Source: Candidatus Latescibacterota bacterium | GTDB lineage: Bacteria > Latescibacterota > UBA2968 > UBA8231 | Reading direction: 5' to 3' | NCBI GenBank assembly: GCA_965243025.1 | Contig: CBDETY010000003.1 | Coordinates: 96,001 to 160,000 of the forward strand | DNA: 64,000 nucleotides | In this document: one piece after another, positions 1 through 64,000 of the stretch | Layout: every line of letters begins with the position of its first letter | Numbering within the stretch: position 1 is the stretch's first letter | Notes under the pieces: model-generated | Told to the model about the DNA's origin: nothing | What the model saw: the letters and a program-made list of their open reading frames with translations, nothing else | Database searches by the model: none | Translations under genes and position numbers: made by a program

Positions 1-1128
1 ACGGTGGACGACAACGACGACAGGGATCCGTTCGCCGATTCGTACTTCATCCCCACCCAGGGAGACATCGACGGCGTGTTCCCCGGACTGGACGAGGACC
101 TGGACGGGAGACCGGATATCAACGAGAACGACAATGCCCTGCCCGACTACGTCGAGCCGTTCATGCTCTACCGCGTCGACCCGGACGAGTTCGAGTACGG
201 CGACGACCTCAACAACAACGGCGTCATCGACGTCCGCGAGAACGATCTCAAGCCCGACTACCCCTACGACCGGAATCTGCGCGGCTGGCACCTGTTCGGG
301 GAATGGCGCCCATCGTCCCCGCTGACGCTGACCCTGGGCCGTTACGATACCCGGCAGCTGTGGGGATCGGGAGAGAACGCCGTCTCCTACGCGAAGGCGG
401 AGTACAGGCGCGACTTCGCCGGTCTGGCCAGGGTCCGCGCCGTCAACTTCCTCAAGCGGGTGCGGGACGACATCCGCAACGACGTCTTCCGCTTCACCTT
501 CAGCAGCACCGGTTTCGGCACCGTCTTCGCCGAAGACCTCCTGCGCATGCAGAACAGCCTGGCGAACTCGGCGTTCGCCGATATCGAACTGTACCATTTC
601 CGCCCGTTCCACGTCCGCCTGAAGACCCTGCTGGAATCGAACCGGCAGTGGGCTACGGCGCAAACCGATGTGAACTGGATCCGGCGCTCGGCTGCGGTCC
701 TGCGCAGCGACTACACCTGGAAGCTGGGTGCGCTGTCGGCGATGCCGCAGATGAAGCTGATGGTGCAGAAAGCCACGGACGAGGCGGGCAGAATCCATCC
801 CCTCCACGAGCTGCACTACTACCCGATCTTCAAGATCTACTGGCATATGACGCCGGATACGGCGCTGCGGCTGGGGGCCCAGGGGTTCCCCTTTCTCGAG
901 AGCCGGTTCCGGGATTTCGAACAGGGGGACAACGGCTACGACGCCCGGGACTACATGATCAGTCTCACCAACGTGTCGTCGTACAGCGGCTACCAGTTGG
1001 GGCTGAGCGCGGGCTATCACATCAAGACCAGGCGCATGGTCGACAGGCGGAGGGCTTTTCTCGACCAGGACTACACGCTCTTCTTCCTGCGTCTGATCGC
1101 GGGCCTTAATCCAAGCCAGAATCTCTGA
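1..1128 (+). CDS. Asp-rich putative outer-membrane protein, 5' end outside the window; paralog of 1146..4037 and 53585..56224
   Basis: Frame open from base 1. Carries the DDNDD..GVFPGLDEDLDGRPD..PDYVEPF..YGDDLNNNGVID..PDYPYD block followed by a beta-strand-like C-terminus. Confidence 0.7.
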   Translation, partial: TVDDNDDRDPFADSYFIPTQGDIDGVFPGLDEDLDGRPDINENDNALPDYVEPFMLYRVDPDEFEYGDDLNNNGVIDVRENDLKPDYPYDRNLRGWHLFGEWRPSSPLTLTLGRYDTRQLWGSGENAVSYAKAEYRRDFAGLARVRAVNFLKRVRDDIRNDVFRFTFSSTGFGTVFAEDLLRMQNSLANSAFADIELYHFRPFHVRLKTLLESNRQWATAQTDVNWIRRSAAVLRSDYTWKLGALSAMPQMKLMVQKATDEAGRIHPLHELHYYPIFKIYWHMTPDTALRLGAQGFPFLESRFRDFEQGDNGYDARDYMISLTNVSSYSGYQLGLSAGYHIKTRRMVDRRRAFLDQDYTLFFLRLIAGLNPSQNL

Positions 1129-1145
1129 CGGTCGAAGAGGGATCG

Positions 1146-4037
1146 ATGTCGGCGGGATACGGCGTAACAGCTCTGGCGTCAACAGCGGCACTGCTCTGTG
1201 CGATTCCGCTCGGCGCCCGGGACGGCTCCGGCGGCCGAAAGGACGAAGCGGGAACCGCGGACGTGGCGCTGCGGCAGGTCTATCCCGCCCACCCGTTTCT
1301 CGGGCGGCGGCTTTCAGGTTTCACGAGCTACGCCATGTCGCCCTGGACCAACTACGAGGACTTCGAGTTCCCCTATACCACTTCGCGCCGCACCTTCTTC
1401 GGCCCCCTGGGGGATCGCCTGCTCAGCGGCTACGACGTCGTCTCGTGGCGGGAGGTGCACTCCCCGGAGGGGCACGACAGCGAGCTCTTCAAGTCCCGGA
1501 GCCGCCTCGAGCACGTTTTCAACCATGTGATGGTAGCCGGCGACTCCTACAGCGGCTGGTCGGCCAGGGCGATATACGGCAGCGAGATCCGCACGATGTT
1601 CACGCCGCTGACGCTCTACTGGGCCGGACTGAACGGATTCCGCGGCGACTGGATGACGGACAGAACGCGGGTCTCGATGGTGGCGTCGCGCCTCTCCACT
1701 CCGATCTACTCGCGGGAATACGAGATGGCATGGGTCCTCAACGGGCTCGCCCGCGACCAGAATCCCGTGCAGCTCTTCGGGGCCCGTGCCGAGCGCAGCA
1801 TCGGCATCCTCGACCTGGGCGCCAGCTACGTCAACGTCCACTCGGAGAACAGCGCCGACGGGGAGCGAAGCATGAAGGGAACGTTCCCGGCCACGCGCGG
1901 CACGCCCCTGTGGCTGGCGGTGCAGATCGCCGACGACTCGCCGGCGGACGGCAAAGGGGGGCCGCAGGTCTTCGACATCGCCGTCTGGGTCAACGGCGAA
2001 CGCCGGCACGACATCCGCCCGGACGCGGTGCTTTACCACACGCGGAACACGGCGGTGGGCCGCACGAACAGGACGCTCGGCCGCTTCATCCCGAACGGCT
2101 ATGCCGTTCCCATCAGCCGCAGCGTTCAGGGGCAGGCCGACATCTTCAAGCTCCTCGAGCAGCCGGCTCAGCTTCCGCTCTTCGCCGACTATCTTTACCT
2201 AAAGGACCACCTGAACGACAAGGATGTGAGCCGCCAGGCCAGTGTGCCGCGGTTGACGGCCAACGTCGAGCTGCTGCCCGGCAAGGTGCACAGGGCGGAC
2301 GGCGAGGACTTCCTGATCTACTACTTCGACCTGCAGGACCTCGAAGATGAAGTCAACGAGGTGGAACTGGGTTTCCTGGTGGGGAACGACTACCACATTT
2401 CGGTCTCCGACGTCCAGGAAAAGGGCCGCAGCAGCAACTACGAAAACCGCTACCGGGCGGAGCTCCTCCGCACTGTCGAACGGGCCCCCGGCAACGTGCA
2501 GAATCTCTCCAACGTGCGCTGGGTTCGCTTCGAGTACGGATGGCCTACCGGTCTGTCGCTGTACAGCGTCGACATGCACGCCGAATTCGGGGGATTGAAG
2601 ATCGCCGGGGAATACGCGCTGAGCAGGGAGTTCAACCGCTACCCGAACGAAGCGCGGGAAGGCGGCCGGCACGAGAGCCATGGACGGGCCTGGTACCTGG
2701 TCGCGACCCGGGATTTCGAGCGCTGGGGACTGGGGGGGGAGCTCTTCTCCATGCAGCCCGACTACACCACCAACCTCATGACCTCGCTGCCCGACCACGA
2801 GAACCACCAGTACACCCGCCGCGGCTTCATCAACGACACGGGTCTGTGGACGCTCGTCCAGGACAACGACGATCACGATCGCTTTCCCGACATCTGGGTC
2901 GGCCAGATCACCGACGACGCCAATGTCACCGAAGACACCGACGGGGTGTTTCCCGGCAAGGACGAGGACCGGGACGGCATTCCGGACACCAACCGCAACT
3001 TCAACAACCTCCCCGACTACGTAGAGCCGTTCCTGATGTTCGACGTCGAGTCCGACGACTACGTCTACGGCGCCGACCTCGACAACAACGACGTTCCCGA
3101 CGAGCGCGAAGACGACATCGACCCGGAATACCCCTACGACCTCGACCTGGAGGGGTTCCACCTCAGCACCTGGGTGGAGCCCTTGCCGGGTCTGCGCCTG
3201 GTACCCGGACTTCTGCGCACCGAACAGATCGCCGGCGGCCGCGGGAACCGCGTCGACTACATGCGCCTCCACTACACGTTGCGCGAACCCGGTCTTGGCG
3301 AGGTCCGCTTCGAGCACGAGATCAAGCGCGTCCGCGACGACATTCCCAACGAGACCGTGAGCGTCTCGGAGGTCCCCAGCGGCGCTTACAATTTCAGCGG
3401 GGTCAAGTACGAAAGTCAGTTCGGCACGCTGCGGGTCGCCGACGAGCTCAACTACCGCAACAGCCTCGCCAACCGCAGCCATGTGACCAGCCGCCTGACG
3501 GCGTTCGGCCGTCTGCAGCTGGTCAACCGGGTGAAAGTGGAGATCAACGAACAGCGGGAGAGGCTTTTCGACGACGGCGTTTTCCAGCCGGAGGATCGCC
3601 TGGGTCTGCTGGCCGGGGTGCACAAGACAAGCTGCTCCTGGCGCCGCGGCAGGTTGACCCTCACGCCGCAGTTCAAACTGCTCTACCTGCGCCGGGAGCG
3701 CCGCACCCTGGGAGTTCCGCTGACCCACGAGCGCGAGATCATGCCGATTCTCAAGGCCGAGTACCGCGTGACTTCGAGAACCGCCGTCAAGGCGGGCATG
3801 CAGGGTCTGCCGTTGTCCGGCCTCGCCTACCAGTTCAAGGACCTGACCGACGACAGCCGCAGCTTCGAGAGCCGGGACTGGGCGCTGTTCGTCACCAACC
3901 TCTCCGAGTACTTCGGCTACGACATGACCGTCAACACGGGACTGGCCTACCGCAGGGTCGAGTTCCTCGACGCGCGCCAGCAGCAGCGCAACAGCAGGAC
4001 CACGTCGATGTTCATGAGCCTGATACTGGGATTCTGA
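1146..4037 (+). CDS. Secreted or outer-membrane protein with an Asp-rich (TSP3-like Ca-binding) block, 963 aa
   Basis: Signal-peptide-like N-terminus; DNDDHDRFPD..GVFPGKDEDRDGIPD..YPYD block; ends in ..LILGF. Confidence 0.7.
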   Translation: MSAGYGVTALASTAALLCAIPLGARDGSGGRKDEAGTADVALRQVYPAHPFLGRRLSGFTSYAMSPWTNYEDFEFPYTTSRRTFFGPLGDRLLSGYDVVSWREVHSPEGHDSELFKSRSRLEHVFNHVMVAGDSYSGWSARAIYGSEIRTMFTPLTLYWAGLNGFRGDWMTDRTRVSMVASRLSTPIYSREYEMAWVLNGLARDQNPVQLFGARAERSIGILDLGASYVNVHSENSADGERSMKGTFPATRGTPLWLAVQIADDSPADGKGGPQVFDIAVWVNGERRHDIRPDAVLYHTRNTAVGRTNRTLGRFIPNGYAVPISRSVQGQADIFKLLEQPAQLPLFADYLYLKDHLNDKDVSRQASVPRLTANVELLPGKVHRADGEDFLIYYFDLQDLEDEVNEVELGFLVGNDYHISVSDVQEKGRSSNYENRYRAELLRTVERAPGNVQNLSNVRWVRFEYGWPTGLSLYSVDMHAEFGGLKIAGEYALSREFNRYPNEAREGGRHESHGRAWYLVATRDFERWGLGGELFSMQPDYTTNLMTSLPDHENHQYTRRGFINDTGLWTLVQDNDDHDRFPDIWVGQITDDANVTEDTDGVFPGKDEDRDGIPDTNRNFNNLPDYVEPFLMFDVESDDYVYGADLDNNDVPDEREDDIDPEYPYDLDLEGFHLSTWVEPLPGLRLVPGLLRTEQIAGGRGNRVDYMRLHYTLREPGLGEVRFEHEIKRVRDDIPNETVSVSEVPSGAYNFSGVKYESQFGTLRVADELNYRNSLANRSHVTSRLTAFGRLQLVNRVKVEINEQRERLFDDGVFQPEDRLGLLAGVHKTSCSWRRGRLTLTPQFKLLYLRRERRTLGVPLTHEREIMPILKAEYRVTSRTAVKAGMQGLPLSGLAYQFKDLTDDSRSFESRDWALFVTNLSEYFGYDMTVNTGLAYRRVEFLDARQQQRNSRTTSMFMSLILGF

Positions 4038-4065
4038 TGAAGCGCGCTGAAGGAGGGGAGCTGCC

Positions 4066-7000
4066 GTGAGCGTGGGCTGGGGTATTCTCGTCGGCCTGTC
4101 CCTGTTGATCGCCGCGGCGCGCAACGTCCCCACCGCCAGCGACCTCCAGTGGTGGTTCGAGGAGGGGCAGAAGTTCTACGCCTCGGGGGCGTACGACCAG
4201 GCGGTGGAGAAGTACGGCCTGATCACCGCGGTCGAAAGCCGTTTCCTCGAGACCGACTCGCTCTCCTACGCGGTGGGAGAAATCTCCGCGCCGGTCCGGG
4301 ACGTGGCGCTCTACCAGACCGGGAACTCCTACTTCAAGATGGCCGGGGAGGAGCTGGAGCTCGCCCGCCGGGCGGCCAGCGAACAGCGGCGGGACCGCCA
4401 TCGCGAGAGCGCGCGGGAGCACCGGACGCTGGCCATCCGGTTCTTCGAGAAGACGGAGGGGCAGACGAGGAACGCCGATCTGCAGGAGCTCGCCCGCAAC
4501 CGCATCGTCAAGGTGCTGTACGAAAGCGGCGACTACGAGCGCACGATACGGGAGGCGCGCCGCCTCATCGAGAGGTACCCGGAGAGCCGCTACACGAGGA
4601 GCGCCCTTTACGACATCGGCTGGTCCTACTACGAGTTGGAGGAGTACGGACTGAGCGTGGAGGCATTCGAGGAGCTGGTGGCGCGTTTTCCGTCGGGGTA
4701 CCAGCACGACCGGGCCCTGTTCCAGATCGGCGAGAGCCACTACAGCAAGGGGCAGTACCGGCAGGCCCTGCCCTACTACCAGCGCCTGGTGGAGCTGGCC
4801 CGGATCGACCAACTGACCGACGAGGAGCTGGCGCGAATGCGCCGGGAGAAGATCGCCGGCCTGGTCGACGAGACGGTGCTGGAACTGGCCATGAAATCCC
4901 AGATCAGAGCCGGTTCCTGCTACGCCAGCCTCGGGGAGTACGAGAACGCGGCCGAGGTCTACCGCAGCGCCATCGGGCTGTTCACCAGGGAGCGCTCCCT
5001 GGCCGAAGAGGCCTACCGGCGCCTGGCCGACATGTACCAGCAGGCAGGTCAGTTCGAGCGGGCGGTGGCCATCTACCGCGAGGCGATAGACTCGGTCTCC
5101 GATCCCGCCTTCCGGGCGCGCATGCAGTCGCTCCTGGCCGAGCGCTACTACCAGAGCGGACGCTTCGAAGAGGCCATAGAGGAGTACAGACTCTACATGG
5201 GAGCCTACGCCGACGCGGCCAGGGCGGCCGGGTTCGGTGTCGACGAGGCGCGTTACAAGGTCGGACGGTCCTATTACGAGCTGGCCCGCGGGCAGCGGGA
5301 AAGCCGCGGTTCCCAACAGGCAGTACCGCACCTGCTGAGTGCCGTCGATGAATACCAAGCGGTGCTGGAGGAATTCCCGGACAGCTGGCTGGGACTGGCC
5401 TGCCACTTCAACATCGGGCTCTCCTACCAGACGATGGACACCGCCGAGGGCCGTGCCCGGGCCATGGAGAAGTTCGACTTCATAGCACGGGAGCATCCCC
5501 GGGACGAGTACGCTCCCGGCGCCCTCTTCCAGATCGCCCGCATCCACTTCAACCAGGGTTCGTACGCAAGCGCTGTCGAGACCTACGAACGCATCGTGGC
5601 CGACTACGGCGATTCGCCGCGGCTGGACACCGCCTTTTTCGAGCTGGGAATCGCCCGGAAGAAAGCCGGCCTCGACGAGCCGGCTGTCGCCGACTTCCTC
5701 GGAATCGGAACCGAATCCGCCCTCTACGTGAAGGCGCGCCACGAGGCGGCCCAGCTCCTGATGGACATGGGGAAGTTCGATCGCGCGCTGGAAGAGCTCG
5801 CCGGGGCCCTGGCGCTCGCCGAAGGCCCCGAGCGCGGGCTCAACCACTACCTGCAGGGCAAGGCCCAGGTCGGCAACGAGGCCTACGCGGAGGCCGCCCT
5901 CCAGTTCGGCGAAGCCCTCGAGCTGCTCGAAGATCCCAAACTGGCGGAGAGCGTCCGCTACAGCCGCGGAGTCTGCCTGATGCAACTCGAGCGCTACGCG
6001 GAGGCCGAGGCCCTCCTGGTGGTCCTGACCGACGCCGAAGACCTGAAAGTGCGCCGGGCTGCACAGCGGATGCTGGGCAAGGCGCGCATCGAGCTGCACC
6101 GGGAGGAACAGGCCCTCGAAAACTATCGCATCCTGGCCGCGGAAGCCGCCGACCCGGCTGAGAAGGCGGAGTACCTGCTCCTGCTGGCCGAACTCTACCA
6201 CGGGTTGGAGCGGAACGAAGATGCCGCCCGGCTCGCCCGCCAGGTCATCGGGTTGCCCTTCGAGGACACGCGCGCCGAGCAGGGAGACTATTTCATCAAG
6301 GAGCGCGCCTTCTACCTGCTCGGGGATACGTTCGTGCGGCGCGGCATGCACGAAGCGGCGATTGAAACCTATGCCGAGGCCCTGGGTTCCTATCCGTCGG
6401 GCTTCTACGCCTCGGACATGCGCTTCGCCGTGGCCAGTTCCCGCATGCAGCTGGACGACCTGGACAGGGCCGCCGATTCCTTCGAGGCCTTCATACGGGA
6501 GTTCGGGGAAGATCCGAATCTCCCCTATGCCTATTACTACGCGGCCTACTCCCATTTCAATCTCACCCGCTTCGAACGGGCCGCCTCTCTGTTCGCCGAA
6601 ATGGCGAGCCGTTTCCCCGGGCTGGACGTGACCCCCGATGCCCTGTACCGGGCCGGCGAGAGCTGTTTCAATCTCGGCCGCTTCGAGGAGTCCCTCTCCT
6701 ACTACCAGCGAATCCTCGACGAGCACCCGCAGTCGGACCAGGTGGACGGCGCCCTCTACAACAAGGCGTGGGCGCTGCTTGAAAGGGACCGCGGCGCCGA
6801 AGCTGCCGCCGTCTTTCGGCAACTGGTCGAGCGTTTTCCCGACAGCGAGTTCGGGCCGAGCGCCCAGTTTTCCATAGGCGACTATCACTACAACCAGGAG
6901 AACTACCGGGATGCCCTCGATGCCTACCGGAAGGTCGCCGAGCTCTACCCGCGGAATCCACTGGCCGGGAAGGTCCCGGACCTGATCGCGGGGCTCCGGG

Positions 7001-7311
7001 AGAGCCTGGCGTTTCTCGATTACCAGAAAGCGGTCGAACCGTACAGGGAGGCGATGGCCGACAAGGATCCGGAGAAATTCCGACGGGCCATCGCGCTGTT
7101 TCAGCGGGTGGTCGAACAGTATCCCGGCACGGAGAGCCACACAGGCGCCCTGGTCAACATGGGCATCTGCTACGAGAGCCTGAACCGCTGGAAAGAGGCA
7201 GTCGCCGCCTATGACATGGTCTACCAGGCCTACGAGGACGGGAAGGCGACGGCCGAAGCCTATCAGTTCGCCAGGGCCCACAGGGAATGGATCACCGCCA
7301 ACCGCCTCTGA
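4066..7311 (+). CDS. Large exported TPR-repeat protein (BamD/YbgF-like repeats)
   Basis: GTG start after GAAGGAGGGG; many 'ALYxxGxxYY..Y..A...F..L...FP.S' repeats; hydrophobic N-terminus. Confidence 0.85.
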   Translation: MSVGWGILVGLSLLIAAARNVPTASDLQWWFEEGQKFYASGAYDQAVEKYGLITAVESRFLETDSLSYAVGEISAPVRDVALYQTGNSYFKMAGEELELARRAASEQRRDRHRESAREHRTLAIRFFEKTEGQTRNADLQELARNRIVKVLYESGDYERTIREARRLIERYPESRYTRSALYDIGWSYYELEEYGLSVEAFEELVARFPSGYQHDRALFQIGESHYSKGQYRQALPYYQRLVELARIDQLTDEELARMRREKIAGLVDETVLELAMKSQIRAGSCYASLGEYENAAEVYRSAIGLFTRERSLAEEAYRRLADMYQQAGQFERAVAIYREAIDSVSDPAFRARMQSLLAERYYQSGRFEEAIEEYRLYMGAYADAARAAGFGVDEARYKVGRSYYELARGQRESRGSQQAVPHLLSAVDEYQAVLEEFPDSWLGLACHFNIGLSYQTMDTAEGRARAMEKFDFIAREHPRDEYAPGALFQIARIHFNQGSYASAVETYERIVADYGDSPRLDTAFFELGIARKKAGLDEPAVADFLGIGTESALYVKARHEAAQLLMDMGKFDRALEELAGALALAEGPERGLNHYLQGKAQVGNEAYAEAALQFGEALELLEDPKLAESVRYSRGVCLMQLERYAEAEALLVVLTDAEDLKVRRAAQRMLGKARIELHREEQALENYRILAAEAADPAEKAEYLLLLAELYHGLERNEDAARLARQVIGLPFEDTRAEQGDYFIKERAFYLLGDTFVRRGMHEAAIETYAEALGSYPSGFYASDMRFAVASSRMQLDDLDRAADSFEAFIREFGEDPNLPYAYYYAAYSHFNLTRFERAASLFAEMASRFPGLDVTPDALYRAGESCFNLGRFEESLSYYQRILDEHPQSDQVDGALYNKAWALLERDRGAEAAAVFRQLVERFPDSEFGPSAQFSIGDYHYNQENYRDALDAYRKVAELYPRNPLAGKVPDLIAGLRESLAFLDYQKAVEPYREAMADKDPEKFRRAIALFQRVVEQYPGTESHTGALVNMGICYESLNRWKEAVAAYDMVYQAYEDGKATAEAYQFARAHREWITANRL

Positions 7312-7324
7312 TCCGGAAAGAGAA

Positions 7325-7903
7325 ATGCAGGTGCACCGACTTCTGATCTGCCCCCTGGCCCTCTTCCTCGCAGCCGCCGTTTCACTCGATCCGGCCGGCG
7401 CCCAGGTGTTTCCCGAGGAGACTTTCACCCAGCGGCAGCGCGCCGGGAAAAAGCGGGCCATTGCCATATCCGCGGTCCTTCCCGGTCTCGGACAGGTAGC
7501 CCTGGGCTCTCGCTTCAAGGGCCTCGGCATCTTCCTCGGGGAGCTGACCACGCTCGTCGTGGCGGTCAACGCCAACGAGAACTACAAGACGCTCAAGGGG
7601 CGGCACGAGCAGGAAACGGAGCGCTACCTGGCCCTGCGCAACGGGGGACGGTTCGAACAGGCGGAGGAGCGCTGGCAGACGCTCAAGGGTATGGAAGAGG
7701 ACCTGGACAGCTACCACAGCTGGCGCCAGCTCGCCTATCTGTCGGCAGGCATCTACGTGTACAACATGGTCGACATACTGTTCTTCGCGGCACCCGGAAG
7801 CGGCGCCCGGGAGGCGCGCCGGGAAGCGCCGGAGCGGTTGCGGTTGAGCGCGAGGATGATCGACCGGTCGCCGGGAGTGGGCATCACCTGGCACGGCCTC
7901 TGA
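7325..7903 (+). CDS. Hypothetical membrane/exported protein (DUF5683-like)
   Basis: ATG at 7325; signal peptide; SAVLPGLGQ motif; YVYNMVD near the C-terminus. Confidence 0.6.
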   Translation: MQVHRLLICPLALFLAAAVSLDPAGAQVFPEETFTQRQRAGKKRAIAISAVLPGLGQVALGSRFKGLGIFLGELTTLVVAVNANENYKTLKGRHEQETERYLALRNGGRFEQAEERWQTLKGMEEDLDSYHSWRQLAYLSAGIYVYNMVDILFFAAPGSGAREARREAPERLRLSARMIDRSPGVGITWHGL

Positions 7904-8616
7904 TGAGCCGGCGCGGACCGGTTCATCCCCCGCTGCTCGCCGCGCTCGCGTTCGCTCTCCTCACTGCTTCCGGTTGTCTGCATGTCCGTCTCAACACGGC
8001 CATCGCCGCCGACGGCGGGACGCTGCGCAGTCTCGACCTTTCCGTGGACGAGGAGTTCCGGCCGCTCCTGATGCAAGCGCACGAGACCGGGGGGCAGCTG
8101 GTTCCCGCCCGGGACCGGTGGAGGGAGAGGAGCCATGTCGAGGAGGGGCGCTTCCACCGGGTCCTCACGAGGGAATCCCACGATGCCGACGGCATTTCGG
8201 ACCGCGAGCTGCGGAGCCTCTTCGGCCAGTGGATCGAGCTGGGCCCCTACGAGGAAGGGGACGCGGTGGAGTTCGACGTCTACCGCACTCTCCCGGCGAC
8301 CACCTACGCCTTTCGGGAGACGTTCAACATACGTCCCGGCGCCGCCGCCCTCGCCAGGGCGCGCGAACAGCCGCTGCCTCCGGTGGAGATCGAGATTGCG
8401 GTCGAGATGCCCGGTGAGTTGCTGGAATCCCCTTCAGCGACGCGGACAAAGGGGGGCACCGCCGCCTGGAACTACACCATGGCCATCGAGGACACGGCCT
8501 CATTTGCCGGGCAGGTGACGGTCAAGTCGGGACGCACGCATTTCTGGCACTTCCTGCTTGCGGGGATTCTCGTCATCCTGTTCCTCGTCTCCCTGCCCGG
8601 TCAGTTCCGCCGTTGA
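7903..8616 (+). CDS. Putative lipoprotein with a C-terminal membrane anchor
   Basis: Lipobox-like TASGC; C-terminal hydrophobic helix followed by RR; TGATG coupling to the upstream gene. Confidence 0.6.
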   Translation: MSRRGPVHPPLLAALAFALLTASGCLHVRLNTAIAADGGTLRSLDLSVDEEFRPLLMQAHETGGQLVPARDRWRERSHVEEGRFHRVLTRESHDADGISDRELRSLFGQWIELGPYEEGDAVEFDVYRTLPATTYAFRETFNIRPGAAALARAREQPLPPVEIEIAVEMPGELLESPSATRTKGGTAAWNYTMAIEDTASFAGQVTVKSGRTHFWHFLLAGILVILFLVSLPGQFRR

Positions 8617-8645
8617 GAAACGGTCTCCCGCCCTGAGAGAGGAAT

Positions 8646-10643
8646 GTGCTGAAAGAGAGGGATCGCTCCACCCGGGATCTGGAAGAATACCGCGGCCTGA
8701 TGGAGGTGCCGTCCGAGTTCGAGGATGGCTTCAACATGCGCTCGGTCCTCGGCGCCTTCTTCATCGGTTTCGTCATGCTTCCCGGGTCGATCTATCTCGG
8801 TCTCATTGCCGGGCGCGGCATGGGACCGGCGGCGGAGTGGGTCACCATCATCCTGTTCGCCGAGATCGCCCGGCGGTCGTTCACCGTCCTGCGCAAGCAG
8901 GAAGTTTTCATCCTCTTCTACATCGCCGGCGGCCTGACGGAGGTGGTGCTCGGCGGCGGCCTGATGCTGGCCGGCGGTCCCTTCGCCGAGGCGATGTGGC
9001 ATCAGTACCTGGTCCAGTCCACCGCCGCCGAGGGGTTCGGCATCTCCGGGCAGATTCCCGAATGGGTATCCCCGCCGGCCGATTCGCCGGCCATGGTGCA
9101 CCGCACCCTGTTCCACAAGGCGTGGATCCCCGCCGTCGCCCTCATCGCCTTCAAGTACATCGCCACCAGGGTGGCCTGGTTCGGCGCCGGTTACACGCTC
9201 TTCCGCATCACCTCCGACAGGGAGAATCTGCCGTTTCCGATGGCGCCGGTCGGCGCCCAGGGAGCGCTGGCGCTGGCCGAATCGACCGGCGAGAAGGAGA
9301 CGTGGCGCTGGAACGTCTTCATCGTCGGGATGACGACCGGGGTCCTCTTCGGCACCGTCTACGTCGGCGTGCCCGCCCTCACCGGGCTGATCATGAAGGA
9401 GCCGCTCAACCTCATCCCCATTCCCTGGATCGACACGACCTTCCTCACCGAATCCTTCCTCCCGGCCAGCCCCACCGGGTTGATGACCGATCTCGGCGTG
9501 GTGATCACCGGCTTCGTGCTGCCGTTCTGGGTGGTCGTCGGCGGCTTCCTCATGGCCATGGTTTACGTGCTGGTCAATCCCCTGCTCTACAACGCCGGGC
9601 TGCTGACGATCTGGCGCCCGGGCATGGACACGGTGACCACGGAGTTCGCCAACTCCGTGGATCTGTGGATGAGCGTGGCCATTGGAATGGGCTTCGCCGT
9701 CGCCGCGATCGGCCTGGTCACCGTCTTCCTTTCCGCGAGGCGGACGGCGCGCGCGCGGACCGGGAAGCCCGCCTCCTCGGCGCCGCCCCCGGGGCGCGGC
9801 GACATCCCGTTCTGGGTCGGGATCGGGCTGTACGTGCTGGCCACCAGCGGCTACATAGCGGTCTGCATGCTGATTCTCGAAGACGACGAATTCCCCCTCG
9901 GCTTCCTGCTCCTCTTCGGCTTCCTGCTCACGCCCGTGCTCTCCTACATCAATGCGCGCATGGTCGGCATGACGGGACAGACCGTGGGTTTTCCCATGGT
10001 TCGCGAAGGCTCCTTCATCCTCTCGGGCTACAGGGGTGTCGACATCTGGTTCGCGCCGGTCCCCTATGACAACTACGGCGCCAGCGTGCAGCTGTTCAGG
10101 CAGTTCGAGCTGACCGGGACGCGCTTCACCAGCATCATCAAGGCCGAGCTCCTGCTGATTCCGGTGGCCCTCGGCTGCAGCCTGCTCTTCTGGACCCTGA
10201 TCTGGAACAGCACTTCCATCCCTTCGCCGATCTTCCAGTACGCGCAGAAGTTCTGGCACCTCACCGCGCTCCGGCAGTCGATCTGGATCTCGGCGACGAC
10301 CGAGGGCAACCACCTGTTCATGGAGGCGATCAAGTTCGACTGGATCGGGGCGGGCTTTCTGTTCGGAGTATGTTCGTACGTCCTGCTGACCGTGCTGGGA
10401 CTGCCGGTCCTGCTCATCTACGGATTCATCAGGGGGGTGGGGCAGTTGTCCCATCTGCTGATCCCGGAAATGATCGGCGCCATGCTGGGGCGCTACTATT
10501 TCGAGAGGCGGTTCGGCAAACGGAAGTGGCGCCAGTACGCGCCGGTGCTGCTGGCGGGTTACGCGGCGGGAATGGGACTGATCGGCATGAGCACCGTAGC
10601 CATCGCCCTGGTTTCGAAGTCGGTGTCCCAGCTGCCTTATTGA
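8646..10643 (+). CDS. OPT-family-like polytopic membrane transporter
   Basis: 665 aa with many TM segments; E..LPFPMAPVGA motif typical of OPT-like carriers. Confidence 0.7.
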   Translation: MLKERDRSTRDLEEYRGLMEVPSEFEDGFNMRSVLGAFFIGFVMLPGSIYLGLIAGRGMGPAAEWVTIILFAEIARRSFTVLRKQEVFILFYIAGGLTEVVLGGGLMLAGGPFAEAMWHQYLVQSTAAEGFGISGQIPEWVSPPADSPAMVHRTLFHKAWIPAVALIAFKYIATRVAWFGAGYTLFRITSDRENLPFPMAPVGAQGALALAESTGEKETWRWNVFIVGMTTGVLFGTVYVGVPALTGLIMKEPLNLIPIPWIDTTFLTESFLPASPTGLMTDLGVVITGFVLPFWVVVGGFLMAMVYVLVNPLLYNAGLLTIWRPGMDTVTTEFANSVDLWMSVAIGMGFAVAAIGLVTVFLSARRTARARTGKPASSAPPPGRGDIPFWVGIGLYVLATSGYIAVCMLILEDDEFPLGFLLLFGFLLTPVLSYINARMVGMTGQTVGFPMVREGSFILSGYRGVDIWFAPVPYDNYGASVQLFRQFELTGTRFTSIIKAELLLIPVALGCSLLFWTLIWNSTSIPSPIFQYAQKFWHLTALRQSIWISATTEGNHLFMEAIKFDWIGAGFLFGVCSYVLLTVLGLPVLLIYGFIRGVGQLSHLLIPEMIGAMLGRYYFERRFGKRKWRQYAPVLLAGYAAGMGLIGMSTVAIALVSKSVSQLPY

Positions 10644-10687
10644 GTTCGGCATCGTCGCAAAACCAAACGCTCCAAAGAAAGGCTCCC

Positions 10688-11698
10688 ATGCGAACAATCG
10701 GCATCGGCTGCTACGGAACGAACGGCCACCAGATACTCGGTCTGGCGCCTGTGTTGAAGGGCGCCTCCATCGAGGCCGTCGCCGGCGTCTCCGAAGCGGA
10801 GTTCGCCAGGATTGCGGAGGAACATCCGAACCTGGCGGGGAGCATGAAGCACCTCCCCGACCTGGAGGCGCTGCTGGCCGACGAGCGGCTCGCCATGATC
10901 AGCCTCTGCAGCCCGCGGCGGGACCGTCAGGCGGAGGAGACGATCCGCGCTCTCGAGGCGGGCAAGCATGTCCTGGCGGAAAAACCGCTCTGCCTGACGC
11001 TGGAGGAACTGCAGCGCATCCGCGGCGCCGAGGAACGGACCGACAGGGAGCTGCGCGCCATGACCGGGTCGATCTACGAGTCCTCCTGGACGGCAATGAA
11101 GGAGGTGGTCGACAGCGGCGAAATCGGAGAGCCGGTGCAGGTCGCGGCGCAGAAATCCTACCCCTACCACGACAGACGCCCCCAGGACCGGGGCGTCGAC
11201 GGCGGCCTGATCCGCCAGGCGGGAATCCACGCCGTCACCTTCATCCGCTGGGCGACCGGCCGTGAGTTCACAACGGTCTCAGCCTTCGATTCCACCAGCG
11301 GCAATCCGCGCGCCGGCCGGCTGCAGATGACGGCCGGACTTGCCTTCACCCTCGACAACGGAGGCACCGGAGCCGCCAACCTCAACTACCTCAATCCGCG
11401 CCAGACCGGCAGCTGGGGCGACGACCGGCTGCGGGTGTACGGCACCGAAGGCATGGTGGAGAACCTGCGGGGGACAGCCCGCCTCCAGGTCGCGACCAAC
11501 CGCAAGGGGACGCGCGAAATCGAAGCGCCGGCGGAAAGCCCCGGCAGGCTGGAGCAGGCCTTCATCGACCTGATCCTGCACGGAACCCCGATGCGCGCCA
11601 GCGCCGGGGACTGCCTGCTGGAGACCGAGGTGGTGTGCGCCGCCCAGCTCTCCGCGGACCGGGGCGGTGAGCCCGTTCGCATCGGGCAGGGGGTTTAG
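10688..11698 (+). CDS. Gfo/Idh/MocA family oxidoreductase
   Basis: ALEAGKHVLAEKPL motif, GEIGEP and GG-LIRQAGIH; ATG at 10688. Confidence 0.9.
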   Translation: MRTIGIGCYGTNGHQILGLAPVLKGASIEAVAGVSEAEFARIAEEHPNLAGSMKHLPDLEALLADERLAMISLCSPRRDRQAEETIRALEAGKHVLAEKPLCLTLEELQRIRGAEERTDRELRAMTGSIYESSWTAMKEVVDSGEIGEPVQVAAQKSYPYHDRRPQDRGVDGGLIRQAGIHAVTFIRWATGREFTTVSAFDSTSGNPRAGRLQMTAGLAFTLDNGGTGAANLNYLNPRQTGSWGDDRLRVYGTEGMVENLRGTARLQVATNRKGTREIEAPAESPGRLEQAFIDLILHGTPMRASAGDCLLETEVVCAAQLSADRGGEPVRIGQGV

Positions 11699-11862
11699 TG
11701 TCCCGTCGCAGAAATATGTCGACATCGGGAAGCCGATCCATCCCGGCTCACGGCGTTGCCTTCGCTCGCCGTACACCCTCGGTACGACTCGCTCAGGCGC
11801 CTTGTGAGCCGGGCGCCTCGGCATCCCGATTCTGTCAATCTATCTCTGCGACGGGACACCAG
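11696..11862. repeat. MITE-like element with 15-bp terminal inverted repeats and an internal hairpin
   Basis: GTGTCCCGTCGCAGA (11698-11712) and TCTGCGACGGGACAC (11845-11859); internal CCCGGCTCAC...GTGAGCCGGG stem. Confidence 0.7.
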
Positions 11863-11928
11863 TGTCCTGGACATTCCCGACGACTCCGCACTTCTTCGCC
11901 CGGCGTACTTCTTTCAGGGAGATCACCC

Positions 11929-12651
11929 ATGCACCTCAAGCACATGCGTCCCTACCAGCTGAAAGCGGCGGCGGCCGCCAACCAGCCGCTGCTGGTGCCG
12001 GCCGGCTGTATCGAGACCCACGGTCCGCACATGGCCATCGGCCACGACACCATCATCGTCGAGGAGATCTGCGCCCGCATCGCCGAGCGCGTCGGCGTCG
12101 TCATCGCCCCTTCCTTCGACTACGGGCCCACGGCGTACGCCCTGGGCGGGCCGGCCGACGGCACCATCGACCCCGACTACGACGGCTTCCACCGCCTCGT
12201 CAAGTCCGTGTTGCGCAATTTCCTCGAAATGGGGTTCAAGCGCGTCGTCGTCATCATCATGCACCAGGGAATGGGGGGCCCCCTGGCCCAGTCGTTTTCG
12301 AAGGCTGCCTCGGAGCTTTCCGGGGAGCGGGTGCTCGAGCAATACCCGCGCGGCTGGTGGGCGGACCCGGCGCTGCGCGACAGGTGGGGCGATTTCGGGA
12401 GCGTCCAGGTCGAGCCGATGATCCTGCCGGAGGCTTCCCCCCCGGCAGGAGGCGACCACGCCGGGTACAACGAGACGTCCTTTCTCATCGCCACCCGTCC
12501 CGAGCTCGTCGAGCAGGACCGTCTCGACGGAGACGCCCCCTGGTACTGCGGCGTCGAGGGGGAGGAGCGCACGAGCTGGAGCGCCAACGCCGGGCACGGA
12601 CAGGCCATGGTCGACGCCGTCGTCGACGCCTGGGTGTCCCGGTTGGGTTAG
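11929..12651 (+). CDS. Creatininase family protein
   Basis: PAGCIETHGPHMAIGHD and DHAGYNETS metal-binding motifs; ATG at 11929. Confidence 0.85.
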   Translation: MHLKHMRPYQLKAAAAANQPLLVPAGCIETHGPHMAIGHDTIIVEEICARIAERVGVVIAPSFDYGPTAYALGGPADGTIDPDYDGFHRLVKSVLRNFLEMGFKRVVVIIMHQGMGGPLAQSFSKAASELSGERVLEQYPRGWWADPALRDRWGDFGSVQVEPMILPEASPPAGGDHAGYNETSFLIATRPELVEQDRLDGDAPWYCGVEGEERTSWSANAGHGQAMVDAVVDAWVSRLG

Positions 12652-12674
12652 AGGGTGCTGAGCGAACTGTCGGG

Positions 12675-12862
12675 TTAATTCTGAGCTATCAGGCCGGCGA
12701 CCTTCTCGGCCAGACGAACGGCCTCCTCGGCCGCATTGAGGTCGGGTTCTACCGGGCTCTCACTCGGATACCGTACTGCCGTTCCATATTCATTCAGAAT
12801 TCAGCCTCCAGATCCTGCTTCGCCTTCTCAAACCAGTCCCGCTCAGGCCGCAGGTCGCTCAT
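12675..12862 (-). pseudogene. HEPN-domain gene remnant (central deletion and frameshift)
   Basis: MSDLRPERDWFEKAKQDLE is joined out of frame to LNEYGTAVRYP..AAEEAVRLAEKV. These are the N- and C-terminal ends of a HEPN domain. The start overlaps the end of the MNT gene. Confidence 0.7.
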
Positions 12863-13187
12863 ACAGCACCTCGCCCTCTTCAAATGCCTTGTGGATCAAC
12901 GAATACGGATCGTTGCGCTGCTGGGCTACAGCTTCTGGAGACCTCACAATCACATCGACGGGCAGCACGAATCGCTCGGCGATTGCCCGCCGAATGGGAT
13001 TGCCCCGCCCCCTTTCCCTCTCATCCCGCATCACGACCAACAGGTCCACATCACTGTGCACTCCAGCCTGTCCGCGGGCGTGGCTGCCGAAGAGGATGAC
13101 CTGATCCGGATCAAAGCGTTCAGCGATCAACCGGGCGATGGCCTGGATGGTGGGTTTGTCGATTCGGACTTCAATGGTCTCCATCAA
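12843..13187 (-). CDS. Minimal nucleotidyltransferase (MNT antitoxin-type)
   Basis: LFGSHARGQAGVHSDVDLLVV motif; GAGGAGG RBS. Confidence 0.9.
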   Translation of the reverse strand: MMETIEVRIDKPTIQAIARLIAERFDPDQVILFGSHARGQAGVHSDVDLLVVMRDERERGRGNPIRRAIAERFVLPVDVIVRSPEAVAQQRNDPYSLIHKAFEEGEVLYERPAA

Positions 13188-13447
13188 TGACCCTCCTCAT
13201 CAAGGACCCCCTCCTGATCGCAAGAGGATCTACATGTACAAAGAGCCTTGCCTGCTCAGTCGGTGGTCTGTCCGAACAAGAATACGAAGGCCGCATGGTT
13301 TTTGCCCCATGACAACTCTGGAAGCAATTCCAGGATTCTGGTCCTGGGCAAACTCGATAACGGCCGCTGCAAGGGCCGCGCGATGGCCTCTTGGGTGCAA
13401 GGCCATCGTGGCTTCATCAAAAACCAACATGTCTGGCGGTTCTGAGG

Positions 13448-14332
13448 TTACCCCGATTTCACGGACAGTTTTCCGTTTGGATTTATACCCCTTGATAAAT
13501 GATACCTCTCGTAGTTGATGGGAGATCGTTGTCCCAGGGCCGAGTGCCGCCGATGGGGGTTGTACCAGCCTTCCAGGTATTCGAAAACCGTACGCTGGGC
13601 TTGCGACTGGGTAGCAAACCGATGACGATCCAGCAGCTCCCTTTCCAAGGTGGCGAAAAAGCTTTCGCACAGAGCATTGTCGAAGCAGTCACCGACCGAT
13701 CCCATCGACGGACGTACCCCGGCCTGGCGACAGCGCTTCCCGAAGGCCAGGGCCGTATACTGACTGCCGTGGTCGGAGTGGTGAATCACTTTCTTGGGAC
13801 GGCGCCGGTGCAGGGCCATGTCAAGGGCGTCCAGCACCAACTGCGTACGCATATGGTTCGCCATGGCCCAGCCCACCACTCGGCGGCTCCAGGCGTCCAT
13901 GACCACGCTCAGATACAAAAACCCCGACCTCGTGGGAATGTAGGTGAGATCGGCAACCCACAGGCGATTCGGGCCGGAGACCGAAAACACCCGCTTGACC
14001 AGGTCGGAGGCGACCCGGCCCTGCCGGCCGCGACGGGTGGTGGAGAGGCGGCGGCGGGCGCATACCCCGCGCACCCCGAGCTCAAGCATCAATCGGGCGA
14101 TGCGCTTGCGACCGATGGCTTGGCCCTCCTCGGCCAGTTCGGCCCGGATCCTCGGCGCTCCATAAGTGCCCCGGGAGTGTTGGTGGATCTGCTCGACACG
14201 TGCCTTGAGCACGGCATCGGCCCGGGCGCGACCCGAAGGCGGGCGTTTCAACCAGGCGTAGTAGCCGCTGGGGGAGACCTTCAGCACGCGGCACATCGTC
14301 AGCACCGGAAAGTCGGCCTGGTGCGCTCTCAT
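13448..14332 (-). CDS. IS3-family transposase OrfB (rve/DDE)
   Basis: WVADLTY, HHSDHGSQY, DNALCESFF and YNPHRRHS motifs. Confidence 0.95.
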   Translation of the reverse strand: MRAHQADFPVLTMCRVLKVSPSGYYAWLKRPPSGRARADAVLKARVEQIHQHSRGTYGAPRIRAELAEEGQAIGRKRIARLMLELGVRGVCARRRLSTTRRGRQGRVASDLVKRVFSVSGPNRLWVADLTYIPTRSGFLYLSVVMDAWSRRVVGWAMANHMRTQLVLDALDMALHRRRPKKVIHHSDHGSQYTALAFGKRCRQAGVRPSMGSVGDCFDNALCESFFATLERELLDRHRFATQSQAQRTVFEYLEGWYNPHRRHSALGQRSPINYERYHLSRGINPNGKLSVKSG

Positions 14333-14643
14333 GAACTCGTAGACGGGCCGGACTCCGAGTCGGCCTCGCGAGCGAACCAGGCCGTGGCTTTTGCCAGGAT
14401 CTCCCGTTCGATACGCAGTTGCTTGTTCTCACGGCGAAGGCGCCGCAATTCCTCCTGCTCCGGACGGGAGGGGCCGTCGCGGCGCACCCCCTCATCGCGT
14501 TCGGCCTGGATCACCCAGTTGCGGATCGTCTGCCCGGACGGCTCGAATTCCTTGGCCAGCGACTCCGGACTACGACCCGCCCGTACCAGTTCCACCATCT
14601 GTTGCCGGAATTCGGGCGGATAAGGGGAATGGGATTTCGGCAT
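14329..14643 (-). CDS. IS3-family transposase OrfA (HTH)
   Basis: YPPEFRQQMVELVRAG..TIRNWV..EELRRLRRENKQLRIEREILAKA; ATGA overlap with orfB. Confidence 0.95.
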   Translation of the reverse strand: MPKSHSPYPPEFRQQMVELVRAGRSPESLAKEFEPSGQTIRNWVIQAERDEGVRRDGPSRPEQEELRRLRRENKQLRIEREILAKATAWFAREADSESGPSTSS

Positions 14644-14898
14644 GGTTGGACACCCTCCTTTCTTTCAAGAAATGAAGTGTCCACGAAATCGGGTCAACTC
14701 CAGTTCATCGGATTCGGGGCGGATGTCAAACGATCGACCGAATGACAAGTAGAGGGCGACGAGGTCCTCGATTGCCTGGGAGCCGAACAATCATGTCAAG
14801 CCAGGGGCTTGCTTGAACAGTAGACCCAGAATCCCACTCTGACCTGCCGCATCGCCTATGTGCAAGGTGTGACTCTTGACAACAGTCACGGCCATCTT

Positions 14899-14988
14899 CA
14901 CCGCCACCCTCGTTTCCGCATCCCCCGCCGCCAGGGTGTTCATCCAGGCCAGGATCAGCTCCTCAGTGCGATAGCGGCCGAATTGCCC
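14899..14988 (-). pseudogene. Fragment resembling the extreme C-terminus of large type IIG/Eco57I-like R-M proteins
   Basis: Translates GQFGRYRTEELILAWMNTLAAGDAETRVAV; the family was recognised from memory, not by search. Confidence 0.45.
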
Positions 14989-15136
14989 TGGGCTGCCCGA
15001 AGGTTCTGCGCCGGGGGGCGCGGTAACAGTCGCGGCCTATGGAAGAATGGGAATTTCTCGCGCCCCCGGAACCGCCGAAATCGCTGTCCACTTCATGGGA
15101 CGTCCGGGATTTTCGGGGCCGGCTGCCGGATGCGGG

Positions 15137-16252
15137 TCAGGGCTCGACGACCACCTTCATCGAACCCTCGCTGCCGGTGAGGCGGATACCCTCCTCGGTA
15201 TCGGCGAGCGTCACCCGGTGGGTGATGAAGCGGTCGAGGGGGGCGGCGGAGTTCTTGAGGAAGCTCAGCGCCGTCTTGAACTGCATCCCCGGGTAGGCCC
15301 ACATGCCGCGGATGTCGAGGTCCTTGAAGCAGACGGTGTTGGGGTGGATGTCGACGCCCCCCGGGTCGGTGAAGTGGCCGACCTCGACGACGATGCCGCC
15401 CCGCTTCACCAGGTCGAGGGACTCCTTGAAGACGACGGGGACCCCGGCGGTCTCGATGACGATGTCCGGGCCGATACCCCCGGTCAGATCCTGCACCGTC
15501 TGCTGCCGCTCCTCGAGATTGGCGGCGGCGTCGACTACCTGGTGCGCCCCCATCGCGGCGGCCATCTCCAGCCGCGAGGCGCTGAGGTCGGAAGCGATGA
15601 TCAGGTCGGTGCCGATGTGGGCGAGGACGGCGATGACGAGCTGGCCGATCGGCCCGGCCCCGAGCACGAGCACGGACTTGTCCATGCCCAGTCCTTCCCC
15701 GATGTGGGGGATGCCTGGCCCGAGGGCGCGCTCGACGGCGCGGGTGGCGACCGCGGCCGGCTCGGTGAGCACGGCCCGGTCCGAGCTCAGCTCGTCGGGG
15801 ATCCTGAAGATCCAGGAGCGCGGCCCCAGGTGCATCTGCTCGGCGAAACCGCCGCGCGGGGCCGGCGGCAGGTCGCAGGAGACGAACCCGTGGACGTAGC
15901 GCCCGGTGCAGAGGGTGGGGCGCTGCGGCATGTGCAGGCAGTAGTGGCAGCGGCTGCAGGCGGTCGAGCTCGGGGTGGTGGTGACGCGGTCCCCTTCGGC
16001 GAGGGAGCCCCCGACGACGGCCATCTCTTCGGCTGCTCGCGGCCCGATCTCGGCGATCCTGCCGACCAGCTCGTGCCCGGGAACGAGGGGGAACTGCAGC
16101 GGCATGTGGCCGGCGTAGATGTGCTTGTCGCTGCCGCAGATGCCGGTGCTCTCGATGTCGAGCAGCAGCTCGTCGGCGGCGATGCCGGGGCGCGGGAACT
16201 CCCGCACCTCGACGGCGCCGGGTTGCGTCATCACCGCCGCCTGAATCGCCAT
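15137..16252 (-). CDS. Zinc-binding (MDR) dehydrogenase
   Basis: GICGSD, GHELVG, C-x2-C-x2-C-x8-C and GAGPIG motifs. Confidence 0.92.
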   Translation of the reverse strand: MAIQAAVMTQPGAVEVREFPRPGIAADELLLDIESTGICGSDKHIYAGHMPLQFPLVPGHELVGRIAEIGPRAAEEMAVVGGSLAEGDRVTTTPSSTACSRCHYCLHMPQRPTLCTGRYVHGFVSCDLPPAPRGGFAEQMHLGPRSWIFRIPDELSSDRAVLTEPAAVATRAVERALGPGIPHIGEGLGMDKSVLVLGAGPIGQLVIAVLAHIGTDLIIASDLSASRLEMAAAMGAHQVVDAAANLEERQQTVQDLTGGIGPDIVIETAGVPVVFKESLDLVKRGGIVVEVGHFTDPGGVDIHPNTVCFKDLDIRGMWAYPGMQFKTALSFLKNSAAPLDRFITHRVTLADTEEGIRLTGSEGSMKVVVEP

Positions 16253-16277
16253 CGCTCGTCCCCCTGACTGAAGCGGG

Positions 16278-17537
16278 TTACTCGAAGGGGAGCAGGTCGT
16301 CGTTGGCGTCGAACTGCATCTCCCGCGGCGGCTCGACGACGCTGAGTTCGTCGCGGCGCGCCACCTCCTTCTCGCAGGCCTCCGAAACGAGGATCTCCTC
16401 GACGTCGAGGGTGTTGCGGATGCGCATCACCCTGGCGTCGGGCGGCTCCACCAGCCCGCAGGTCGACAGCGCCGCTTCGAGCACCTTGCGGTCGCTGTCG
16501 AAGGAGATCGGCACCGCCCCGGCCGACGGGTGGTTGCCGGTCATGGTGTTGATGGCGGTCGCCTCGAGGTCGATCTGGTCGAGGATGCGCGAGTGGATGT
16601 AGTCGGCCATGCCGATGCCGGAGGCGTTGCCGTGGGTCTCCTCGGTAAGGCTGCGCACAGCGATGCGGGTGACCTTGGGGTACTCCTTCTCGGCGGCCTT
16701 GTGGTCGTAGTACTTGCGGCCGATGACGTTGGTGTCCATGCCGGAGCCGCTGATGTTCTTGCCCATCTCCTCGACGACGAGCACGTCGATCTGCTCGAAC
16801 GGCAGCGAGGGCATCCACTTCTTGGCCAGCAGCAGCAGCTCCTTCTCCCCCTCGACGAAGTTCTCCGGCTCCACGGCGCGCACCAGGGCGGTCCTGTCGT
16901 ACTGGTTCTCGACGATGCCGAGGCCGAACAGCACCCCGCACTTGTCGATCACCGTCTGGCCGACCGAGCGCACGATGCGGTCGAAGCTGTAGTGGACGAT
17001 GGCCTGGTGGTAGAGGGCGGCCCCTTTGTGCTTGCCCAGCCCGATCAGCATCATCTTGTGCAGGCCGCTCTCGATCTCCCCGACGAACCCGGTGTGCGGC
17101 TTGACGCGCCCGGCGACGACCACGTGGTCGGCCTCGTACGCGTACTTGTCGAAGAAGACGGGCACCCCGTCCCCGGTCTCGCCGACCTGCACCACCTCCA
17201 TCGACGACCGGATCGGCGCCCCGATGTACTCCTCGGTGACCCCGTAGCTCTCGATGATTTCCCGCTGCCCCTCGGCCCTGCCGCCGCCATGGCTGCCCAT
17301 CGCCGGGACTGCGAACGGCTCGGCACCCAGGGCCTGCAGCTCCTCGATCATCGATCTGGTGATCAGGGCGATGTTGGCGATGCCGCGGCTGCCGACGCTG
17401 ATGGCGACGCTGTCTCCCTTGCCGACCTTGCCGGAAAGGTTCAGCCCGGCGATCTCCTCGCGCACGGCGCCGGGAATGTCCTCGAGCGTAGGTCCGTCGA
17501 AACGCTGTTTTACCCGCATCATCCTGGGAAGTTGCAT
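16278..17537 (-). CDS. LarA-like (lactate racemase N-terminal/DUF2088) domain protein
   Basis: GSRGIAN, PAMGSHGG, RVKPHT, ESGLHKMMLIGLGKHKGA and GKNISGSGMD motifs. Confidence 0.75.
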   Translation of the reverse strand: MQLPRMMRVKQRFDGPTLEDIPGAVREEIAGLNLSGKVGKGDSVAISVGSRGIANIALITRSMIEELQALGAEPFAVPAMGSHGGGRAEGQREIIESYGVTEEYIGAPIRSSMEVVQVGETGDGVPVFFDKYAYEADHVVVAGRVKPHTGFVGEIESGLHKMMLIGLGKHKGAALYHQAIVHYSFDRIVRSVGQTVIDKCGVLFGLGIVENQYDRTALVRAVEPENFVEGEKELLLLAKKWMPSLPFEQIDVLVVEEMGKNISGSGMDTNVIGRKYYDHKAAEKEYPKVTRIAVRSLTEETHGNASGIGMADYIHSRILDQIDLEATAINTMTGNHPSAGAVPISFDSDRKVLEAALSTCGLVEPPDARVMRIRNTLDVEEILVSEACEKEVARRDELSVVEPPREMQFDANDDLLPFE

Positions 17538-17634
17538 GATCCGCTCCTGCTATGTGAAGGTGTTTTCCAGTTCCGGTACAGCGGGGTCAAATGTAGGCAA
17601 TTCCGGGCGCCGGTCACGGGGCCGGCAAGGGGGT

Positions 17635-18792
17635 CTAAATCGCCTGCCTGAAGATCCCCTCGACGTCCCGGCGCGCGGTCTTGCGGGGGTTGACCTGGAT
17701 GTTTGCGCTCTGCATGGCGGCTTCTGCGAGGTCCTCGATGCCGCTCTCCTCGACCCCGAGCGTTCCCAGCTTCTCCGGAATTCCCAGGTCCTCGTTGAGC
17801 TGGCGCACCAGCTTCACCGCCTGTCGGGCCGCCTCATGGTCGCCGAGCCCATCGGTATCTCCCCCGAGCGCCCCGGCGACGTCGGCGAACCTGCCGGTCC
17901 GCGAGGGGAGGTTGAACTCCATCACGTACGGCAGCAGCACGGCGTTGGCGAGCCCGTGGTGGACGCCGAACTGGGCCCCGACCGGGTGCGACATGGCGTG
18001 CACGTTGCCGAGCCGGGTCTGCGAAAAGGCGATTCCCGCCATGGCGCTGGCCAGCAGCATGTTCTGGGTCGCTTCGGTCTCGTAGTCGTTGGCGCAGGCG
18101 AGCCGCAGGTTCTCCCCGATCAGGCGCATCGCCTCGAGGGCCATGCCGTCGCTCGCCGGGGAGGCCATCAGGTTGGTGTACGACTCGATGGCGTGGGTCA
18201 GGGCGTCCATCCCGGTGGGACCGCCTACCGCCGCGGGCAGGGCGGTGCACAGGGCGGCGTCGAGGACGCCGGCGCGCGGGGCGATCCGCCAGCTGACGAC
18301 GGGGTCCTTGTTGCGGGATGCCGGGTTGGTCAGCACCGCGAACGGGGTGACTTCGCTGCCGGTGCCGTAAGTGGTGGGCACGCAGACCAGGGGGGGGATG
18401 TCCCTGGTGATCTTCCCAGGGGCCATCAGGTACTCCTCGATGCGGCCCCCGTGGGAGGCGAGGACGCCGATCATCTTGGCGACGTCCATCGGGCTTCCGC
18501 CCCCCACGCCGAGCAGGGCGCCGCACTCCTGTTCGCTGAAGATGCGGGCCCCTTCCTCGACGCAGCTCGCCGGGGGGTTGGGGAGCACCCCGGAGAACAG
18601 GGTGCAGTCGACCTCCGCCTCATCGAGGACCGCGGCGACCTTGTCTATCACCCCGGCCTCGCGCAGCCCCTCGTCGGTGACGAGGAGGATCCGGGTGCCG
18701 GAGGGCAGCAGTTCGGGAAGCCGGGAAAGGGCGCCGGGACCGTGCAGCAGCCGCGTCGGGCTGCGGAACTCGAGGATTTCCTGATAGGCCAT
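17635..18792 (-). CDS. Iron-containing alcohol dehydrogenase
   Basis: GGGSPMDVAK, PTTYGTGSEVT, DALTHAIES and HAMSH..HHGLAN motifs. Confidence 0.93.
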   Translation of the reverse strand: MAYQEILEFRSPTRLLHGPGALSRLPELLPSGTRILLVTDEGLREAGVIDKVAAVLDEAEVDCTLFSGVLPNPPASCVEEGARIFSEQECGALLGVGGGSPMDVAKMIGVLASHGGRIEEYLMAPGKITRDIPPLVCVPTTYGTGSEVTPFAVLTNPASRNKDPVVSWRIAPRAGVLDAALCTALPAAVGGPTGMDALTHAIESYTNLMASPASDGMALEAMRLIGENLRLACANDYETEATQNMLLASAMAGIAFSQTRLGNVHAMSHPVGAQFGVHHGLANAVLLPYVMEFNLPSRTGRFADVAGALGGDTDGLGDHEAARQAVKLVRQLNEDLGIPEKLGTLGVEESGIEDLAEAAMQSANIQVNPRKTARRDVEGIFRQAI

Positions 18793-18845
18793 AAGTCCGT
18801 CTGTCTGATAGGGTTAGAACAGTGGTGGGCCCAATGCGGCTGGCC

Positions 18846-19850
18846 CTATTCCATCTCAAGGGAGGCCTTGATCCGCCCCCAGGAGACCGATTCGACCGCG
18901 GAGCCTTCCGGCTCGGTGTTGGCGGGCAGCAGGATGCCGTCGAGGAAAAAATCCGCTTGAACAAATATTATGTCGAAAATTGTGTCTAATTCCCTACCCT
19001 CGCCGGGATCAGTGGGCTCCATGGCTTCGGGGATCCACCAGGTCGGCGCCCTTTCGTTTTCGTCCCAGTCATTCACCATGATCGCAAAGCCGATCACTTG
19101 TCCCGGTGCCAGATCGCTGAATTCCGTCTCTTCTATCTCATCCCACGCTCCCCCCGAATCGTGCGGAGTGACATACAGCTCGATCACGCTGATGGTCGGC
19201 GCTTCCCCGAATGCGCCCCCGCCCGCATCTCCATACGGGGGAAACATTTTCCAGGAGAATCCCCGAGCCCCGTCAGGGGTATCGATCAGCGGCCCGGTGA
19301 CGGTGCGGGCAATCGCCTCATATCTCTGGGTTCGGCCGTATGCCTGCATTTGCTCCTCCTGGGTCGAAAAAAACGAAAATCCTTCCCCCCCACTGTGGTC
19401 TCCGTCGAATGCCAGAGTGATGCTGTCATGCATTTCGATGGAGCTTCGGCCCCCATCAGGAGCATCGTAGTCGTGATCGTTCCGATACAGATCATCGCTG
19501 GCTGCGAAGGCGACGTAGAGACGGTCCGGGTCGTCGTGCCAGGCCAGCCAGATCCGGAAGTCGAGGTTGGAGGGATCCGGAAGCATGTAGTTCGTGGGTG
19601 TCTTAAAATCCAGCAGGGTCATGGCCGGCTCGCCGATCAGCTCGAACCATTCGTCTAACATTCCGTCGTCGAGCTGGATCTGTTCCAGCATCTCGTCGGT
19701 CAGCTCGGCGATCGGGAAGACTCGACCGCCGCTGTGGGCGCCTGCCTGAGCAGGAAAGCAGGCGGACAGGGCCGACCCGACGAGCAGGCCGAGGGCCATG
19801 CGCCGGTGATTCCTGAGACATCCCGCACCATCTGGTTTCCTTCGGCTCAT
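18846..19850 (-). CDS. Secreted CBM9/DOMON-like protein with a C-terminal SWGRIKA motif (paralog 4)
   Basis: Signal peptide AGA-H; LDFRIWLAWHDDPDRLYVAF; ends ESVSWGRIKASLEME; start codon uncertain. Confidence 0.7.
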   Translation of the reverse strand: MSRRKPDGAGCLRNHRRMALGLLVGSALSACFPAQAGAHSGGRVFPIAELTDEMLEQIQLDDGMLDEWFELIGEPAMTLLDFKTPTNYMLPDPSNLDFRIWLAWHDDPDRLYVAFAASDDLYRNDHDYDAPDGGRSSIEMHDSITLAFDGDHSGGEGFSFFSTQEEQMQAYGRTQRYEAIARTVTGPLIDTPDGARGFSWKMFPPYGDAGGGAFGEAPTISVIELYVTPHDSGGAWDEIEETEFSDLAPGQVIGFAIMVNDWDENERAPTWWIPEAMEPTDPGEGRELDTIFDIIFVQADFFLDGILLPANTEPEGSAVESVSWGRIKASLEME

Positions 19851-19866
19851 GCCCGAGAGGACTGTC

Positions 19867-20751
19867 TTACTCCCGGCTGGAGACGAAACAGAGGCTCTCG
19901 CCGTCAGGCGACCAGGCCGGCTTCCAGTCTCCGTCATGCCCCGACGTCAACCGGGCGATACCGGTTCCATCCGCGGCCATGCGATATATGGAGGTCACCC
20001 CGTCCCGGTTGGAAACGAAGGCGATCTCTTTGCCGTCGCTGGACCACGTCGGCTGCCGGTCCAGGGCAGGGTGATCGGTGAGGTTGACGACCTGGCCGCT
20101 GGCCACCTCGAGGATGCAGATCTCGAAATTGCCGAACCGGTTGCTCTCGAAGACAATCAGGCTGCCGTCCGGGGACCAGGACGAGTGAGCGTCGAACCCC
20201 TCATTCAAAGTCAGGTTCCGCAGGTTCCGGCCGTGGTGGTCGGCGACATACAGCTCGAGATTGCCGTCGCGGTGGGTGGTGAAAGCGAGGTGTTGTCCAT
20301 CAGGCGAGAAGGCCGGCTGGATGGCGTCCGCCAGGATCGGTTCCAAAGCGGAGTCTCCGGCACGGAGCTTCATGACGTAGATGTCGTAGGACTCCGGCTC
20401 CTCTGTTTTTCCGGCGAAGGCGATCCGGGTGCCGTCGGGAAACCAGGAAACCCCTCCCACGCTGGTTATCCGCGGCGGTACCGGCATTCTCAGGAGTACC
20501 TCCCCGGCCCGGGAGGCGAGGTGGAACTCGTTCCCGTTTTCGGTGTGCGCGACGTACAAGAGCCGGCCGTCCGGGCCCCAACTCGGGGTGGACCGGCCCT
20601 CCGTCGGAGACAGGCGCTCGATGGAGGTTCCGTCCCGACCCATGCGAAAAACGCTCTCGACCTGAGTATGTGCGGCTTCTGGATTGGACCACTGCCAGAG
20701 GAGCGAAAAAAAGGACAGGCCAATCGTCAGTTTGCAAGGCATTTCAGTCAT
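19867..20751 (-). CDS. TolB-like PD40 beta-propeller protein
   Basis: Repeated P(S/A)WSPDG..I(A/V)F.S.RDG motifs; signal peptide. Confidence 0.85.
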   Translation of the reverse strand: MTEMPCKLTIGLSFFSLLWQWSNPEAAHTQVESVFRMGRDGTSIERLSPTEGRSTPSWGPDGRLLYVAHTENGNEFHLASRAGEVLLRMPVPPRITSVGGVSWFPDGTRIAFAGKTEEPESYDIYVMKLRAGDSALEPILADAIQPAFSPDGQHLAFTTHRDGNLELYVADHHGRNLRNLTLNEGFDAHSSWSPDGSLIVFESNRFGNFEICILEVASGQVVNLTDHPALDRQPTWSSDGKEIAFVSNRDGVTSIYRMAADGTGIARLTSGHDGDWKPAWSPDGESLCFVSSRE

Positions 20752-20839
20752 AGGTCAGTCCCCTGAAGTGTGATTACGGAAGGGGGGGCGGTCGAGTTTG
20801 GGTAACCCGTCGAAGGCTCGATGGGGGGCATGACTTTGG

Positions 20840-21805
20840 TTACTCCATCTCCAGGGAGGCCTTGATCCGCCCCCAGGAAACCGACTCGACTGCGCTGTCT
20901 TCTCCCGGTTCGGCCGCGCCGGCCGGCAGCAGCAGCCCATCGAGGAAGTGCTCCGCCCGGTAACGGTACAGGATGTCTATTTCCGGGTCCTCACTCTGGA
21001 CTGCTTCAGGCCCCAAGAACCAACTGCCTTTGTCTTCGCTTTCCCCCACGAGGATCGCAAAGCCTATGACCTTTCCTGCCGTCAGATCGCTGACCACGAC
21101 GTCTTCAGGCCGACTGTCGCGTCCCTGCCAACTATCGTATGGAGTGAAGTACAGCTCGATTACCCTGATGGTCGGGTTTTCCCCGGCGACGCCACCGCCT
21201 GCGTCTGCGTAGGGAGGAAAGAACATCCAGGAATCCTCCGTGGTAACTACTGTGTACCCGCCACTCAAGCCGGACGTATGATAGCCATACAACGCAGTGC
21301 GGCCACTGGCAGTACGGGCAATTGCCCCGTATTGTTGCGATTCCCCCCAAAAATCCCACGTTTCGAAGGATTCCAAACGATTCCCACCGCCGCTGTGATC
21401 TCCGTCGATAGCCAGGATAAGATCATGATTATTATCATCCAGAATGTGCACGTCATCGCTGGCCGAGAAGGCCACATAGAGCCGATCCGGCTCATCGTGC
21501 CAGGCCAGCCAAATGCGGAAGTCCAGGTCAGATGGATCAGGTACCTCACCGAAGGCTCTGAAATCGACCAGGGACATGGTGGGTTCGCCGATCAGATCGA
21601 ACCACTCCTCCACCGAGCCGTCGTGAAGCTGGATCCCGGCCAGCATCTCGTCGGTCAACCCGGCGAACGGGAATAGTCGATTGCCTGCGTGGGCTTCTGC
21701 CCGGGCAGACAGGCCTGCCTGGGCAAACAGGCTCGCGGACACCGCCAGCAGCAGGAGCACGCTCAGAGCAGGGGGCACTTGCTTTTTCATGCGGATGCAG
21801 GTCAT
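20840..21805 (-). CDS. Secreted CBM9/DOMON-like protein with a SWGRIKA tail (paralog 3)
   Basis: Same leader (MTCIRMKKQV..), conserved blocks and tail as its neighbours; divergent centre. Confidence 0.75.
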   Translation of the reverse strand: MTCIRMKKQVPPALSVLLLLAVSASLFAQAGLSARAEAHAGNRLFPFAGLTDEMLAGIQLHDGSVEEWFDLIGEPTMSLVDFRAFGEVPDPSDLDFRIWLAWHDEPDRLYVAFSASDDVHILDDNNHDLILAIDGDHSGGGNRLESFETWDFWGESQQYGAIARTASGRTALYGYHTSGLSGGYTVVTTEDSWMFFPPYADAGGGVAGENPTIRVIELYFTPYDSWQGRDSRPEDVVVSDLTAGKVIGFAILVGESEDKGSWFLGPEAVQSEDPEIDILYRYRAEHFLDGLLLPAGAAEPGEDSAVESVSWGRIKASLEME

Positions 21806-21857
21806 CTGTCTTTCTCCCTGTTCGCAGGTCACCATTGATGAGGAGATGGCGGTACGG

Positions 21858-22856
21858 CTACTCCATCTCCAGGGAGGCCTTGATCCGCCCCCAGGAGACC
21901 GACTCGGCCGCGGTGTCTTCCGGTCCGGCGCCGGCCGGCAGCAGGATGCCGTCGAGGAAAAAATCCGCTCGGGCATTACGTATGTCGACTTCCGTACGGA
22001 AACGAGGATCACTGGGCTGCATGGCTTCGGGGGTCCAGGACCACCCGATTGCCTCTTCTTCCTCGTCCCAGTCCTCCACCATGATCGCAAAGCCGATCAC
22101 CTGTCCCGCAGCCAGATCCGTGAACTCCGTCTCTTCGATCCCATCAAATGTCCCCCACCGGTCGTAGGGGGTGACATACAGCTCGATCACGCTGATGACC
22201 GGCGCTTCCCCGAAGACGCCCCCGCCCGCATCCCCGTACGGGGGAAACAGCTTCCAGGAGAACGCCCCCGTCCGACGTCCAACGTAGTTGTCCATGGTCG
22301 GTCCGCTGGCGGTGCGGGCGATGGCATCATATAGCTGCGCTTGCCCACTGGCTTCCATCAACTCCTCCTCTGTCGAAGTTGAGGTAGTTCCGGCGCCGCC
22401 ACCGTGATCCCCGTCGATGGTCAGAGTGATGCTGTCATGGTTCGGGATGTTCCTTCGTATGCCATACCCATCGTGGTCGTGATCGTTCCGGTACACATCA
22501 TCGCTGGCCACGAAGGCTACGTAGAAACGGTCCGGGTCGTCGTGCCAGGCCAGCCAGATGCGGAAGTCGAGGTCGGAGGGATCGGGTGGCAGGTAGTTGC
22601 TATGGGTCTGGAAATCCAGCAGGGTCATGGCCGGCTCGCCGATCAGCTCGATCCACTCGTCTATGCGGCCGTCGTGGAGCTGGATCTGTTCCAGCATTTC
22701 GTCGGTAAGCTCTGGAATGGGGTACACCCGCCCGCCGCTGTGGGCGTCTGCCCGGGCACACAGGCCTGCCTGGGCAAACAGGCTCGCCGTCACCGCCAGC
22801 AGCAGGAGTACGCTCAGCGCAGGGGGCACTTGCTTTTTCATGCGGATGCAGGTCAT
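21858..22856 (-). CDS. Secreted CBM9/DOMON-like protein with a SWGRIKA tail (paralog 2)
   Basis: 332 aa; near-identical to 22912..23910. Confidence 0.75.
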   Translation of the reverse strand: MTCIRMKKQVPPALSVLLLLAVTASLFAQAGLCARADAHSGGRVYPIPELTDEMLEQIQLHDGRIDEWIELIGEPAMTLLDFQTHSNYLPPDPSDLDFRIWLAWHDDPDRFYVAFVASDDVYRNDHDHDGYGIRRNIPNHDSITLTIDGDHGGGAGTTSTSTEEELMEASGQAQLYDAIARTASGPTMDNYVGRRTGAFSWKLFPPYGDAGGGVFGEAPVISVIELYVTPYDRWGTFDGIEETEFTDLAAGQVIGFAIMVEDWDEEEEAIGWSWTPEAMQPSDPRFRTEVDIRNARADFFLDGILLPAGAGPEDTAAESVSWGRIKASLEME

Positions 22857-22911
22857 CTGTCTTTTCTCCCTGTTCGCAGGTCGCGGTTTGGATGAGGAGA
22901 TGGCGGTACGG

Positions 22912-23910
22912 CTACTCCATCTCGAGGGAGGCCTTGATCCGGCCCCAGGAGACCGACTCGACCGCGGTGTCTTCCGGTCCGGCGCCGGCCGGCAGCAGGA
23001 TGCCGTCGAGGAAAAAATCCGCTCGGGCATTACGTATGTCGACTTCCGTACCGAAACGAGGATCACTGGGCTGCATGGCTTCGGGGGTCCAGGACCACCC
23101 GATTGCCTCTTCTTCCTCGTCCCAGTCCTCCACCATGATCGCAAAGCCGATCACCTGTCCCGCAGCCAGGTCGGTTAACTCCGTCTCTTCGATCTCATCC
23201 CACGTCCCCCACCGGTCGTAGGGGGTGACATACAGCTCGATCACGCTGATGACCGGCGCTTCCCCGAAGACGCCCCCGCCCGCATCCCCGTACGGGGGAA
23301 ACAGCTTCCAGGAGAACGCCCCCGTCCGACGTCCAACGTAGTTGTCCATGGTCGGTCCGCTGGCGGTGCGGGCGATGGCATCATATCGCTGCGCTTGCCC
23401 ACGGGCTTCCATCAACTCCTCCTCTGTCGAAGTTGAGGTAGTTCCGGCGCCGCCGCCGTGATCCCCGTCGATGGTCAGAGTGATGCTGTCATGGTTCGGG
23501 ATGTTCCTTCGTATGCCATACCCATCGTGGTCGTGATCGTTCCGGTACACATCATCGCTGGCCACGAAGGCTACGTAGAAACGGTCCGGGTCGTCGTGCC
23601 AGGCCAGCCAGATGCGGAAGTCGAGGTCGGAGGGATCGGGTGGCAGGTAGTTGCTATGGGTCTGGAAATCCAGCAGGGTCATGGCCGGCTCGCCGATCAG
23701 CTCGATCCACTCGTCTATGCGGCCGTCGTGGAGCTGGATCTGTTCCAGCATTTCGTCGGTAAGCTCTGGAATGGGGTACACCCGCCCGCCGCTGTGGGCG
23801 TCTGCCCGGGCACACAGGCCTGCCTGGGCAAACAGGCTCGCGGACACCGCCAGCAGCAGGAGTACGCTCAGCGCAGGGGACACCTGCTTTTTCATGCGGA
23901 TGCAGGTCAT
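22912..23910 (-). CDS. Secreted CBM9/DOMON-like protein with a SWGRIKA tail (paralog 1)
   Basis: 332 aa; AAGGAG RBS; signal peptide ADA-H. Confidence 0.75.
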   Translation of the reverse strand: MTCIRMKKQVSPALSVLLLLAVSASLFAQAGLCARADAHSGGRVYPIPELTDEMLEQIQLHDGRIDEWIELIGEPAMTLLDFQTHSNYLPPDPSDLDFRIWLAWHDDPDRFYVAFVASDDVYRNDHDHDGYGIRRNIPNHDSITLTIDGDHGGGAGTTSTSTEEELMEARGQAQRYDAIARTASGPTMDNYVGRRTGAFSWKLFPPYGDAGGGVFGEAPVISVIELYVTPYDRWGTWDEIEETELTDLAAGQVIGFAIMVEDWDEEEEAIGWSWTPEAMQPSDPRFGTEVDIRNARADFFLDGILLPAGAGPEDTAVESVSWGRIKASLEME

Positions 23911-23960
23911 CTGTCTTTTCTCCTTTTTGTTTCCCTCCAAACGAAATCGGCGTATGCGCG

Positions 23961-23999
23961 GTGCCCCAACGCCCCCAATGGTCAAGGGCGTTGGGGCAC
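23961..23999. other. Strong intercistronic hairpin (14-bp perfect stem)
   Basis: GTGCCCCAACGCCC-N11-GGGCGTTGGGGCAC between the peptide gene and the paralog array; no U-tract on the minus strand. Confidence 0.7.
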
Positions 24000-24034
24000 T
24001 CTTCAGCCGGGCGCAGGGTTCGGGGCCCTGCCGG

Positions 24035-24259
24035 TCAGTCGCTGCAGCTGCAGTCGCCGGTGTCGCAGTTCCAGCTGTAACTGTCGTGGTTCACGAGTGC
24101 GCACTCGTATGCGCACATGTTGGCGGTGCTCGTCGTCTGCTCGTGCGACGACTCATACCAGGACAGGGGCGGGGAGTGCGCGTCCGTCAAGGACGCACCG
24201 CCCAGCAGGAGCCCTGCCCCCAGCAGGACGGCGACGATGTACTTCGCAAGATGCGACAT
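24035..24259 (-). CDS. Small secreted Cys-rich peptide, 74 aa
   Basis: AAAGGAGG RBS; Sec signal ending TDA; CxxxC..C..CxC pattern; sigma54 promoter about 60 bp upstream. Confidence 0.75.
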   Translation of the reverse strand: MSHLAKYIVAVLLGAGLLLGGASLTDAHSPPLSWYESSHEQTTSTANMCAYECALVNHDSYSWNCDTGDCSCSD

Positions 24260-24318
24260 GCTGCCTCCTTTGTGTTCGGGGTTAGCGCCTGTCGCTACCC
24301 CGTTTCATCCAGAAGACA

Positions 24319-24334
24319 TGCAAATGCCGTGCCG
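24319..24334 (-). promoter_or_regulatory. sigma54 (-24/-12) promoter of the peptide/paralog operon
   Basis: Minus strand CGGCACGGCATTTGCA matches YGGCACG-N4-TTGCW. Confidence 0.85.
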
Positions 24335-24467
24335 GTACCGGGCCGGCGGCTCCATCGGTGCTGTCCGTGACGACGTAACCTGTTATTTTCATGGTGGTTA
24401 TTACACCACATTTTTTTATTTTCGGCACAATCAGCTCCCGCGGCGCCGCCATCGGCTTCTCGGTCTC

Positions 24468-24524
24468 GTCGTATTTAATACGATTCGGCCGTATTTAATA
24501 CGACTTGGCCGTATTTAATACGAC
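24468..24524. promoter_or_regulatory. Three tandem palindromes CGTATTTAATACG at 20-bp period; candidate enhancer (UAS) sites
   Basis: Copies at 24470, 24490 and 24510, between the sigma54 promoter and the divergent activator gene. Confidence 0.7.
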
Positions 24525-24635
24525 TTCCCCGATAGCCGCGGCCGACGGCTGGTTGCTCCTGCTTTCGTTCTTCCTTATTGGTACGGTTCTGTGGATAACA
24601 ACCCACCTTGCCCCACAAAGAAAACGGATTCGAAA

Positions 24636-27600
24636 ATGAACGAGGCACGCGAACCCCATTCCCCATCCACCCGGGTCGAGGGTGGGGGGGTGGCTTTCGA
24701 CCATATCCTCGGGCGCCAGTACACGGTCTTCGACGGGCTGGCCGGGATGCACGTGGAAGACATCTACCAAGACCGCCGGGGGCTCCTCTGGATCGCCACC
24801 GCCGACGGCGGGGTCAGCCGCTTCGACGGGGCCCGGTTCGAGACCTTCGGCCCCTCGAACGGGCTTCCCCATCTCAACGCGATGACCATTGCCGAAGACG
24901 AGGGCGGGCGCCTGTTGTTCGGCACTCTCGGGGGCGGGCTGGCCGCTTTCGACGGGCAGGGGTTTCAGGTGTACACCACCGCGGACGGACTGCCCTCCAA
25001 CGACATATTGAGCCTGCACCCCCGGGCGGACGGCTCGGTACAGGTGCTGACCGGGAACGGGATCGCCCGCTTTGTCGAGGGGCGGTGTCTGGAGCCGCTG
25101 ACGGACGTGGCCGGCCAATCCCTCGGAGCGGTGTACGACATGGCTACCGACGCGGCGGGTACGACGTGGCTGGCGTCGCGGGAGCGGGGGATCATCGACC
25201 TGGAAGGTCAGTCCATGAACGGGCATCCGGGCACCGGGGAAACAGCTATGCAATGGCCCTGGAAGTTCGCCCCGGACGCCTCCGGCGGTCTGTGGATCGC
25301 CTTCCGGTACGTGGGCAGCGAAGCCGTTGTCGGCCGTTACGACCCCGAGCGCCGGCAGCTCGACCTGATCGAGGTGGACCACGAGGTCGAGAGCGGCGAA
25401 GTGGTCCAGCACGGCACGCGGCATGTGCGCCAGGACGACAGGGGCTGGCTGTGGATGAGCCGCCGGGGGGTCCTGGTGTACGACGGGCAGGCCTGGCATT
25501 CGTTTTCCGCCCGCTTGCAGGGCACCCATTTCTCGGACACGCGGCTGACCTGCGAGGACCGCGAGGGCAACATCTGGATAGGACTGTGGGGCGGCGGGCT
25601 GCTCTTCTGCGATCCGGTCAGCGTGCAGTTGTACACGGAAGCCGACGGTTTGCCCGACAACGAGGTCCAGTGCCTGGACGAAGACGGGCGGGGTCGGCTG
25701 TGGATCGGGACCATGGGGGGCCTGGCCTGCCGGGAAGAGGACCGCATCCGTACGGTCAATGCCGGGCAAATGGTTTCGGCGCTGGCGGCAGACGGCCCCG
25801 GGCCGGTTTGGAGCGGAAGCCCGGAGGGCAAGGTATTCAAGTGGACGGGAAAAGAATCCCGAGCGATCGAGGTGGCCGAAACCGGCTCCGGGGAAGAGAT
25901 CACGGCCCTGTGCGCGGACGGCCGCGGGCATGTATGGGCCGGCACCTCCCGGGGGCGCCTGGGGCGGGTGGAAGCCGACCGGTTCAACCCGGTGGCTGAG
26001 GAGCTGCCCCATGAGTGCAGCGCCGTGCTGCCGGCCCGGGACGGTGTCTTATGGGTCGGCACCGGGGGGCCCGCCCCGGCGCTTTACCGGTACGAGGATG
26101 GCCGCTTCCAGCCGCCCTCCCTGGCCGGCCTGGAGGCCGTATCCGAAGTGACGGCCTTGTGCGAGCACCAGGGCCACCTCTGGGTGGGCACGGCCAACAG
26201 CGGCCTGTTCGCCCTGGATTTCTCCGCGCAGGAGATTCGCCGGTTTACCGTGGACCGGGGGGACTTGTCGGTAAACGGCATTCTCTGTCTGGTGGCCGAC
26301 CCGGAGCAGGACTGCCTGTGGGTCGGCACGAGCGGCGGCGGGGTGCTGAGGTACGACGGGCATGCGTTCCAGACCATCCGCCTGGGGAACGCCGGCCTGG
26401 AGAACGTGGTCGAGGCCATCCTGATCGACAGCGATGACAGCCTGTGGTTCGGGACCCGGGCGGGTCTCGTCGCGTACCACCCCGGCCAGGTGCCGCCTGC
26501 CCTGGCGATCGGGCGGGTCGAGGCCGGGCGTCTCTTCAAGGCCCCCCGGGCCGTGACCTGCAAGGAAAGCACCCGCGAGGTTCTGATCGAGTTCCAGGGC
26601 ATCAGTTTCAGAACCGGGGCGGAGCAACTGCGTTACAGCCACCGCCTGGCCGGTCATGCCCCGGCGGAAGCCTGGAGCGAATTCACCTCCGCCAATTCTG
26701 TTTCGTTTTCCGGTCTGCCGGCCGGCCGGTTCTGCTTCGAGGTGCGGACCATGGACCGGGACCGCTTGATTTCGGAAGCGGTCAGCCTGGAGGTGCAGGT
26801 GGTTGCGGAGAAGCAAAGCGCGCCCGGTTCGGCCCTGGAGCATATGCCGTGGACCTCTCGGGAGGACATGCTCAGAAACAGTCCGGTCATGTCCCGGGTC
26901 CTGAAACTGGCCGAACAGGTGGCCGGGACCGGGATGACGGTGCTGATTCTGGGGGAGACCGGGGTGGGCAAGGGGGTGCTCGCCGAACACATTCACGCCG
27001 CGAGCTCGCGCCGGGGGCATCCCTTTGTACCGGTCAACTGCGGTGGCCTGCCCCCGGGGTTGGTTGAAAGCGAACTGTTCGGGCACGAAAAGGGCGCCTT
27101 CACCAACGCGGTGGAACGGAAGAAAGGCCGGTTCGAACAGGCGCACGAGGGCACCCTGTTCCTCGATGAAATAGGCGACCTGCCCTTGGAGGCTCAAGGG
27201 GTCCTGCTTCACATCCTGGAGGATCGACACCTATTACGCGTCGGCGGGGAGACGCCCGTCCCGGTGGATTTCAGGGTGGTTGCGGCCACCAACCGGGATT
27301 TGAAAGAGGCCATCACCAAAGGGGATTTCCGGGAAGACCTGTTCCACCGCCTGAACGTGTTCCCGGTGAAAATCCCGCCTCTGCGGGATCGGGGGGAGGA
27401 AATACCGTTCCTCGCCGCCTACTTCGCGAGCCGGTTTGCCGGCGAGTTGGGGCGGCCGGTGCCGTCTCTGAGCTCCGAGGTGTTGAGGCACTTCCAGGAG
27501 TATCCCTGGCCGGGTAACGTGCGCGAGCTGGAGCACGTGATGCAGCGGGCGGTGCTCGTGTGCCGGGATCACGTCGTGCAGCTGGAGGATGGGCTTCCTG

Positions 27601-27851
27601 ATGAAGACCTGTACTGGGATGATGGGTCTGCTTCGTCGCCTGCGTCGGCTCCGCCGGTCGACCCAGGGGAAGGAACCGAAGCCGGCACGGTCTTCAAGTC
27701 CGAAGAGCAACAAATCCTGGAAGCCCTCCAGGCAACCGAAGGGGTCGTATATGGGCCGAAAGGCGCGGCTGTCTTGTTGGGCATGAATCCGGAGCGGTTG
27801 CGTTCCCGCCTGCGGGTGTACGGGTTGGAAAAACCAAAGAAACAGTCTTGA
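24636..27851 (+). CDS. sigma54-dependent activator with N-terminal two-component-regulator propeller repeats and a YYY-like domain
   Basis: DGLP.N.V....ED..G.LWIGT repeats; [29 protein letters not shown] and WPGNVREL motifs; C-terminal HTH. Confidence 0.9.
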
Positions 27852-27951
27852 GCGGGGAGAAACCCGCTCTCCCTCGGTGCCTCCCGGTTCGGTTCGGGTC
27901 TGCTGTGTATTGGGTAGACGTTCAGCCCACCTTCCTCTTGGCCGCCGTAAG

Positions 27952-28974
27952 TCACACGAACAAACGGGTGATCTCGTCGACCTCGTAGCGGGGCAGCTGC
28001 TCCAGCCTGCCGCGGCGCCGCAACCGCAGGCCGGCGGACCGGTCGACGGCGCGGGCGACGACCTCGGCGCCGATCCCCGCTTCGGCCAGCGCCGCAAGGA
28101 TCGGTTCCGCCGCCTCCTGCGGGCAGCCGATCAGCAGGGCCCCGGAGGAGATCGCCCCGAACGGGTCGAGGCCGTACTCGGCGCACAGGCGCCGCGATTC
28201 GTCGCGGCAGCGCAGGCGGTCGCCGAACACTTCGAGGCCGACCCCGGAGGCTGCGGCGAGCTCCCGCAGCCCGGTGGCGACCCCCCCTTCGGTCGGGTCG
28301 TGCATGGCGTGCACCTCGGCCGCTTCTGTGGCGACCGCGGCGTCCCGCACCACGCTGATTCCGGGGTCGCGCAGGTACCCGGCGCAGCGGTCGAGGAAGG
28401 CGGCCTCGAACCCCCGTTCCTCCAGCTCCCCGCGCTTCTCCCGCGCGATGATGGCGGTGGCCTCGACCGCCATCCCCTTGGTGAGCAGCACCGCGTCTCC
28501 GGGCACCAGGCCTGAGGAGCGCACCACCTTTCCGCAGTCGACGTCCCCGAGCATCTGGCCGACGACGATGGGCCGGTCGATGCCGTGAGTGATCTCGGTG
28601 TGGCCGCCGCAGACGGCGATCCCGAGCTGCCGGGCGGCCTCGTCGATCGAGCGGAACACCGATTCGATCAGGGCCTCGGTCGCCTGCTCTTCGGGGAGGA
28701 TGACGGAGGCGAGGAAGAAGCGGGGGGTAGCTCCCATGGCGGCGACGTCGTTGGCGTTGACGTGGACGGCGTACCAGCCGGCCTCGTCGGTGGCGAAGGT
28801 GATCGGGTCGGTCTTGGCGACCACGCAGCGGTCCCCGAAGCGGATGACGGCGGCGTCCTCGCCGATTCCGGGGGGAACCAGCAGGCGCTCGTTCTCTCCG
28901 GCGGCGTAGCGGGAGAGCATGCGCCCGAGCAGCTCGGGGGGGAGCTTGCCGGCGGGGTAGCGCTCGCCGTTCAC
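27952..28974 (-). CDS. AIR synthase-related (PurM/HypE superfamily) protein
   Basis: GKLP, PGIGEDAAV, TDPITF, NANDVA, GGHTE and MHDPTEGG motifs; GTG start overlaps the cobA stop. Confidence 0.85.
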   Translation of the reverse strand: MNGERYPAGKLPPELLGRMLSRYAAGENERLLVPPGIGEDAAVIRFGDRCVVAKTDPITFATDEAGWYAVHVNANDVAAMGATPRFFLASVILPEEQATEALIESVFRSIDEAARQLGIAVCGGHTEITHGIDRPIVVGQMLGDVDCGKVVRSSGLVPGDAVLLTKGMAVEATAIIAREKRGELEERGFEAAFLDRCAGYLRDPGISVVRDAAVATEAAEVHAMHDPTEGGVATGLRELAAASGVGLEVFGDRLRCRDESRRLCAEYGLDPFGAISSGALLIGCPQEAAEPILAALAEAGIGAEVVARAVDRSAGLRLRRRGRLEQLPRYEVDEITRLFV

Positions 28975-30515
28975 CGGCGCTCCCCGGCGTAATGGGCGCA
29001 GATCGACCGCACGAGGGCGGGGATGCTGCTCTCGGGAGGCTGCAGGGCGGCCTCGAGCCCGAGGTCGCGGACCGCCTGCGCCGTGGTCGGGCCGATGCAG
29101 GCGAGGGCGGCTGCGGCCAGGTGGGCCATCCCCTTTTCCGGGCCGCAGACAGTGAGGAAGTTGCGCACCGACGAAGGGCTGGCGAAGACGATCATGTCGA
29201 GCCGGTTTTCGGTGAGGGCCGAGGGCAGCTCGACGGTTTCGGGGTCGGGGGGGCGGTTCTCGTAGGCGACGACGCGATGGACCTGCGCCCCCCGGCGCGC
29301 CAGCGCGGCGTCGAGACCGGTGCGGCCGATTGAGGATGCCGGTACCAGGAAGCTGGCCCCGGAAACCGCGATCTCCTCGAAGGCTGCGGCGAGCCCTTTC
29401 TGGGACTGCTCCCCCGGGACGAGGTCGGGCGCCAGTCCGCGGCGGCGCAGGTGCTGCGCCGTCGACATGCCGACCGCGGCGATGGAGCAGGGCCCGAGAG
29501 CGCGGGCGTCCTTTCCCAGGGCGGCGAGGCGGTCGAAGAAAAAGCTGACGCTGTTGGGGCTGGTGAACAGGATCCAGGCGAAATCCGGCAGGCGGCGGAG
29601 GGCGTTGTCGAGATCGCTCCAGTCCGGGGGCGGTCCGATCTCCAGCAGGGGCAGCGCCGAGACCTCGGCCCCTTCCGCCTCGAGCATCAGCTGCAGGCGG
29701 CCGGCCTGCTCGCGGCTGCGGGTGACGAGGATGCGGCGGCCGAACAGCGGCTTCCCCTCGAACCAGTTGAGCTGCTCCCGCAGGGAGACCACCTCCCCCA
29801 CGAGGACGAGGGTCGGCGACTCGAGGGACGCGTCTCTGGCCGCCTCGGCGACCCGTCCCAGAGTCGACACCACGGTGCGCTGGTGGGGCCAGGTCCCCCA
29901 CTCGATGGCCGCGGCCGGGGTTTCGGGAGTGCGCCCGTTCCGGGTCAGGGTGGCGGTGATCTCGCCGAGCTTGCGCGACCCCATGAAGACGACGAGGGTG
30001 CTGTCGAGCCGGGCAAGCATCTCCCAGTCGACCCCGGGGGCGCCGCGCGCGGGGTCCTCGTGCCCGGTGACGAGGACCGCGGCCGCCGAGACGTTGCGGT
30101 GGGTCAGGGGAATGCCGGCGTACGCCGGAACCCCGGAGGCCGCGGTCACTCCCGAGACGACCTCGAAAGGCACCCGGGCTTCGGCGAGGGCTACCGCCTC
30201 CTCACCGCCGCGGCCGAAGATGTAGGGATCTCCTCCTTTGAGGCGCACCACCCGGCGCCCCTCCCGCGCCAATTGAACGAGCAGCCCGTTGACCTCCTCC
30301 TGTTTCCGCGCGCCGCCGCCGCCGCGATGGCCGACGTACACCTTTTCGCAGTCCTCCCGGGCGAGCCTGAGAAGGCGCCGGTCGAGCAGGTCGTCGAACA
30401 GGATCACGTCCGCCTCGGAGACCAGGTGGGCCCCTTTCAGGGTCAGCAGGCCCGGGTCTCCAGGGCCGCCCCCGACGATGTAGACGGTTCCCGGCGCCGC
30501 CGGCGCGAAGTTCAT
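28971..30515 (-). CDS. cobA: Uroporphyrinogen-III C-methyltransferase / uroporphyrinogen-III synthase fusion (CobA-HemD)
   Basis: VGGGPGDPGLLT and RLKGGDPYIFGRGGEE, then PLFGRRILVTR, FTSPNSV, FASPSSV and CIGPTTA. Confidence 0.93.
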   Translation of the reverse strand: MNFAPAAPGTVYIVGGGPGDPGLLTLKGAHLVSEADVILFDDLLDRRLLRLAREDCEKVYVGHRGGGGARKQEEVNGLLVQLAREGRRVVRLKGGDPYIFGRGGEEAVALAEARVPFEVVSGVTAASGVPAYAGIPLTHRNVSAAAVLVTGHEDPARGAPGVDWEMLARLDSTLVVFMGSRKLGEITATLTRNGRTPETPAAAIEWGTWPHQRTVVSTLGRVAEAARDASLESPTLVLVGEVVSLREQLNWFEGKPLFGRRILVTRSREQAGRLQLMLEAEGAEVSALPLLEIGPPPDWSDLDNALRRLPDFAWILFTSPNSVSFFFDRLAALGKDARALGPCSIAAVGMSTAQHLRRRGLAPDLVPGEQSQKGLAAAFEEIAVSGASFLVPASSIGRTGLDAALARRGAQVHRVVAYENRPPDPETVELPSALTENRLDMIVFASPSSVRNFLTVCGPEKGMAHLAAAALACIGPTTAQAVRDLGLEAALQPPESSIPALVRSICAHYAGERR

Positions 30516-31456
30516 GGTGAGGCCGTGTCCTTGCGGCCCGCCCGCTCCAGCAGCCGGTCCGCTCCGGCTTCGAGCAGCTCGGCGGCCTGGTCGCGGCCGA
30601 GGGCGTCCGCGGCGTCGGGAAGGCCCTCGCCGGTGCGCCGCAGCAGCTCGCTGCCGTCCGCGGAGGCGACCAGGCCGTCGAGGAACAGCTCGCCGCTGAT
30701 CTCGCGCCCCCAGGCGGCGACCGGGGCGCGGCAGCCGGCGCCGAGGGTGTGGAGGAGGCTGCGCTCGGCCGCGGCGCCGGCCCGGGTCGGTCCGTGGTTG
30801 AGCTCGGCAACCAGTCCGCGGCGGGGGTCTCCCCGGCGCATCTGCAGGCCGAGAACTCCCTGTCCGGGGGCGGGCAGCATCTCGTCGGTGTCGAGGTAGG
30901 AGCTGATGCGGTCGAGCAGGCCGAGCCGCTGCAGGCCGGCGGCTGCCAGCACGACGCCGTCGAGGCCGTCCGCGCCGACTTTGCCTATCCGGGTGTCGAC
31001 GTTGCCGCGGATCTCCGCGAACCGCAGGTCGGGCCGGAGCGCCAGCAGTTGGGCGCGGCGGCGGGGGCTGCCGGTACCGAGAAGGGCTCCCCCGGGCAGC
31101 TCCTCGAGGCTGCGGTCCCCGGCGGTGACCAGCACGTCCCGCACGTCGGCCCGGGCAGGGGCGGCGGCCAGCTCGAGATCGGCGGGGACCGCTGTCGGCA
31201 GGTCCTTGAGGCTGTGGACGGCGAGGTCGACCCGACCGTCCCGCAGGGCGGTTTCGAGTTCCGCGGTGAACACCCCCTGCCCGCCGATCTCCGAGAGCGG
31301 ACCGCGGGAACGGTCCCCCTCGGTGCGGACGATCTCCAGCTGCAGATCCAGGGTGTCGCCGACCTCTTCCCGGAGCAGCGCGCAGACGCGCTCCGCCTGG
31401 GCGAGGGCCAGCCTGCTGCCGCGGGTGCCAACGGTGAGGGAATGCCGGGGGGCCAC
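30512..31456 (-). CDS. hemC: Hydroxymethylbilane synthase
   Basis: GTRGSRLALAQ, DLAVHSLKDLP, IRGNVDTR and PAPGQG motifs; start placed tentatively at GTG 31456. Confidence 0.93.
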   Translation of the reverse strand: MAPRHSLTVGTRGSRLALAQAERVCALLREEVGDTLDLQLEIVRTEGDRSRGPLSEIGGQGVFTAELETALRDGRVDLAVHSLKDLPTAVPADLELAAAPARADVRDVLVTAGDRSLEELPGGALLGTGSPRRRAQLLALRPDLRFAEIRGNVDTRIGKVGADGLDGVVLAAAGLQRLGLLDRISSYLDTDEMLPAPGQGVLGLQMRRGDPRRGLVAELNHGPTRAGAAAERSLLHTLGAGCRAPVAAWGREISGELFLDGLVASADGSELLRRTGEGLPDAADALGRDQAAELLEAGADRLLERAGRKDTASP

Positions 31457-31784
31457 GAGTGACGGGAAATTCTGCCGAAGGGAAGGAGGGAAGTGAGTCG
31501 CCCGAATATAGAAGCGGCCCCGGACCATCAACAGCTTTCGGCCCCTGGCCAAGGGGGGCTCTCAGGGCGAGGCCGAGTCAATGGCGGGGTGTAAGGCAAC
31601 GACCGTGATCGAAGCGAACCGCCGGGGGATTCGGGAGGCCGGCAACCTCAGAGTTCGGAACCCTCCGGAGAGCGCCGGAGAAGGGCCAGGCTCCGGGCAC
31701 GGACGAGCCCATGCTCCGGACACGAGCGGTCAGGTTCGCGGCCCGCAACGGACCGGCCGCAGCACGGACCCGCTATTTCATCGG

Positions 31785-32507
31785 TTACAGAAGAACCCCC
31801 GCGGCCTTCCTGCGGGCCGCCGTCAGGTGAGCGATCACCGTGTCGACGCCGGTGCCGTCGGCGATGCAGGCGAAGACGGTGGGGCCGTCCCCTCTCATCC
31901 TGCGGGCGTCCCGCGCCATCACCCCGAGGTCGGCTCCGACAAGGCGGGCGAGGTCGATCTTGTTGACCACCAGCAGGTCGGACTGGGTGATCCCCGGCCC
32001 TCCCTTGCGCGGTATCTTGTCGCCCCCGGAGACGTCGATCACGTAGATGGCGTAGTCGACGAGCTCCTTGCTGAAGTGCGCGGCGAGGTTGTCGCCGCCG
32101 CTTTCGAGCAGGAGCAGGTCGGGGCGGCAGCGCTCCATGAGGGTCTCGAGGGCGTCGAGGTTGAGGGCGATGTCCTCGCGGATCGCCGCGTGCGGGCAGC
32201 CGCCGGTCTCCACGCCGATGATGCGGTCGCTGTCCAGGGCGTCGTGGCGGACGAGGAAGTCGGCGTCCTCGCGGGTGAAGATGTCGTTGGTCACCACCCC
32301 GAGCTCCCAGTTCGTGCGCAGCCTTTCGCAGAGGGCCTTTACGAGCGCCGTCTTGCCGCTTCCCACCGGTCCGCCGATGCCGGCGGTGAAGGCGCGGCTC
32401 TGCAGGTCCCTGCGGTCTGCCATCCCCTCCCGGGCGGCGTAGGATCCGGGATCGTCGGGATGGCTGTGGCCGTGCCCGTTTTCGTTGTCGTGGCTGTGGG
32501 TGTGCAT
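31785..32507 (-). CDS. ureG: Urease accessory GTPase with a His-rich N-terminus
   Basis: [23 protein letters not shown] and NKID motifs; N-terminus [16 protein letters not shown]. Confidence 0.95.
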
Positions 32508-32620
32508 GTCGGTCTCCGCTGGTGTGCAGTTCAACTGTGGAAACAGGGTGAGTTCAGGCGCCACGGGCGATCGGTGATCTCGCAGCTGTGGATGGGCATG
32601 GCGATCTCGTCGACAGCGGA

Positions 32621-33358
32621 TCAGCTCTGGAACAGCCGCGAGTACAGGTGTCCGTGCGCGGCCTGCGCCAGGTCGAGCTGGGGGGCGCCCCGGCTCGCCT
32701 CCTCGCAGGGAATCAGGCGCGAGTCCCGGGCGGCCCTGGCGCACTCGGGGCGCAGGGAGGCGTGGCGCTCCACCGCCTCGAGGGGGCCGAGGATGCCGAG
32801 GCGTACCGCGGCCCCGAACTGGTCTCGCAGCAGCTGGTGCAGGAAAAGGGTGGCCGCCTCCTCCTCGCCGACCCCGGCGGCGCCGAGACAGGCCCCGAAG
32901 AGTATGCAGCCGTGGGGGGCCGTACCGGGCGTCGAGAAGAGGCGCTCGATGCGGCGCTGGCCCGGGCCGGGGAACAGCCGCGGGAACAGGCGCAGCCAGC
33001 CGCGCCCGGTCTTGAGGCTCGCCTGGCGCGCGCAGGCCGCGGTCTGCATGGCGTCGTAGCGCTGCGCCAGCTCCACGAGTCCGGCCCCCGGGGGCTGCGC
33101 GAGCCTCCAGGCTTCCCGCAGGAAGGGGAGATCGCAGGTGCCGGCGGTGCGCAGGGCCTGGCGCGCGAACTGGTGCAGACTGTCCCCGTCGGCGACCAGC
33201 CCCAGCTGCCGCGCCGCTTCCAGGCCCGCGGAAAAGGCGTAGCCCCCGGTCGGCAGGGCCGCGTCTCCGAGCTGCAACAGCAGCAGCAGGGGGTCCCCGC
33301 TATTGGCGGCGCCGGGGACCGTTCCGGGTTCCGTCTCGATGGCGGGGTACTGTGTCAT
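32621..33358 (-). CDS. ureF: Urease accessory protein F
   Basis: [21 protein letters not shown]; ends HLYSRLFQS. Confidence 0.92.
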
Positions 33359-33384
33359 GGGGTCTCGCTGAACTTCCGGCTGAC

Positions 33385-35097
<1,713 letters not shown>

Positions 35098-35113
35098 GCG
35101 GTCGTTCTCCGTT

Positions 35114-35881
35114 TCAGGTGGCGGGCCGGTCGCAGAGGAAGCCGCGCTCCCGCGCCCGGGACAGGGCCGGGCCCCGCCGCTCGTCGCTGGCCTCGCCGCC
35201 GGTCAGGCCGTTGCCTCCGAACACCCGGCGGCGCCCGTCGATGGCGACGAGGTCGACGGTCTTCACCTCTCCCGGCTCGAAGCGGACCGCGGTGCCGCTG
35301 GGGATGTCGAGGCGGAAGCCGAAGGCGCGCCCGCGGTCGAAGCTCAACTGCGGGTTGGTCTCGAAGAACGGGTAGTGGGACCCGACCTGGACCGGCCGGT
35401 CACCGAGGTTGGCGACCTCGAGCCGGACCGTCTCCCTGCCGCTGTTGATCTCGATCTCTCCTGGGGCCGGGACCACCTCTCCCGGAGCCGCCCCGGTGGA
35501 GTTGTCCGGCGACCAGGGGGCGGATGCCGTGCGTTCGAGGCCGGACCCGTGAAGGGCGAGCAGAGGGTCGCCGCGCCCGCTGCAGATCGGGTCGTGCACC
35601 GTCACCAGCTTGGTGCCGTCCGGGAACGTCCCCTCGACCTGCACCTCGCCGACCATCTCCGGCACCCCTGGCAGGACGTCGGCGGTGCCGAGCAGCCGCT
35701 TGCCCCGGTCCATGAGGTCGGCGACGCTGCCGCCGTCGCGGATGAACTCGAGCAGCTGCGAGGCGATCAGGGCCACCGCCTCCGGGTAGTTGAGCCGCAG
35801 CCCCCGGGCGTAGCGCTTCTGGCTGACGAAGCCGGCCCCGTGCAGGACGAGCTTGTCGATCTCCCTCGGTGACAGTCGCAT
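35114..35881 (-). CDS. ureAB: Fused urease gamma/beta subunit
   Basis: [26 protein letters not shown], then [21 protein letters not shown] in one frame. Confidence 0.95.
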
Positions 35882-35886
35882 GCGCT

Positions 35887-36785
<899 letters not shown>

Positions 36786-36789
<4 letters not shown>

Positions 36790-37763
36790 GACGGAGACAT
36801 CCCGCGGCCGCCCCGTTCCCAGGGAAACAGGAAGCGCTCGATCAGCCCGAGGACCTGGTCGGTGGTCAGCCCGATGATGCCGATCATGGCGATGGCGGCG
36901 AAGACGTTGTCGTAGTTCCGGTACTTCGCCTGCTGGTTGATGAAGTAGCTGATCCCGGAGCTGGCCCCGATCAGCTCGGCGACGATCAGGTAGGTCCAGG
37001 CCCAGCCGAGCAGGATGCGCAGGTCGCGGTAGAGCTTGGGCAGGATCCCGGGGACGATCACGTGCAGGATCAGCTGCTTGCGCCGCGCCCCGAGGGTCTG
37101 CGCCGCCTCGATCAGGGAGGTCTCGAGCAGGCGCGTGGTGTTGCCGACGACGAGCACCATCTGGAAGAAGGTGCCGATGAAGATGATGGCGACCTTGGGG
37201 GCGTCGTTGATGCCGACGAAGGCGACGACGAGGGCGCCGAACGCCGGCGCCGGCATGTAGCGGATGAAGTCGACGAACGGCTCGGTGAGGCGGGCGAAGA
37301 AGTGGAAGGTGCCGCACAGGATCCCCAGGGGGACGCCGATGAAGGCCGACAGCACGAACCCGTAGAAGATGACGCGGATGCTGTGGGCGATGCTCTCGTG
37401 GAGCCAGGGCCCGCCGCGCCGCACCGGCGGCGTCGCAAAAGCGGTGACGAAGGCCGCGGCCGCCTCGTGCGGAGCCGGCAGGTACACCGGGTTGCAGCGC
37501 CGCCCGGCGGCTTCCGCCCTGCCCTGCTCGCGCGCCAGGGCGTTCTCGCGGGCGAACAGCTCGCGGTCGACGCGCATGCCGGGCTCGAAATAGCCGATTT
37601 CCCCGGGGTCGGCCACCAGGATCTGCGGACTCCACACCCAGGGCACGTAGCTGACCGCCCCCCACAGCGACAGGGGGAGCAGGAACGACAGCAGGCCGAG
37701 TCCGAGGCCGCGCCGCGGGGAAAGCGGCTTTCTGACGGCGAGCCAGGGGCCCCGGTTTCCCAT
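36786..37763 (-). CDS. ABC transporter permease (NitT/TauT type)
   Basis: [18 protein letters not shown] and [11 protein letters not shown] motifs. Confidence 0.93.
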
Positions 37764-37771
37764 GGCGCGGC

Positions 37772-39643
37772 TCAGGCGAACAGTCTCTTCAGCTCGCCGT
37801 CGAGAGGCGCCTCCGCACATCCGGGAGGCAGGCCGAGACGGCGGCCGACGACGCCGAAGAAGAGGCTCCTGCGGGCGTCGTGACCTTGGAGCCGGCTCGC
37901 CAGCACGTCGGCGGCGGCCAGCCCGGAGCTCAGGGTGACGACGCCGGGGCGGGGCAGGAGGTCGTAGTTGCCCCAGCGGCTGCGGTAGAGACCGGTGCGG
38001 CCCCAGCGGACCGCGACGTTGAGCGATTCGGCCATCCCGTAGCAGTCGAACAGGGCGCCGTACATCAGGGCGAGGTCGCAGCATACCGAGGCGAAGCAGG
38101 CCGGATCCGGGCCGTGCCAGTCGCTGCGCAGCGGCGCCGGGATCAGCCCGAACAGGTTGGAGATGCTCAGCCGCGTGGCCCCCTTGAAGCGGGCGAACGA
38201 AAGCAGGGGGGCGCCGCGGTAGTCGAGCAGCAGGCGGGGCACGAAGCCGGCGAGCTCCGGGTGGGCGAGTTCGACGCCGGCGGCCCGCAGCAGGCCGTCA
38301 ACCTCGTCAGGGCCGGCGCACTGGCCGTCCCAGAACGCCTCGGTGACGTTGAGGTAATGGGCGCCGTGGCGGTCGATCACCTCCTGGAGGCCGGTGCGGC
38401 GCAGGTACTCCGCCTCCTGCTCCCGTATCCAGCGGCGGTGGCGGCGGCCGTCGGGCCACTCGATCCCGGGATCTGTGCCGTCGTTGCGGCCGGCGCTGTG
38501 CCCCTCGAGGAGGACGGCGCGGCCGTCGAGGGCGGTCAGCAGCTGGTCGAGGGCGACCGGGTCGGTGTAGGTGCCGGGGGCGTACCCGTGCCAGGTCACC
38601 TTGACGAAGACCGGGTCGCCGCGGATGCCGAAGCGGTCGAGGAGCTTTTCAAGGCTTCCGGTATCGAAGATCCTCGCTACTACTCCGGGGCCGTAGGCCA
38701 GGTCTTCGGGGATGCGGTCCCCGAGCTCGGCGACAGCGAGCCGGCCGCCCGGCCCGGAAAGAACGGAGCGCTGCATGCCGCCGGCGCCGCGGGCGTTGGG
38801 CAGGCGCGCCGACGCCCTGGAGCGGTGCGAGTTCCACAGCCTGAGCAGGCGCGCCTGCAGCCAGGCGGCGATGTTCGGGTGGCCGTCGGCGAAGTCCCCG
38901 ACCAGGCAAGGGGGCCCGGTGGGTCGGCCGGCGGCCCATTCCCGCACCCGCCGCAGGAACAGCTCGCGCGCCCCGGCCTCGGCGAGGATCGCGGGAACCA
39001 GCAGGCGCGGCCCTTCCCCTGCCTCGAGGACGGTCTCCAGCCCGGGGTTGTCGCAGTACAGGAAAGCCGCGTCCGCTTTCCCCGCTCCCACCTCCTCCCA
39101 GACCAGGCGCATGAGGCGGTAGACGCGGGCGCGGTCCGCGGCGTCTCCCTGGCCGCCGGAGACGACGACGAGATGGGCCTCGCCGGGCGGCACCCCGGCC
39201 CGGTTCAGGGCCTCAAGGGCGGAGTCGGCGAAAGCCCGCACCGGCAGCGGCTCGCACAGGTCCGGTTCGTCGCAGAAGATGCGGGCCCCTCCCGGGCGCC
39301 TGCGGGCGCGGGCGACGCTCTCGGCGAACGCCTGCCTGCGGAAGAGGTCGAACCCCGAGGTGAACGGCAGCAGGAAGAGCTCGTCGTGTCCCTGTTCGAT
39401 ACAGCCCTCCAGCACTTCGTCGAGGCCGGAGGCCCCGGAGTCGGCGCCGGATTGCCCAGCCTCCGCCATCGCAGCGCCGAACAGGGGGGCGTCGAAACCG
39501 AGGGCGGCGGAGGCTCCGGCCGCCACCGCTGCGGCGAGACCGCGGTCGCCCGCGGCGCCCGCGTCCCCGGCGATGACGAAAGCAGGACCGGCCGCGGGGG
39601 CCGCCGGCGGCGCGGTTGCGGGGGATGCGGCGGCTTCGCTCAC
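37772..39643 (-). CDS. Fusion of a CbiX-like chelatase-fold region and a DUF362-like domain, 623 aa
   Basis: [23 protein letters not shown]...PGL is CbiX-like; VFVKVTW..TYTDP..LEGHS and [14 protein letters not shown] are DUF362-like; GTGA overlap with the hydrolase stop. Confidence 0.6.
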
Positions 39644-40809
39644 CCCTCTGCCCCTGCCGCGAGCTTGCCGCCGATGCGGCCGTTGTCCACCATCGCCGCC
39701 AGCGCGTCCATCATGGCGCGCACCCCGAGCAGGGCGGTGATGTCGGAGACGTCGTAGGGGGGTGCGACCTCGACGACCTCCATGGCGGCGATCCCCTCGG
39801 CGGCGATGCCGCGCAGCAGGGCCAGGGCCTCCCGCGGCAGGAACCCGCCGGGCTCGGGCCAGCCGGTGCCGGGCACGTACCCGGCGTCGACGGAGTCGAT
39901 GTCGAAGGAGAGGTACACGGCGCTGGCCCCCTTCCAGGCGACCTCGAGGGCGATCTCGAGGGTCTTGTCGATCCCCAGGGACTCGATGTCGTCGATGGTC
40001 AGCACCGTCGAGCGCATCGAGCGGCCGTGGCGCACCCCGGCGCGCGGCACCTGCCAGCCGCCGATCCCCAGCTGCACGAGGTTGGCGGGCGGGCAGTTGG
40101 GGATGCTGGTGGCGTGGAACCAGGGGCAGGTGTGCATGATCTCGTCCATGTCCCGCTCCTGGGTGTCGACGTGCCGGTCGAGGTGGATGATGCCGATGTT
40201 CCCCTCGACGCACTCGGCCACCCCTCGCGCGCATGGGTAGCCGATCGAGTGGTCCCCTCCCATGATCATCGGCAGGGTGTCGCTGCCGATCACGTGGGCC
40301 ACCGCCTTCGAGATCTGGTCGTGGCTCTTGGTGATGTTGGCGGGGCAGAAGACGTCCCCGAGGTCGCACATCTTCAGCGTCTCCCTCAGGTCGATTCCCA
40401 TCTCGAAGTTGTAGGGGGTGTAGAGGGAGGAAATGCGCCGCATGCCCTGGGGCCCGAAGCGGGTCCCGGAGCGGTAGGTGGTGCCGATGTCGAAGGGGGC
40501 GCCGAGGAAGGCGACGTCGTACTCGCCGACCCGGCGCACGTCCTCGAGGAACGGGCACTTGAGGAAGGTGTTGATCCCCGACCAGTGGGGCAGCTCGCCG
40601 CGCTGGAAGCAGCTGATCCCCTCGCGGTCCTCGATCGAGGGGGCCGCCTCGAGGCCGAGTTCGCGCCCCCTCGCCGCCTCGGTCCGCCACTGCTCGTCGC
40701 CGAGCCCGGCCTCGGCGTCCTGGGCCTTCCACCCCCGCAGCTGGGAGAGGTCGGGGACGTCGCGGCCGTGGCCGCGGAATCCGGGGGCGTGGTCCTGGTA
40801 GAAGGGCAA
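39640..40809 (-). CDS. gdmH: Ureohydrolase of the guanidine hydrolase (GdmH/Sll1077-like) clade
   Basis: RGELPHWSGINTF, YTPYNFEMGIDLRE, GGDHSIG, HLDRHVD, MHTCPWFHAT, GIGGWQVPR and PGTGWPEPGG match GdmH as recalled; TTG start after AAGGAGG. Confidence 0.8.
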   Translation of the reverse strand: MPFYQDHAPGFRGHGRDVPDLSQLRGWKAQDAEAGLGDEQWRTEAARGRELGLEAAPSIEDREGISCFQRGELPHWSGINTFLKCPFLEDVRRVGEYDVAFLGAPFDIGTTYRSGTRFGPQGMRRISSLYTPYNFEMGIDLRETLKMCDLGDVFCPANITKSHDQISKAVAHVIGSDTLPMIMGGDHSIGYPCARGVAECVEGNIGIIHLDRHVDTQERDMDEIMHTCPWFHATSIPNCPPANLVQLGIGGWQVPRAGVRHGRSMRSTVLTIDDIESLGIDKTLEIALEVAWKGASAVYLSFDIDSVDAGYVPGTGWPEPGGFLPREALALLRGIAAEGIAAMEVVEVAPPYDVSDITALLGVRAMMDALAAMVDNGRIGGKLAAGAEG

Positions 40810-40870
40810 CTCGACATCCTCCTTGGTTGGTGATTGGCGGCGCCGGCTCGGGTGTCCGGTGCCGTGCTCC

Positions 40871-41875
40871 CTACTCCTTCTTCGCCAGCTTCCCGGCGTA
40901 CTCCACGACCAGCGAGGGGTCGAGATAGGAGTCGACGGCCTGCGGCTTGTCGTACACCTTGTTGGCGACGTTGAACTCGTCGACTACTGCGCTCGATCCG
41001 TAGACCGAGCCGAGGCCCTCCGCCTTTGTGAAGCGCTCGACCGACTCTTCGAGGGAGAGGATGTAGGTTCCCTTGGTGAAGGGGGCGTACTGCTCCGGGG
41101 TGAGGCCGACCCGGGCGCTCATGATGCCGAGGGCCTCCTCGCGGTTCGCCTCGTCGGCGAGGTAGTCGACGATCCGGTACCAGACCCCGACCACCTTCAT
41201 CCAGTCGCCGCGGTTCGCCGCCAGGCTCTCGCTGCTGACGTAGAGCAGGTCGTAGATGATGCCCGGGGCGTCGGCGCTGGTGAAGACCGGCTTCGAGCCG
41301 GCGACCAGGTTGAGCGCCTGTCCCGAGTTGGGCTGCCAGGCGACGATGGCGTCGACCCCCTTGGAGGCCAGCGCCTGTGGGGTCTCGTGGGTCGGCATGT
41401 TCATCAGCTCGACGTCGGCTTCCTTCATGCCGTTTGCCTCCAGCGCCGTCAGCAGCAGCAGGTGGGAGACGAAGCCGAGCTCGACGCCGACCTTCCTGCC
41501 CTTGAGCCCGGCCACCGCGCCGATCCCCGGCCGCGCCACGACCATGTCGTTGCCGTTGCTGTAGTCGTTGAGGATGATCCCCTTGCAGGCCTTGCCGGAC
41601 GAGCCGATGACCATGGCGTCGCCGTTGGTCATGGCCACCGCGTCGATCTGGCCGGCGGCGAAGGCGTCCATCGAGGGGACGTACTCGAACCAGATGAACT
41701 CCGCCTCGACCCCCGCCTCGGCGAACCAGCCCTTCTGTATGCCGACCTCCCATGCGACCCAGCCGGGCCAGTCGCTGTAGCCGATCCTGAGCTTGGCGTC
41801 GAGGCCGGTGGCGGCGGTGGTGACGATGAAGCCGGCGGTCAGCAGTGCCGTCCGCCAGAGCCGTGTGCGTGCCAT
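40871..41875 (-). CDS. ABC transporter substrate-binding protein (probably guanidine or urea)
   Basis: Signal peptide; GYSDWPGW and DYSNGNDM motifs; first gene of the operon. Confidence 0.85.
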
Positions 41876-41941
41876 GAAATCCTCCTTGAGAATGAATCCG
41901 CGGCGCGGAAAAGGCGTGTTGATGGGAAACGCGGGACAGTT

Positions 41942-41957
41942 TGCAAATCAGGGGCCA
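41942..41957 (-). promoter_or_regulatory. sigma54 promoter of the guanidine/urease operon
   Basis: Minus strand TGGCCCCTGATTTGCA (GG-N10-GC). Confidence 0.8.
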
Positions 41958-42091
41958 GACCGTTAGTCCGGTGTTCAGGAAACCGCCCGGCGACTGGCGC
42001 AACTGTTTGTCGGGGAAAGGGTTGTACCCGAGGTGTTTTTTTCGGGGGGTCGCGAAGGCTACCGGGGGAAGAGGCGATTGGCGATGCAGTA

Positions 42092-42135
42092 CGACATTTT
42101 TGTAGCAGGAAATCCTCGTTAAGACACTATTGTCG
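42092..42135. promoter_or_regulatory. Paired ACA-N4-TGT palindromes 30 bp apart; candidate enhancer
   Basis: CGACATTTTTGTAG (42092) and AGACACTATTGTCG (42122). Confidence 0.65.
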
Positions 42136-43023
42136 CACAGGGCCCGGGTGCGGGCCGAGCAGTCTTTCGACCGGGTTGCCTCCGAGCAGGATGCCGGCCG
42201 CATCCCCGAGGAGCCGGCGCAGGGGATCGAGGGATTCGCACCGGTCCGCCAGGGCCCGCAGCACCCAGACCTCCTCCCGCGGCCGGGAGTGGGCGACGAG
42301 AAGGCCGGACTCCCCGGACGCCGCGGGGCCGCCAGCGGCGGCAGGCGGGATGCTCTCTTCCAGCCGCTCTGCAAGGGAGCGGAAACGGCGGCTGTCGGGG
42401 CGGCCGACGGCGCAGGCGTTGAGGAGGGCGGTGCCGCGGCCGAAGGCCCCGGCCGAGTCCGGCGGGGTCTCGTCCGGCCGCGACCGGTAGCGCTCCAGGA
42501 GGACCGTCCTGCCGTCGACGAGGACGTCGATGTCGGAGCGGTACTCGCGGTAGGCGAAGCGCTCGCCGCGCAGGACCCTGCCGGCGGTGTGCCCGTCCGC
42601 GAGCAGGAGCACGGCATCCCCCTCCAGGCTCCAGCGCTGCCGCTGGCGGTAGATGCTGCCGGCGAACGGCACCACCGGGTCCGGCATGACCACCGCGGTC
42701 CCGCCGTCGGCCACGTCGCCGCGCACATCCTGGCGGCAGCCGTCGCCGGCGGGGCACCTGTACACCTTGCCGAGGGCCTGGGTGCCGAGGAAGAGGGCGG
42801 CCCCCGGACCGCAGCGCACCTCGAGGTCGACGGCGTCCCCCTCGACCAGGCCGCCGCCGTAGGAGGAGAGGATCACCGGGCAGTACCCCTCCGCGGCGCG
42901 CGGGTTGAGCAGCTTGAGCGGGGGGACCGAACGGCAGCGGGTCAGTCTCGAGACGCCGCCGCAGCGCTCGACGGCGGCGAGGGAATGCTGCCCCTGCGAC
43001 GGGGTTCCGGATTCGTCGGTCAC
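42127..43023 (-). CDS. ureD: Urease accessory protein D
   Basis: PLKLLNP, SSYGGGLVEGD, GTQALGKVY and PDPVVPFAGSIYRQ motifs. Confidence 0.9.
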   Translation of the reverse strand: MTDESGTPSQGQHSLAAVERCGGVSRLTRCRSVPPLKLLNPRAAEGYCPVILSSYGGGLVEGDAVDLEVRCGPGAALFLGTQALGKVYRCPAGDGCRQDVRGDVADGGTAVVMPDPVVPFAGSIYRQRQRWSLEGDAVLLLADGHTAGRVLRGERFAYREYRSDIDVLVDGRTVLLERYRSRPDETPPDSAGAFGRGTALLNACAVGRPDSRRFRSLAERLEESIPPAAAGGPAASGESGLLVAHSRPREEVWVLRALADRCESLDPLRRLLGDAAGILLGGNPVERLLGPHPGPVRQ

Positions 43024-43046
43024 GCTGGAGGGGCTGCCGGCAGGGC

Positions 43047-43087
43047 AAAAAAGAGGCAGGCCGTCGCCGGGACGGCCTGCCTTCTTT
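43047..43087 (-). terminator. Rho-independent terminator after glnA
   Basis: 12-bp stem AGGCAGGCCGTC/GACGGCCTGCCT followed by CTTTTTT on the minus strand. Confidence 0.8.
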
Positions 43088-43135
43088 CGGATTGGACGGC
43101 GCTCGGCTTCGAACGCCGGCCGGAGTTGCCCAGCC

Positions 43136-44620
43136 TTACACCATGTCGTAGTAGAGGGCGAACTCGTACGGGTGGGGCCGCAGCCGAATGGCGTCGATCT
43201 CCTCTTCCCGCTTGTAGTCGATCCAGGCCTGGATCACGTCCTCGGTGAACACGTCCCCCTTGAGCAGGTACTCGTGATCCTTCTCGAGGGCGTCCATCGC
43301 CTCGTCGAGCGACGCCGGGGTCAGCGGCACCGATTCGCGCTCCTCGGCGGACAGCTCGTAGATGTCGGTGTCCATCGGATCGCCCGGGTCGATCTTGTTG
43401 AGCACCCCGTCGAGGCCGGCCATCAGCATGGCCGACATCCCCAGGTACAGGTTGCAGCTGGGATCGGGGCAGCGGAACTCGACCCGCTTGGCCTTGGGGC
43501 TGGCCGAGTACATCGGGATGCGGCAGGCGGCGCTGCGGTTGCGCTGCGAGTACGCGAGGTTCACCGGCGCTTCGTACCCGGGAACCAGGCGGCGGTAGGA
43601 GTTGGTGGTCGGGTTGGTGAAAGCCAGAAGGGAGGCAGCGTGCTTGAGCAGGCCGCCGATGTAGTGCAGCGCCATCTCGCTCAGCCCGGCGTAGCCGTTG
43701 CCGGCGAACAGCGGCCGGCCCCCCTTCCACAGGCTCTGGTGGGTGTGCATGCCGGTGCCGTTGTCCTCGAACAGGGGCTTGGGCATGAAGGTCGCGGTCT
43801 TGTTGTGTTTCCTGGCGACGTTTTTGACGACGTACTTGTAGATCATCATCTGGTCGCCGCAGCTGACCAGCGGACAGAAGCGGATGTCGATCTCTCCCTG
43901 CCCGGCGGTGCCGACCTCGTGGTGCTGGAGCTCGACGTCGACGCCGGCCTCCATCATCGTCAGCACCATTTCAGAGCGGATGTCCTGCAGCGTGTCGTGC
44001 GGGGGCACCGGGAAATAGCCGCCCTTGTAGGGAGGCTTGTACCCGAGGTTGGGCTGCTCGTCGGCGCCGGAGTTCCAGCGGCCTTCGACGGAGTCGATGA
44101 AGTGGAAGGAGGAGTGCGCGTTCTGGTCGTACTGGATGCTGTCGAAGACGAAGAACTCCGCCTCCGGGCCGAAGTACGCGGTGTCGGCGAGGCCGGTGGA
44201 CTTCAGGTAGGCCTCCGCCCGCCTGGCGACGTTGCGCGGATCTCGGCCGTAGTCCTCGCGCGTGATGGGATCGACGATGTCGCAGATGATCGACAGGGTC
44301 GGGACCTCGCAGAAGGGATCGCGGAAAGCGGTGGCCGGATCGGGCATGACGAGCATGTCGCTCTCGTCGATCGACTGCCAGCCGCGGATGCTGGAGCCGT
44401 CGAACCCGAGGCCGTCGCTGAACATGTCCTCTTCCAGCGTCGAGGCCGGAATCGAGAAGTGCTGCCAGGTTCCTGGGAAGTCGACGAACTTGAAATCGAT
44501 CATCTGCACGCCCTGTGCCTTGGCGGCGGCGACGACCGATCTCGCGGTGGCGGCCGGGGCCGCCTTGGCTTTCGCTTTCGACTTGGGTGAAGCTTTGGTC
44601 TTCGGTTTGGCTTTTGCCAT
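43136..44620 (-). CDS. glnA: Glutamine synthetase type I
   Basis: [32 protein letters not shown] and RVEFRCPDP motifs; Lys/Ala-rich N-terminal extension. Confidence 0.97.
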
Positions 44621-44775
44621 TGTGGTTCCTCCGTGGGGAAAAGGGTGCGTTGGCAGTCCGCAGTGGGTTGGAAACGGGAGAATCCGGCGGGTGAAAAACA
44701 GCCCGTGAATATAGCGGGGATCTCACCCGCATCAACGGCCTGGAGGGCCGCTGCGGAAAAAGCGCGTCATGGAGA

Positions 44776-44803
44776 AGCCCCGGGGCGGCGACCCCCCGGG
44801 GCT
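44776..44803. terminator. GC-rich hairpin downstream of the porin gene
   Basis: AGCCCCGGGG-N8-CCCCGGGGCT; weak U-tract. Confidence 0.4.
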
Positions 44804-44854
44804 GTTCGGTATCCCGCCGTGCGTGCCGGCGGTCGGGCGACTTGTCCCGGGGGG

Positions 44855-45505
44855 CTACAGACCCTTCATCAATACCAGGTAGGACTGCTCGGTATCGGGG
44901 TTGAGGATGTACGAAGCGGAGTAGTCCCCCATCGAGACGCCGATGCCGACGTTGATCAGCGCCGGATCCCCGGAGCTGGTGTAGTACGACTCGGTGCCCA
45001 GTCCCGCGAACAGCCCGGCGGAGACGTCGTCGCCGGACATGAACTCGTAGCCGACCTCGGCGTAGACCGGGGTCGTGCCCGCGGCCCCGAGGAAGATCAG
45101 GGCTCCGGTAACGCTCAGCGGTCCGCTGGCGAAGGAGACCATCGCCTCGAGCTGATGAACCGCGTCGTCGTCGTCGTAGTTGAAGAACTCCGTTCCCCCC
45201 CCGTTGGGGAAGTAGTAGTCGCTCAGGGTGATCGAGACCGGCCCCGTCGAGTAGCTGACGTACAGGTCGTTCTCGTTGGCCCCGCTCGAGGTCAGCGACC
45301 AGGACGACCAGGCCCCGATCTCGATGCCGGCCTCGGTCGCGTACGACAGGTACGGCTGAATGACGAAGCTGTCGTCGAGGCTGAGGCCGCGCCAGATGTA
45401 GCGGGTCGCGGCGTCCGCCCCGACTCCGAACTCGGCGTGCGCCGGCACTGAAACCACCGCGGCCAGCGCGGCTGCGTAGAATGCTGCGAGAATCCTGCGT
45501 GCCAT
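44855..45505 (-). CDS. TorF-like putative outer-membrane porin
   Basis: Signal peptide; RYIWRG..IQP..GAWSS..ENDLYVSY motifs; lies next to glnK-amtB. Confidence 0.7.
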   Translation of the reverse strand: MARRILAAFYAAALAAVVSVPAHAEFGVGADAATRYIWRGLSLDDSFVIQPYLSYATEAGIEIGAWSSWSLTSSGANENDLYVSYSTGPVSITLSDYYFPNGGGTEFFNYDDDDAVHQLEAMVSFASGPLSVTGALIFLGAAGTTPVYAEVGYEFMSGDDVSAGLFAGLGTESYYTSSGDPALINVGIGVSMGDYSASYILNPDTEQSYLVLMKGL

Positions 45506-45707
45506 TTTCCCCTCCTGTTGGTGTGTGGCACCCCTGGCTGAGGGTGCCGGGCTCAAGGGATCTGTGGTAAATGAAAAGCTTTAGTTCCGTTTACAGACAG
45601 GAGTTTCGCAAAAGGAGCGCCGCCGCCACCCTGGTACTGCACCCTTGAGTACCCACGGGAGGTGGATTCTGCGGGCGGCGGCGGCAATCTCCGGCTCCTT
45701 GCCGCGG

Positions 45708-46046
45708 CTACAGGGCGCTGTCCCCGGTCTCACCGGTGCGGATGCGCACCGCCTGGTCGACCGGCACCACGAACACCTTGCCGTCGCCGACGTTTCCGGT
45801 CTGGGCGGCCTCGGCGATCTTCGACACCGCCCGGTCGCGCTCGTTCTCCCCGACCACGACCTCGACCTTGATCTTGGGAACGAAGTCGACGGCGTACTCG
45901 GCTCCCCGGTAGACCTCGCGGTGGCCGCGCTGGCGGCCGAACCCCCGCACCTCCAGCACCGACATTCCGGCGATACCGATTCCGGCGAGCCCCTCCTGGA
46001 CCTTCTCCAGGGCGTTGGGACGCAGGAACGCTTCGATCTTGTACAT
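45708..46046 (-). CDS. glnK: P-II nitrogen regulator
   Basis: GFGRQRGHREVYRGAEY, GDGKVFV and RIRTGE motifs; adjacent to amtB. Confidence 0.95.
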   Translation of the reverse strand: MYKIEAFLRPNALEKVQEGLAGIGIAGMSVLEVRGFGRQRGHREVYRGAEYAVDFVPKIKVEVVVGENERDRAVSKIAEAAQTGNVGDGKVFVVPVDQAVRIRTGETGDSAL

Positions 46047-46075
46047 GACTCTCTCCTCCCCGGGGACTAAGGCCT

Positions 46076-47482
46076 TCAGGCGGTTTCGGGTTTGACGCCG
46101 GCTCCTCGCGGGGCCGACTCAATGACAATTTTGCCGCCCTCGGCGGCCCCGGCCGCCTTGATCAGGGAATCCAGCGACTGGTCGTGGTAGGCCGCCATGC
46201 CGTGCTCGACGACGTCGAGGCCCTCCTCCTCGTCCTCCGGGGAGACCCTGAGGCCGACGGTGGCCTTGATTGCCGAGAACAGGGCGAGGGCAGCGGCGAA
46301 GGTGAACAGGAAGATGGCGCCGATACCGGTCAGCTGGGTGACGGCGCTGGCCGCCTCCCCGGGCCGGCAGAAGAAGGGAATGGCGCAGGCGAAGGTGCCC
46401 CAGGCCCCGCACACCCCGTGCACGGAGATGGCGCCCACCGGGTCGTCGACCTTGATCCTGTCGAAAAAGAGGACGGAGAAGACCACGATGACGCCGGCGA
46501 TGAACCCGGTAAGCAGTCCCCCGAACGGGGTCATGGTGTAGCAGCCGGCGGTGATTCCGACGAGGCCTGCCAGGGCGCCGTTGAGGGCCATGGATACGTC
46601 GGGCTTGCCGAAGCGGATCCAGCTGGTCGCCATGGCGCCGATTGCCCCGGCGGCCGCGGCGAGATTGGTGACGAAGGCGATGCGGGCGAAGTTGCCGCCG
46701 TCCATCGAGGTGGTCGAGCCGGCGTTGAAGCCGAACCACCCGAGCCAGAGGATGAACACCCCCATGGCGGCCAGCGGCATGCTGTGGCCGACGATGGCGT
46801 TGGCGCTGCCGTCGGCGTTGAACTTGCCCTTGCGGGCCCCGAGAACGATGGCCCCGGCAAGGGCCGCCCAGCCGCCGACGCTGTGGACGACGGTCGAGCC
46901 GGCGAAGTCGACGAACCCGAGCCCCTCGAGCCAGCCGCCCCCGTGCCAGAGGCCGCCCCATGCCCAGGAGCCGGTGATCGGATAGATGATTCCGGTGATT
47001 ACTACGCTGTATATCAAATAGGAGGAAAACCGGGTGCGCTCCGCCATGGCGCCCGAGACGATGGTCGCCGCGGTGGCCGCGAACACCGTCTGGAAGATCA
47101 GGAAGGAGTACATCCAGTTGGGATCTTCACCGAAGGCCTCGGCATCCGGGTTGGGGAAGAACTCCCCCCAGCCGAAGAGCCCGGTGGTGGCGCTGAACAT
47201 CAGCCCGAACCCGACGGCCCAGAAGGCGATGGCCCCGACGGAGAAGTCCATCAGGTTCTTCATCAGGATGTTGACGGTGTTCTTGGCGCGCGTGAACCCC
47301 GACTCGACGAGGGCGAATCCCGCCTGCATGAAGAACACGAGGAAGGCGGCTACGCAGGTCCAGTACCAGTCGATCTGGGACGCGAGTCCGGAGAGTTGAG
47401 TGGCGACGTCCGTGGTTTCGGCGGCGGCAGCGGCCGGCGCCATGGCCGCGGCCAGTGTCAGGGGAACGAGCAGGGTCCGCAT
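46076..47482 (-). CDS. amtB: Ammonium transporter
   Basis: FMQAGFALVESG, DFAGSTVVH, WFGFNAGS and DDPVGAISVHG motifs. Confidence 0.97.
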   Translation of the reverse strand: MRTLLVPLTLAAAMAPAAAAAETTDVATQLSGLASQIDWYWTCVAAFLVFFMQAGFALVESGFTRAKNTVNILMKNLMDFSVGAIAFWAVGFGLMFSATTGLFGWGEFFPNPDAEAFGEDPNWMYSFLIFQTVFAATAATIVSGAMAERTRFSSYLIYSVVITGIIYPITGSWAWGGLWHGGGWLEGLGFVDFAGSTVVHSVGGWAALAGAIVLGARKGKFNADGSANAIVGHSMPLAAMGVFILWLGWFGFNAGSTTSMDGGNFARIAFVTNLAAAAGAIGAMATSWIRFGKPDVSMALNGALAGLVGITAGCYTMTPFGGLLTGFIAGVIVVFSVLFFDRIKVDDPVGAISVHGVCGAWGTFACAIPFFCRPGEAASAVTQLTGIGAIFLFTFAAALALFSAIKATVGLRVSPEDEEEGLDVVEHGMAAYHDQSLDSLIKAAGAAEGGKIVIESAPRGAGVKPETA

Positions 47483-47559
47483 TCCGGCTCCTTTCGATGC
47501 GGTTCGGAAAATGGTCTGGTGCGATCGCTATCGGGTTAACGATCTCAGCCACTTCGGAA

Positions 47560-47575
47560 TGCAAACGCGGTGCCA
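47560..47575 (-). promoter_or_regulatory. sigma54 promoter of amtB-glnK
   Basis: Minus strand TGGCACCGCGTTTGCA, near consensus. Confidence 0.9.
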
Positions 47576-47640
47576 GGCGCCCGAGTGTTCGATGCCGGGA
47601 AACACAAGTAGCGTGTTTACAACAGGTTGTCTTCGATTTT

Positions 47641-47712
47641 CTACAGCTTTGGAGGCAGTGGAATCAAGCAACAATCATGTTACAATTGGATTTTTTGGCG
47701 ACAAAAATGTAG
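47641..47712. promoter_or_regulatory. ACA-N4-TGT palindromes; candidate enhancer
   Basis: CAACAATCATGTTA (47669) and CGACAAAAATGTAG (47699), 30 bp apart; a weaker CTACAGCTTTGGAG at 47641. Confidence 0.65.
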
Positions 47713-47780
47713 GAACACGGAGCTGTACTGATTGCGGGGATGGATCGGTGCCGGATGCAAGTATCCCTGCGGCGGGGCAC

Positions 47781-49322
<1,542 letters not shown>

Positions 49323-49380
49323 GGTCAGAACCTCTTTCAATCAGTAGAGAACCCGATTGTCGAGAACCGGATTCGGCGGA

Positions 49381-49424
49381 CGACAAAATCGTAGATAAAC
49401 GAAAATTTAACTACAAAAGTGTAT
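49381..49424. promoter_or_regulatory. Paired ACA-N4-(T/C)GT sites 30 bp apart; candidate autoregulatory operator
   Basis: CGACAAAATCGTAG (49381) and CTACAAAAGTGTAT (49411). Confidence 0.6.
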
Positions 49425-49430
49425 TATTCC

Positions 49431-49459
49431 AGGATAGGGGCGAAGCCGGAGGAGGTCAA
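49431..49459 (-). promoter_or_regulatory. sigma70-type promoter of the NifA-like gene
   Basis: TTGACC-N17-TATCCT on the minus strand. Confidence 0.55.
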
Positions 49460-49479
49460 GCGGGGGAGGCTGCAGCCGG

Positions 49480-49508
49480 TTGACTTTTGCCAGGCGCCGG
49501 GATATCGT
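49480..49508 (+). promoter_or_regulatory. sigma70-type promoter of the divergent gene
   Basis: TTGACT-N17-TATCGT. Confidence 0.55.
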
Positions 49509-49554
49509 AACGCAGTCGCTGCAACAGGACCGGTGCTACCTCGCAGGTGATGCC

Positions 49555-50319
49555 ATGGATATGGACAAGGATCTGCTCAAGCTGCTCGACAACTGGGAGT
49601 ACGATCCGGACTCGAACGTCCGCAAGATTGTCGGCGACGACGGCATTCAGAAGATCCAGGTGCGGGTCGACCAGGGGGCCTTCCAGGGCATCCTGCAGCT
49701 GAATCTCGACGGCCGGCCCGACGGCAAGCGGCCCCACGATTCCGACTTCGCCCTCGACCACTACCGCGGCGCCCTCGAGAGCCACCGCAGCCGCAACTCC
49801 GGGCGCGACGAGGGGTTCAACCTCGGCCGCGAAAGCTGCCAGGAGCTGTTCGACGAGGGGGCCCGCGTGTACGGCCGCTACGTCTTCCTGCTGCAGCTCA
49901 AGGACTACGGCCGCGTCATCAGGGACACCGAGCGCAACATGGAGCTGTTCCGCTTCGTGCACCGCTACGCCTCGCACGAAGACGACCGCATGAACCTGCA
50001 GAAGTGGTGGCCCTACGTCCTGCGCATCCACGCGACCGCCAAGGCGATGCTCGCCGCCCGCAACGGCGATTACGACGAGGCCATCGCCCGGGTCCACCGG
50101 GCCCGCGAGGAGATCGAGGAGCTGCCGGAGGTCGAGGCGGAGGAGTTCTTCGCCGAGAAGGAACGCTCGCAGCAGGCCCTCGACGAGCTCGAAGAGGAGC
50201 TGCGGGAGAACAAGCCGCTGAGCAAGGAAGAAAAGCTCAAGCGGGCCCTTCAGGAGGCGGTCGAGCGCGAGGACTTCGAGCGCGCCGCCGACATCCGCGA
50301 CCGCCTAAAGGGGCTGTAG
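49555..50319 (+). CDS. UvrB/UvrC-motif-containing protein
   Basis: LDGRPDGKRPH conserved block; C-terminal LQEAVEREDFERAADIRDRL (UVR coiled coil). Confidence 0.8.
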   Translation: MDMDKDLLKLLDNWEYDPDSNVRKIVGDDGIQKIQVRVDQGAFQGILQLNLDGRPDGKRPHDSDFALDHYRGALESHRSRNSGRDEGFNLGRESCQELFDEGARVYGRYVFLLQLKDYGRVIRDTERNMELFRFVHRYASHEDDRMNLQKWWPYVLRIHATAKAMLAARNGDYDEAIARVHRAREEIEELPEVEAEEFFAEKERSQQALDELEEELRENKPLSKEEKLKRALQEAVEREDFERAADIRDRLKGL

Positions 50320-50553
50320 CCCGCCTCCCGGTCCCGGAACCCGACCCCGACGAAATCCCGCCGCCCCGGGTGCCCGGGGCCGGACCCTGCCCGGAGGGCG
50401 CCTCCACAAACGGCGCGCCGAAGCATCCGGCGCGGCTGCGTACATTTGGAAGGGAGCTGGGAAGCAGACAGGCGCAAGGCAGTGAAGACCCGGTAGCCGC
50501 CCGAGGCCGGTCCGTTCGGCAACGGCAGCCGCCGGGAGAATCAGAGGTTCCTG

Positions 50554-51903
50554 ATGAGAACCCTGGACAACCTGAAACCCGGACCGGGCCGCCGGGAGGA
50601 ACGCCGCCGGCTCGTCTGGATGTTCGCCCTCTCCTTCGCCCTCCACCTGCTGCCGTTCGCCCTCTGGAAACCCGGCCCTCCTGCGGCGCCGCTGCCGGTC
50701 CTGCAGGAGGAGAAGTTCGTCAAGCGTTCGCTGCCCCTGCGCCGGCCGCTGGAGCGCTCGCGGCTCCCGAAGAAGATGCAGCGTCCCCTGGTGCGGAGGC
50801 CGGCCCTGCGGCCCGCCCCGGCCGCGGCGGCCAGCCCGGTGCCGCTGACCACCCGGCGGCAGGGATTGCAGGGTCTGCCGATCCCCATCGTCGAGGCCCC
50901 GAGGCCGGCGACCGAACCGCTCGTCCTCCTTCCGGCGCTGCCCGACCGCCGCATCGGCCCCTCGCTACAGCCCGGGGCGGTGACCGGGTCCCGCACCGGC
51001 GAGGAGGAGATCGACCTCGGCCTCGAGATGATGGACGTCGAGGCGCTCGACACCGGCGGCCACCGCAGCGTCGTGGTCGTCGATCCCGCCGACAGGACCG
51101 CTTTGAAGGGGTTCCTGTACCTGTCGGGGGTGTACAGCGAATCGATGGAGCGCGCCGAGGAGGCCTCGGGCCGGCCGCGCAGCGGCTTCGTCTCCCGCCG
51201 CGTCGCCGAGCGCCGCAGCCTGCACGGCCTGTCCGACAAGATGACCGAGCACACCGGGGTGCGCACCGAGGTCCTCGACGGCCTCTCCCTCGACGACGCG
51301 CGGCTCCTCGGGGTGCCGTTCCTGTTGTTGACCAGCACCTTCACCTTCCCCTTCACCGACTCCGAGGCCCGCAACCTCGGCCGCTACCTGACCTCGGGGG
51401 GCTTCGTCTTCGCCGACGTCGCCGACCGGGGCGGGCGGCCGCTCAAGGGAAACTACGACCTGCCGGCGCTGCGCAGCTTCATCCGCGCCGCCTTTTCCCG
51501 GGTCGGCTTCAGGGAGGGAAAGGACTGGGGTTTCGCGCGCCTCGAGATGTCCCACCCCGTCTACCGCTGCTTCTTCGACATCGACACCCTGCCGGGGGGC
51601 TTCAGGGACAAGCGCCGGTACGACTCCTACCACACCCCGGATTTCGATCCGTCGCCGGACTACCTGGAGGGGATCGAGGTCGGCGGCCGCCTCGCCGGCA
51701 TCTACTCCATGAAGAACTACACCGATTTCTGGGGAGGGGAGGCGGAACGCATCAGGGAGGAGGATGAGGCGGGGAACATAGCGGGCAAGTTCACCATCAG
51801 CGCGGAGGAGCTCTCCGCGTACGAGCTCGGGATCAACATCCTGGTCTACGCCCTGACCCGGGAGGGGACCCTGGCGCAGAAGCTGGTGGCGGTGGAGGAA
51901 TAG
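50554..51903 (+). CDS. Membrane-anchored Pro-rich protein with a DUF4159-like domain
   Basis: N-terminal TM SFALH; Pro-rich linker; EARNLGRYLTSGGFVFAD, HPVYRCFFD and LGINILVYALT motifs. Confidence 0.75.
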   Translation: MRTLDNLKPGPGRREERRRLVWMFALSFALHLLPFALWKPGPPAAPLPVLQEEKFVKRSLPLRRPLERSRLPKKMQRPLVRRPALRPAPAAAASPVPLTTRRQGLQGLPIPIVEAPRPATEPLVLLPALPDRRIGPSLQPGAVTGSRTGEEEIDLGLEMMDVEALDTGGHRSVVVVDPADRTALKGFLYLSGVYSESMERAEEASGRPRSGFVSRRVAERRSLHGLSDKMTEHTGVRTEVLDGLSLDDARLLGVPFLLLTSTFTFPFTDSEARNLGRYLTSGGFVFADVADRGGRPLKGNYDLPALRSFIRAAFSRVGFREGKDWGFARLEMSHPVYRCFFDIDTLPGGFRDKRRYDSYHTPDFDPSPDYLEGIEVGGRLAGIYSMKNYTDFWGGEAERIREEDEAGNIAGKFTISAEELSAYELGINILVYALTREGTLAQKLVAVEE

Positions 51904-51905
51904 GC

Positions 51906-53588
51906 ATGCCGGACCGGAACTGCAGGGGGGCGGCCGGCCGGGCATGCGGCGCCCTGGTTCTCTGCCTGGCCTGGGGTGAGGCAGAGGCCGATCGGTGGAC
52001 CCTGCGGGGCGAGGACGGCTTCGGGCCGGGAACCTTCTTCGGCACCGAGGTCGACAGCCTCGGCCGTCTCTCCCTCACCTCCCTGCGCGGAGCCAACCTC
52101 GCCCTGGGGGTGACCGGGAGGTCGGGCGAGAACAGCCTGAGCGGTTCCCGAAGCGTCACCGACGGCAGCACCGACACGGAGTGGCGTTTCAACAACCGCG
52201 CCGAGCTGCTGGGGGAATCGATAAGCCTCGACCTGGGGGGCGACCGCGGCATCACCCGGGTGCGCATCCTTCCCGGCAAGACCATTGACCAGCGCCCCCG
52301 CTTCTTCCTCAAGGGGTACCGCCTCGAGGCCGCCGCCGAATCCGCCCCCGACGACTGGGTGCTGGTGGCACGGCAGATCGAGAACACCCGTCCCGTCGTC
52401 GACACCGCTGCGGACTCGACCTGGCTCGAAGTGGACGCCGGGGGAACGCCCCTGCCGGTGCTCGGCCGCTTCCTCCGCCTGCGCGTCGCCCGCGAGGAGC
52501 CGCCGGACTGGGTGACCGTCGGGGAGATCGAGGTGTTCGGGGAGGGGTACCGCGCCGACGGGTCCTACGAGTCGCAGGTGCTCGACGCCGGGGAGCCCGT
52601 CAACTTCGGCCGCGCCCGCATCCGGGGACGCGAGGGGGCGGCCACCGGCCTGTTCGCCCAGTTCCGCACGGCGCGGGACAGCGCGGACTGGTCTCCGTGG
52701 CACCGCGCCCGCCGCTGGAGCCTCGCCGAAGGGATCGAAGGCGTCGAGTTGAAGGAGCCGGAGCCGGCCCGGTTCCTCCAGTACCGGGTGAGCATGGAGA
52801 CTGCGGACCCGCTGGCGGCGCCGGTCCTCGAGCAGTTGGAGGTCGATTTCGAGCGCCGCCTGTTCGCCGCCTCGGTGCGGGCGGAGATCGAGCCGCGGCG
52901 CCCCGTCCTCGGGGAGGAGACGGTCTTCACCTATTCCTGCCGGGTCGAGGTCGGGGAGGAGGACCTCGGCTTCGACCGCATCCGCATCGACCTGCCGGGG
53001 GAGGTGCTCGGGGTGCGCTTCGACGGCGTCCCGTTCAGCGGGGATTCCTACAGGTGGTCCCGGGACGAACGCTCCCTGCACCTGTGGCTCGACCCCGCCG
53101 GCCGGATCGCCTCCGGCGGCCTGCTCGAGGTCGATTTCGCCGGCGTGCTGCTGCGCCCGACGCGCGCGGTCGGCGCCGGCGTCGCCGTCGGCGGCCCGGA
53201 GCCGCCGAACTTCCAGCAGGTCGAGCCGGCCGCCGAGGAGGCCCTGACCCTGGTGGGACGGGGCATCGTCGCGCGCGCCCTGCCTCGGGCCGGAATCCGC
53301 ATTACCCCCAATCCCTTCAACCCCGCGCGCGGGCCCGCGCGCATCCGCTTCGATCTCGCCAAGGTGGGGATGGCGCGGCCGGTGAGCGTATCCGTCCACG
53401 ATCTCTCCGGGCGGCTCGTGCGCAGGCTGTGGGACCGCCGGCCCGCTGCGTCGGGCCGCAAGCTGGTCGAATGGGACGGCCGCGACGACGCCGGCTCTCT
53501 GGCCGTCCCCGGGATCTACCTCCTCAGGATCGAGGTCGCAGCCGACGTCGGCGACGCCTGGCAAGGCGCCATAGGGGTGCTGTATTGA
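51906..53588 (+). CDS. Secreted protein with a discoidin-like region and a C-terminal FlgD Ig domain
   Basis: PNPFNP..VHDLSGRLVRRL..WDGRDDAG..PGIYLLRI motif. Confidence 0.8.
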   Translation: MPDRNCRGAAGRACGALVLCLAWGEAEADRWTLRGEDGFGPGTFFGTEVDSLGRLSLTSLRGANLALGVTGRSGENSLSGSRSVTDGSTDTEWRFNNRAELLGESISLDLGGDRGITRVRILPGKTIDQRPRFFLKGYRLEAAAESAPDDWVLVARQIENTRPVVDTAADSTWLEVDAGGTPLPVLGRFLRLRVAREEPPDWVTVGEIEVFGEGYRADGSYESQVLDAGEPVNFGRARIRGREGAATGLFAQFRTARDSADWSPWHRARRWSLAEGIEGVELKEPEPARFLQYRVSMETADPLAAPVLEQLEVDFERRLFAASVRAEIEPRRPVLGEETVFTYSCRVEVGEEDLGFDRIRIDLPGEVLGVRFDGVPFSGDSYRWSRDERSLHLWLDPAGRIASGGLLEVDFAGVLLRPTRAVGAGVAVGGPEPPNFQQVEPAAEEALTLVGRGIVARALPRAGIRITPNPFNPARGPARIRFDLAKVGMARPVSVSVHDLSGRLVRRLWDRRPAASGRKLVEWDGRDDAGSLAVPGIYLLRIEVAADVGDAWQGAIGVLY

Positions 53589-56224
53589 CCGCCCCGGCCG
53601 CCCTCCTCCTCCGCCTCCGGCTCGCCCTGGGTGGGCTGGCGCTCGCCCTGTTTCCGGCCGGCGCCGACCTGCCGGACGCCGAGCCTTCGACCGACTTTCT
53701 GCGCCGCCCTCTGCCGTTTCAGTACACCAACTACGGGGAGGAGCTCTACCGCCCCTACCGCCGGCAGATCCGGCTCGCCCAGCGCTACGACCACCTGGGG
53801 AACTTCCTCGCCGAGGGGTTCCTCGTCTACGAGGTGGACGAGCGGCGGCCCGGCAGCAGCCGCATCCGCAAGGACCCCCTGTACCGGTCGCTCAACAACC
53901 TCGTGATCTCCTACGACAGCTTCGGCCCCTGGAACTGGGCGCTGACCATCGGCGACGAGGTGCGCACCGAGATCACCCCCCTGACCTTCCGACAGGCCGG
54001 CTTCAACGGCCTGCGCTGGGACCTGGTGTTCCCCGGCAACAAGATCACCCTGATGACCTCCCGGGGCTTCGACGCGGAGGACTTTCCGACCCTGAGGACG
54101 TTCTCGTCTCCCCTGCCTGACTTCCTCACCCTGACCGCGGAGTTCATCGAGGAGGAGGAGGTCAACCCGGTGATGAACTTCGTCGGCCACTGGGAGACCC
54201 GGGTCGGGGATGTCCTGCGGTTCGGAACCACCCTCGTCAACCAGCACCAGGTCAACGCCGGGCGCAGCGGCGAGGGGGGGTTCCTGCGCGGCAGCATCCC
54301 CTACCCGGAGATGCAGACCCCGCACGAGATCGCCGTGCGCGTCAGGGACGACTCCCCGGAGACCGGGTCGGCCGGCGCCGTCGTGTACGGCGTCTTCATC
54401 GACGTCGAGGGGGTCGGCGAGGAGGGGGAGGAGGGGGCCAGCAGCGACCCGGACAGTCCCCTGTTCGATCCGGCGCTGACCCCCGAGGTGGTCGGTGGCC
54501 GCCGCGGGGACGGCTACCTCGAGGTGCGCGGCGACGAGGCCGTCGAGTTCTTCTTCCCGGTGCCGGAGAGCTACTCCCCGAGGGGGGTGACGGTGCGCGC
54601 CGTGGTCGCCAACGACTACCGCATCGAGCTGGCCCAGGAGCACAAGTTCTTCTCGGTTCTCGACGACCGCTTCGAGCCGCGGCGCATCCCCTACCGGACC
54701 GTCTCCAGGGCCCCCGGGGAGGTCGCCGACTTCAGCAACCGCGACGCCGTCCGCTTCGAGCACAGCCTGCCGACGGGCCAGACCCTCTACGGCTTCGACT
54801 TCAAGGCCCAGTTCGTCGGCCTGGAGGTGACCGGGGAGTACGAGCGCAACCTCCTCTACCGCCGTTTCCCCGTGCTGGGGGGCCGCAAGGAGACCGGCCG
54901 CGCCGGGGCCTGGTACGTGACCGCGCTCAGGGACCTCGCCTTCCTCGAGCTCGGCGGCGAGCTGTTCCGCCTCGACCCGGAGTACGGCGGCGGCTACGAC
55001 AGCCGGCGGGGCGGCATCCTCCTCTACACGGACAAGGCGGGCAGGGCCGGGGACATCAGCATGCTGTCGGAGTTTCCCATCGTCGACGACAACGACGACG
55101 ACGACCGCTACGCCGACGACAACCGGCACGACTACCCCAACGCGTCCGAGACCGAGTCGGGGGTGTTCCCCGGCCTCGACAAGGACCACGACAACATCCC
55201 CGACGACGACAGGAACGCCAACGGCGTGCCGGATTTCGAAGAGCCGTTCCTGCTCTACGGGTCCGATCCGCAGGAGTTCGTCTACGGCGTCGACGCCAAC
55301 AACAACGGCGTCATCGACGAGCGCGAGAACGACGACAAGCCCGACTACCCCTACGACCGCGACCGCAAGGGGGGCCACCTGTTCCTGGCGCTGCCGGACT
55401 GGAGAGGCATTTCGGGCGCGGCCGGGCTCTACCGCCAGGAGCAGATCGCCGGCCCGGGGCGCGCCGAATCACGCTACCTGCGCGGCGCCTGGCGCTTCGA
55501 CGTGCCGCGCTGGGCGCGGATCGAGCTCAACCACGACACCAAGCGGGTGTGGGACACGATTCCCGACCCGGTCTTCGTCTTCCGCCCCGGCGAGAACAAC
55601 AACCCCGACCGGCCGCCGTCGCCCGACCCCCTCGACATGGCCGACTCCTGGGTGCACACCAGCTTCGCCGGAACCCGGCTGACGCGGTTCGCCTCGCTTC
55701 ACGTCGAGAACAACCTGCAGTGGGTCCTCAACCGCCAGCTCGACAGGAGCGACCGCCTGCAGACGATCACCATGGTCAACAAGGCGGACTGGACCTGGAG
55801 CCGGGGGCCTGCGGCGGTGCGGCCGATGTTCAAGCACCTGCTCAAGCACGTTGCCCGGGACCGCCGCCGCCGCGCCGTCGAGTCCTGGAACCAGGTCGTT
55901 CCGATCCTGAGGATCGACGTCAACCTGACCGAGAGCACCTCCATCCAGTTCGGGCAGCAGGGGATCGGCATCCCCTTCACCGCGGTCACGGCGCCGCTGC
56001 TGGCCGCCCGCCGCATCGACCGGGTCGACCGCTCCCGGCAGCTCGAGTCGGTCGACTCGGTGCTGATGTTCACCGTCAAGGGCAACTACCAGGGGTACGA
56101 CATCGTCTCCAACACCGGCTTCCAGCGCCGCAACGAGGAGTACGCCGACCCCGCGGTGGCGCGCACCCGGGACGGGGGCCTGTCCCGCTTCTTCATTTCG
56201 CTCATCGCCGGGTACGACCGCTGA
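53585..56224 (+). CDS. Asp-rich putative outer-membrane protein, paralog of 1146..4037
   Basis: TPLTF..GFNGLRWD, DDSP, VANDY and DDNDDDD..GVFPGLDKD..PDYPYD blocks; TTG start overlaps the upstream stop. Confidence 0.7.
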   Translation: MTAPAALLLRLRLALGGLALALFPAGADLPDAEPSTDFLRRPLPFQYTNYGEELYRPYRRQIRLAQRYDHLGNFLAEGFLVYEVDERRPGSSRIRKDPLYRSLNNLVISYDSFGPWNWALTIGDEVRTEITPLTFRQAGFNGLRWDLVFPGNKITLMTSRGFDAEDFPTLRTFSSPLPDFLTLTAEFIEEEEVNPVMNFVGHWETRVGDVLRFGTTLVNQHQVNAGRSGEGGFLRGSIPYPEMQTPHEIAVRVRDDSPETGSAGAVVYGVFIDVEGVGEEGEEGASSDPDSPLFDPALTPEVVGGRRGDGYLEVRGDEAVEFFFPVPESYSPRGVTVRAVVANDYRIELAQEHKFFSVLDDRFEPRRIPYRTVSRAPGEVADFSNRDAVRFEHSLPTGQTLYGFDFKAQFVGLEVTGEYERNLLYRRFPVLGGRKETGRAGAWYVTALRDLAFLELGGELFRLDPEYGGGYDSRRGGILLYTDKAGRAGDISMLSEFPIVDDNDDDDRYADDNRHDYPNASETESGVFPGLDKDHDNIPDDDRNANGVPDFEEPFLLYGSDPQEFVYGVDANNNGVIDERENDDKPDYPYDRDRKGGHLFLALPDWRGISGAAGLYRQEQIAGPGRAESRYLRGAWRFDVPRWARIELNHDTKRVWDTIPDPVFVFRPGENNNPDRPPSPDPLDMADSWVHTSFAGTRLTRFASLHVENNLQWVLNRQLDRSDRLQTITMVNKADWTWSRGPAAVRPMFKHLLKHVARDRRRRAVESWNQVVPILRIDVNLTESTSIQFGQQGIGIPFTAVTAPLLAARRIDRVDRSRQLESVDSVLMFTVKGNYQGYDIVSNTGFQRRNEEYADPAVARTRDGGLSRFFISLIAGYDR

Positions 56225-59200
56225 TGAACGCGCTCCTGCCGGTCGTCATGGCGGCGCTGGTCGCCGGAAGCCAGTGGTGGACGAACCCCGAGGACATGGG
56301 CAAGGAGTTCGCCGCGGCGCAGCGCCTGCTGGCATCGGGGGACTTCGACGGCGCCCGCAAGTCGTACGAGGCCCTGCTGCGGGTGCCCGAGCATCCGCTC
56401 ATGCGCCCCTCGCGCGTCCGCGTGAAGGTGGACGACAAGGAGGTCAACCTGCGCGAGGCGGCCCGCTACCAGCTCGCCAACCTCGACCGCAGGGAAGGGC
56501 TGCAGCTGCTCCGGGAGGCCGGGTCCGCCTCCCCGGCCGCGGCCGGGTCCCTGCGGGCCGCGGCCCCGGAGCGGTTCGCCTCGGCGGCTGTGAGTTTCCG
56601 CGGCCTGCGGGACGAACCCGGCTTCGGCCTGCGCGAGACGGCCGCCTTCCTGGTGGTCGACTGCTGGTTCGAGGCCGGCATGTACGAACGGGCCGCGGCC
56701 GCCGCCCGGGAGCTGCTGGAGCTGTTCCCCGAAGGCCGCTACCGGGCGCGGGCCCGCTACGCCCTGGGGTGGTCGCTCTTCCACCTCGGGAAGTTCTCCG
56801 GGGCGGCCGCGGCCTTCGCCCGCTACCTCGAGGCCGACTCGACCAGCGCGCGCGCCGACCGGGCGCGGCTGCAGCGGGGGCTGGCGCTGGAGCAGCAGGG
56901 GGAGTACGCCGCCGCCCTTCAGGCCTTCGACCGCCTCGCCCGTTCCCGCGACCCGGAGGGGATGTCCCACCGCGAGCGCACCGAGGCCGCCCTGTCGGGG
57001 CTGCGCGAGGGGGAGAGCCGGCGCCTGCTTGCGGCCAAGGCCTGGGTCAAGAAGGGGGACATGCACCGCAGGCTGCGGGAGCTGCCCGCGGCGCTCGGCT
57101 CCTACCGCATGGTCACCGGGGAGTTCGCAGCCCAGACCTCCGTGGCCGAGACCGCGTGGCTGCGCCTGGCGGAGGTGGAGCGGCAGGCGAACGGGGTGGA
57201 CGCCGCCCTCGCGGTCTACCGCTACGCCGCGGAGACCGCGGAGAGGGAGCCGTTCCGCGGGCGCATGCAGGCGGGGCTGATGAGCCTGCTGTTCGAGGAG
57301 GGGCGCTACGCCGAGTCCCTGGCGGCGCACCTGCTCTACCTCGCCAGCTACGGCGCCGTGGCCGAGGCGGCCGGGGTCCGGGTCGACGAGGCCCGCTACC
57401 GGGCCGGGGAGTGCTACCGCCTGCTCGCGGGGAACGCGGAGGAAGCCGGGACCGATTCCCTGCTGGAAGCGGCCGCGGCCGCGTACCGGCTCGTGTTCGA
57501 AGACGAGGGATCGAGCCTGGGGCGGGACGCCCGTTTCTGGACCGGGCACGTCCGGGAGCTCCTCGGCGACCTGCCGGGGGCGGTCGATGCCTTCGCCGCG
57601 GTCGCCGCGGACAGCGCGGACCCCGCCATCGCCTGCCAGGCCGAGCTGCGGCTCGCCGGGCTGGAACCGGGGCAACGGACCGAACGCCTGCGGCGGGTCC
57701 TCGCTCGCTGCGAAGACGGACAGGTGCGGGCCGCGGCCGCCCTCGAGCTGGCCTACGGGCACGGCCGCCGGGGGGAGACGGCCGCGGCGCGCCGGCTGCT
57801 GGAAGGGATAACCCCCGGCCTGCCGCAGTGGCGGCAGGCGCAGCTGATGCTGGCGCAGGCGCACGCGCAGGAAGGGGACGTCGACGGGGCGCTCGCCCTG
57901 CTGTCGGCGCGGTCGCAGGGCGCGGAAGATCCGGATTTCGAGCGCGAGCTGCGGGCGCAGACCGCGCTGCTGCTGCAGCTCCGGGGCCGGCACGAGGAGG
58001 CGTTGGCGATCCTTCGGGAGACCGCGCCTGGCCTGCGGGGCGGGCTGCGGGTGCCGGCCCATTTCGGCTGGGGGAGGGCGTTGTTCCTGACGGGAAACCC
58101 GCGGGCCGCATGGGACCGGTGGGCGGAGGTGCTGCGCCGGGAGCGGACCACAGCGGAGGAGAAGCGCGCCCTGCTGCGGGCGCTGGGGGCGTGCGCCCGG
58201 GAGCTGGGGGAGCCGGAGCGGATGCTGCCGGTGTTCGAGGCCATGCTGGCAGATTCGAGCAGCCGAATCGAGGGACGGCTGGGACTGGCCCGGCATTTCC
58301 TCGACTCCGGGATGCCGGGGAAGGCCGCGGCGCAGGCGCGCGGACTGGCCCCGGCCGCCGCTTCGCCCGAGGCCGCGCAGGCCGCCCTGCTGCTGGCCGG
58401 AGCCCTGGCGGCGCAGGACAGCCTGATCGCCGCCGAAGCCGTCCTGCTGGCCGGGTTGAAGCAGGGGCCGGACCGGGAGGCCGCGGCGGAGATGCAGTTC
58501 CAGCTCGGCAGCCTCTACCAGCGGCTGGGGAGGCATGCCGAGGCCCGGCGCTCTTTCTCCGCGGCCGCCGGGGAGACCGCCCGCCGCGACCTGGCGTCCG
58601 CGGCCGCCTGGCACGCCGCCCACAGCCATGCCGCGGCCGGGGAAGAGCCGGAGGCAACCGCCCTGTTTCGCCGGGTCGTCGGCGAGTTCGCGGAGCAGCC
58701 CCAGGCCGCGAAGGCGGCCCTCCTGCTGGCGGAGAAGGCCCACGGGGGCGGGGACCTCGCCGCGGCCCTGCGATGGTACGAGACCATCCGCGCTCAGTGG
58801 CCGCGAACCCCCGAGGCCGCGGACGCCGCCTACGGGGCGGCCTGGTGCCACCTGGAGCTGGGGAACGGAGAAGCGACGGATTCCCTGTTCAGGTCCCTGC
58901 CCGAAGAGTTCCCCGGCCACCCGAGGGCCCGGGAGGGCCTGCTCAACCTCGGGGACTTCTACTACAACCGCGCCGACCACGGGGCCGCCCGCGAAGTCTA
59001 CGAGGAGGTCGCCGGCCTTTACCCCGGCAGCGGCGAGGCCGCGCAGGCGATGGAGGTGCTGCGGCACCTCGACGACGCCGCGGCCGACTCCCTCTACCGG
59101 AAGGGGATGGAGGCGTTCGACGCCGGCTCCTTCGAGGCGGCGATACCGCTGCTGCGGCAGGTGGTCGAGACCTGGCCGGGCACCCCGAGCGAGGCCGCGG

Positions 59201-59379
59201 CCCGCTGCAACATCGGCATGGCCTACCAGCGCCTCGGGGAGCACCGCGCCGCCGCCCGCGTCTACGACGAGGCCGTAAGGGCCCTCGAAGGCCGGGAAGA
59301 GGAGCAGGAGGCGCGCGAGTTCGCGCGCAGGAACCGCGCCTGGATAGCGGCCCGCATATTCGGCGGGGAGGCCCTGTAG
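56224..59379 (+). CDS. Large exported TPR-repeat protein, paralog of 4066..7311
   Basis: ATG at 56224; TPR repeats; ends EAREFARRNRAWIAARIF, similar to EAYQFARAHREWITANRL. Confidence 0.8.
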   Translation: MNALLPVVMAALVAGSQWWTNPEDMGKEFAAAQRLLASGDFDGARKSYEALLRVPEHPLMRPSRVRVKVDDKEVNLREAARYQLANLDRREGLQLLREAGSASPAAAGSLRAAAPERFASAAVSFRGLRDEPGFGLRETAAFLVVDCWFEAGMYERAAAAARELLELFPEGRYRARARYALGWSLFHLGKFSGAAAAFARYLEADSTSARADRARLQRGLALEQQGEYAAALQAFDRLARSRDPEGMSHRERTEAALSGLREGESRRLLAAKAWVKKGDMHRRLRELPAALGSYRMVTGEFAAQTSVAETAWLRLAEVERQANGVDAALAVYRYAAETAEREPFRGRMQAGLMSLLFEEGRYAESLAAHLLYLASYGAVAEAAGVRVDEARYRAGECYRLLAGNAEEAGTDSLLEAAAAAYRLVFEDEGSSLGRDARFWTGHVRELLGDLPGAVDAFAAVAADSADPAIACQAELRLAGLEPGQRTERLRRVLARCEDGQVRAAAALELAYGHGRRGETAAARRLLEGITPGLPQWRQAQLMLAQAHAQEGDVDGALALLSARSQGAEDPDFERELRAQTALLLQLRGRHEEALAILRETAPGLRGGLRVPAHFGWGRALFLTGNPRAAWDRWAEVLRRERTTAEEKRALLRALGACARELGEPERMLPVFEAMLADSSSRIEGRLGLARHFLDSGMPGKAAAQARGLAPAAASPEAAQAALLLAGALAAQDSLIAAEAVLLAGLKQGPDREAAAEMQFQLGSLYQRLGRHAEARRSFSAAAGETARRDLASAAAWHAAHSHAAAGEEPEATALFRRVVGEFAEQPQAAKAALLLAEKAHGGGDLAAALRWYETIRAQWPRTPEAADAAYGAAWCHLELGNGEATDSLFRSLPEEFPGHPRAREGLLNLGDFYYNRADHGAAREVYEEVAGLYPGSGEAAQAMEVLRHLDDAAADSLYRKGMEAFDAGSFEAAIPLLRQVVETWPGTPSEAAARCNIGMAYQRLGEHRAAARVYDEAVRALEGREEEQEAREFARRNRAWIAARIFGGEAL

Positions 59380-60215
59380 TGGGCCGCGGACCAGGGGCAG
59401 GACGCCACCTGTCGACCGGGCGGGCGGTGCGGGGCCGTCGAACCGGCTCCCCGGCTCGCGCCCCGTTCCCGCCGCGGGCCCTCGCCCTGGCCTGGCTGGG
59501 GGCCGCGGCGACCGCCTGCGTGTCGCTGCCGCCCGACCTCGTGTACCAAGTGGCGTTCGCGCCGCGGCCGCAGCAGCTCGCCGAAGAGGATTTCTACTTC
59601 GACCCGGAGGACAGCACCACGGTGTTCCAGCGCGGGGGCTTCCGCCTCAAGCTGCGCCACCTCGGCGACCGCGAGCTCAACGAGGAGTACGCCCGCTTCA
59701 CCTACCGCGAGCCGAACCTCAACCCCTTCACCTACGGCCGCGACCGCGACCGCGACCTCGGGTACTCGCCGCCGCGCTTCACCGTTTTCGAGATGACCGC
59801 GGTCAACCAGACCTTTCCCAAGGTCATGGTCGATCCGGCGCGGATGACCCTGCTCACGGACCGCGGGGACCGGCTTCAGTACTGGTCGGTGCGCAAGCGG
59901 GACGCGCCCAACAGCTTCGAAGCCTACTACATGGAGCGCCGCGGCCAGGGCGGCAACGAGGAGCACTATTTCAACGAAAGACTCGGAATCGTGCGCGAGT
60001 CCCTGTACAGGCGGAACACCTTCGTCTTCAAGGGGGAGAGCTACTCGGGAAAGGTGGTCTTCGGACCGCTGCACCCCGGCGTCCGGCAGGCGACGGTGAA
60101 TGTCGAAGGCATCGTCCTGCGGTTCGACGCCTTCGACGTCCCCGGGGAAACGGCGGGGGCGTCTATGACCTTCGCCGTGCGCCAGCGCGTACTGAAAGCT
60201 GAAACGTCCCCTTGA
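59379..60215 (+). CDS. Putative lipoprotein
   Basis: Lipobox-like ATAC followed by a globular domain (NPFTYG..PPRFTVFE); start codon uncertain. Confidence 0.6.
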   Translation: MGRGPGAGRHLSTGRAVRGRRTGSPARAPFPPRALALAWLGAAATACVSLPPDLVYQVAFAPRPQQLAEEDFYFDPEDSTTVFQRGGFRLKLRHLGDRELNEEYARFTYREPNLNPFTYGRDRDRDLGYSPPRFTVFEMTAVNQTFPKVMVDPARMTLLTDRGDRLQYWSVRKRDAPNSFEAYYMERRGQGGNEEHYFNERLGIVRESLYRRNTFVFKGESYSGKVVFGPLHPGVRQATVNVEGIVLRFDAFDVPGETAGASMTFAVRQRVLKAETSP

Positions 60216-60387
60216 TTGAAGCCGAGGGATCGGTTTCTTTGCGGATCGAAATCAGAGAATCAGACATGGGCCTGCGTTGAAACCTGACTGAACGAGGTGG
60301 TTTTGCAGCATTCTACCTGACCGCAACGAACCCTTGCGGACCTTCCGCAAATTCTCGGCCGGGCACTCCCATCGGTGACGGGCGCAC

Positions 60388-61494
60388 ATGCTCGATCTCT
60401 CTCAGCCCCGCATTCTCCTCGAGTTCGTTCTCCTCTCCGGTCTTCTGACTGCCGGCTGCTACACCGCCTACACCGACATCCGCTTCCGGCGCCTGCCCCA
60501 CAGATGGGTTTACGGCCTTCTCGGGGCCGGCCTCCTCGGACAGTTGATGTTCCTCGACCTGCTGGCGACGAACTGGACGAACATCGTCCTCGTCTTCGCC
60601 GGCGGCTTCGTCGTCTCCTACCTCCTCTACGCCTACGGGTTCTGGGCGCCGGGGGACGCCAAGCTCTACTGGGCCGTCGTCGTTGCCCTTCCTCCGAGCC
60701 TGGTGCCCGTTCACGACGCCTTCTCGATGAACGATCCCCTGTGGGCGATCTTCATCAATTCGGTGGTCCTCAGCTTTCTCTTCATCGCCGGGCTGCTGGT
60801 TTCCAGCCGCAGGAGCCGGTCGCGGCTCGCCGCTTCGATCCGGGAAGCCCGCCTCGATGCCAGGTCCCTTCTCCGGACCGGGGCCCGGGCCGTGGGCCTG
60901 GCCGGGATCGCGCTCATGGCAACCGCCTTCGTCATCGAGCGCCCGATGGCGGTCACCGAGAACCTCCTGATCCTCATGTTGCTGTTCCTGGCGTCGGAGC
61001 GTCTGGTCCGGCCCCCGTACGAGAGCCTGTACGTCTGGCCGGGCGCCGCAGGCTGGATCTACCTGTCCTGGATCACCGGTTCCTGGCTCGACCACCTCAT
61101 TGTCGCGGCGCTGGGCGCGGCCATCATGGCCGCCTTCTTCTTCATCCGCGACTACTACTCCTCGGCTTTCGTTCAGGGCCTCGCCGTCGACGACCTGCGA
61201 CCGGGACTGACGCCCCACAGGTCCCTGTACATGGAGAAGGATCCCGGCACGGGGGGGCGGCGCTACACCCTCGGCGATGCCGGGGGGCAGGACCGGCACA
61301 CCCTGTGCAGGGCCGGCGAGCCGTTGACCGCCGAAGACGTGTCCCGGCTCAGGCAGGTCAAAGCGGGAGGCGCCCTCGAAGGAATCGGCGACCGCATAGA
61401 GATAGAGGGGGCCATTCCCTTCGCGCCCTTCATCACCGCGGGCACGGCGGTCACCGTACTGGCCGCCGGAACCATGACGAGGCTCTTGCCATGA
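60388..61494 (+). CDS. A24-family (prepilin/preflagellin-like) aspartic peptidase
   Basis: YTDIRFRRLP, WAPGDAKL, VDDLRPG and C-terminal IPFAPFITAG motifs. Confidence 0.8.
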   Translation: MLDLSQPRILLEFVLLSGLLTAGCYTAYTDIRFRRLPHRWVYGLLGAGLLGQLMFLDLLATNWTNIVLVFAGGFVVSYLLYAYGFWAPGDAKLYWAVVVALPPSLVPVHDAFSMNDPLWAIFINSVVLSFLFIAGLLVSSRRSRSRLAASIREARLDARSLLRTGARAVGLAGIALMATAFVIERPMAVTENLLILMLLFLASERLVRPPYESLYVWPGAAGWIYLSWITGSWLDHLIVAALGAAIMAAFFFIRDYYSSAFVQGLAVDDLRPGLTPHRSLYMEKDPGTGGRRYTLGDAGGQDRHTLCRAGEPLTAEDVSRLRQVKAGGALEGIGDRIEIEGAIPFAPFITAGTAVTVLAAGTMTRLLP

Positions 61495-62093
61495 ACGTGA
61501 AAGACACGGACAACCGGCGTCCCTGGATCGTGCCGGCGGCCGTCGCCGCGACGGTCGGGATCCTGCTCAGCGCGGCGCTCATCGTCGCTTCGAAGCGCTA
61601 CGCTTCCGAAGAGATCTGGACGGACGAGCAGTTCAAACCCCTGGTCGGGAAGCTCGCGCCGTACTTCGAGCGGGCATCGGTCGCCCACGGAACGGTGAGC
61701 AACGAGGATTTCTCGGGGGAGCCGTACGTGCTCTTCTTCGGGGACCCGGGCTGTTCCGCCTGCGACATGATGTACCACGTGCTGCAGGAGGCCGACCAGG
61801 AGCTCGACATCCTCTACATCGGCGCCGGCGACAGCCTGCGGCTGGTCGAGAAGACGGATTCGCTGGGATTCCGCTTTCCCATCCTCTACGACCCGGCGAA
61901 CGAGGTCCGGGAGCTCTTCGGTGTCGACGCCACGCCGACCTCCCTGGTGATCGGCGCCGATGGACGGGTAGAATCCGGCGCCGCCGGGTCGATCAGCGCC
62001 GGCCGCGTCGTGGAGAAACTCCATTCCGAGAAGCAGATGAAGGAGGGATTGATCTGGAACCTTCTGAACCGGGACTCCGGCGGGCGCGGTTGA
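61491..62093 (+). CDS. Membrane-anchored TlpA/redoxin-like protein
   Basis: N-terminal TM; CSAC; FPILYD..FGVDATPTS; ATGA overlap with the peptidase. Confidence 0.75.
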   Translation: MNVKDTDNRRPWIVPAAVAATVGILLSAALIVASKRYASEEIWTDEQFKPLVGKLAPYFERASVAHGTVSNEDFSGEPYVLFFGDPGCSACDMMYHVLQEADQELDILYIGAGDSLRLVEKTDSLGFRFPILYDPANEVRELFGVDATPTSLVIGADGRVESGAAGSISAGRVVEKLHSEKQMKEGLIWNLLNRDSGGRG

Positions 62094-62602
62094 TCGGCGG
62101 CGCCCTTCTCGCCGTCACGCTCCTGTTCCTCGTCCTGTTCTCGGACAGGATCCCCGACAAGCTGACCGCCGTTCTCCCGGCTGAACCGGAGACTTCCGGC
62201 CTGCCTCCGGGGGCCGAGGTGCCTGCGTTCGACCTGCCGGACATGGACGGCGACAGGGTGACCGGCGGCGACCTCGGCGACGGCCCGACAGCCCTGGTCT
62301 TCGTCACCTCCACCTGCCCCTATTGCGGGGAGCTGTTCGCCGGCCTGCGGGATCTGGAGGAAGGGGATGGGGACCTGCTGTTCATCTCCGCCGGGGGCCT
62401 GGCCGAAGGCGCACTGGTGCGGGAAAAGCTCGGGGGGCATTGGCCTGTGCTCTTCGATTCCACGGGGGCGGCATCGACTGCCTTCGAGATTCAGGTGGTG
62501 CCGACCGTGTACGTGGCCGAAAACGGAAAAATCGCTTCCCTGGCGCAGGGAATGCCCCAGGCCCTGGAAGCGGTGCAGACAGCGCTCAGGCGAGGAGGTT
62601 GA
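62090..62602 (+). CDS. TlpA/MauD-like thioredoxin-fold protein
   Basis: GLPPGAEVPAFDL, CPYC and VVPT motifs. Confidence 0.75.
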   Translation: MIGGALLAVTLLFLVLFSDRIPDKLTAVLPAEPETSGLPPGAEVPAFDLPDMDGDRVTGGDLGDGPTALVFVTSTCPYCGELFAGLRDLEEGDGDLLFISAGGLAEGALVREKLGGHWPVLFDSTGAASTAFEIQVVPTVYVAENGKIASLAQGMPQALEAVQTALRRGG

Positions 62603-62642
62603 CAATGCCGAAGTTTCAGAGGTTGACAATGCCGAAGTTTCA
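62595..62642 (+). repeat. Perfect 24-bp tandem duplication
   Basis: GAGGTTGACAATGCCGAAGTTTCA occurs twice. Confidence 0.9.
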
Positions 62643-63003
62643 AAAGACTGAAGGGGAAGAGGAAGAACGCGAGCAGGAGGTGATAACCGCGTTCGTGCGC
62701 GAGAACTGCGACAGGATTCACTCGCGCGATGACGTGGCGCGAAAGTTGGGTGTCTGCCCGGAGACGGTTTCCAACCACATACGAAATGAAACGGGAATGG
62801 GTTTTACTGAGTTTCTGCATCAACACCAGGTCGCCAGGGCGATGGACCTGCTTGAATCGACCAGTCTCAACGTATCGCAGATTGCCGGTCAGGTGGGGTT
62901 CACGAGTCCGGAGCACTTCTCCCGGGTTTTCCACAAGGTGACCGGCTCACCGCCGACTCATTACCGTCTCGCCAAGAGGGCGGAGAAGGCAAACGCCGAG
63001 TAA
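62605..63003 (+). CDS. AraC-family HTH protein (DNA-binding domain only)
   Basis: LNVSQIAGQVGFTSPEHFSRVFHKVTGSPPTHYR motif. Confidence 0.88.
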   Translation: MPKFQRLTMPKFQKTEGEEEEREQEVITAFVRENCDRIHSRDDVARKLGVCPETVSNHIRNETGMGFTEFLHQHQVARAMDLLESTSLNVSQIAGQVGFTSPEHFSRVFHKVTGSPPTHYRLAKRAEKANAE

Positions 63004-63007
63004 GGCG

Positions 63008-64000
63008 TTATGGTTCCTGTCCGGTGCCCGGCTCGGGGCGGCGCCGCTGGTTGTAGAGGATGTGGACCCCGCCGCCGCGATACCCCTCGTCGGTAACCAC
63101 GAGGTCGAGGTCTCCGTCCTCATCGAGATCTCCCGCCCATGCCTGGCCTCCTTCCCCCTTCAGTCTGTAGCACCCCTCGATCACCGGCAGGGCGCCCCGT
63201 TGCCCTTCGTAGACGATCACGCTGCGGCCGGAATAGAGGTTCCTGTTGACGACCACCGGGTCCGGGATCCGGTCTCCGTTCAGGTCCCAGGACCGCACCG
63301 AGGAGACGGTCTGGATCTCCGAATCGACCCAAGGGGTCATCTCCAGGCGGCCGCTGCCGTCGTTCACCGCCCACTTCAGACCCGGGTAGCGGACCGGGTA
63401 CCAGTTCGTCAGTCTTTCCGCAAGGAACAGCAGATCGAGGTCCCCGTCGCCGTCCATGTCGCTGACGTCGTCGAGCAGACCTTGGGAAGAATCGACAGGA
63501 ACAACTAGCGAAAGCGGTTCCCCGGTTCCAAGGAGGGCAAGGTCGCGGCTGATTCGGACCCGCATCGAATCCTTTGCTGCCGCCCGCGGCTGCACCCACA
63601 CCACGTCGAGCCGGCCGTTGCCGTCGACGTCCTTGACGGAGTGCACCAGGAACCCGGGTTCCTGGAAACGCGGCCCCTCGGTCACTTGGCCCCCCGGGCC
63701 GGCCAGCAGGATCGAGAGGCCGCCGACCGGCCGCGGGCCGGTCTCCCACAACCACGAGAACCAGACATCCTCGCGGCCGTCTCCGTTGTAGTCGGCAACT
63801 GCCAGTGGGGTCTCGTCCGGGTCGGTACTGAGACTTACCTCGTCGTATCGGCCCGAGCCGAGGTTGCTCAACCACAGACCGAGGCCGCCGATCGAGAACA
63901 GGATGTCGGCGACGCCGTCCTGATTCAGGTCGCCCGCGCCACCGAAGCGCAAGTAGAACCGCTCCTCACTCCTTGCCGGAGGGAACCAGTCGGAGACGGC
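63008..64000 (-). CDS. FG-GAP/VCBS-repeat protein, probably starting beyond the window
   Basis: Repeated D(L/Y/V/M)(N/D)GDG..D(L/V) motifs. Confidence 0.8.
   Translation of the reverse strand, partial: AVSDWFPPARSEERFYLRFGGAGDLNQDGVADILFSIGGLGLWLSNLGSGRYDEVSLSTDPDETPLAVADYNGDGREDVWFSWLWETGPRPVGGLSILLAGPGGQVTEGPRFQEPGFLVHSVKDVDGNGRLDVVWVQPRAAAKDSMRVRISRDLALLGTGEPLSLVVPVDSSQGLLDDVSDMDGDGDLDLLFLAERLTNWYPVRYPGLKWAVNDGSGRLEMTPWVDSEIQTVSSVRSWDLNGDRIPDPVVVNRNLYSGRSVIVYEGQRGALPVIEGCYRLKGEGGQAWAGDLDEDGDLDLVVTDEGYRGGGVHILYNQRRRPEPGTGQEP

Follow-up and report, generated by a model that had tools for sequence, protein, structure and literature searches.

The locus lies within the window, that is, the 64-kb (64,000-nucleotide) stretch of DNA that was analysed, and comprises a plus-strand gene for a sigma-54 activator divergent from a minus-strand operon encoding, in order, a 74-aa peptide, a hairpin, three paralogous proteins, a PD40 propeller protein and a fourth paralog (Table 1). 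The elements listed in the original prediction (activator, palindromes, spacer, promoter box, peptide, hairpin, paralogs and PD40 protein) are all present, almost to the base.

Table 1. Features of the locus (window coordinates).
Feature	Coordinates	Strand	Basis
Sigma-54 enhancer-binding activator	24591 (GTG) or 24636 (ATG)..27851	+	Pfam, NCBIfam, hydropathy
Putative upstream activating sequence, three 20-bp direct repeats	24470..24529	.	motif scan
AT-rich spacer with A-tract, between palindromes and promoter	24375..24432	.	GC scan
Predicted sigma-54 −24/−12 promoter, CGGCACGgcatTTGCA	24319..24334	-	consensus match
Exported 74-aa peptide, predicted signal peptide	24035..24259	-	ORF, profile, model
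RNA hairpin directly 3' of peptide stop codon	23961..23999	-	fold prediction
Paralog 1, 332 aa	22912..23910	-	signal peptide, model, family comparison
Paralog 2, 332 aa	21858..22856	-	identity, dS
Paralog 3, 321 aa	20840..21805	-	identity, tree
PD40 beta-propeller protein, 294 aa	19867..20751	-	Pfam, NCBIfam, hydropathy
Paralog 4, 334 aa from MSRRKPDG, or 317 aa from ATG at 19799	18846..19850	-	identity, tree

The activator matches the Pfam families Sigma54_activat (E 3e-65), Reg_prop (E 3.6e-38) and AAA_lid_14 (E 7e-21). The Reg_prop beta-propeller region, with seven matching stretches, forms the N-terminal part; a Y_Y_Y match is weak (19 bits; Pfam cut-off 26.6). The translation contains a GAFTNA loop in the AAA+ sigma-54 interaction domain, and the C-terminal helix-turn-helix (HTH) is Fis-type, with a weak match to Pfam HTH_8 (E 0.0015; 18.7 bits vs. 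a 22-bit cut-off). The protein has no receiver domain, no membrane helix (maximum Kyte-Doolittle value 1.28 over 19-residue segments) and no NCBIfam equivalog above cut-off, the best being NorR (312.6 vs. 476 bits).

The DNA between the two divergent transcription units carries the elements expected of a sigma-54-dependent promoter region. An exact 13-bp palindrome, CGTATTTAATACG, occurs three times (24470-24482, 24490-24502 and 24510-24522), with a start-to-start spacing of 20 bp; the copies precede the −24 element by ~135-190 bp and the activator start by 62-107 bp. These three copies are the only matches in the window with up to two mismatches, vs. 0.12 expected by chance, and their number was reached in 0 of 100 shuffles. 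The spacer has a GC content of 27.5 % at 24380-24419, vs. 0.59-0.76 in 1-kb segments of the window; the IHF consensus WATCAANNNNTTR, allowing one mismatch, has no match within it (24375-24432). The −24/−12 box, CGGCACGGCATTTGCA (24334-24319, minus strand), differs at one position from TGGCACG-N4-TTGCW, and transcription is predicted to start at ~24308, ~49 nt ahead of the peptide ATG. The window holds two such sites with at most one mismatch (0.24 expected; two or more in 4 of 100 shuffles), whereas at up to two mismatches the pattern occurs at chance level (nine found vs. 7.5 expected). The other of these two sites (47560-47575, minus strand) lies ~60 nt before an amtB-P-II operon and adjoins the gene for a GAF sigma-54 activator, and this pair is, as read from its arrangement, the window's internal positive control for sigma-54 logic. 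We conclude that activator, palindromes, spacer and −24/−12 box probably constitute a sigma-54 switch. The regulatory logic originally proposed holds up in silico, with a potentially DNA-bending spacer among its elements and the amtB site as its control.

The operon genes are separated by small gaps, with AAGGAGG 7 nt ahead of the peptide ATG and a GGAG-type ribosome-binding site before each paralog. The promoter scan, which covered sigma-70-type sites, found none on the operon strand ahead of the operon genes; its one minus-strand match falls within paralog 3, and the number of matches is as expected by chance. No Rfam family was matched, and neither inside the operon nor between paralog 4 and the Fe-alcohol-dehydrogenase gene 53 bp downstream does the operon strand carry a terminator-like site, so that the 3' end of the transcription unit is not fixed. 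The hairpin that follows the peptide gene has perfect 14-nt arms (23961-23974 and 23986-23999) in an RNAfold stem of 18 pairs; a 116-nt stretch containing it folds with −52.9 kcal/mol (z = −3.08), a stability equalled by 1 of 200 shuffles. It is followed by no U-run and is absent from the terminator-like sites scored. We regard it as a candidate attenuator or 3'-end stabiliser, which would raise the peptide's share of expression. The hairpin could also be a full terminator, a point against a single unit. On balance, we somewhat favour a single transcription unit for the operon.

The peptide is predicted to be cleaved between TDA and HSPP, leaving an acidic mature form of 47 aa with seven Asp/Glu, no Lys/Arg, three His and five Cys. 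A profile search returned 15 representatives at E 1e-3 or better, ~14 of them small; one, P0254, a VWD/C8/TIL protein of 1785 aa, appears to be a false match. Seven residues, H28, H39, C49, C53, H58, C70 and C72, are invariant in all 16 aligned sequences. The structural model has the order beta-alpha-beta-beta, with a CxxxC in the helix (46-55), a CxC in the last strand (69-73) and pLDDT 82-90 in the core block. As modelled, the peptide is a cysteine-stabilised alpha/beta mini-fold, defensin-shaped.

The four paralogs share the C-terminal end ESVSWGRIKASLEME. Paralog 1 has a Sec-type signal peptide, a predicted mature N-terminus HSGGR and the C-terminal tail ...SVSWGRIKASLEME; paralogs 2, 3 and 4 are 97 %, 63 % and 70 % identical to it. 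Paralog 2 is a recent tandem duplicate of paralog 1 (repeat period 1054 bp, protein identity 97 %, dS 0.035). In a tree that took in 119 of the best 120 of 556 family matches, paralog 3, the most divergent copy, forms a long branch and lacks close relatives, and paralog 4 has some of its own (P0016, P0014 and P0011). The dN/dS values among the paralogs are 0.30-0.38, with no overall sign of positive selection. The window paralogs match no Pfam or NCBIfam family. The AlphaFold2 model (pLDDT 74, pTM 0.76), however, gave eight Foldseek matches at E 1e-3 or better, the top ones being CBM9 structures (best 1i82_A, E 1.7e-9, TM 0.75 on the target; next 7nwn and 7nwo). The modelled fold is thus a CBM9/DOMON-like beta-sandwich, in agreement, as far as fold goes, with the binding proteins that had been predicted. 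Membership of CBM9 fails at the level of sequence (of 40 family members, three match CBM9_1, at E 0.05 at best); in the nearest ESM-Atlas clusters, 13-94 % of members carry CBM9_1. Because the CBM9-like fold also holds haem b (2ivf_C and 7b04, among the Foldseek matches), the fold does not name the ligand.

The paralog family comprises at least 556 related clusters; the motif and tail counts given here cover the best 120. A strict N-terminal motif is present in 111 of these 120, with Ala at −1 in 106 of the 111 and at −3 in 94; the other nine comprise six that still have AH, two truncated at the N-terminus and one fused gene call. A His at the signal-peptide cleavage site, as predicted by rule of thumb, is nearly family-wide. 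Across 24 sequences, among them a subfamily of 33-35 % identity, just two His residues, H39 and H151, are invariant. The C-terminal SWGRIKA tail lies within 20 residues of the end in 112 of the 120, with a column entropy (0.42) as low as that of the paralog core. The mature paralogs are acidic (52-60 Asp/Glu vs. 15-19 Lys/Arg). Elsewhere, paralogs occur in tandem arrays and adjoin transposases.

The peptide and all four paralogs have clear signal peptides, read from sequence. In the PD40 protein the N-terminus is only moderately hydrophobic, and export is accordingly probable, not certain. This protein, predicted as 'TolB-like', is a propeller (PD40, E 6.9e-43, five stretches); the likeness to TolB goes no further, the NCBIfam TolB model scoring 169.8 bits vs. 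a cut-off of 343 and Pfam reporting neither a TolB N-terminal domain nor a peptidase domain.

Comparison with a related Latescibacterota MAG, L002, delimits the module. The flanks are shared with L002 at 83-97 % protein identity, and DNA synteny breaks at window positions 27957 and 18823. At the syntenic site, L002 has 1.14 kb carrying one paralog interrupted by an in-frame TAG. The module coincides with a 9.1-kb insertion or expansion between conserved flanks, in line with the prediction that it is self-contained. The same flanks around a single interrupted paralog indicate that the module is, by this comparison, a ~9.1-kb strain-variable island. GC3 is 0.77-0.82 in the island genes, except the peptide gene (0.89), vs. 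0.92-0.95 for the flanking dehydrogenase genes and 0.88-0.90 for the haem-synthesis genes on the opposite side; family members in the related genome show the same drop in GC3.

The expectation that activator, peptide and paralogs generally co-occur did not hold. At the five L002 paralog loci, and on one Aminicenantes contig with paralog relatives, no match to the activator, the peptide or PD40 was found (searched to 10 kb at the L002 loci), nor a sigma-54 box or peptide-like ORF, so that the family works without switch or peptide. Family sizes differ: 4478 activator matches vs. 556 paralog clusters vs. ~14 small peptide relatives. Among close relatives, equal longest-contig sizes served as a proxy for linkage, which is not proof of shared contigs and covers the best 120 of the 556 paralog clusters. 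By this proxy, four of seven peptide clusters match a paralog cluster (348266, 159311, 7053161 and 3862 nt), the remaining three having longest contigs of 781-1592 nt, too short for a neighbour. Three of the eight closest activator relatives likewise share contig sizes with paralogs (348266, 14534 and 12455 nt), as does one further activator relative of 64 % identity (176297 nt). Linkage to paralogs appears, by proxy, only among close relatives.

We propose, with a probability of roughly 45 %, that the locus is a strain-variable island that carries, along with a sigma-54 switch of its own, an inducible operon encoding exported proteins. In this proposal, the soluble activator would sense a cytoplasmic cue through its Reg_prop/Y_Y_Y region, bind the three palindromes through its C-terminal HTH, assembling on one face of the DNA as the 20-bp spacing suggests, and contact sigma-54 holoenzyme at the −24/−12 box across a spacer that may be bent. 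A single transcript would begin with the peptide gene, the hairpin making the peptide the most abundant product, and read-through would yield the four acidic CBM9/DOMON-fold proteins and the PD40 propeller. As to function, we tentatively suggest an inducible exported ligand-binding set, in which diversified CBM9-fold binders act outside the cytoplasm with a peptide partner. The ligand may be a glycan, or else some other polyvalent molecule of the envelope or the extracellular space, with variable loops conferring specificity; the invariant N-terminal His and His151 may form a common cofactor site, and the C-terminal tail a common docking or sorting contact. The peptide would be a co-expressed partner or cofactor carrier, not a classical cationic antimicrobial. 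The families of operon products (peptide, paralogs and propeller protein) are not known to have been studied.

The operon and the switch need not form one system: the switch might drive the peptide alone, with termination at the hairpin, and the paralog array and PD40 gene might constitute a fast-evolving surface-protein locus that is expressed separately and shares the hot spot by chance. The strong hairpin directly 3' of the peptide gene is consistent with this, as are the occurrence of the paralog family alone at the syntenic site and four other loci in L002, its tandem arrays near transposases elsewhere and its size, ~40 times that of the peptide family. We nevertheless consider such a division improbable: the hairpin lacks a U-tract and did not score as a terminator, only ~50 nt without a sigma-70-like site separate it from the start of paralog 1, and all four peptide clusters with long enough contigs match a paralog-cluster contig size, in one case a contig of just 3862 nt. 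Unlikely, too, is a role in metal (probably copper) handling or oxidative chemistry. In this reading, the CBM9-shaped scaffold of the paralogs would bear a histidine-brace-like site formed by His1, exposed by signal-peptide cleavage, and His151; the peptide, which would have two disulfides and, besides His1, two more invariant His, would be a periplasmic metal carrier or redox partner, and the switch would answer metal or oxidative stress. An invariant His at +1 is the hallmark of copper sites of the LPMO, CopC, YcnI and PmoB types, and the original classification of AA10 LPMOs was as a carbohydrate-binding module family. The AH at the predicted cleavage site, nearly family-wide and kept in the 33-35 %-identical subfamily, the restriction of invariant paralog His to two, the three His and four Cys invariant in the peptide, whose distant relatives are richer in His, and the strong acidity of all operon products point in this direction. 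However, in Foldseek the CBM9-like fold matches no known histidine-brace family, no gene for copper homeostasis was recognised in the window, the literature found on DOMON together with a histidine brace or an N-terminal histidine consisted only of LPMO papers that do not concern this fold, and the cleavage sites of paralogs and peptide are rule-of-thumb predictions.

A part in competition or defence is also rather doubtful. Here the peptide, produced in excess, would act as a toxin or antimicrobial of the bacterial defensin-like type (cis-defensin, CS-alpha/beta), and the CBM9-fold proteins and propeller would serve in its delivery, in binding of its target or in protection of the producing cell. 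Bacterial cis-defensins with signal peptides have been described (PMC11561630). The modelled placement of CxxxC (helix) and CxC (C-terminal strand, preceded by GxC in most members) suggests such a fold; the three PDB sequences reached by the peptide profile are all defensin-like (brazzein, E 2.7-3.9), the non-significant Foldseek list includes scorpion toxins and plant and insect defensins, and the peptide gene stands first after the promoter, ahead of the hairpin, a position that fits overproduction. Against this, the peptide has no Foldseek match at E 1e-3 or better, its best superpositions being PAN/apple fragments rather than defensins. PADLOC matched neither the peptide, the PD40 protein nor paralogs 1, 3 and 4 (paralog 2 was left out), for the activator the only matches were generic models of AAA+ activators of the RtcR/PspF type, and the island holds no transporter, immunity-type membrane protein or protease. 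All 74 bacterial defensins described in PMC11561630 have three disulfides, whereas the peptide has only four invariant Cys. The mature peptide also differs in charge, combining a net charge of ~−7 with the absence of Lys and Arg, in contrast to the cationic antimicrobial defensins.

A scan of species-representative genomes for relatives of the four secreted paralogs yielded just six loci: a MAG with the title Candidatus Latescibacterota has five of them, and the sixth is on a contig whose title is Candidatus Aminicenantes. One of the six, locus L002, shares its gene order with the window, and proteins encoded in the flanks have 83-97 % identity, with porphobilinogen deaminase, uroporphyrinogen methylase/synthase, and an AIR-synthase-like gene on one side, and an Fe-alcohol dehydrogenase, a LarA-like gene, and a Zn-alcohol dehydrogenase on the opposite side. 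DNA similarity between the window and L002 (87-94 % identity) stops at 27957 and restarts at 18823, and the interval between the flanks is 9.1 kb in the window vs. 1.14 kb in L002. The 9.1-kb segment nearly equals the 18846..27851 interval of the original prediction. The L002 interval holds a single paralog family member, with ~68 % DNA identity and an in-frame TAG. Because the flanks are syntenic and the intervals unequal, we conclude that the window organism is a fairly close relative of the Candidatus Latescibacterota-titled MAG that carries L002, and that the module is a variable island.

The TAG in the L002 family member (10001-10840) falls at the conserved DDVY-x-N position, so that the gene is a pseudogene unless the assembly is in error; at L002 12818-14380, an insertion of 2.4 kb that carries an HTH_17/DNA-methylase gene lies between the dehydrogenase and LarA-like genes. 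At three other loci of the related MAG (L004 10795-12300, L005 7637-9895, and L006 10001-12162), family members lie beside IS66 and DDE transposases, in tandem pairs or triplets, several of them fragmented by frame changes. The window has an IS3-type transposase pair (HTH_Tnp_1, rve) at 13448-14643, in a lower-GC stretch (0.58 at 13001-14000) and adjoining a nucleotidyltransferase gene (12843-13187). The ends of the island have no terminal direct or inverted repeats, and tblastn of paralog 1 against plasmid and phage collections gave no match. Third-position GC is 0.77-0.82 in the paralog, PD40, and activator genes and 0.89 in the peptide gene, with 0.92-0.95 in the dehydrogenase-side flank and 0.88-0.90 in the haem-synthesis-side flank; in the other genome, it is 0.57-0.77 in family members vs. 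0.85-0.97 in their neighbours. The low values could stem from gene transfer, from amino-acid composition, or from fast turnover. Three large ORFs elsewhere in the window (1146-4037, 8646-10643, and 52697-56224; 963, 665, and 1175 aa) have high third-position GC and no Pfam match at E 1e-5 or better.

Coordinates of the regulatory sites and genes of the island, and of the nitrogen-related genes elsewhere in the window
Feature	Coordinates	Strand	Remarks
Three 20-bp direct repeats	24470-24529		exact palindrome CGTATTTAATACG in each; sequence match
-24/-12 box CGGCACGGCATTTGCA	24334-24319	minus	one mismatch to consensus
Divergent activator ORF	24591-27851	plus	1086 aa; Pfam
Peptide ORF	24035-24259	minus	74 aa; AAGGAGG precedes start
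Paralog 1 ORF	22912-23910	minus	homologous to paralogs 2 and 3; GGAG-type ribosome-binding site
Paralog 2 ORF	21858-22856	minus	GGAG-type ribosome-binding site
Paralog 3 ORF	20840-21805	minus	GGAG-type ribosome-binding site
PD40 propeller ORF	19867-20751	minus	294 aa
Paralog 4 ORF (fourth homologue)	18846-19850	minus	GGAG-type ribosome-binding site before start
Second -24/-12 box TGGCACCGCGTTTGCA	47575-47560	minus	near-perfect; ~60 nt before ammonium transporter
Ammonium transporter	46076-47482		behind second box
P-II gene	45708-46046		behind second box
GAF sigma-54 activator gene	47781-49340		
Glutamine synthetase	43136-44620		
Urease alpha subunit	33385-35097		
UreD	42127-43023		
CobW/UreG-type GTPase	31785-32744		
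Arginase-family gene	39640-40809		

The 330-bp intergenic region between the peptide and activator genes contains, in operon direction, the repeats, a low-GC stretch, and the -24/-12 box. The palindrome is absent from the rest of the window (0.12 occurrences expected by chance), and it is separated from the promoter by an A-tract stretch at 27.5 % GC, in which a search for the IHF consensus gave no match. The box has the GG-N10-GC spacing and TGGCAC/TTGCA context of a sigma-54 promoter with one mismatch, is intergenic, and lies upstream of a gene. Allowing at most one mismatch, the consensus occurs at 2 sites in 64 kb, compared to 0.24 expected, and two or more sites appear in 4/100 shuffles; once two mismatches are allowed, the pattern is no commoner than chance, so a single match would by itself count for little. 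The promoter call is well supported in silico because the second box precedes an ammonium-transporter/P-II operon, a classic sigma-54 target, and adjoins the GAF activator gene. On this placement, the window organism evidently employs this -24/-12 consensus. The second box is part of a nitrogen-regulation cluster at 43136-49340, next to a urease-related region at 31785-43023 that also has ABC-transporter and NMT1-like binding-protein genes.

The activator contains Reg_prop repeats in seven stretches, a weak Y_Y_Y match, a Sigma54_activat domain (PF00158; E 3e-65, residues 762-926), an AAA lid, and, in the last 50 residues, an HTH_8 match under the 22-bit cut-off (18.7 bits, E 0.0015); many relatives carry PF02954. 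The consensus of the loop that contacts sigma-54 is GAFTGA, and the activator in translation reads GAFTNA, one residue off, and so has the AAA+ Sigma54_activat domain with a GAFTGA-type loop of a bacterial enhancer-binding protein. It falls under the cut-off of all named NCBIfam activator equivalogs. Pfam searches found no receiver, GAF, PAS, or V4R domain, and hydropathy analysis found no signal peptide and no hydrophobic segment of membrane-spanning length. Because it has neither a receiver domain nor a membrane-spanning segment, the activator is predicted to be a one-component cytoplasmic sensor-activator. Among 8000 candidates scored, 4478 matched the activator family; the few with names are Gemmatimonadota or Gemmatimonadetes MAG proteins. 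The eight closest relatives are 77-98 % identical, and the remainder form a plateau at ~57-64 % identity, frequently with two per large contig, which argues that most are paralogues with other targets. Full-text literature searches found nothing that pairs 'regulator propeller' with 'sigma-54'. Activator domains, palindromes, AT-rich stretch, and near-consensus box together support well, in silico, the sigma-54 control that had been predicted. The proposed regulatory steps would fit both established knowledge of enhancer-binding proteins and all sequence features, and we conclude that the regulatory part of the island is, as far as sequence can tell, textbook sigma-54 logic.

Downstream of the promoter, the ORFs are packed tightly on the minus strand from 24334 to 18846. 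The peptide gene is followed by an 18-pair hairpin, predicted by folding, without a U-run; the hairpin suits differential expression of the peptide and the genes behind it, and it could instead end transcription. No Rfam family matches in 18400-24800 at E 0.1 or better. Paralog 4 is followed by a gap of 53 bp (18793-18845) without a terminator-like site, and then, on the same strand, by the Fe-alcohol dehydrogenase, LarA-like, and Zn-alcohol dehydrogenase genes. Because there is no terminator-like site behind paralog 4, the transcript may continue past the island, and it is possible that it runs on into the conserved dehydrogenase/LarA-like genes. A PADLOC scan of the peptide, paralogs 1, 3, and 4, the PD40 protein, and the activator gave matches for the activator alone, all of them to generic RtcR/PspF-type models of AAA+ activators.

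No Pfam or NCBIfam family matched the four window paralogs, and a PDB sequence-profile search with them gave nothing relevant. A word-seeded search found at least 556 clusters of relatives, and none of the best 120 of these 556 has a name or a Pfam domain. An AlphaFold2 model (pLDDT 74, pTM 0.76) has as its best Foldseek match the CBM9 structure 1i82_A (E 1.7e-9, TM 0.75 on target), followed by similar matches to 7nwn and 7nwo and then by a Bacteroides putative carbohydrate-binding protein. Weaker matches (TM 0.34-0.50) are to the haem-b subunits EbdC of ethylbenzene dehydrogenase (2ivf_C, E 2.7e-4) and NxrC of nitrite oxidoreductase (7b04, E 7.6e-5). Neighbours in the ESM Atlas are Latescibacterota, Gemmatimonadota, and Poribacteria clusters with CBM9_1 in 13-94 % of members. 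The CBM9_1 profile (PF06452) gave no match to the four window paralogs at E 0.01 or at E 1, and matched 3/40 family members, with a best E of 0.05. Because the fold matches and the profile reaches just 3/40 members, we assign the paralogs, on modelling, a CBM9/DOMON-like fold, without assigning them to the CBM9 family. Nothing on the paralog family turned up in literature searches that paired CBM9 with Gemmatimonadetes or Poribacteria, or DOMON with histidine brace.

Two features of the family are invariant or nearly so at its termini. The motif H-x-G-x-x-[VLAF]-[YF]-P follows a hydrophobic segment in 111 of the best 120 matches (of 556), and, among these 111, Ala precedes the cleavage site at -1 in 106 and at -3 in 94. 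Among the nine relatives off the motif, AH is retained in six, the N-terminus is truncated in two, and the last is a fused gene call. The AxA rule predicts His as the first residue of the mature paralogs. This residue, His39, and His151 (in DGDHSGG) are the sole invariant His, the 33-35 %-identity subfamily included. At the other end, the last ~17 residues, AVESVSWGRIKASLEME, are disordered in the AlphaFold2 model and are conserved like the core (block entropy 0.42 vs. 0.38-0.39 in the two best core blocks). The tail motif lies within the final 20 residues in 112 of the best 120 matches (of 556), and its 12 occurrences in a six-frame scan of the window and the six loci are all in paralog family members; in the literature, the only paper with the string WGRIK is on a virus and unrelated. 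What had resembled a repeat following each paralog is the conserved 3' end of the coding sequence in a different reading frame. Mature paralogs are strongly acidic (52-60 D/E vs. 15-19 K/R), vary mostly in blocks 81-90, 131-140, 161-170, 191-200, and 261-295, and have pairwise dN/dS of 0.30-0.38. In a family tree of 119 of the best 120 matches (270-360 aa), paralogs 1 and 2 stem from a very recent duplication, paralog 4 groups with its own close relatives, and paralog 3 is long-branched. The tree leaves out P0058, a 539-aa match that was rejected as a fused form and is a gene call spanning two tandem copies. In the PD40 protein, Ala-His likewise stands behind an N-terminal hydrophobic stretch (...NPEAA|HTQ), with a -3 residue that is a poor fit to the cleavage rule; the six exported products of the island may all begin with His.

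Relatives of the peptide formed 7 clusters in a first search, and a profile search of 1.84 billion representatives found 15 at E 1e-3 or better. One match, the 1785-aa VWD/C8/TIL protein P0254, was rejected as spurious and low-complexity, covering only profile positions 14-42, in nine stretches. In 16/16 aligned sequences, H28, H39, H58, C49, C53, C70, and C72 are invariant; H28 comes directly after the predicted cleavage (...DA|H), four of the five Cys of the window peptide are among the invariant residues, and GxC stands just ahead of CxC in most family members. The structure model (mean pLDDT 71; 82-90 in the mature core) has a strand, a helix at 46-55 with C49xxxC53, and two strands, the last at 69-73 with C70xC72. 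A helix CxxxC with a CxC in the last strand is the signature of the cysteine-stabilised alpha/beta motif, and the peptide has this cis-defensin arrangement at the level of sequence and model, with the disulfide pairing predicted; the three-disulfide framework and significant similarity to solved members are absent. No Foldseek match reached E 1e-3: PAN/apple fragments give the top local superpositions (2yio, with 39 columns at rmsd 1.1), and scorpion toxins and plant and insect defensins rank lower among the non-significant superpositions. Searched against the PDB, the family profile reached just three sequences, all defensin-like (brazzein), at E 2.7-3.9, and ESM Atlas scores were 0.80 or below. 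The mature peptide is anionic (7 D/E, 0 K/R). Co-folding of mature paralog 1 (39-332) with mature peptide (28-74) gave a score of 0.00 (mark 0.32), the fold of the partner being uncertain, and so does not bear on binding in either direction. Literature searches combining 'defensin' with 'Latescibacter' returned only unrelated papers.

The original prediction expected activator, peptide, and paralogs to occur together, and this is indicated, by proxy, among close relatives only. At the six paralog loci, tblastn of the peptide, PD40 protein, and activator found nothing within 10 kb, and neither a sigma-54 box at two or fewer mismatches nor a peptide-like ORF was found; the genes around these loci encode unrelated enzymes, transposases, and a methylase. 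Among close relatives, 4/7 peptide clusters have a longest contig equal in size to that of paralog clusters (348266, 159311, 7053161, and 3862 nt), and the other three lie on contigs of 781-1592 nt, too small for a neighbour. The same holds for 3/8 of the closest activator relatives (348266, 14534, and 12455) and for one 64 %-identical activator relative (176297). The 348266-nt size is shared by relatives of all three, with activator 98 %, peptide 95 %, and paralog 89 % identical. The linkage rests on equal contig sizes among the best 120 of 556 paralog clusters, a proxy that does not prove shared contigs. We read the module as conserved in a narrow clade, and the paralog family as widespread and usually alone.

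The elements originally described in the island are real and were accurately described, and the architecture, although made of known kinds of parts, is not that of a described system. The interpretation as a self-contained system finds partial support: the sigma-54 switch and the binding-type fold support it, and the absence of recurrence at the six loci does not. The modelled fold of the paralogs suggests that they bind ligands outside the cytoplasm. In predicted shape, though not in charge, the peptide resembles defensin-like peptides. Paralogs and peptide alike have an invariant N-terminal His, which points to a metal site. In histidine-brace copper proteins of the LPMO/CopC/YcnI type, the mature His1 and a second His form the metal site. 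Nearly all members of the paralog family have a predicted AxA|H, H151 is invariant, and the fold is unlike that of known brace families. One reading would join these observations: the paralogs would be a new histidine-brace family on a CBM9 scaffold (His1 and His151 binding copper, LPMO-like or as a relay), the peptide would be a metal carrier or electron partner, and the SWGRIKA tail would dock a common envelope receptor, the whole set being placed under a propeller-sensor sigma-54 switch on a strain-swapped island. We consider this joint reading improbable as a whole, with a chance of about one in eight.

The activator would represent a class with a cytoplasmic propeller sensor, none of whose relatives is characterised. 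The CBM9-fold family is unrecognised by Pfam/NCBIfam models and combines two unusual invariants, a mature N-terminal His and a C-terminal tail conserved like the fold core; should the His turn out to bind metal, or the tail to direct sorting, this would extend to hundreds of Latescibacterota, Gemmatimonadota, and Poribacteria proteins. The peptide would represent a small acidic cysteine-stabilised alpha/beta family in a lineage without reported defensin-like peptides. The island is a compact, testable entry point (one promoter, one activator, defined putative binding sites), for which the related genome offers a natural 'empty-site' comparison.

The island resembles NtrC/NifA/PspF-class regulons in having an AAA+ sigma-54 domain, a putative C-terminal Fis-type HTH, and palindromic sites and a GG-N10-GC promoter that lie ~135-190 bp apart with an AT-rich stretch in between; it differs in that the activator input is an unanchored ~700-aa Reg_prop/Y_Y_Y propeller region and the target genes belong to unstudied families. 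Bacteroides hybrid two-component systems have periplasmic Reg_prop/Y_Y_Y sensors with kinase, receiver, and AraC modules. The activator has the same Pfam sensor repeats ahead of its output module, but is predicted to be cytoplasmic, with the propeller joined directly to the sigma-54 AAA+ domain. The protein predicted to be TolB-like shares with TolB its PD40 beta-propeller repeats, and only PD40 and other propeller models match it in Pfam; the resemblance ends there, in that no TolB N-terminal domain was reported, the TIGR02800 score is below cut-off (169.8 vs. 343.15 bits), and the gene has no tol or pal neighbours. CBM9 modules bind carbohydrate and are usually appended to a glycoside hydrolase. 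The paralogs share the beta-sandwich fold of the CBM9/DOMON-like superfamily (1i82, 7nwn; EbdC, NxrC), but stand alone as secreted proteins without an appended glycoside hydrolase, and are ~100 residues longer, with the invariant N-terminal His and the SWGRIKA tail. The peptide resembles bacterial cis-defensins, of which PMC11561630 describes 74, all classes having three disulfides (six Cys), in being small and in having a signal peptide, an N-terminal tail, a helix CxxxC, a strand CxC, and GxC. In contrast to these cis-defensins, which PMC11561630 reports from Proteobacteria, Acidobacteria, and Actinobacteria only, the peptide belongs to a lineage outside these three phyla, has four rather than six invariant Cys, is acidic rather than cationic, and carries three invariant His.

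Follow-up and report, generated by a model that had tools for sequence, protein, structure and literature searches.

Guanidine hydrolase (GdmH), a nickel enzyme, was discovered only recently and takes part in the nitrogen cycle; manganese is the usual metal of the arginase fold. In Synechocystis, gdmH is followed by the co-transcribed genes ghaA and ghaB (sll1078/sll1079), whose HypA/HypB-like products are needed for nickel incorporation according to the available parts of two reports (PMC12704784, PMC12186494), and the accessible text of PMC12704784 and of PMC8390497, including supplementary file 4 of the latter, assigns the cyanobacterial slot behind gdmH to this pair. The way in which GdmH obtains nickel instead of manganese is known for cyanobacteria alone, via GhaA/GhaB; in the sections available from PMC11410670 it is called unclear for comammox Nitrospira, whose gdmH is described there without an adjacent helper. 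Earlier surveys of gene neighbourhoods were anchored on guanidine riboswitches, and supplementary file 4 of PMC8390497 names hypA 46 times and chelatase, CbiX and DUF362 zero times.

The stretch of DNA analysed here, in the following called the window, comprises 64,000 nucleotides of a Candidatus Latescibacterota contig and carries a minus-strand operon in the order SBP, gdmH, fusion gene, permease, ATPase, ureAB, ureC, ureF and ureG (Table 1). The hydrolase of this operon is by its sequence a GdmH ortholog: a phmmer search against the PDB returned the guanidinase of N. inopinata (9fek, E 7e-141) and Synechocystis GdmH (7esr/7oi1, E 9e-141), and the motifs GGDHS, DRHVD and SFDIDSVD, which we take to be the arginase-family metal ligands, are invariant in 37 GdmH orthologs. 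The first-pass annotation had placed a CbiX-like/DUF362-like fusion gene inside an ABC transporter operon, and Pfam matches together with start mapping agree with this, as SBP and gdmH precede the gene and permease and ATPase follow it. The substrate-binding protein resembles the corresponding component of the gimA-type guanidine importer. A candidate sigma-54 element in front of the SBP gene is listed as a lead only; across the window such matches number 16 versus 17.4 expected from shuffles and are thus not enriched.

Table 1. Features of the gdmH-fusion operon and its surroundings in the window.
Feature	Position	Strand	Details and basis
CbiX-like/DUF362-like fusion gene (P0001)	37772..39643	-	623 aa, GTG start, TGA stop, uninterrupted frame
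GTGA overlap of gdmH stop and fusion start	39640..39643	-	TGA 39642-39640, GTG 39643-39641; read from sequence
Fusion N-half, ~residues 20-285, two-lobed class II chelatase (CbiX/SirB) fold (predicted)	38789..39586	-	Profile search, Foldseek
Fusion C-half, residues 289-623, DUF362-family domain, best conserved part	37775..38779	-	PF04015 matches of relatives, Atlas, AF2
gdmH, Ni-dependent guanidine hydrolase ortholog (arginase family)	39640..40809	-	389 aa; PF00491, E 2.4e-73
ABC substrate-binding protein (SBP), NMT1/SsuA type	40871..41875	-	PF13379, PF09084; TIGR03427, TIGR01728 below cut-off
Candidate sigma-54 -24/-12 element TGGCCCCTGATTTGCA	41942..41957	-	1 mismatch; 67 nt before SBP start; lead only
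ureD, upstream of transporter genes	42127..43023	-	PF01774, E 3.7e-43
ABC permease	36786..37763	-	PF00528; ATG 8 nt past fusion stop (start mapping)
ABC ATPase	35887..36789	-	PF00005; ATG overlaps permease stop (ATGA) (start mapping)
Urease genes, operon continuation	31785..35881	-	Pfam and NCBIfam matches, start mapping
ureAB fusion	35114-35881	-	Pfam/NCBIfam
ureC	33385-35097	-	Pfam/NCBIfam
ureF	32621-33358	-	Pfam/NCBIfam
ureG	31785-32507	-	Pfam/NCBIfam; translation shows His-rich N-terminus
hemC	30512-31552		Downstream of ureG
cobA/hemD	28971-30515		Downstream of ureG

The fusion gene can be regarded as real, as it translates stop-free and its codon-position GC of 0.77/0.55/0.90 has the same pattern as that of the neighbouring genes. 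An open reading frame on the plus strand (37880..39757) was rejected as a rival frame, its values of 0.88/0.56/0.78 being the antisense pattern. The overlap with the hydrolase stop was likewise recovered from the sequence: at the junction (...GGG GTGA GCG...) the tetranucleotide GTGA is common to the TGA stop of gdmH and the GTG start of the fusion, which suggests translational coupling of the two genes. Across 36 paired loci, the first aligned residue of the fusion follows the gdmH stop at -7 to 164 nt, with a median of about 14 and mostly below 30. Homologs of the fusion number 444 at E ≤ 0.001, with 223 representatives at the same threshold, and a tblastn search of 72,556 plasmids gave no match. 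Longer Rosetta-stone fusions were not found, which is weak evidence. The whole protein of the window has no match in Pfam and NCBIfam even at E ≤ 10, and it contains neither a P-loop (GxxxxGK[ST]) nor a His-rich tract.

The N-half is in its predicted structure a class II chelatase (CbiX/SirB) fold with two lobes, as had been proposed from the sequence. Its AF2 model (pLDDT 81.7) matches SirB 5zt7 in Foldseek with E 2e-8 and TM(target) 0.72, with CbiK, HemH and CbiX 4ccs as further matches and a nickel-containing SirB structure (5zt9) also among them, and a profile of 22 homologs found SirB 5zt7 in the PDB at E 7.8e-7. PF01903 is present in at least 41 homologs among the 120 listed; the homologs P0004 and P0025 reach 37 and 47 bits at a cut-off of 22, and the window protein itself has no match at E ≤ 10. 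The metal ligands of SirB are His10, Glu43 and His76 according to the available part of PMC11301274. The missing histidine of the N-terminal HGS motif, also pointed out earlier, is a property of the whole family: in the window protein the equivalents of His10 and His76 are G26/D27 and F101, a histidine occurs at either position in 0/152 family members, and the family has T/S/G at the first and W/L/F at the second. Since these canonical chelatase histidines are absent, chelation of tetrapyrroles by the fusion seems unlikely. Three further histidine positions in the C-lobe (165, 197 and 225) are variable; the triad is kept in 43/152 members, and the window copy, with Q165, C197 and A225, is among only four of the 152 without any of them.

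Conservation is much higher in the C-half, for which the proposed likeness to DUF362 is supported indirectly. All 17 stand-alone relatives of this half exceed the PF04015 cut-off of 24 bits (25-65 bits; E against the query between 1e-50 and 1e-16), and in Atlas the closest clusters belong to DUF362 with a score of 0.94, a second search there returning the protein's own family only, while full-length fusion homologs reach 11.8-12.5 bits against the threshold of 24 and the window protein has no PF04015 match. The AF2 model is of high quality (pLDDT 96, pTM 0.94); in Foldseek against the PDB it gave nothing at E ≤ 0.001, the best TM being 0.25-0.33, and a profile search against PDB sequences returned nothing significant. 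A likeness to acetylpolyamine amidohydrolase was rejected as a chance match (short, E 0.2-0.6), and comparison of the C-half profile with the LarA-like NPN-isomerase homolog of the window by hhalign, with a single sequence on one side, gave a probability of 0.12%. The residues K348, E380, K487, H510, D523, E539 and D579 are kept family-wide, and H352, H382, C442, C521 and C522 are kept solely in GdmH-linked fusions. The conserved polar residues (two Lys, His, Asp/Glu, Asn, Arg) are common to the stand-alone DUF362 relatives. No function of DUF362 is given in the parts of the literature that were found.

To place the gene in a wider context, we took a census of 80 loci that encode a relative of the fusion and of their neighbours within 8 kb, two loci being untestable at contig ends. 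Homologs unlinked to ureohydrolases would speak against a role at the hydrolase, and the census points decisively the other way: a GdmH homolog (58-88% identical) lies directly upstream on the same strand in 76/80 loci, i.e., 76/78 of those testable. There are two exceptions, one of them (L038) with an intact homolog yet no GdmH within 8 kb. The loci come from eight phylum-level groups, namely Latescibacterota, Myxococcota, Acidobacteriota, Planctomycetota, Verrucomicrobiota, Tectimicrobiota, Poribacteria and Binatia. ABC genes occur in 44-48 and urease genes in 23 of the 80 loci, in Isosphaeraceae a porin gene alone adjoins the two genes, and the pair of gdmH and fusion is the sole constant among the loci. 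In two fusion loci (L022 and L026), a gene for HupE/UreJ is found two positions upstream of gdmH. Neither hemC nor cobA/hemD was found near the fusion relatives in any of the 80 loci, and a tetrapyrrole link through these genes was rejected for this reason. The partnered hydrolases also stand apart, as 70/73 fusion-linked GdmH group in one long-stemmed clade (SH-aLRT 100, quick tree) with particular residues that include C67, C155 and H163. For the minor clade, the explanation that its three fusion-linked GdmH are paired with fusions lacking C442 or H382 was rejected, as they are not.

Genes of the HypA/HypB type, which would be expected at a nickel-dependent guanidine hydrolase, had been reported as missing from the window, and as far as tested this is correct: a Pfam search of 52 ORFs gave no HypA or HypB match, tblastn with UreG found UreG itself only, and a regular expression for the HypA motif had 0 matches. 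UreG is a member of the CobW/HypB/UreG family, and the window holds ureD, ureF and ureG. The same picture emerged from the related loci, where a HypA/HypB-like gene within 8 kb was found in 0/80 cases, urease UreG aside. CobW-family ORFs are present in 21/80 loci and every one is a UreG ortholog inside a urease cluster, the HypA-like regular expression gave 0 credible matches in the 80 loci, and among the representatives of neighbour clusters to which the Pfam search was confined (about 70-72, from a set of 23 and from 47 out of 49 proteins) there was neither HypA nor HypB. The suggested mutual exclusivity with hypA/hypB is thus borne out in one direction. The fusion itself lacks HypA/HypB signatures, and with neither a P-loop nor a match to either family it could be at most a functional analogue of HypA/HypB and not a member.

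Other bacteria fill the same position differently. On plasmids of Limimaricola, Rhodobacteraceae SC52 and Sinorhizobium fredii, an ORF without Pfam match overlaps or abuts the gdmH stop; the two that were translated, from Limimaricola and S. fredii, begin with a long His-rich tract, and in S. fredii a HupE/UreJ nickel permease follows. The gdmH genes of Rubrobacter and Nonomuraea have no adjacent helper gene, and because some GdmH genes do without one, a dedicated factor cannot be a universal requirement.

Because the fusion gene stands directly behind gdmH, where the known nickel-loading helper genes are absent, it probably encodes a new kind of GdmH helper. Our preferred reading, held at about even confidence, is that of a dedicated accessory protein of GdmH, most likely for nickel loading. 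Translational coupling would keep the output of fusion and GdmH in fixed proportion, and the fusion would bind GdmH, handle nickel and help the arginase-fold enzyme to acquire nickel at its buried dinuclear site or to mature in another way. The HypA/HypB-like GhaA/GhaB pair of cyanobacteria would have its counterpart of the present lineage in the fusion. The His/Cys set of the DUF362 half (H352, H382, H510, C521, C522) might be where the protein works, and the chelatase-like half might serve as scaffold or docking domain. It is tempting, at a more tentative level, to go further and see in the fusion a third, NTPase-independent type of nickel insertion, in which this His/Cys site may hand nickel to nascent GdmH while the dead chelatase domain docks.

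On the side of an accessory role we counted the near-obligate adjacency to gdmH, the coupling of start and stop, the constancy of the pair, the lack of HypA/HypB-like genes, the nickel factors in the equivalent slot elsewhere, the HupE/UreJ genes in L022 and L026, the separate clade of fusion-linked GdmH and the fact that the chelatase fold handles metals. Counted on the other side were the lack of a P-loop and of a His-rich tract, unlike in HypB, UreG and the alpha-proteobacterial protein, and the loss of all three variable C-lobe histidines in the window copy. To these we added the resemblance of the conserved polar set of the C-half to an enzyme active site more than to a chaperone, the presence of UreD, UreF and UreG, which could supply nickel, in the operon itself and in 21 other loci, and the GdmH genes without adjacent helper as well as the L038 homolog without GdmH within 8 kb.

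The enzyme-like look of the residues kept family-wide in the C-half, which are common to the stand-alone DUF362 relatives, speaks for a second possibility, namely that the fusion is another pathway enzyme whose DUF362-like half acts on a small molecule and GdmH on its product; it might liberate guanidine from a substituted derivative or process a by-product. The much better conservation of this half and the lack of an NTPase motif and of a His-rich tract fit such a role, as does the membership of DUF362 in Pfam clan CL0471 together with DUF2088/LarA, since LarA is an enzyme according to the available part of PMC11770544. We nevertheless judge it rather unlikely. Minimal loci hold gdmH and fusion alone, so that no further pathway step is evident, the adjoining GdmH is closely related to two enzymes characterised on free guanidine, and the ABC importer resembles the cyanobacterial guanidine importer as described in the accessible text of PMC12704784. 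In addition, the overlap of start and stop with its 1:1 output is more in keeping with a partner than with an independent catalyst, which is a weak argument.

Coupling and near-obligate adjacency would also fit a non-catalytic structural or regulatory subunit that forms a stable hetero-complex with GdmH and tunes its stability, specificity or activity, and so would the degenerate chelatase half and the distinct clade that the partnered GdmH form on a long stem, with surface or pocket residues peculiar to it. Metformin hydrolase with its inactive MetCb subunit offers an analogy as a precedent of hetero-oligomeric Ni ureohydrolases (PMC11271267, in the part available), but MetCb is a paralogue of its enzyme, whereas the fusion is no paralogue of GdmH, and the invariant His/Cys/Lys/Asp set of the C-half speaks for chemistry beyond scaffolding, which makes a mere subunit appear quite improbable. 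A working tetrapyrrole chelatase or cofactor-biosynthesis enzyme, kept beside gdmH merely for regulatory convenience, would agree with the class II chelatase fold, with hemC and cobA/hemD after ureG in the window and with the C-lobe triad of some family members, but it is hardly credible in view of the SirB histidine equivalents missing throughout the family, the window copy devoid of the C-lobe histidines and a conservation that resides in the DUF362 half and not in the chelatase half.

A description of the gdmH-fusion pairing was not found in the searched literature. Guanidine riboswitches were found neither in the window at the gathering threshold, nor in 39500-45200 at E ≤ 1, nor in any of the 8 related loci, out of 80, that the search covered, and the pairing may have been overlooked because the fusion operons lack the riboswitch on which the surveys were anchored. 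As it spans soil Acidobacteriota, Planctomycetota, Verrucomicrobiota, Myxococcota and sponge-associated phyla, the pairing points to a likely maturation route or an extra step in a sizeable part of the environmental guanidine degraders. It provides the first concrete functional context for a DUF362 subfamily, and the N-half exemplifies the loss of the ligands from a chelatase fold. If nickel insertion by the fusion holds true, this would be the first function for the DUF362 superfamily, and at least three independent occupations of the slot behind gdmH would have to be assumed, by GhaAB, the His-rich protein and the fusion. For practical work, heterologous expression of fusion-linked GdmH may require the fusion gene.

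Compared with known families, the fusion subfamily differs from DUF362 (PF04015) by additional invariant motifs, and its N-half shares the two-lobed fold of SirB, CbiX, CbiK and CfbA but lacks the equivalents of SirB His10 and His76 and is joined to a DUF362 domain. The nickel-delivery proteins UreD, UreF and UreG are encoded in the fusion operon here and in 21/80 loci, but their folds are unrelated to the fusion, and they go with the urease genes and most fusion loci lack them; the fusion, by contrast, accompanies gdmH. The alpha-proteobacterial ORF measures 149-179 aa, begins with poly-His/Asp and has no Pfam/NCBIfam match. It occupies the same position at the stop of gdmH, in an operon of ABC genes and gdmH, and is unlike the fusion in sequence (hhalign probability 0.05%). 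In comparison with GhaA/GhaB, the fusion is unrelated in sequence and fold, has neither a GTPase P-loop nor, as judged by regular expression, a HypA-type zinc finger or MHE motif, and belongs to operons in which no guanidine riboswitch was found (window and 8 loci). It combines two different folds in a single polypeptide, and it holds the same genomic slot behind gdmH.

The minus-strand frame of the gene proposed in the first-pass annotation, a fusion of a CbiX-like N-half and a DUF362-like C-half, is open through 623 codons, and its GC content by codon position (0.77/0.55/0.90) resembles that of its neighbours; the long plus-strand ORF opposite to it has an antisense GC profile. The proposed overlap with the hydrolase gene was confirmed, as GTGA contains both the GTG start of the fusion and the TGA with which the arginase-family gene upstream of it ends. 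Mapping of the starts also bore out the placement inside an ABC operon, with the genes for a substrate-binding protein (SBP) and the hydrolase located 5' and those for permease and ATPase 3' of the fusion.

Positions of the features discussed, in order of subject (window coordinates unless a related locus is named)
Feature	Position	Strand	Remark
ureD	42127-43023	-	first in mapped minus-strand order
SBP	40871-41875	-	after ureD
hydrolase (gdmH)	39640-40809	-	directly 5' of fusion
fusion	37772..39643	-	between hydrolase and permease
permease	36786-37763	-	8-nt gap behind fusion
ATPase	35887-36789	-	ATGA overlap with permease
ureAB, ureC, ureF, ureG, then hemC, cobA/hemD	3' of ATPase	-	operon order
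ureG	31785-32744	-	
hemC, cobA/hemD fusion, AIR-synthase-family gene	27952-31552	-	directly behind ureG
sigma-54 -24/-12 consensus	47560-47575	-	just 5' of ammonium transporter gene
5_ureB_sRNA match	34650-34944	+	antisense to urease genes
5_ureB_sRNA match, L046	11960-12263		antisense to urease genes
5_ureB_sRNA match, L009	4596-4895		antisense to urease genes
LarA-superfamily gene	16278-17537	-	
IS-type transposase pair	13448-14643	-	
creatininase-family gene	11698-12651	+	
fusion copy, L038	8001-9827		intact
fusion copy, L078	8001-9600		fragmented
2OG-Fe(II) oxygenase, L053	2851-3906	+	
ORF at gdmH stop, plasmid L082	7178-7693	+	
ORF at gdmH stop, plasmid L083	7157-7606	+	
ORF at gdmH stop and next ORF, plasmid L084	6145-6684 and 6710-7297	+	

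The operon is preceded by glnA, amt and the genes for a P-II protein and a sigma-54 activator. Located 67 nt ahead of the SBP gene, a -24/-12 element resembling the sigma-54 type (one mismatch) is taken as a lead only, because such matches are no commoner in the window than in shuffled sequence. The perfect consensus TGGCACCGCGTTTGCA precedes the ammonium transporter gene and adjoins the activator gene. The whole region looks to be under nitrogen regulation and not under riboswitch regulation. In the urease part, the GTPase domain of the UreG ORF is preceded by a His-rich stretch, ureE was not detected among the window ORFs scanned, and the AIR-synthase-family gene matches HypE best (113 bits, far under the 252-bit cut-off). 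The Rfam 5_ureB_sRNA match in the window (42 bits) is barely over the gathering score, those in two related loci reach 87-101 bits, and all of them may merely reflect conserved urease coding sequence. Elsewhere in the window, an IS-type transposase pair (HTH_Tnp_1 and rve integrase core) is located in a stretch of lower GC3, and a creatininase-family protein (PF02633; TIGR04448 under cut-off) is possibly tied to guanidino-compound metabolism.

The hydrolase matches the guanidinases of Nitrospira inopinata (9fek) and Synechocystis (7esr/7oi1), the two characterised both in structure and in biochemistry, with E-values of about 1e-141, and the next-best matches, guanidinobutyrase and other family members, follow at 1e-48 and weaker; we treat it as a GdmH ortholog. 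A scan of 185,579 species genomes yielded 105 relatives of the fusion, of which 80 loci were kept. They derive from Latescibacterota, Myxococcota, Acidobacteriota, Planctomycetota (including the cultured Singulisphaera acidiphila DSM 18658), Verrucomicrobiota, Tectimicrobiota, Poribacteria and Binatia. A GdmH homolog was detected by tblastn in 77/80 loci, and with alignments projected to gene ends it is located directly upstream on the same strand in 76, so that linkage to a ureohydrolase holds in nearly all loci kept. Two further loci (L040, L068) end too early to show the upstream gene, and the sole exceptions to the pairing are two Verrucomicrobiae copies beside putA, one with no GdmH within 8 kb (L038) and one fragmented, with GdmH about 7 kb off (L078). 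In 36 paired loci the distance from the GdmH stop to the first aligned fusion residue is -7 to 164 nt, mostly below 30 nt. The other genes are variable: SBP homologs occur in 44/80 loci, the ATPase in 48/80 and urease in 23/80, hemC, cobA or glnA near the fusion in none of the 80, and in Isosphaeraceae only a porin adjoins the pair. Thus, gdmH and the fusion gene are the conserved unit. In two loci (L053 and L070, cluster c283) a 2OG-Fe(II) oxygenase gene (DIOX_N and 2OG-FeII_Oxy) just 5' of the ABC, gdmH and fusion genes could encode a guanidine-forming enzyme.

In a quick tree of 73 fusion-linked and six unlinked GdmH sequences, from which HSPs below 330 residues had been dropped, 70 of the linked sequences form one clade with a long stem (SH-aLRT 100), the window GdmH being nearest to Latescibacterota sequences; the other three (L008, L055, L061) group weakly with actinobacterial sequences. 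The main clade has residues of its own, including C67, C155, T160, H163 and I224, which are absent from the six unlinked homologs compared. In detail, there are two extra Cys and one His (KSHDQI vs KSFDQI), and a loop is one residue shorter (F-CPAN vs FTIPAN).

The absence of hypA and hypB from the window, as claimed before, was upheld: tblastn returned UreG only, the motif search gave no match, and none was found among 52 Pfam-scanned ORFs. For the motif search we used a regular expression which we take to be the HypA pattern; over the 80 loci it matched once, in what resembles a transposase zinc finger. No HypA or HypB was present among 72 scanned neighbour proteins of these loci, a set of non-singleton ORFs, and the CobW-family ORFs of 21/80 loci are all UreG orthologs within urease clusters (54-65% identical to the window UreG).

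The conserved pair and its apparent translational coupling point to an accessory protein dedicated to GdmH, as do the lack of HypA/HypB genes and the nickel-related genes found behind gdmH elsewhere. We therefore regard the fusion as a putative protein of this kind, with nickel loading as its most economical role, and place about even confidence in this reading. That it is instead a second enzyme seems rather unlikely to us, and is kept alive by enzyme-like conservation in the DUF362 half, which holds most of the invariant columns of the family. K348, E380, K487, N496, F498, G499, R506, H510, D523, E539 and D579 are common to the fusions and to stand-alone DUF362-like relatives of about 300-350 aa, whereas H352 (32/32), H382 (30/32), C442 (29/32), C521 and C522 (both 32/32) and a GLYRSRWG loop are specific to the fusions. 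A P-loop was not found in the fusion protein. The assignment of this half to DUF362 was supported indirectly, since 17/17 scanned stand-alone relatives exceed the DUF362 threshold and the closest clusters in the Atlas are likewise of DUF362 (0.94). A model of the half from 57 sequences (pLDDT 96, pTM 0.94) had no PDB neighbours at E<=0.001, PDB sequences contained no relatives, and the literature mentioning DUF362 yielded no assigned function. According to the part of the source available, DUF362 and the LarA domain DUF2088 belong to one Pfam clan (PMC11770544). A LarA-superfamily protein, another nickel-dependent enzyme and DUF362 clan mate, is encoded about 20 kb from the fusion between Zn-dependent and Fe-dependent alcohol dehydrogenase genes (NCBIfam "nickel pincer cofactor-dependent isomerase, group 22", 531 bits vs cut-off 400). 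A non-catalytic subunit is a still less probable identity for the fusion.

The N-half escaped Pfam and NCBIfam, which gave no match to the window protein even at E<=10. The family comprises 444 proteins at E<=0.001 in 90% clusters (223 representatives at the 50% level), mostly of 550-645 aa and about 45% identical; among the matches listed, 41/120 homologs carry a precomputed CbiX domain. A profile from 22 members retrieved SirB (E 7.8e-7), and the AlphaFold model (pLDDT 81.7, pTM 0.77) superposes on SirB (E 2e-8, TM 0.72 on target) and likewise on CbiK, CbiX and ferrochelatases. In SirB, as described in the available part of PMC11301274, the metal ligands are His10, Glu43 and His76, with Arg134 and Leu200 at the pseudo-symmetric C-lobe positions. 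The HMM alignment of our profile with SirB places G26/D27 and F101 of the window protein at His10 and His76, so the N-terminal chelatase histidine is indeed missing. Across 152 distinct full-length members these positions hold T/S/G and W/L/F, with His in none, which makes a true tetrapyrrole chelatase very improbable; judged by these residues, the chelatase half is probably not a working chelatase. The C-lobe histidines vary between members (H197 in 142/152, H225 in 79, H165 in 49), their correspondence to SirB positions being inferred from mapping by hand. The full triad (SGH...RH...EH) is kept in 43/152, about a quarter, and the window protein (Q165, C197, A225) is one of four with none of the three. 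Members of the family may therefore differ in the way this half binds metal, or in its binding metal at all.

The pairing of gdmH with the fusion was not found in the available text of the guanidine, DUF362 and chelatase literature searched, including two supplements. Earlier surveys were anchored on riboswitches, and the fusion-linked operons examined contain no guanidine riboswitch, which may explain this absence. In other organisms the slot behind gdmH is filled differently. Among 11 plasmid records with a GdmH homolog, an ORF of 149-179 aa overlaps or abuts the gdmH stop in Limimaricola, Rhodobacteraceae SC52 and Sinorhizobium fredii NGR234, and such a gene was not seen in Rubrobacter (two records) or Nonomuraea. 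Its product has no family match, and both translated ORFs (L082 from Limimaricola, L084 from S. fredii) carry a long His/Asp-rich N-terminal tract; it appears to be another type of GdmH nickel helper, not described so far. A HupE/UreJ nickel permease gene comes next in S. fredii and is also located two genes 5' of gdmH in two fusion loci (L022, L026). Comammox Nitrospira are described, in the accessible part of PMC11410670, as having no recognisable nickel chaperone, and in cyanobacteria ghaA and ghaB, for the HypA/HypB-like maturases of GdmH, occupy the slot, according to the available parts of the sources (PMC12704784; PMC8390497).
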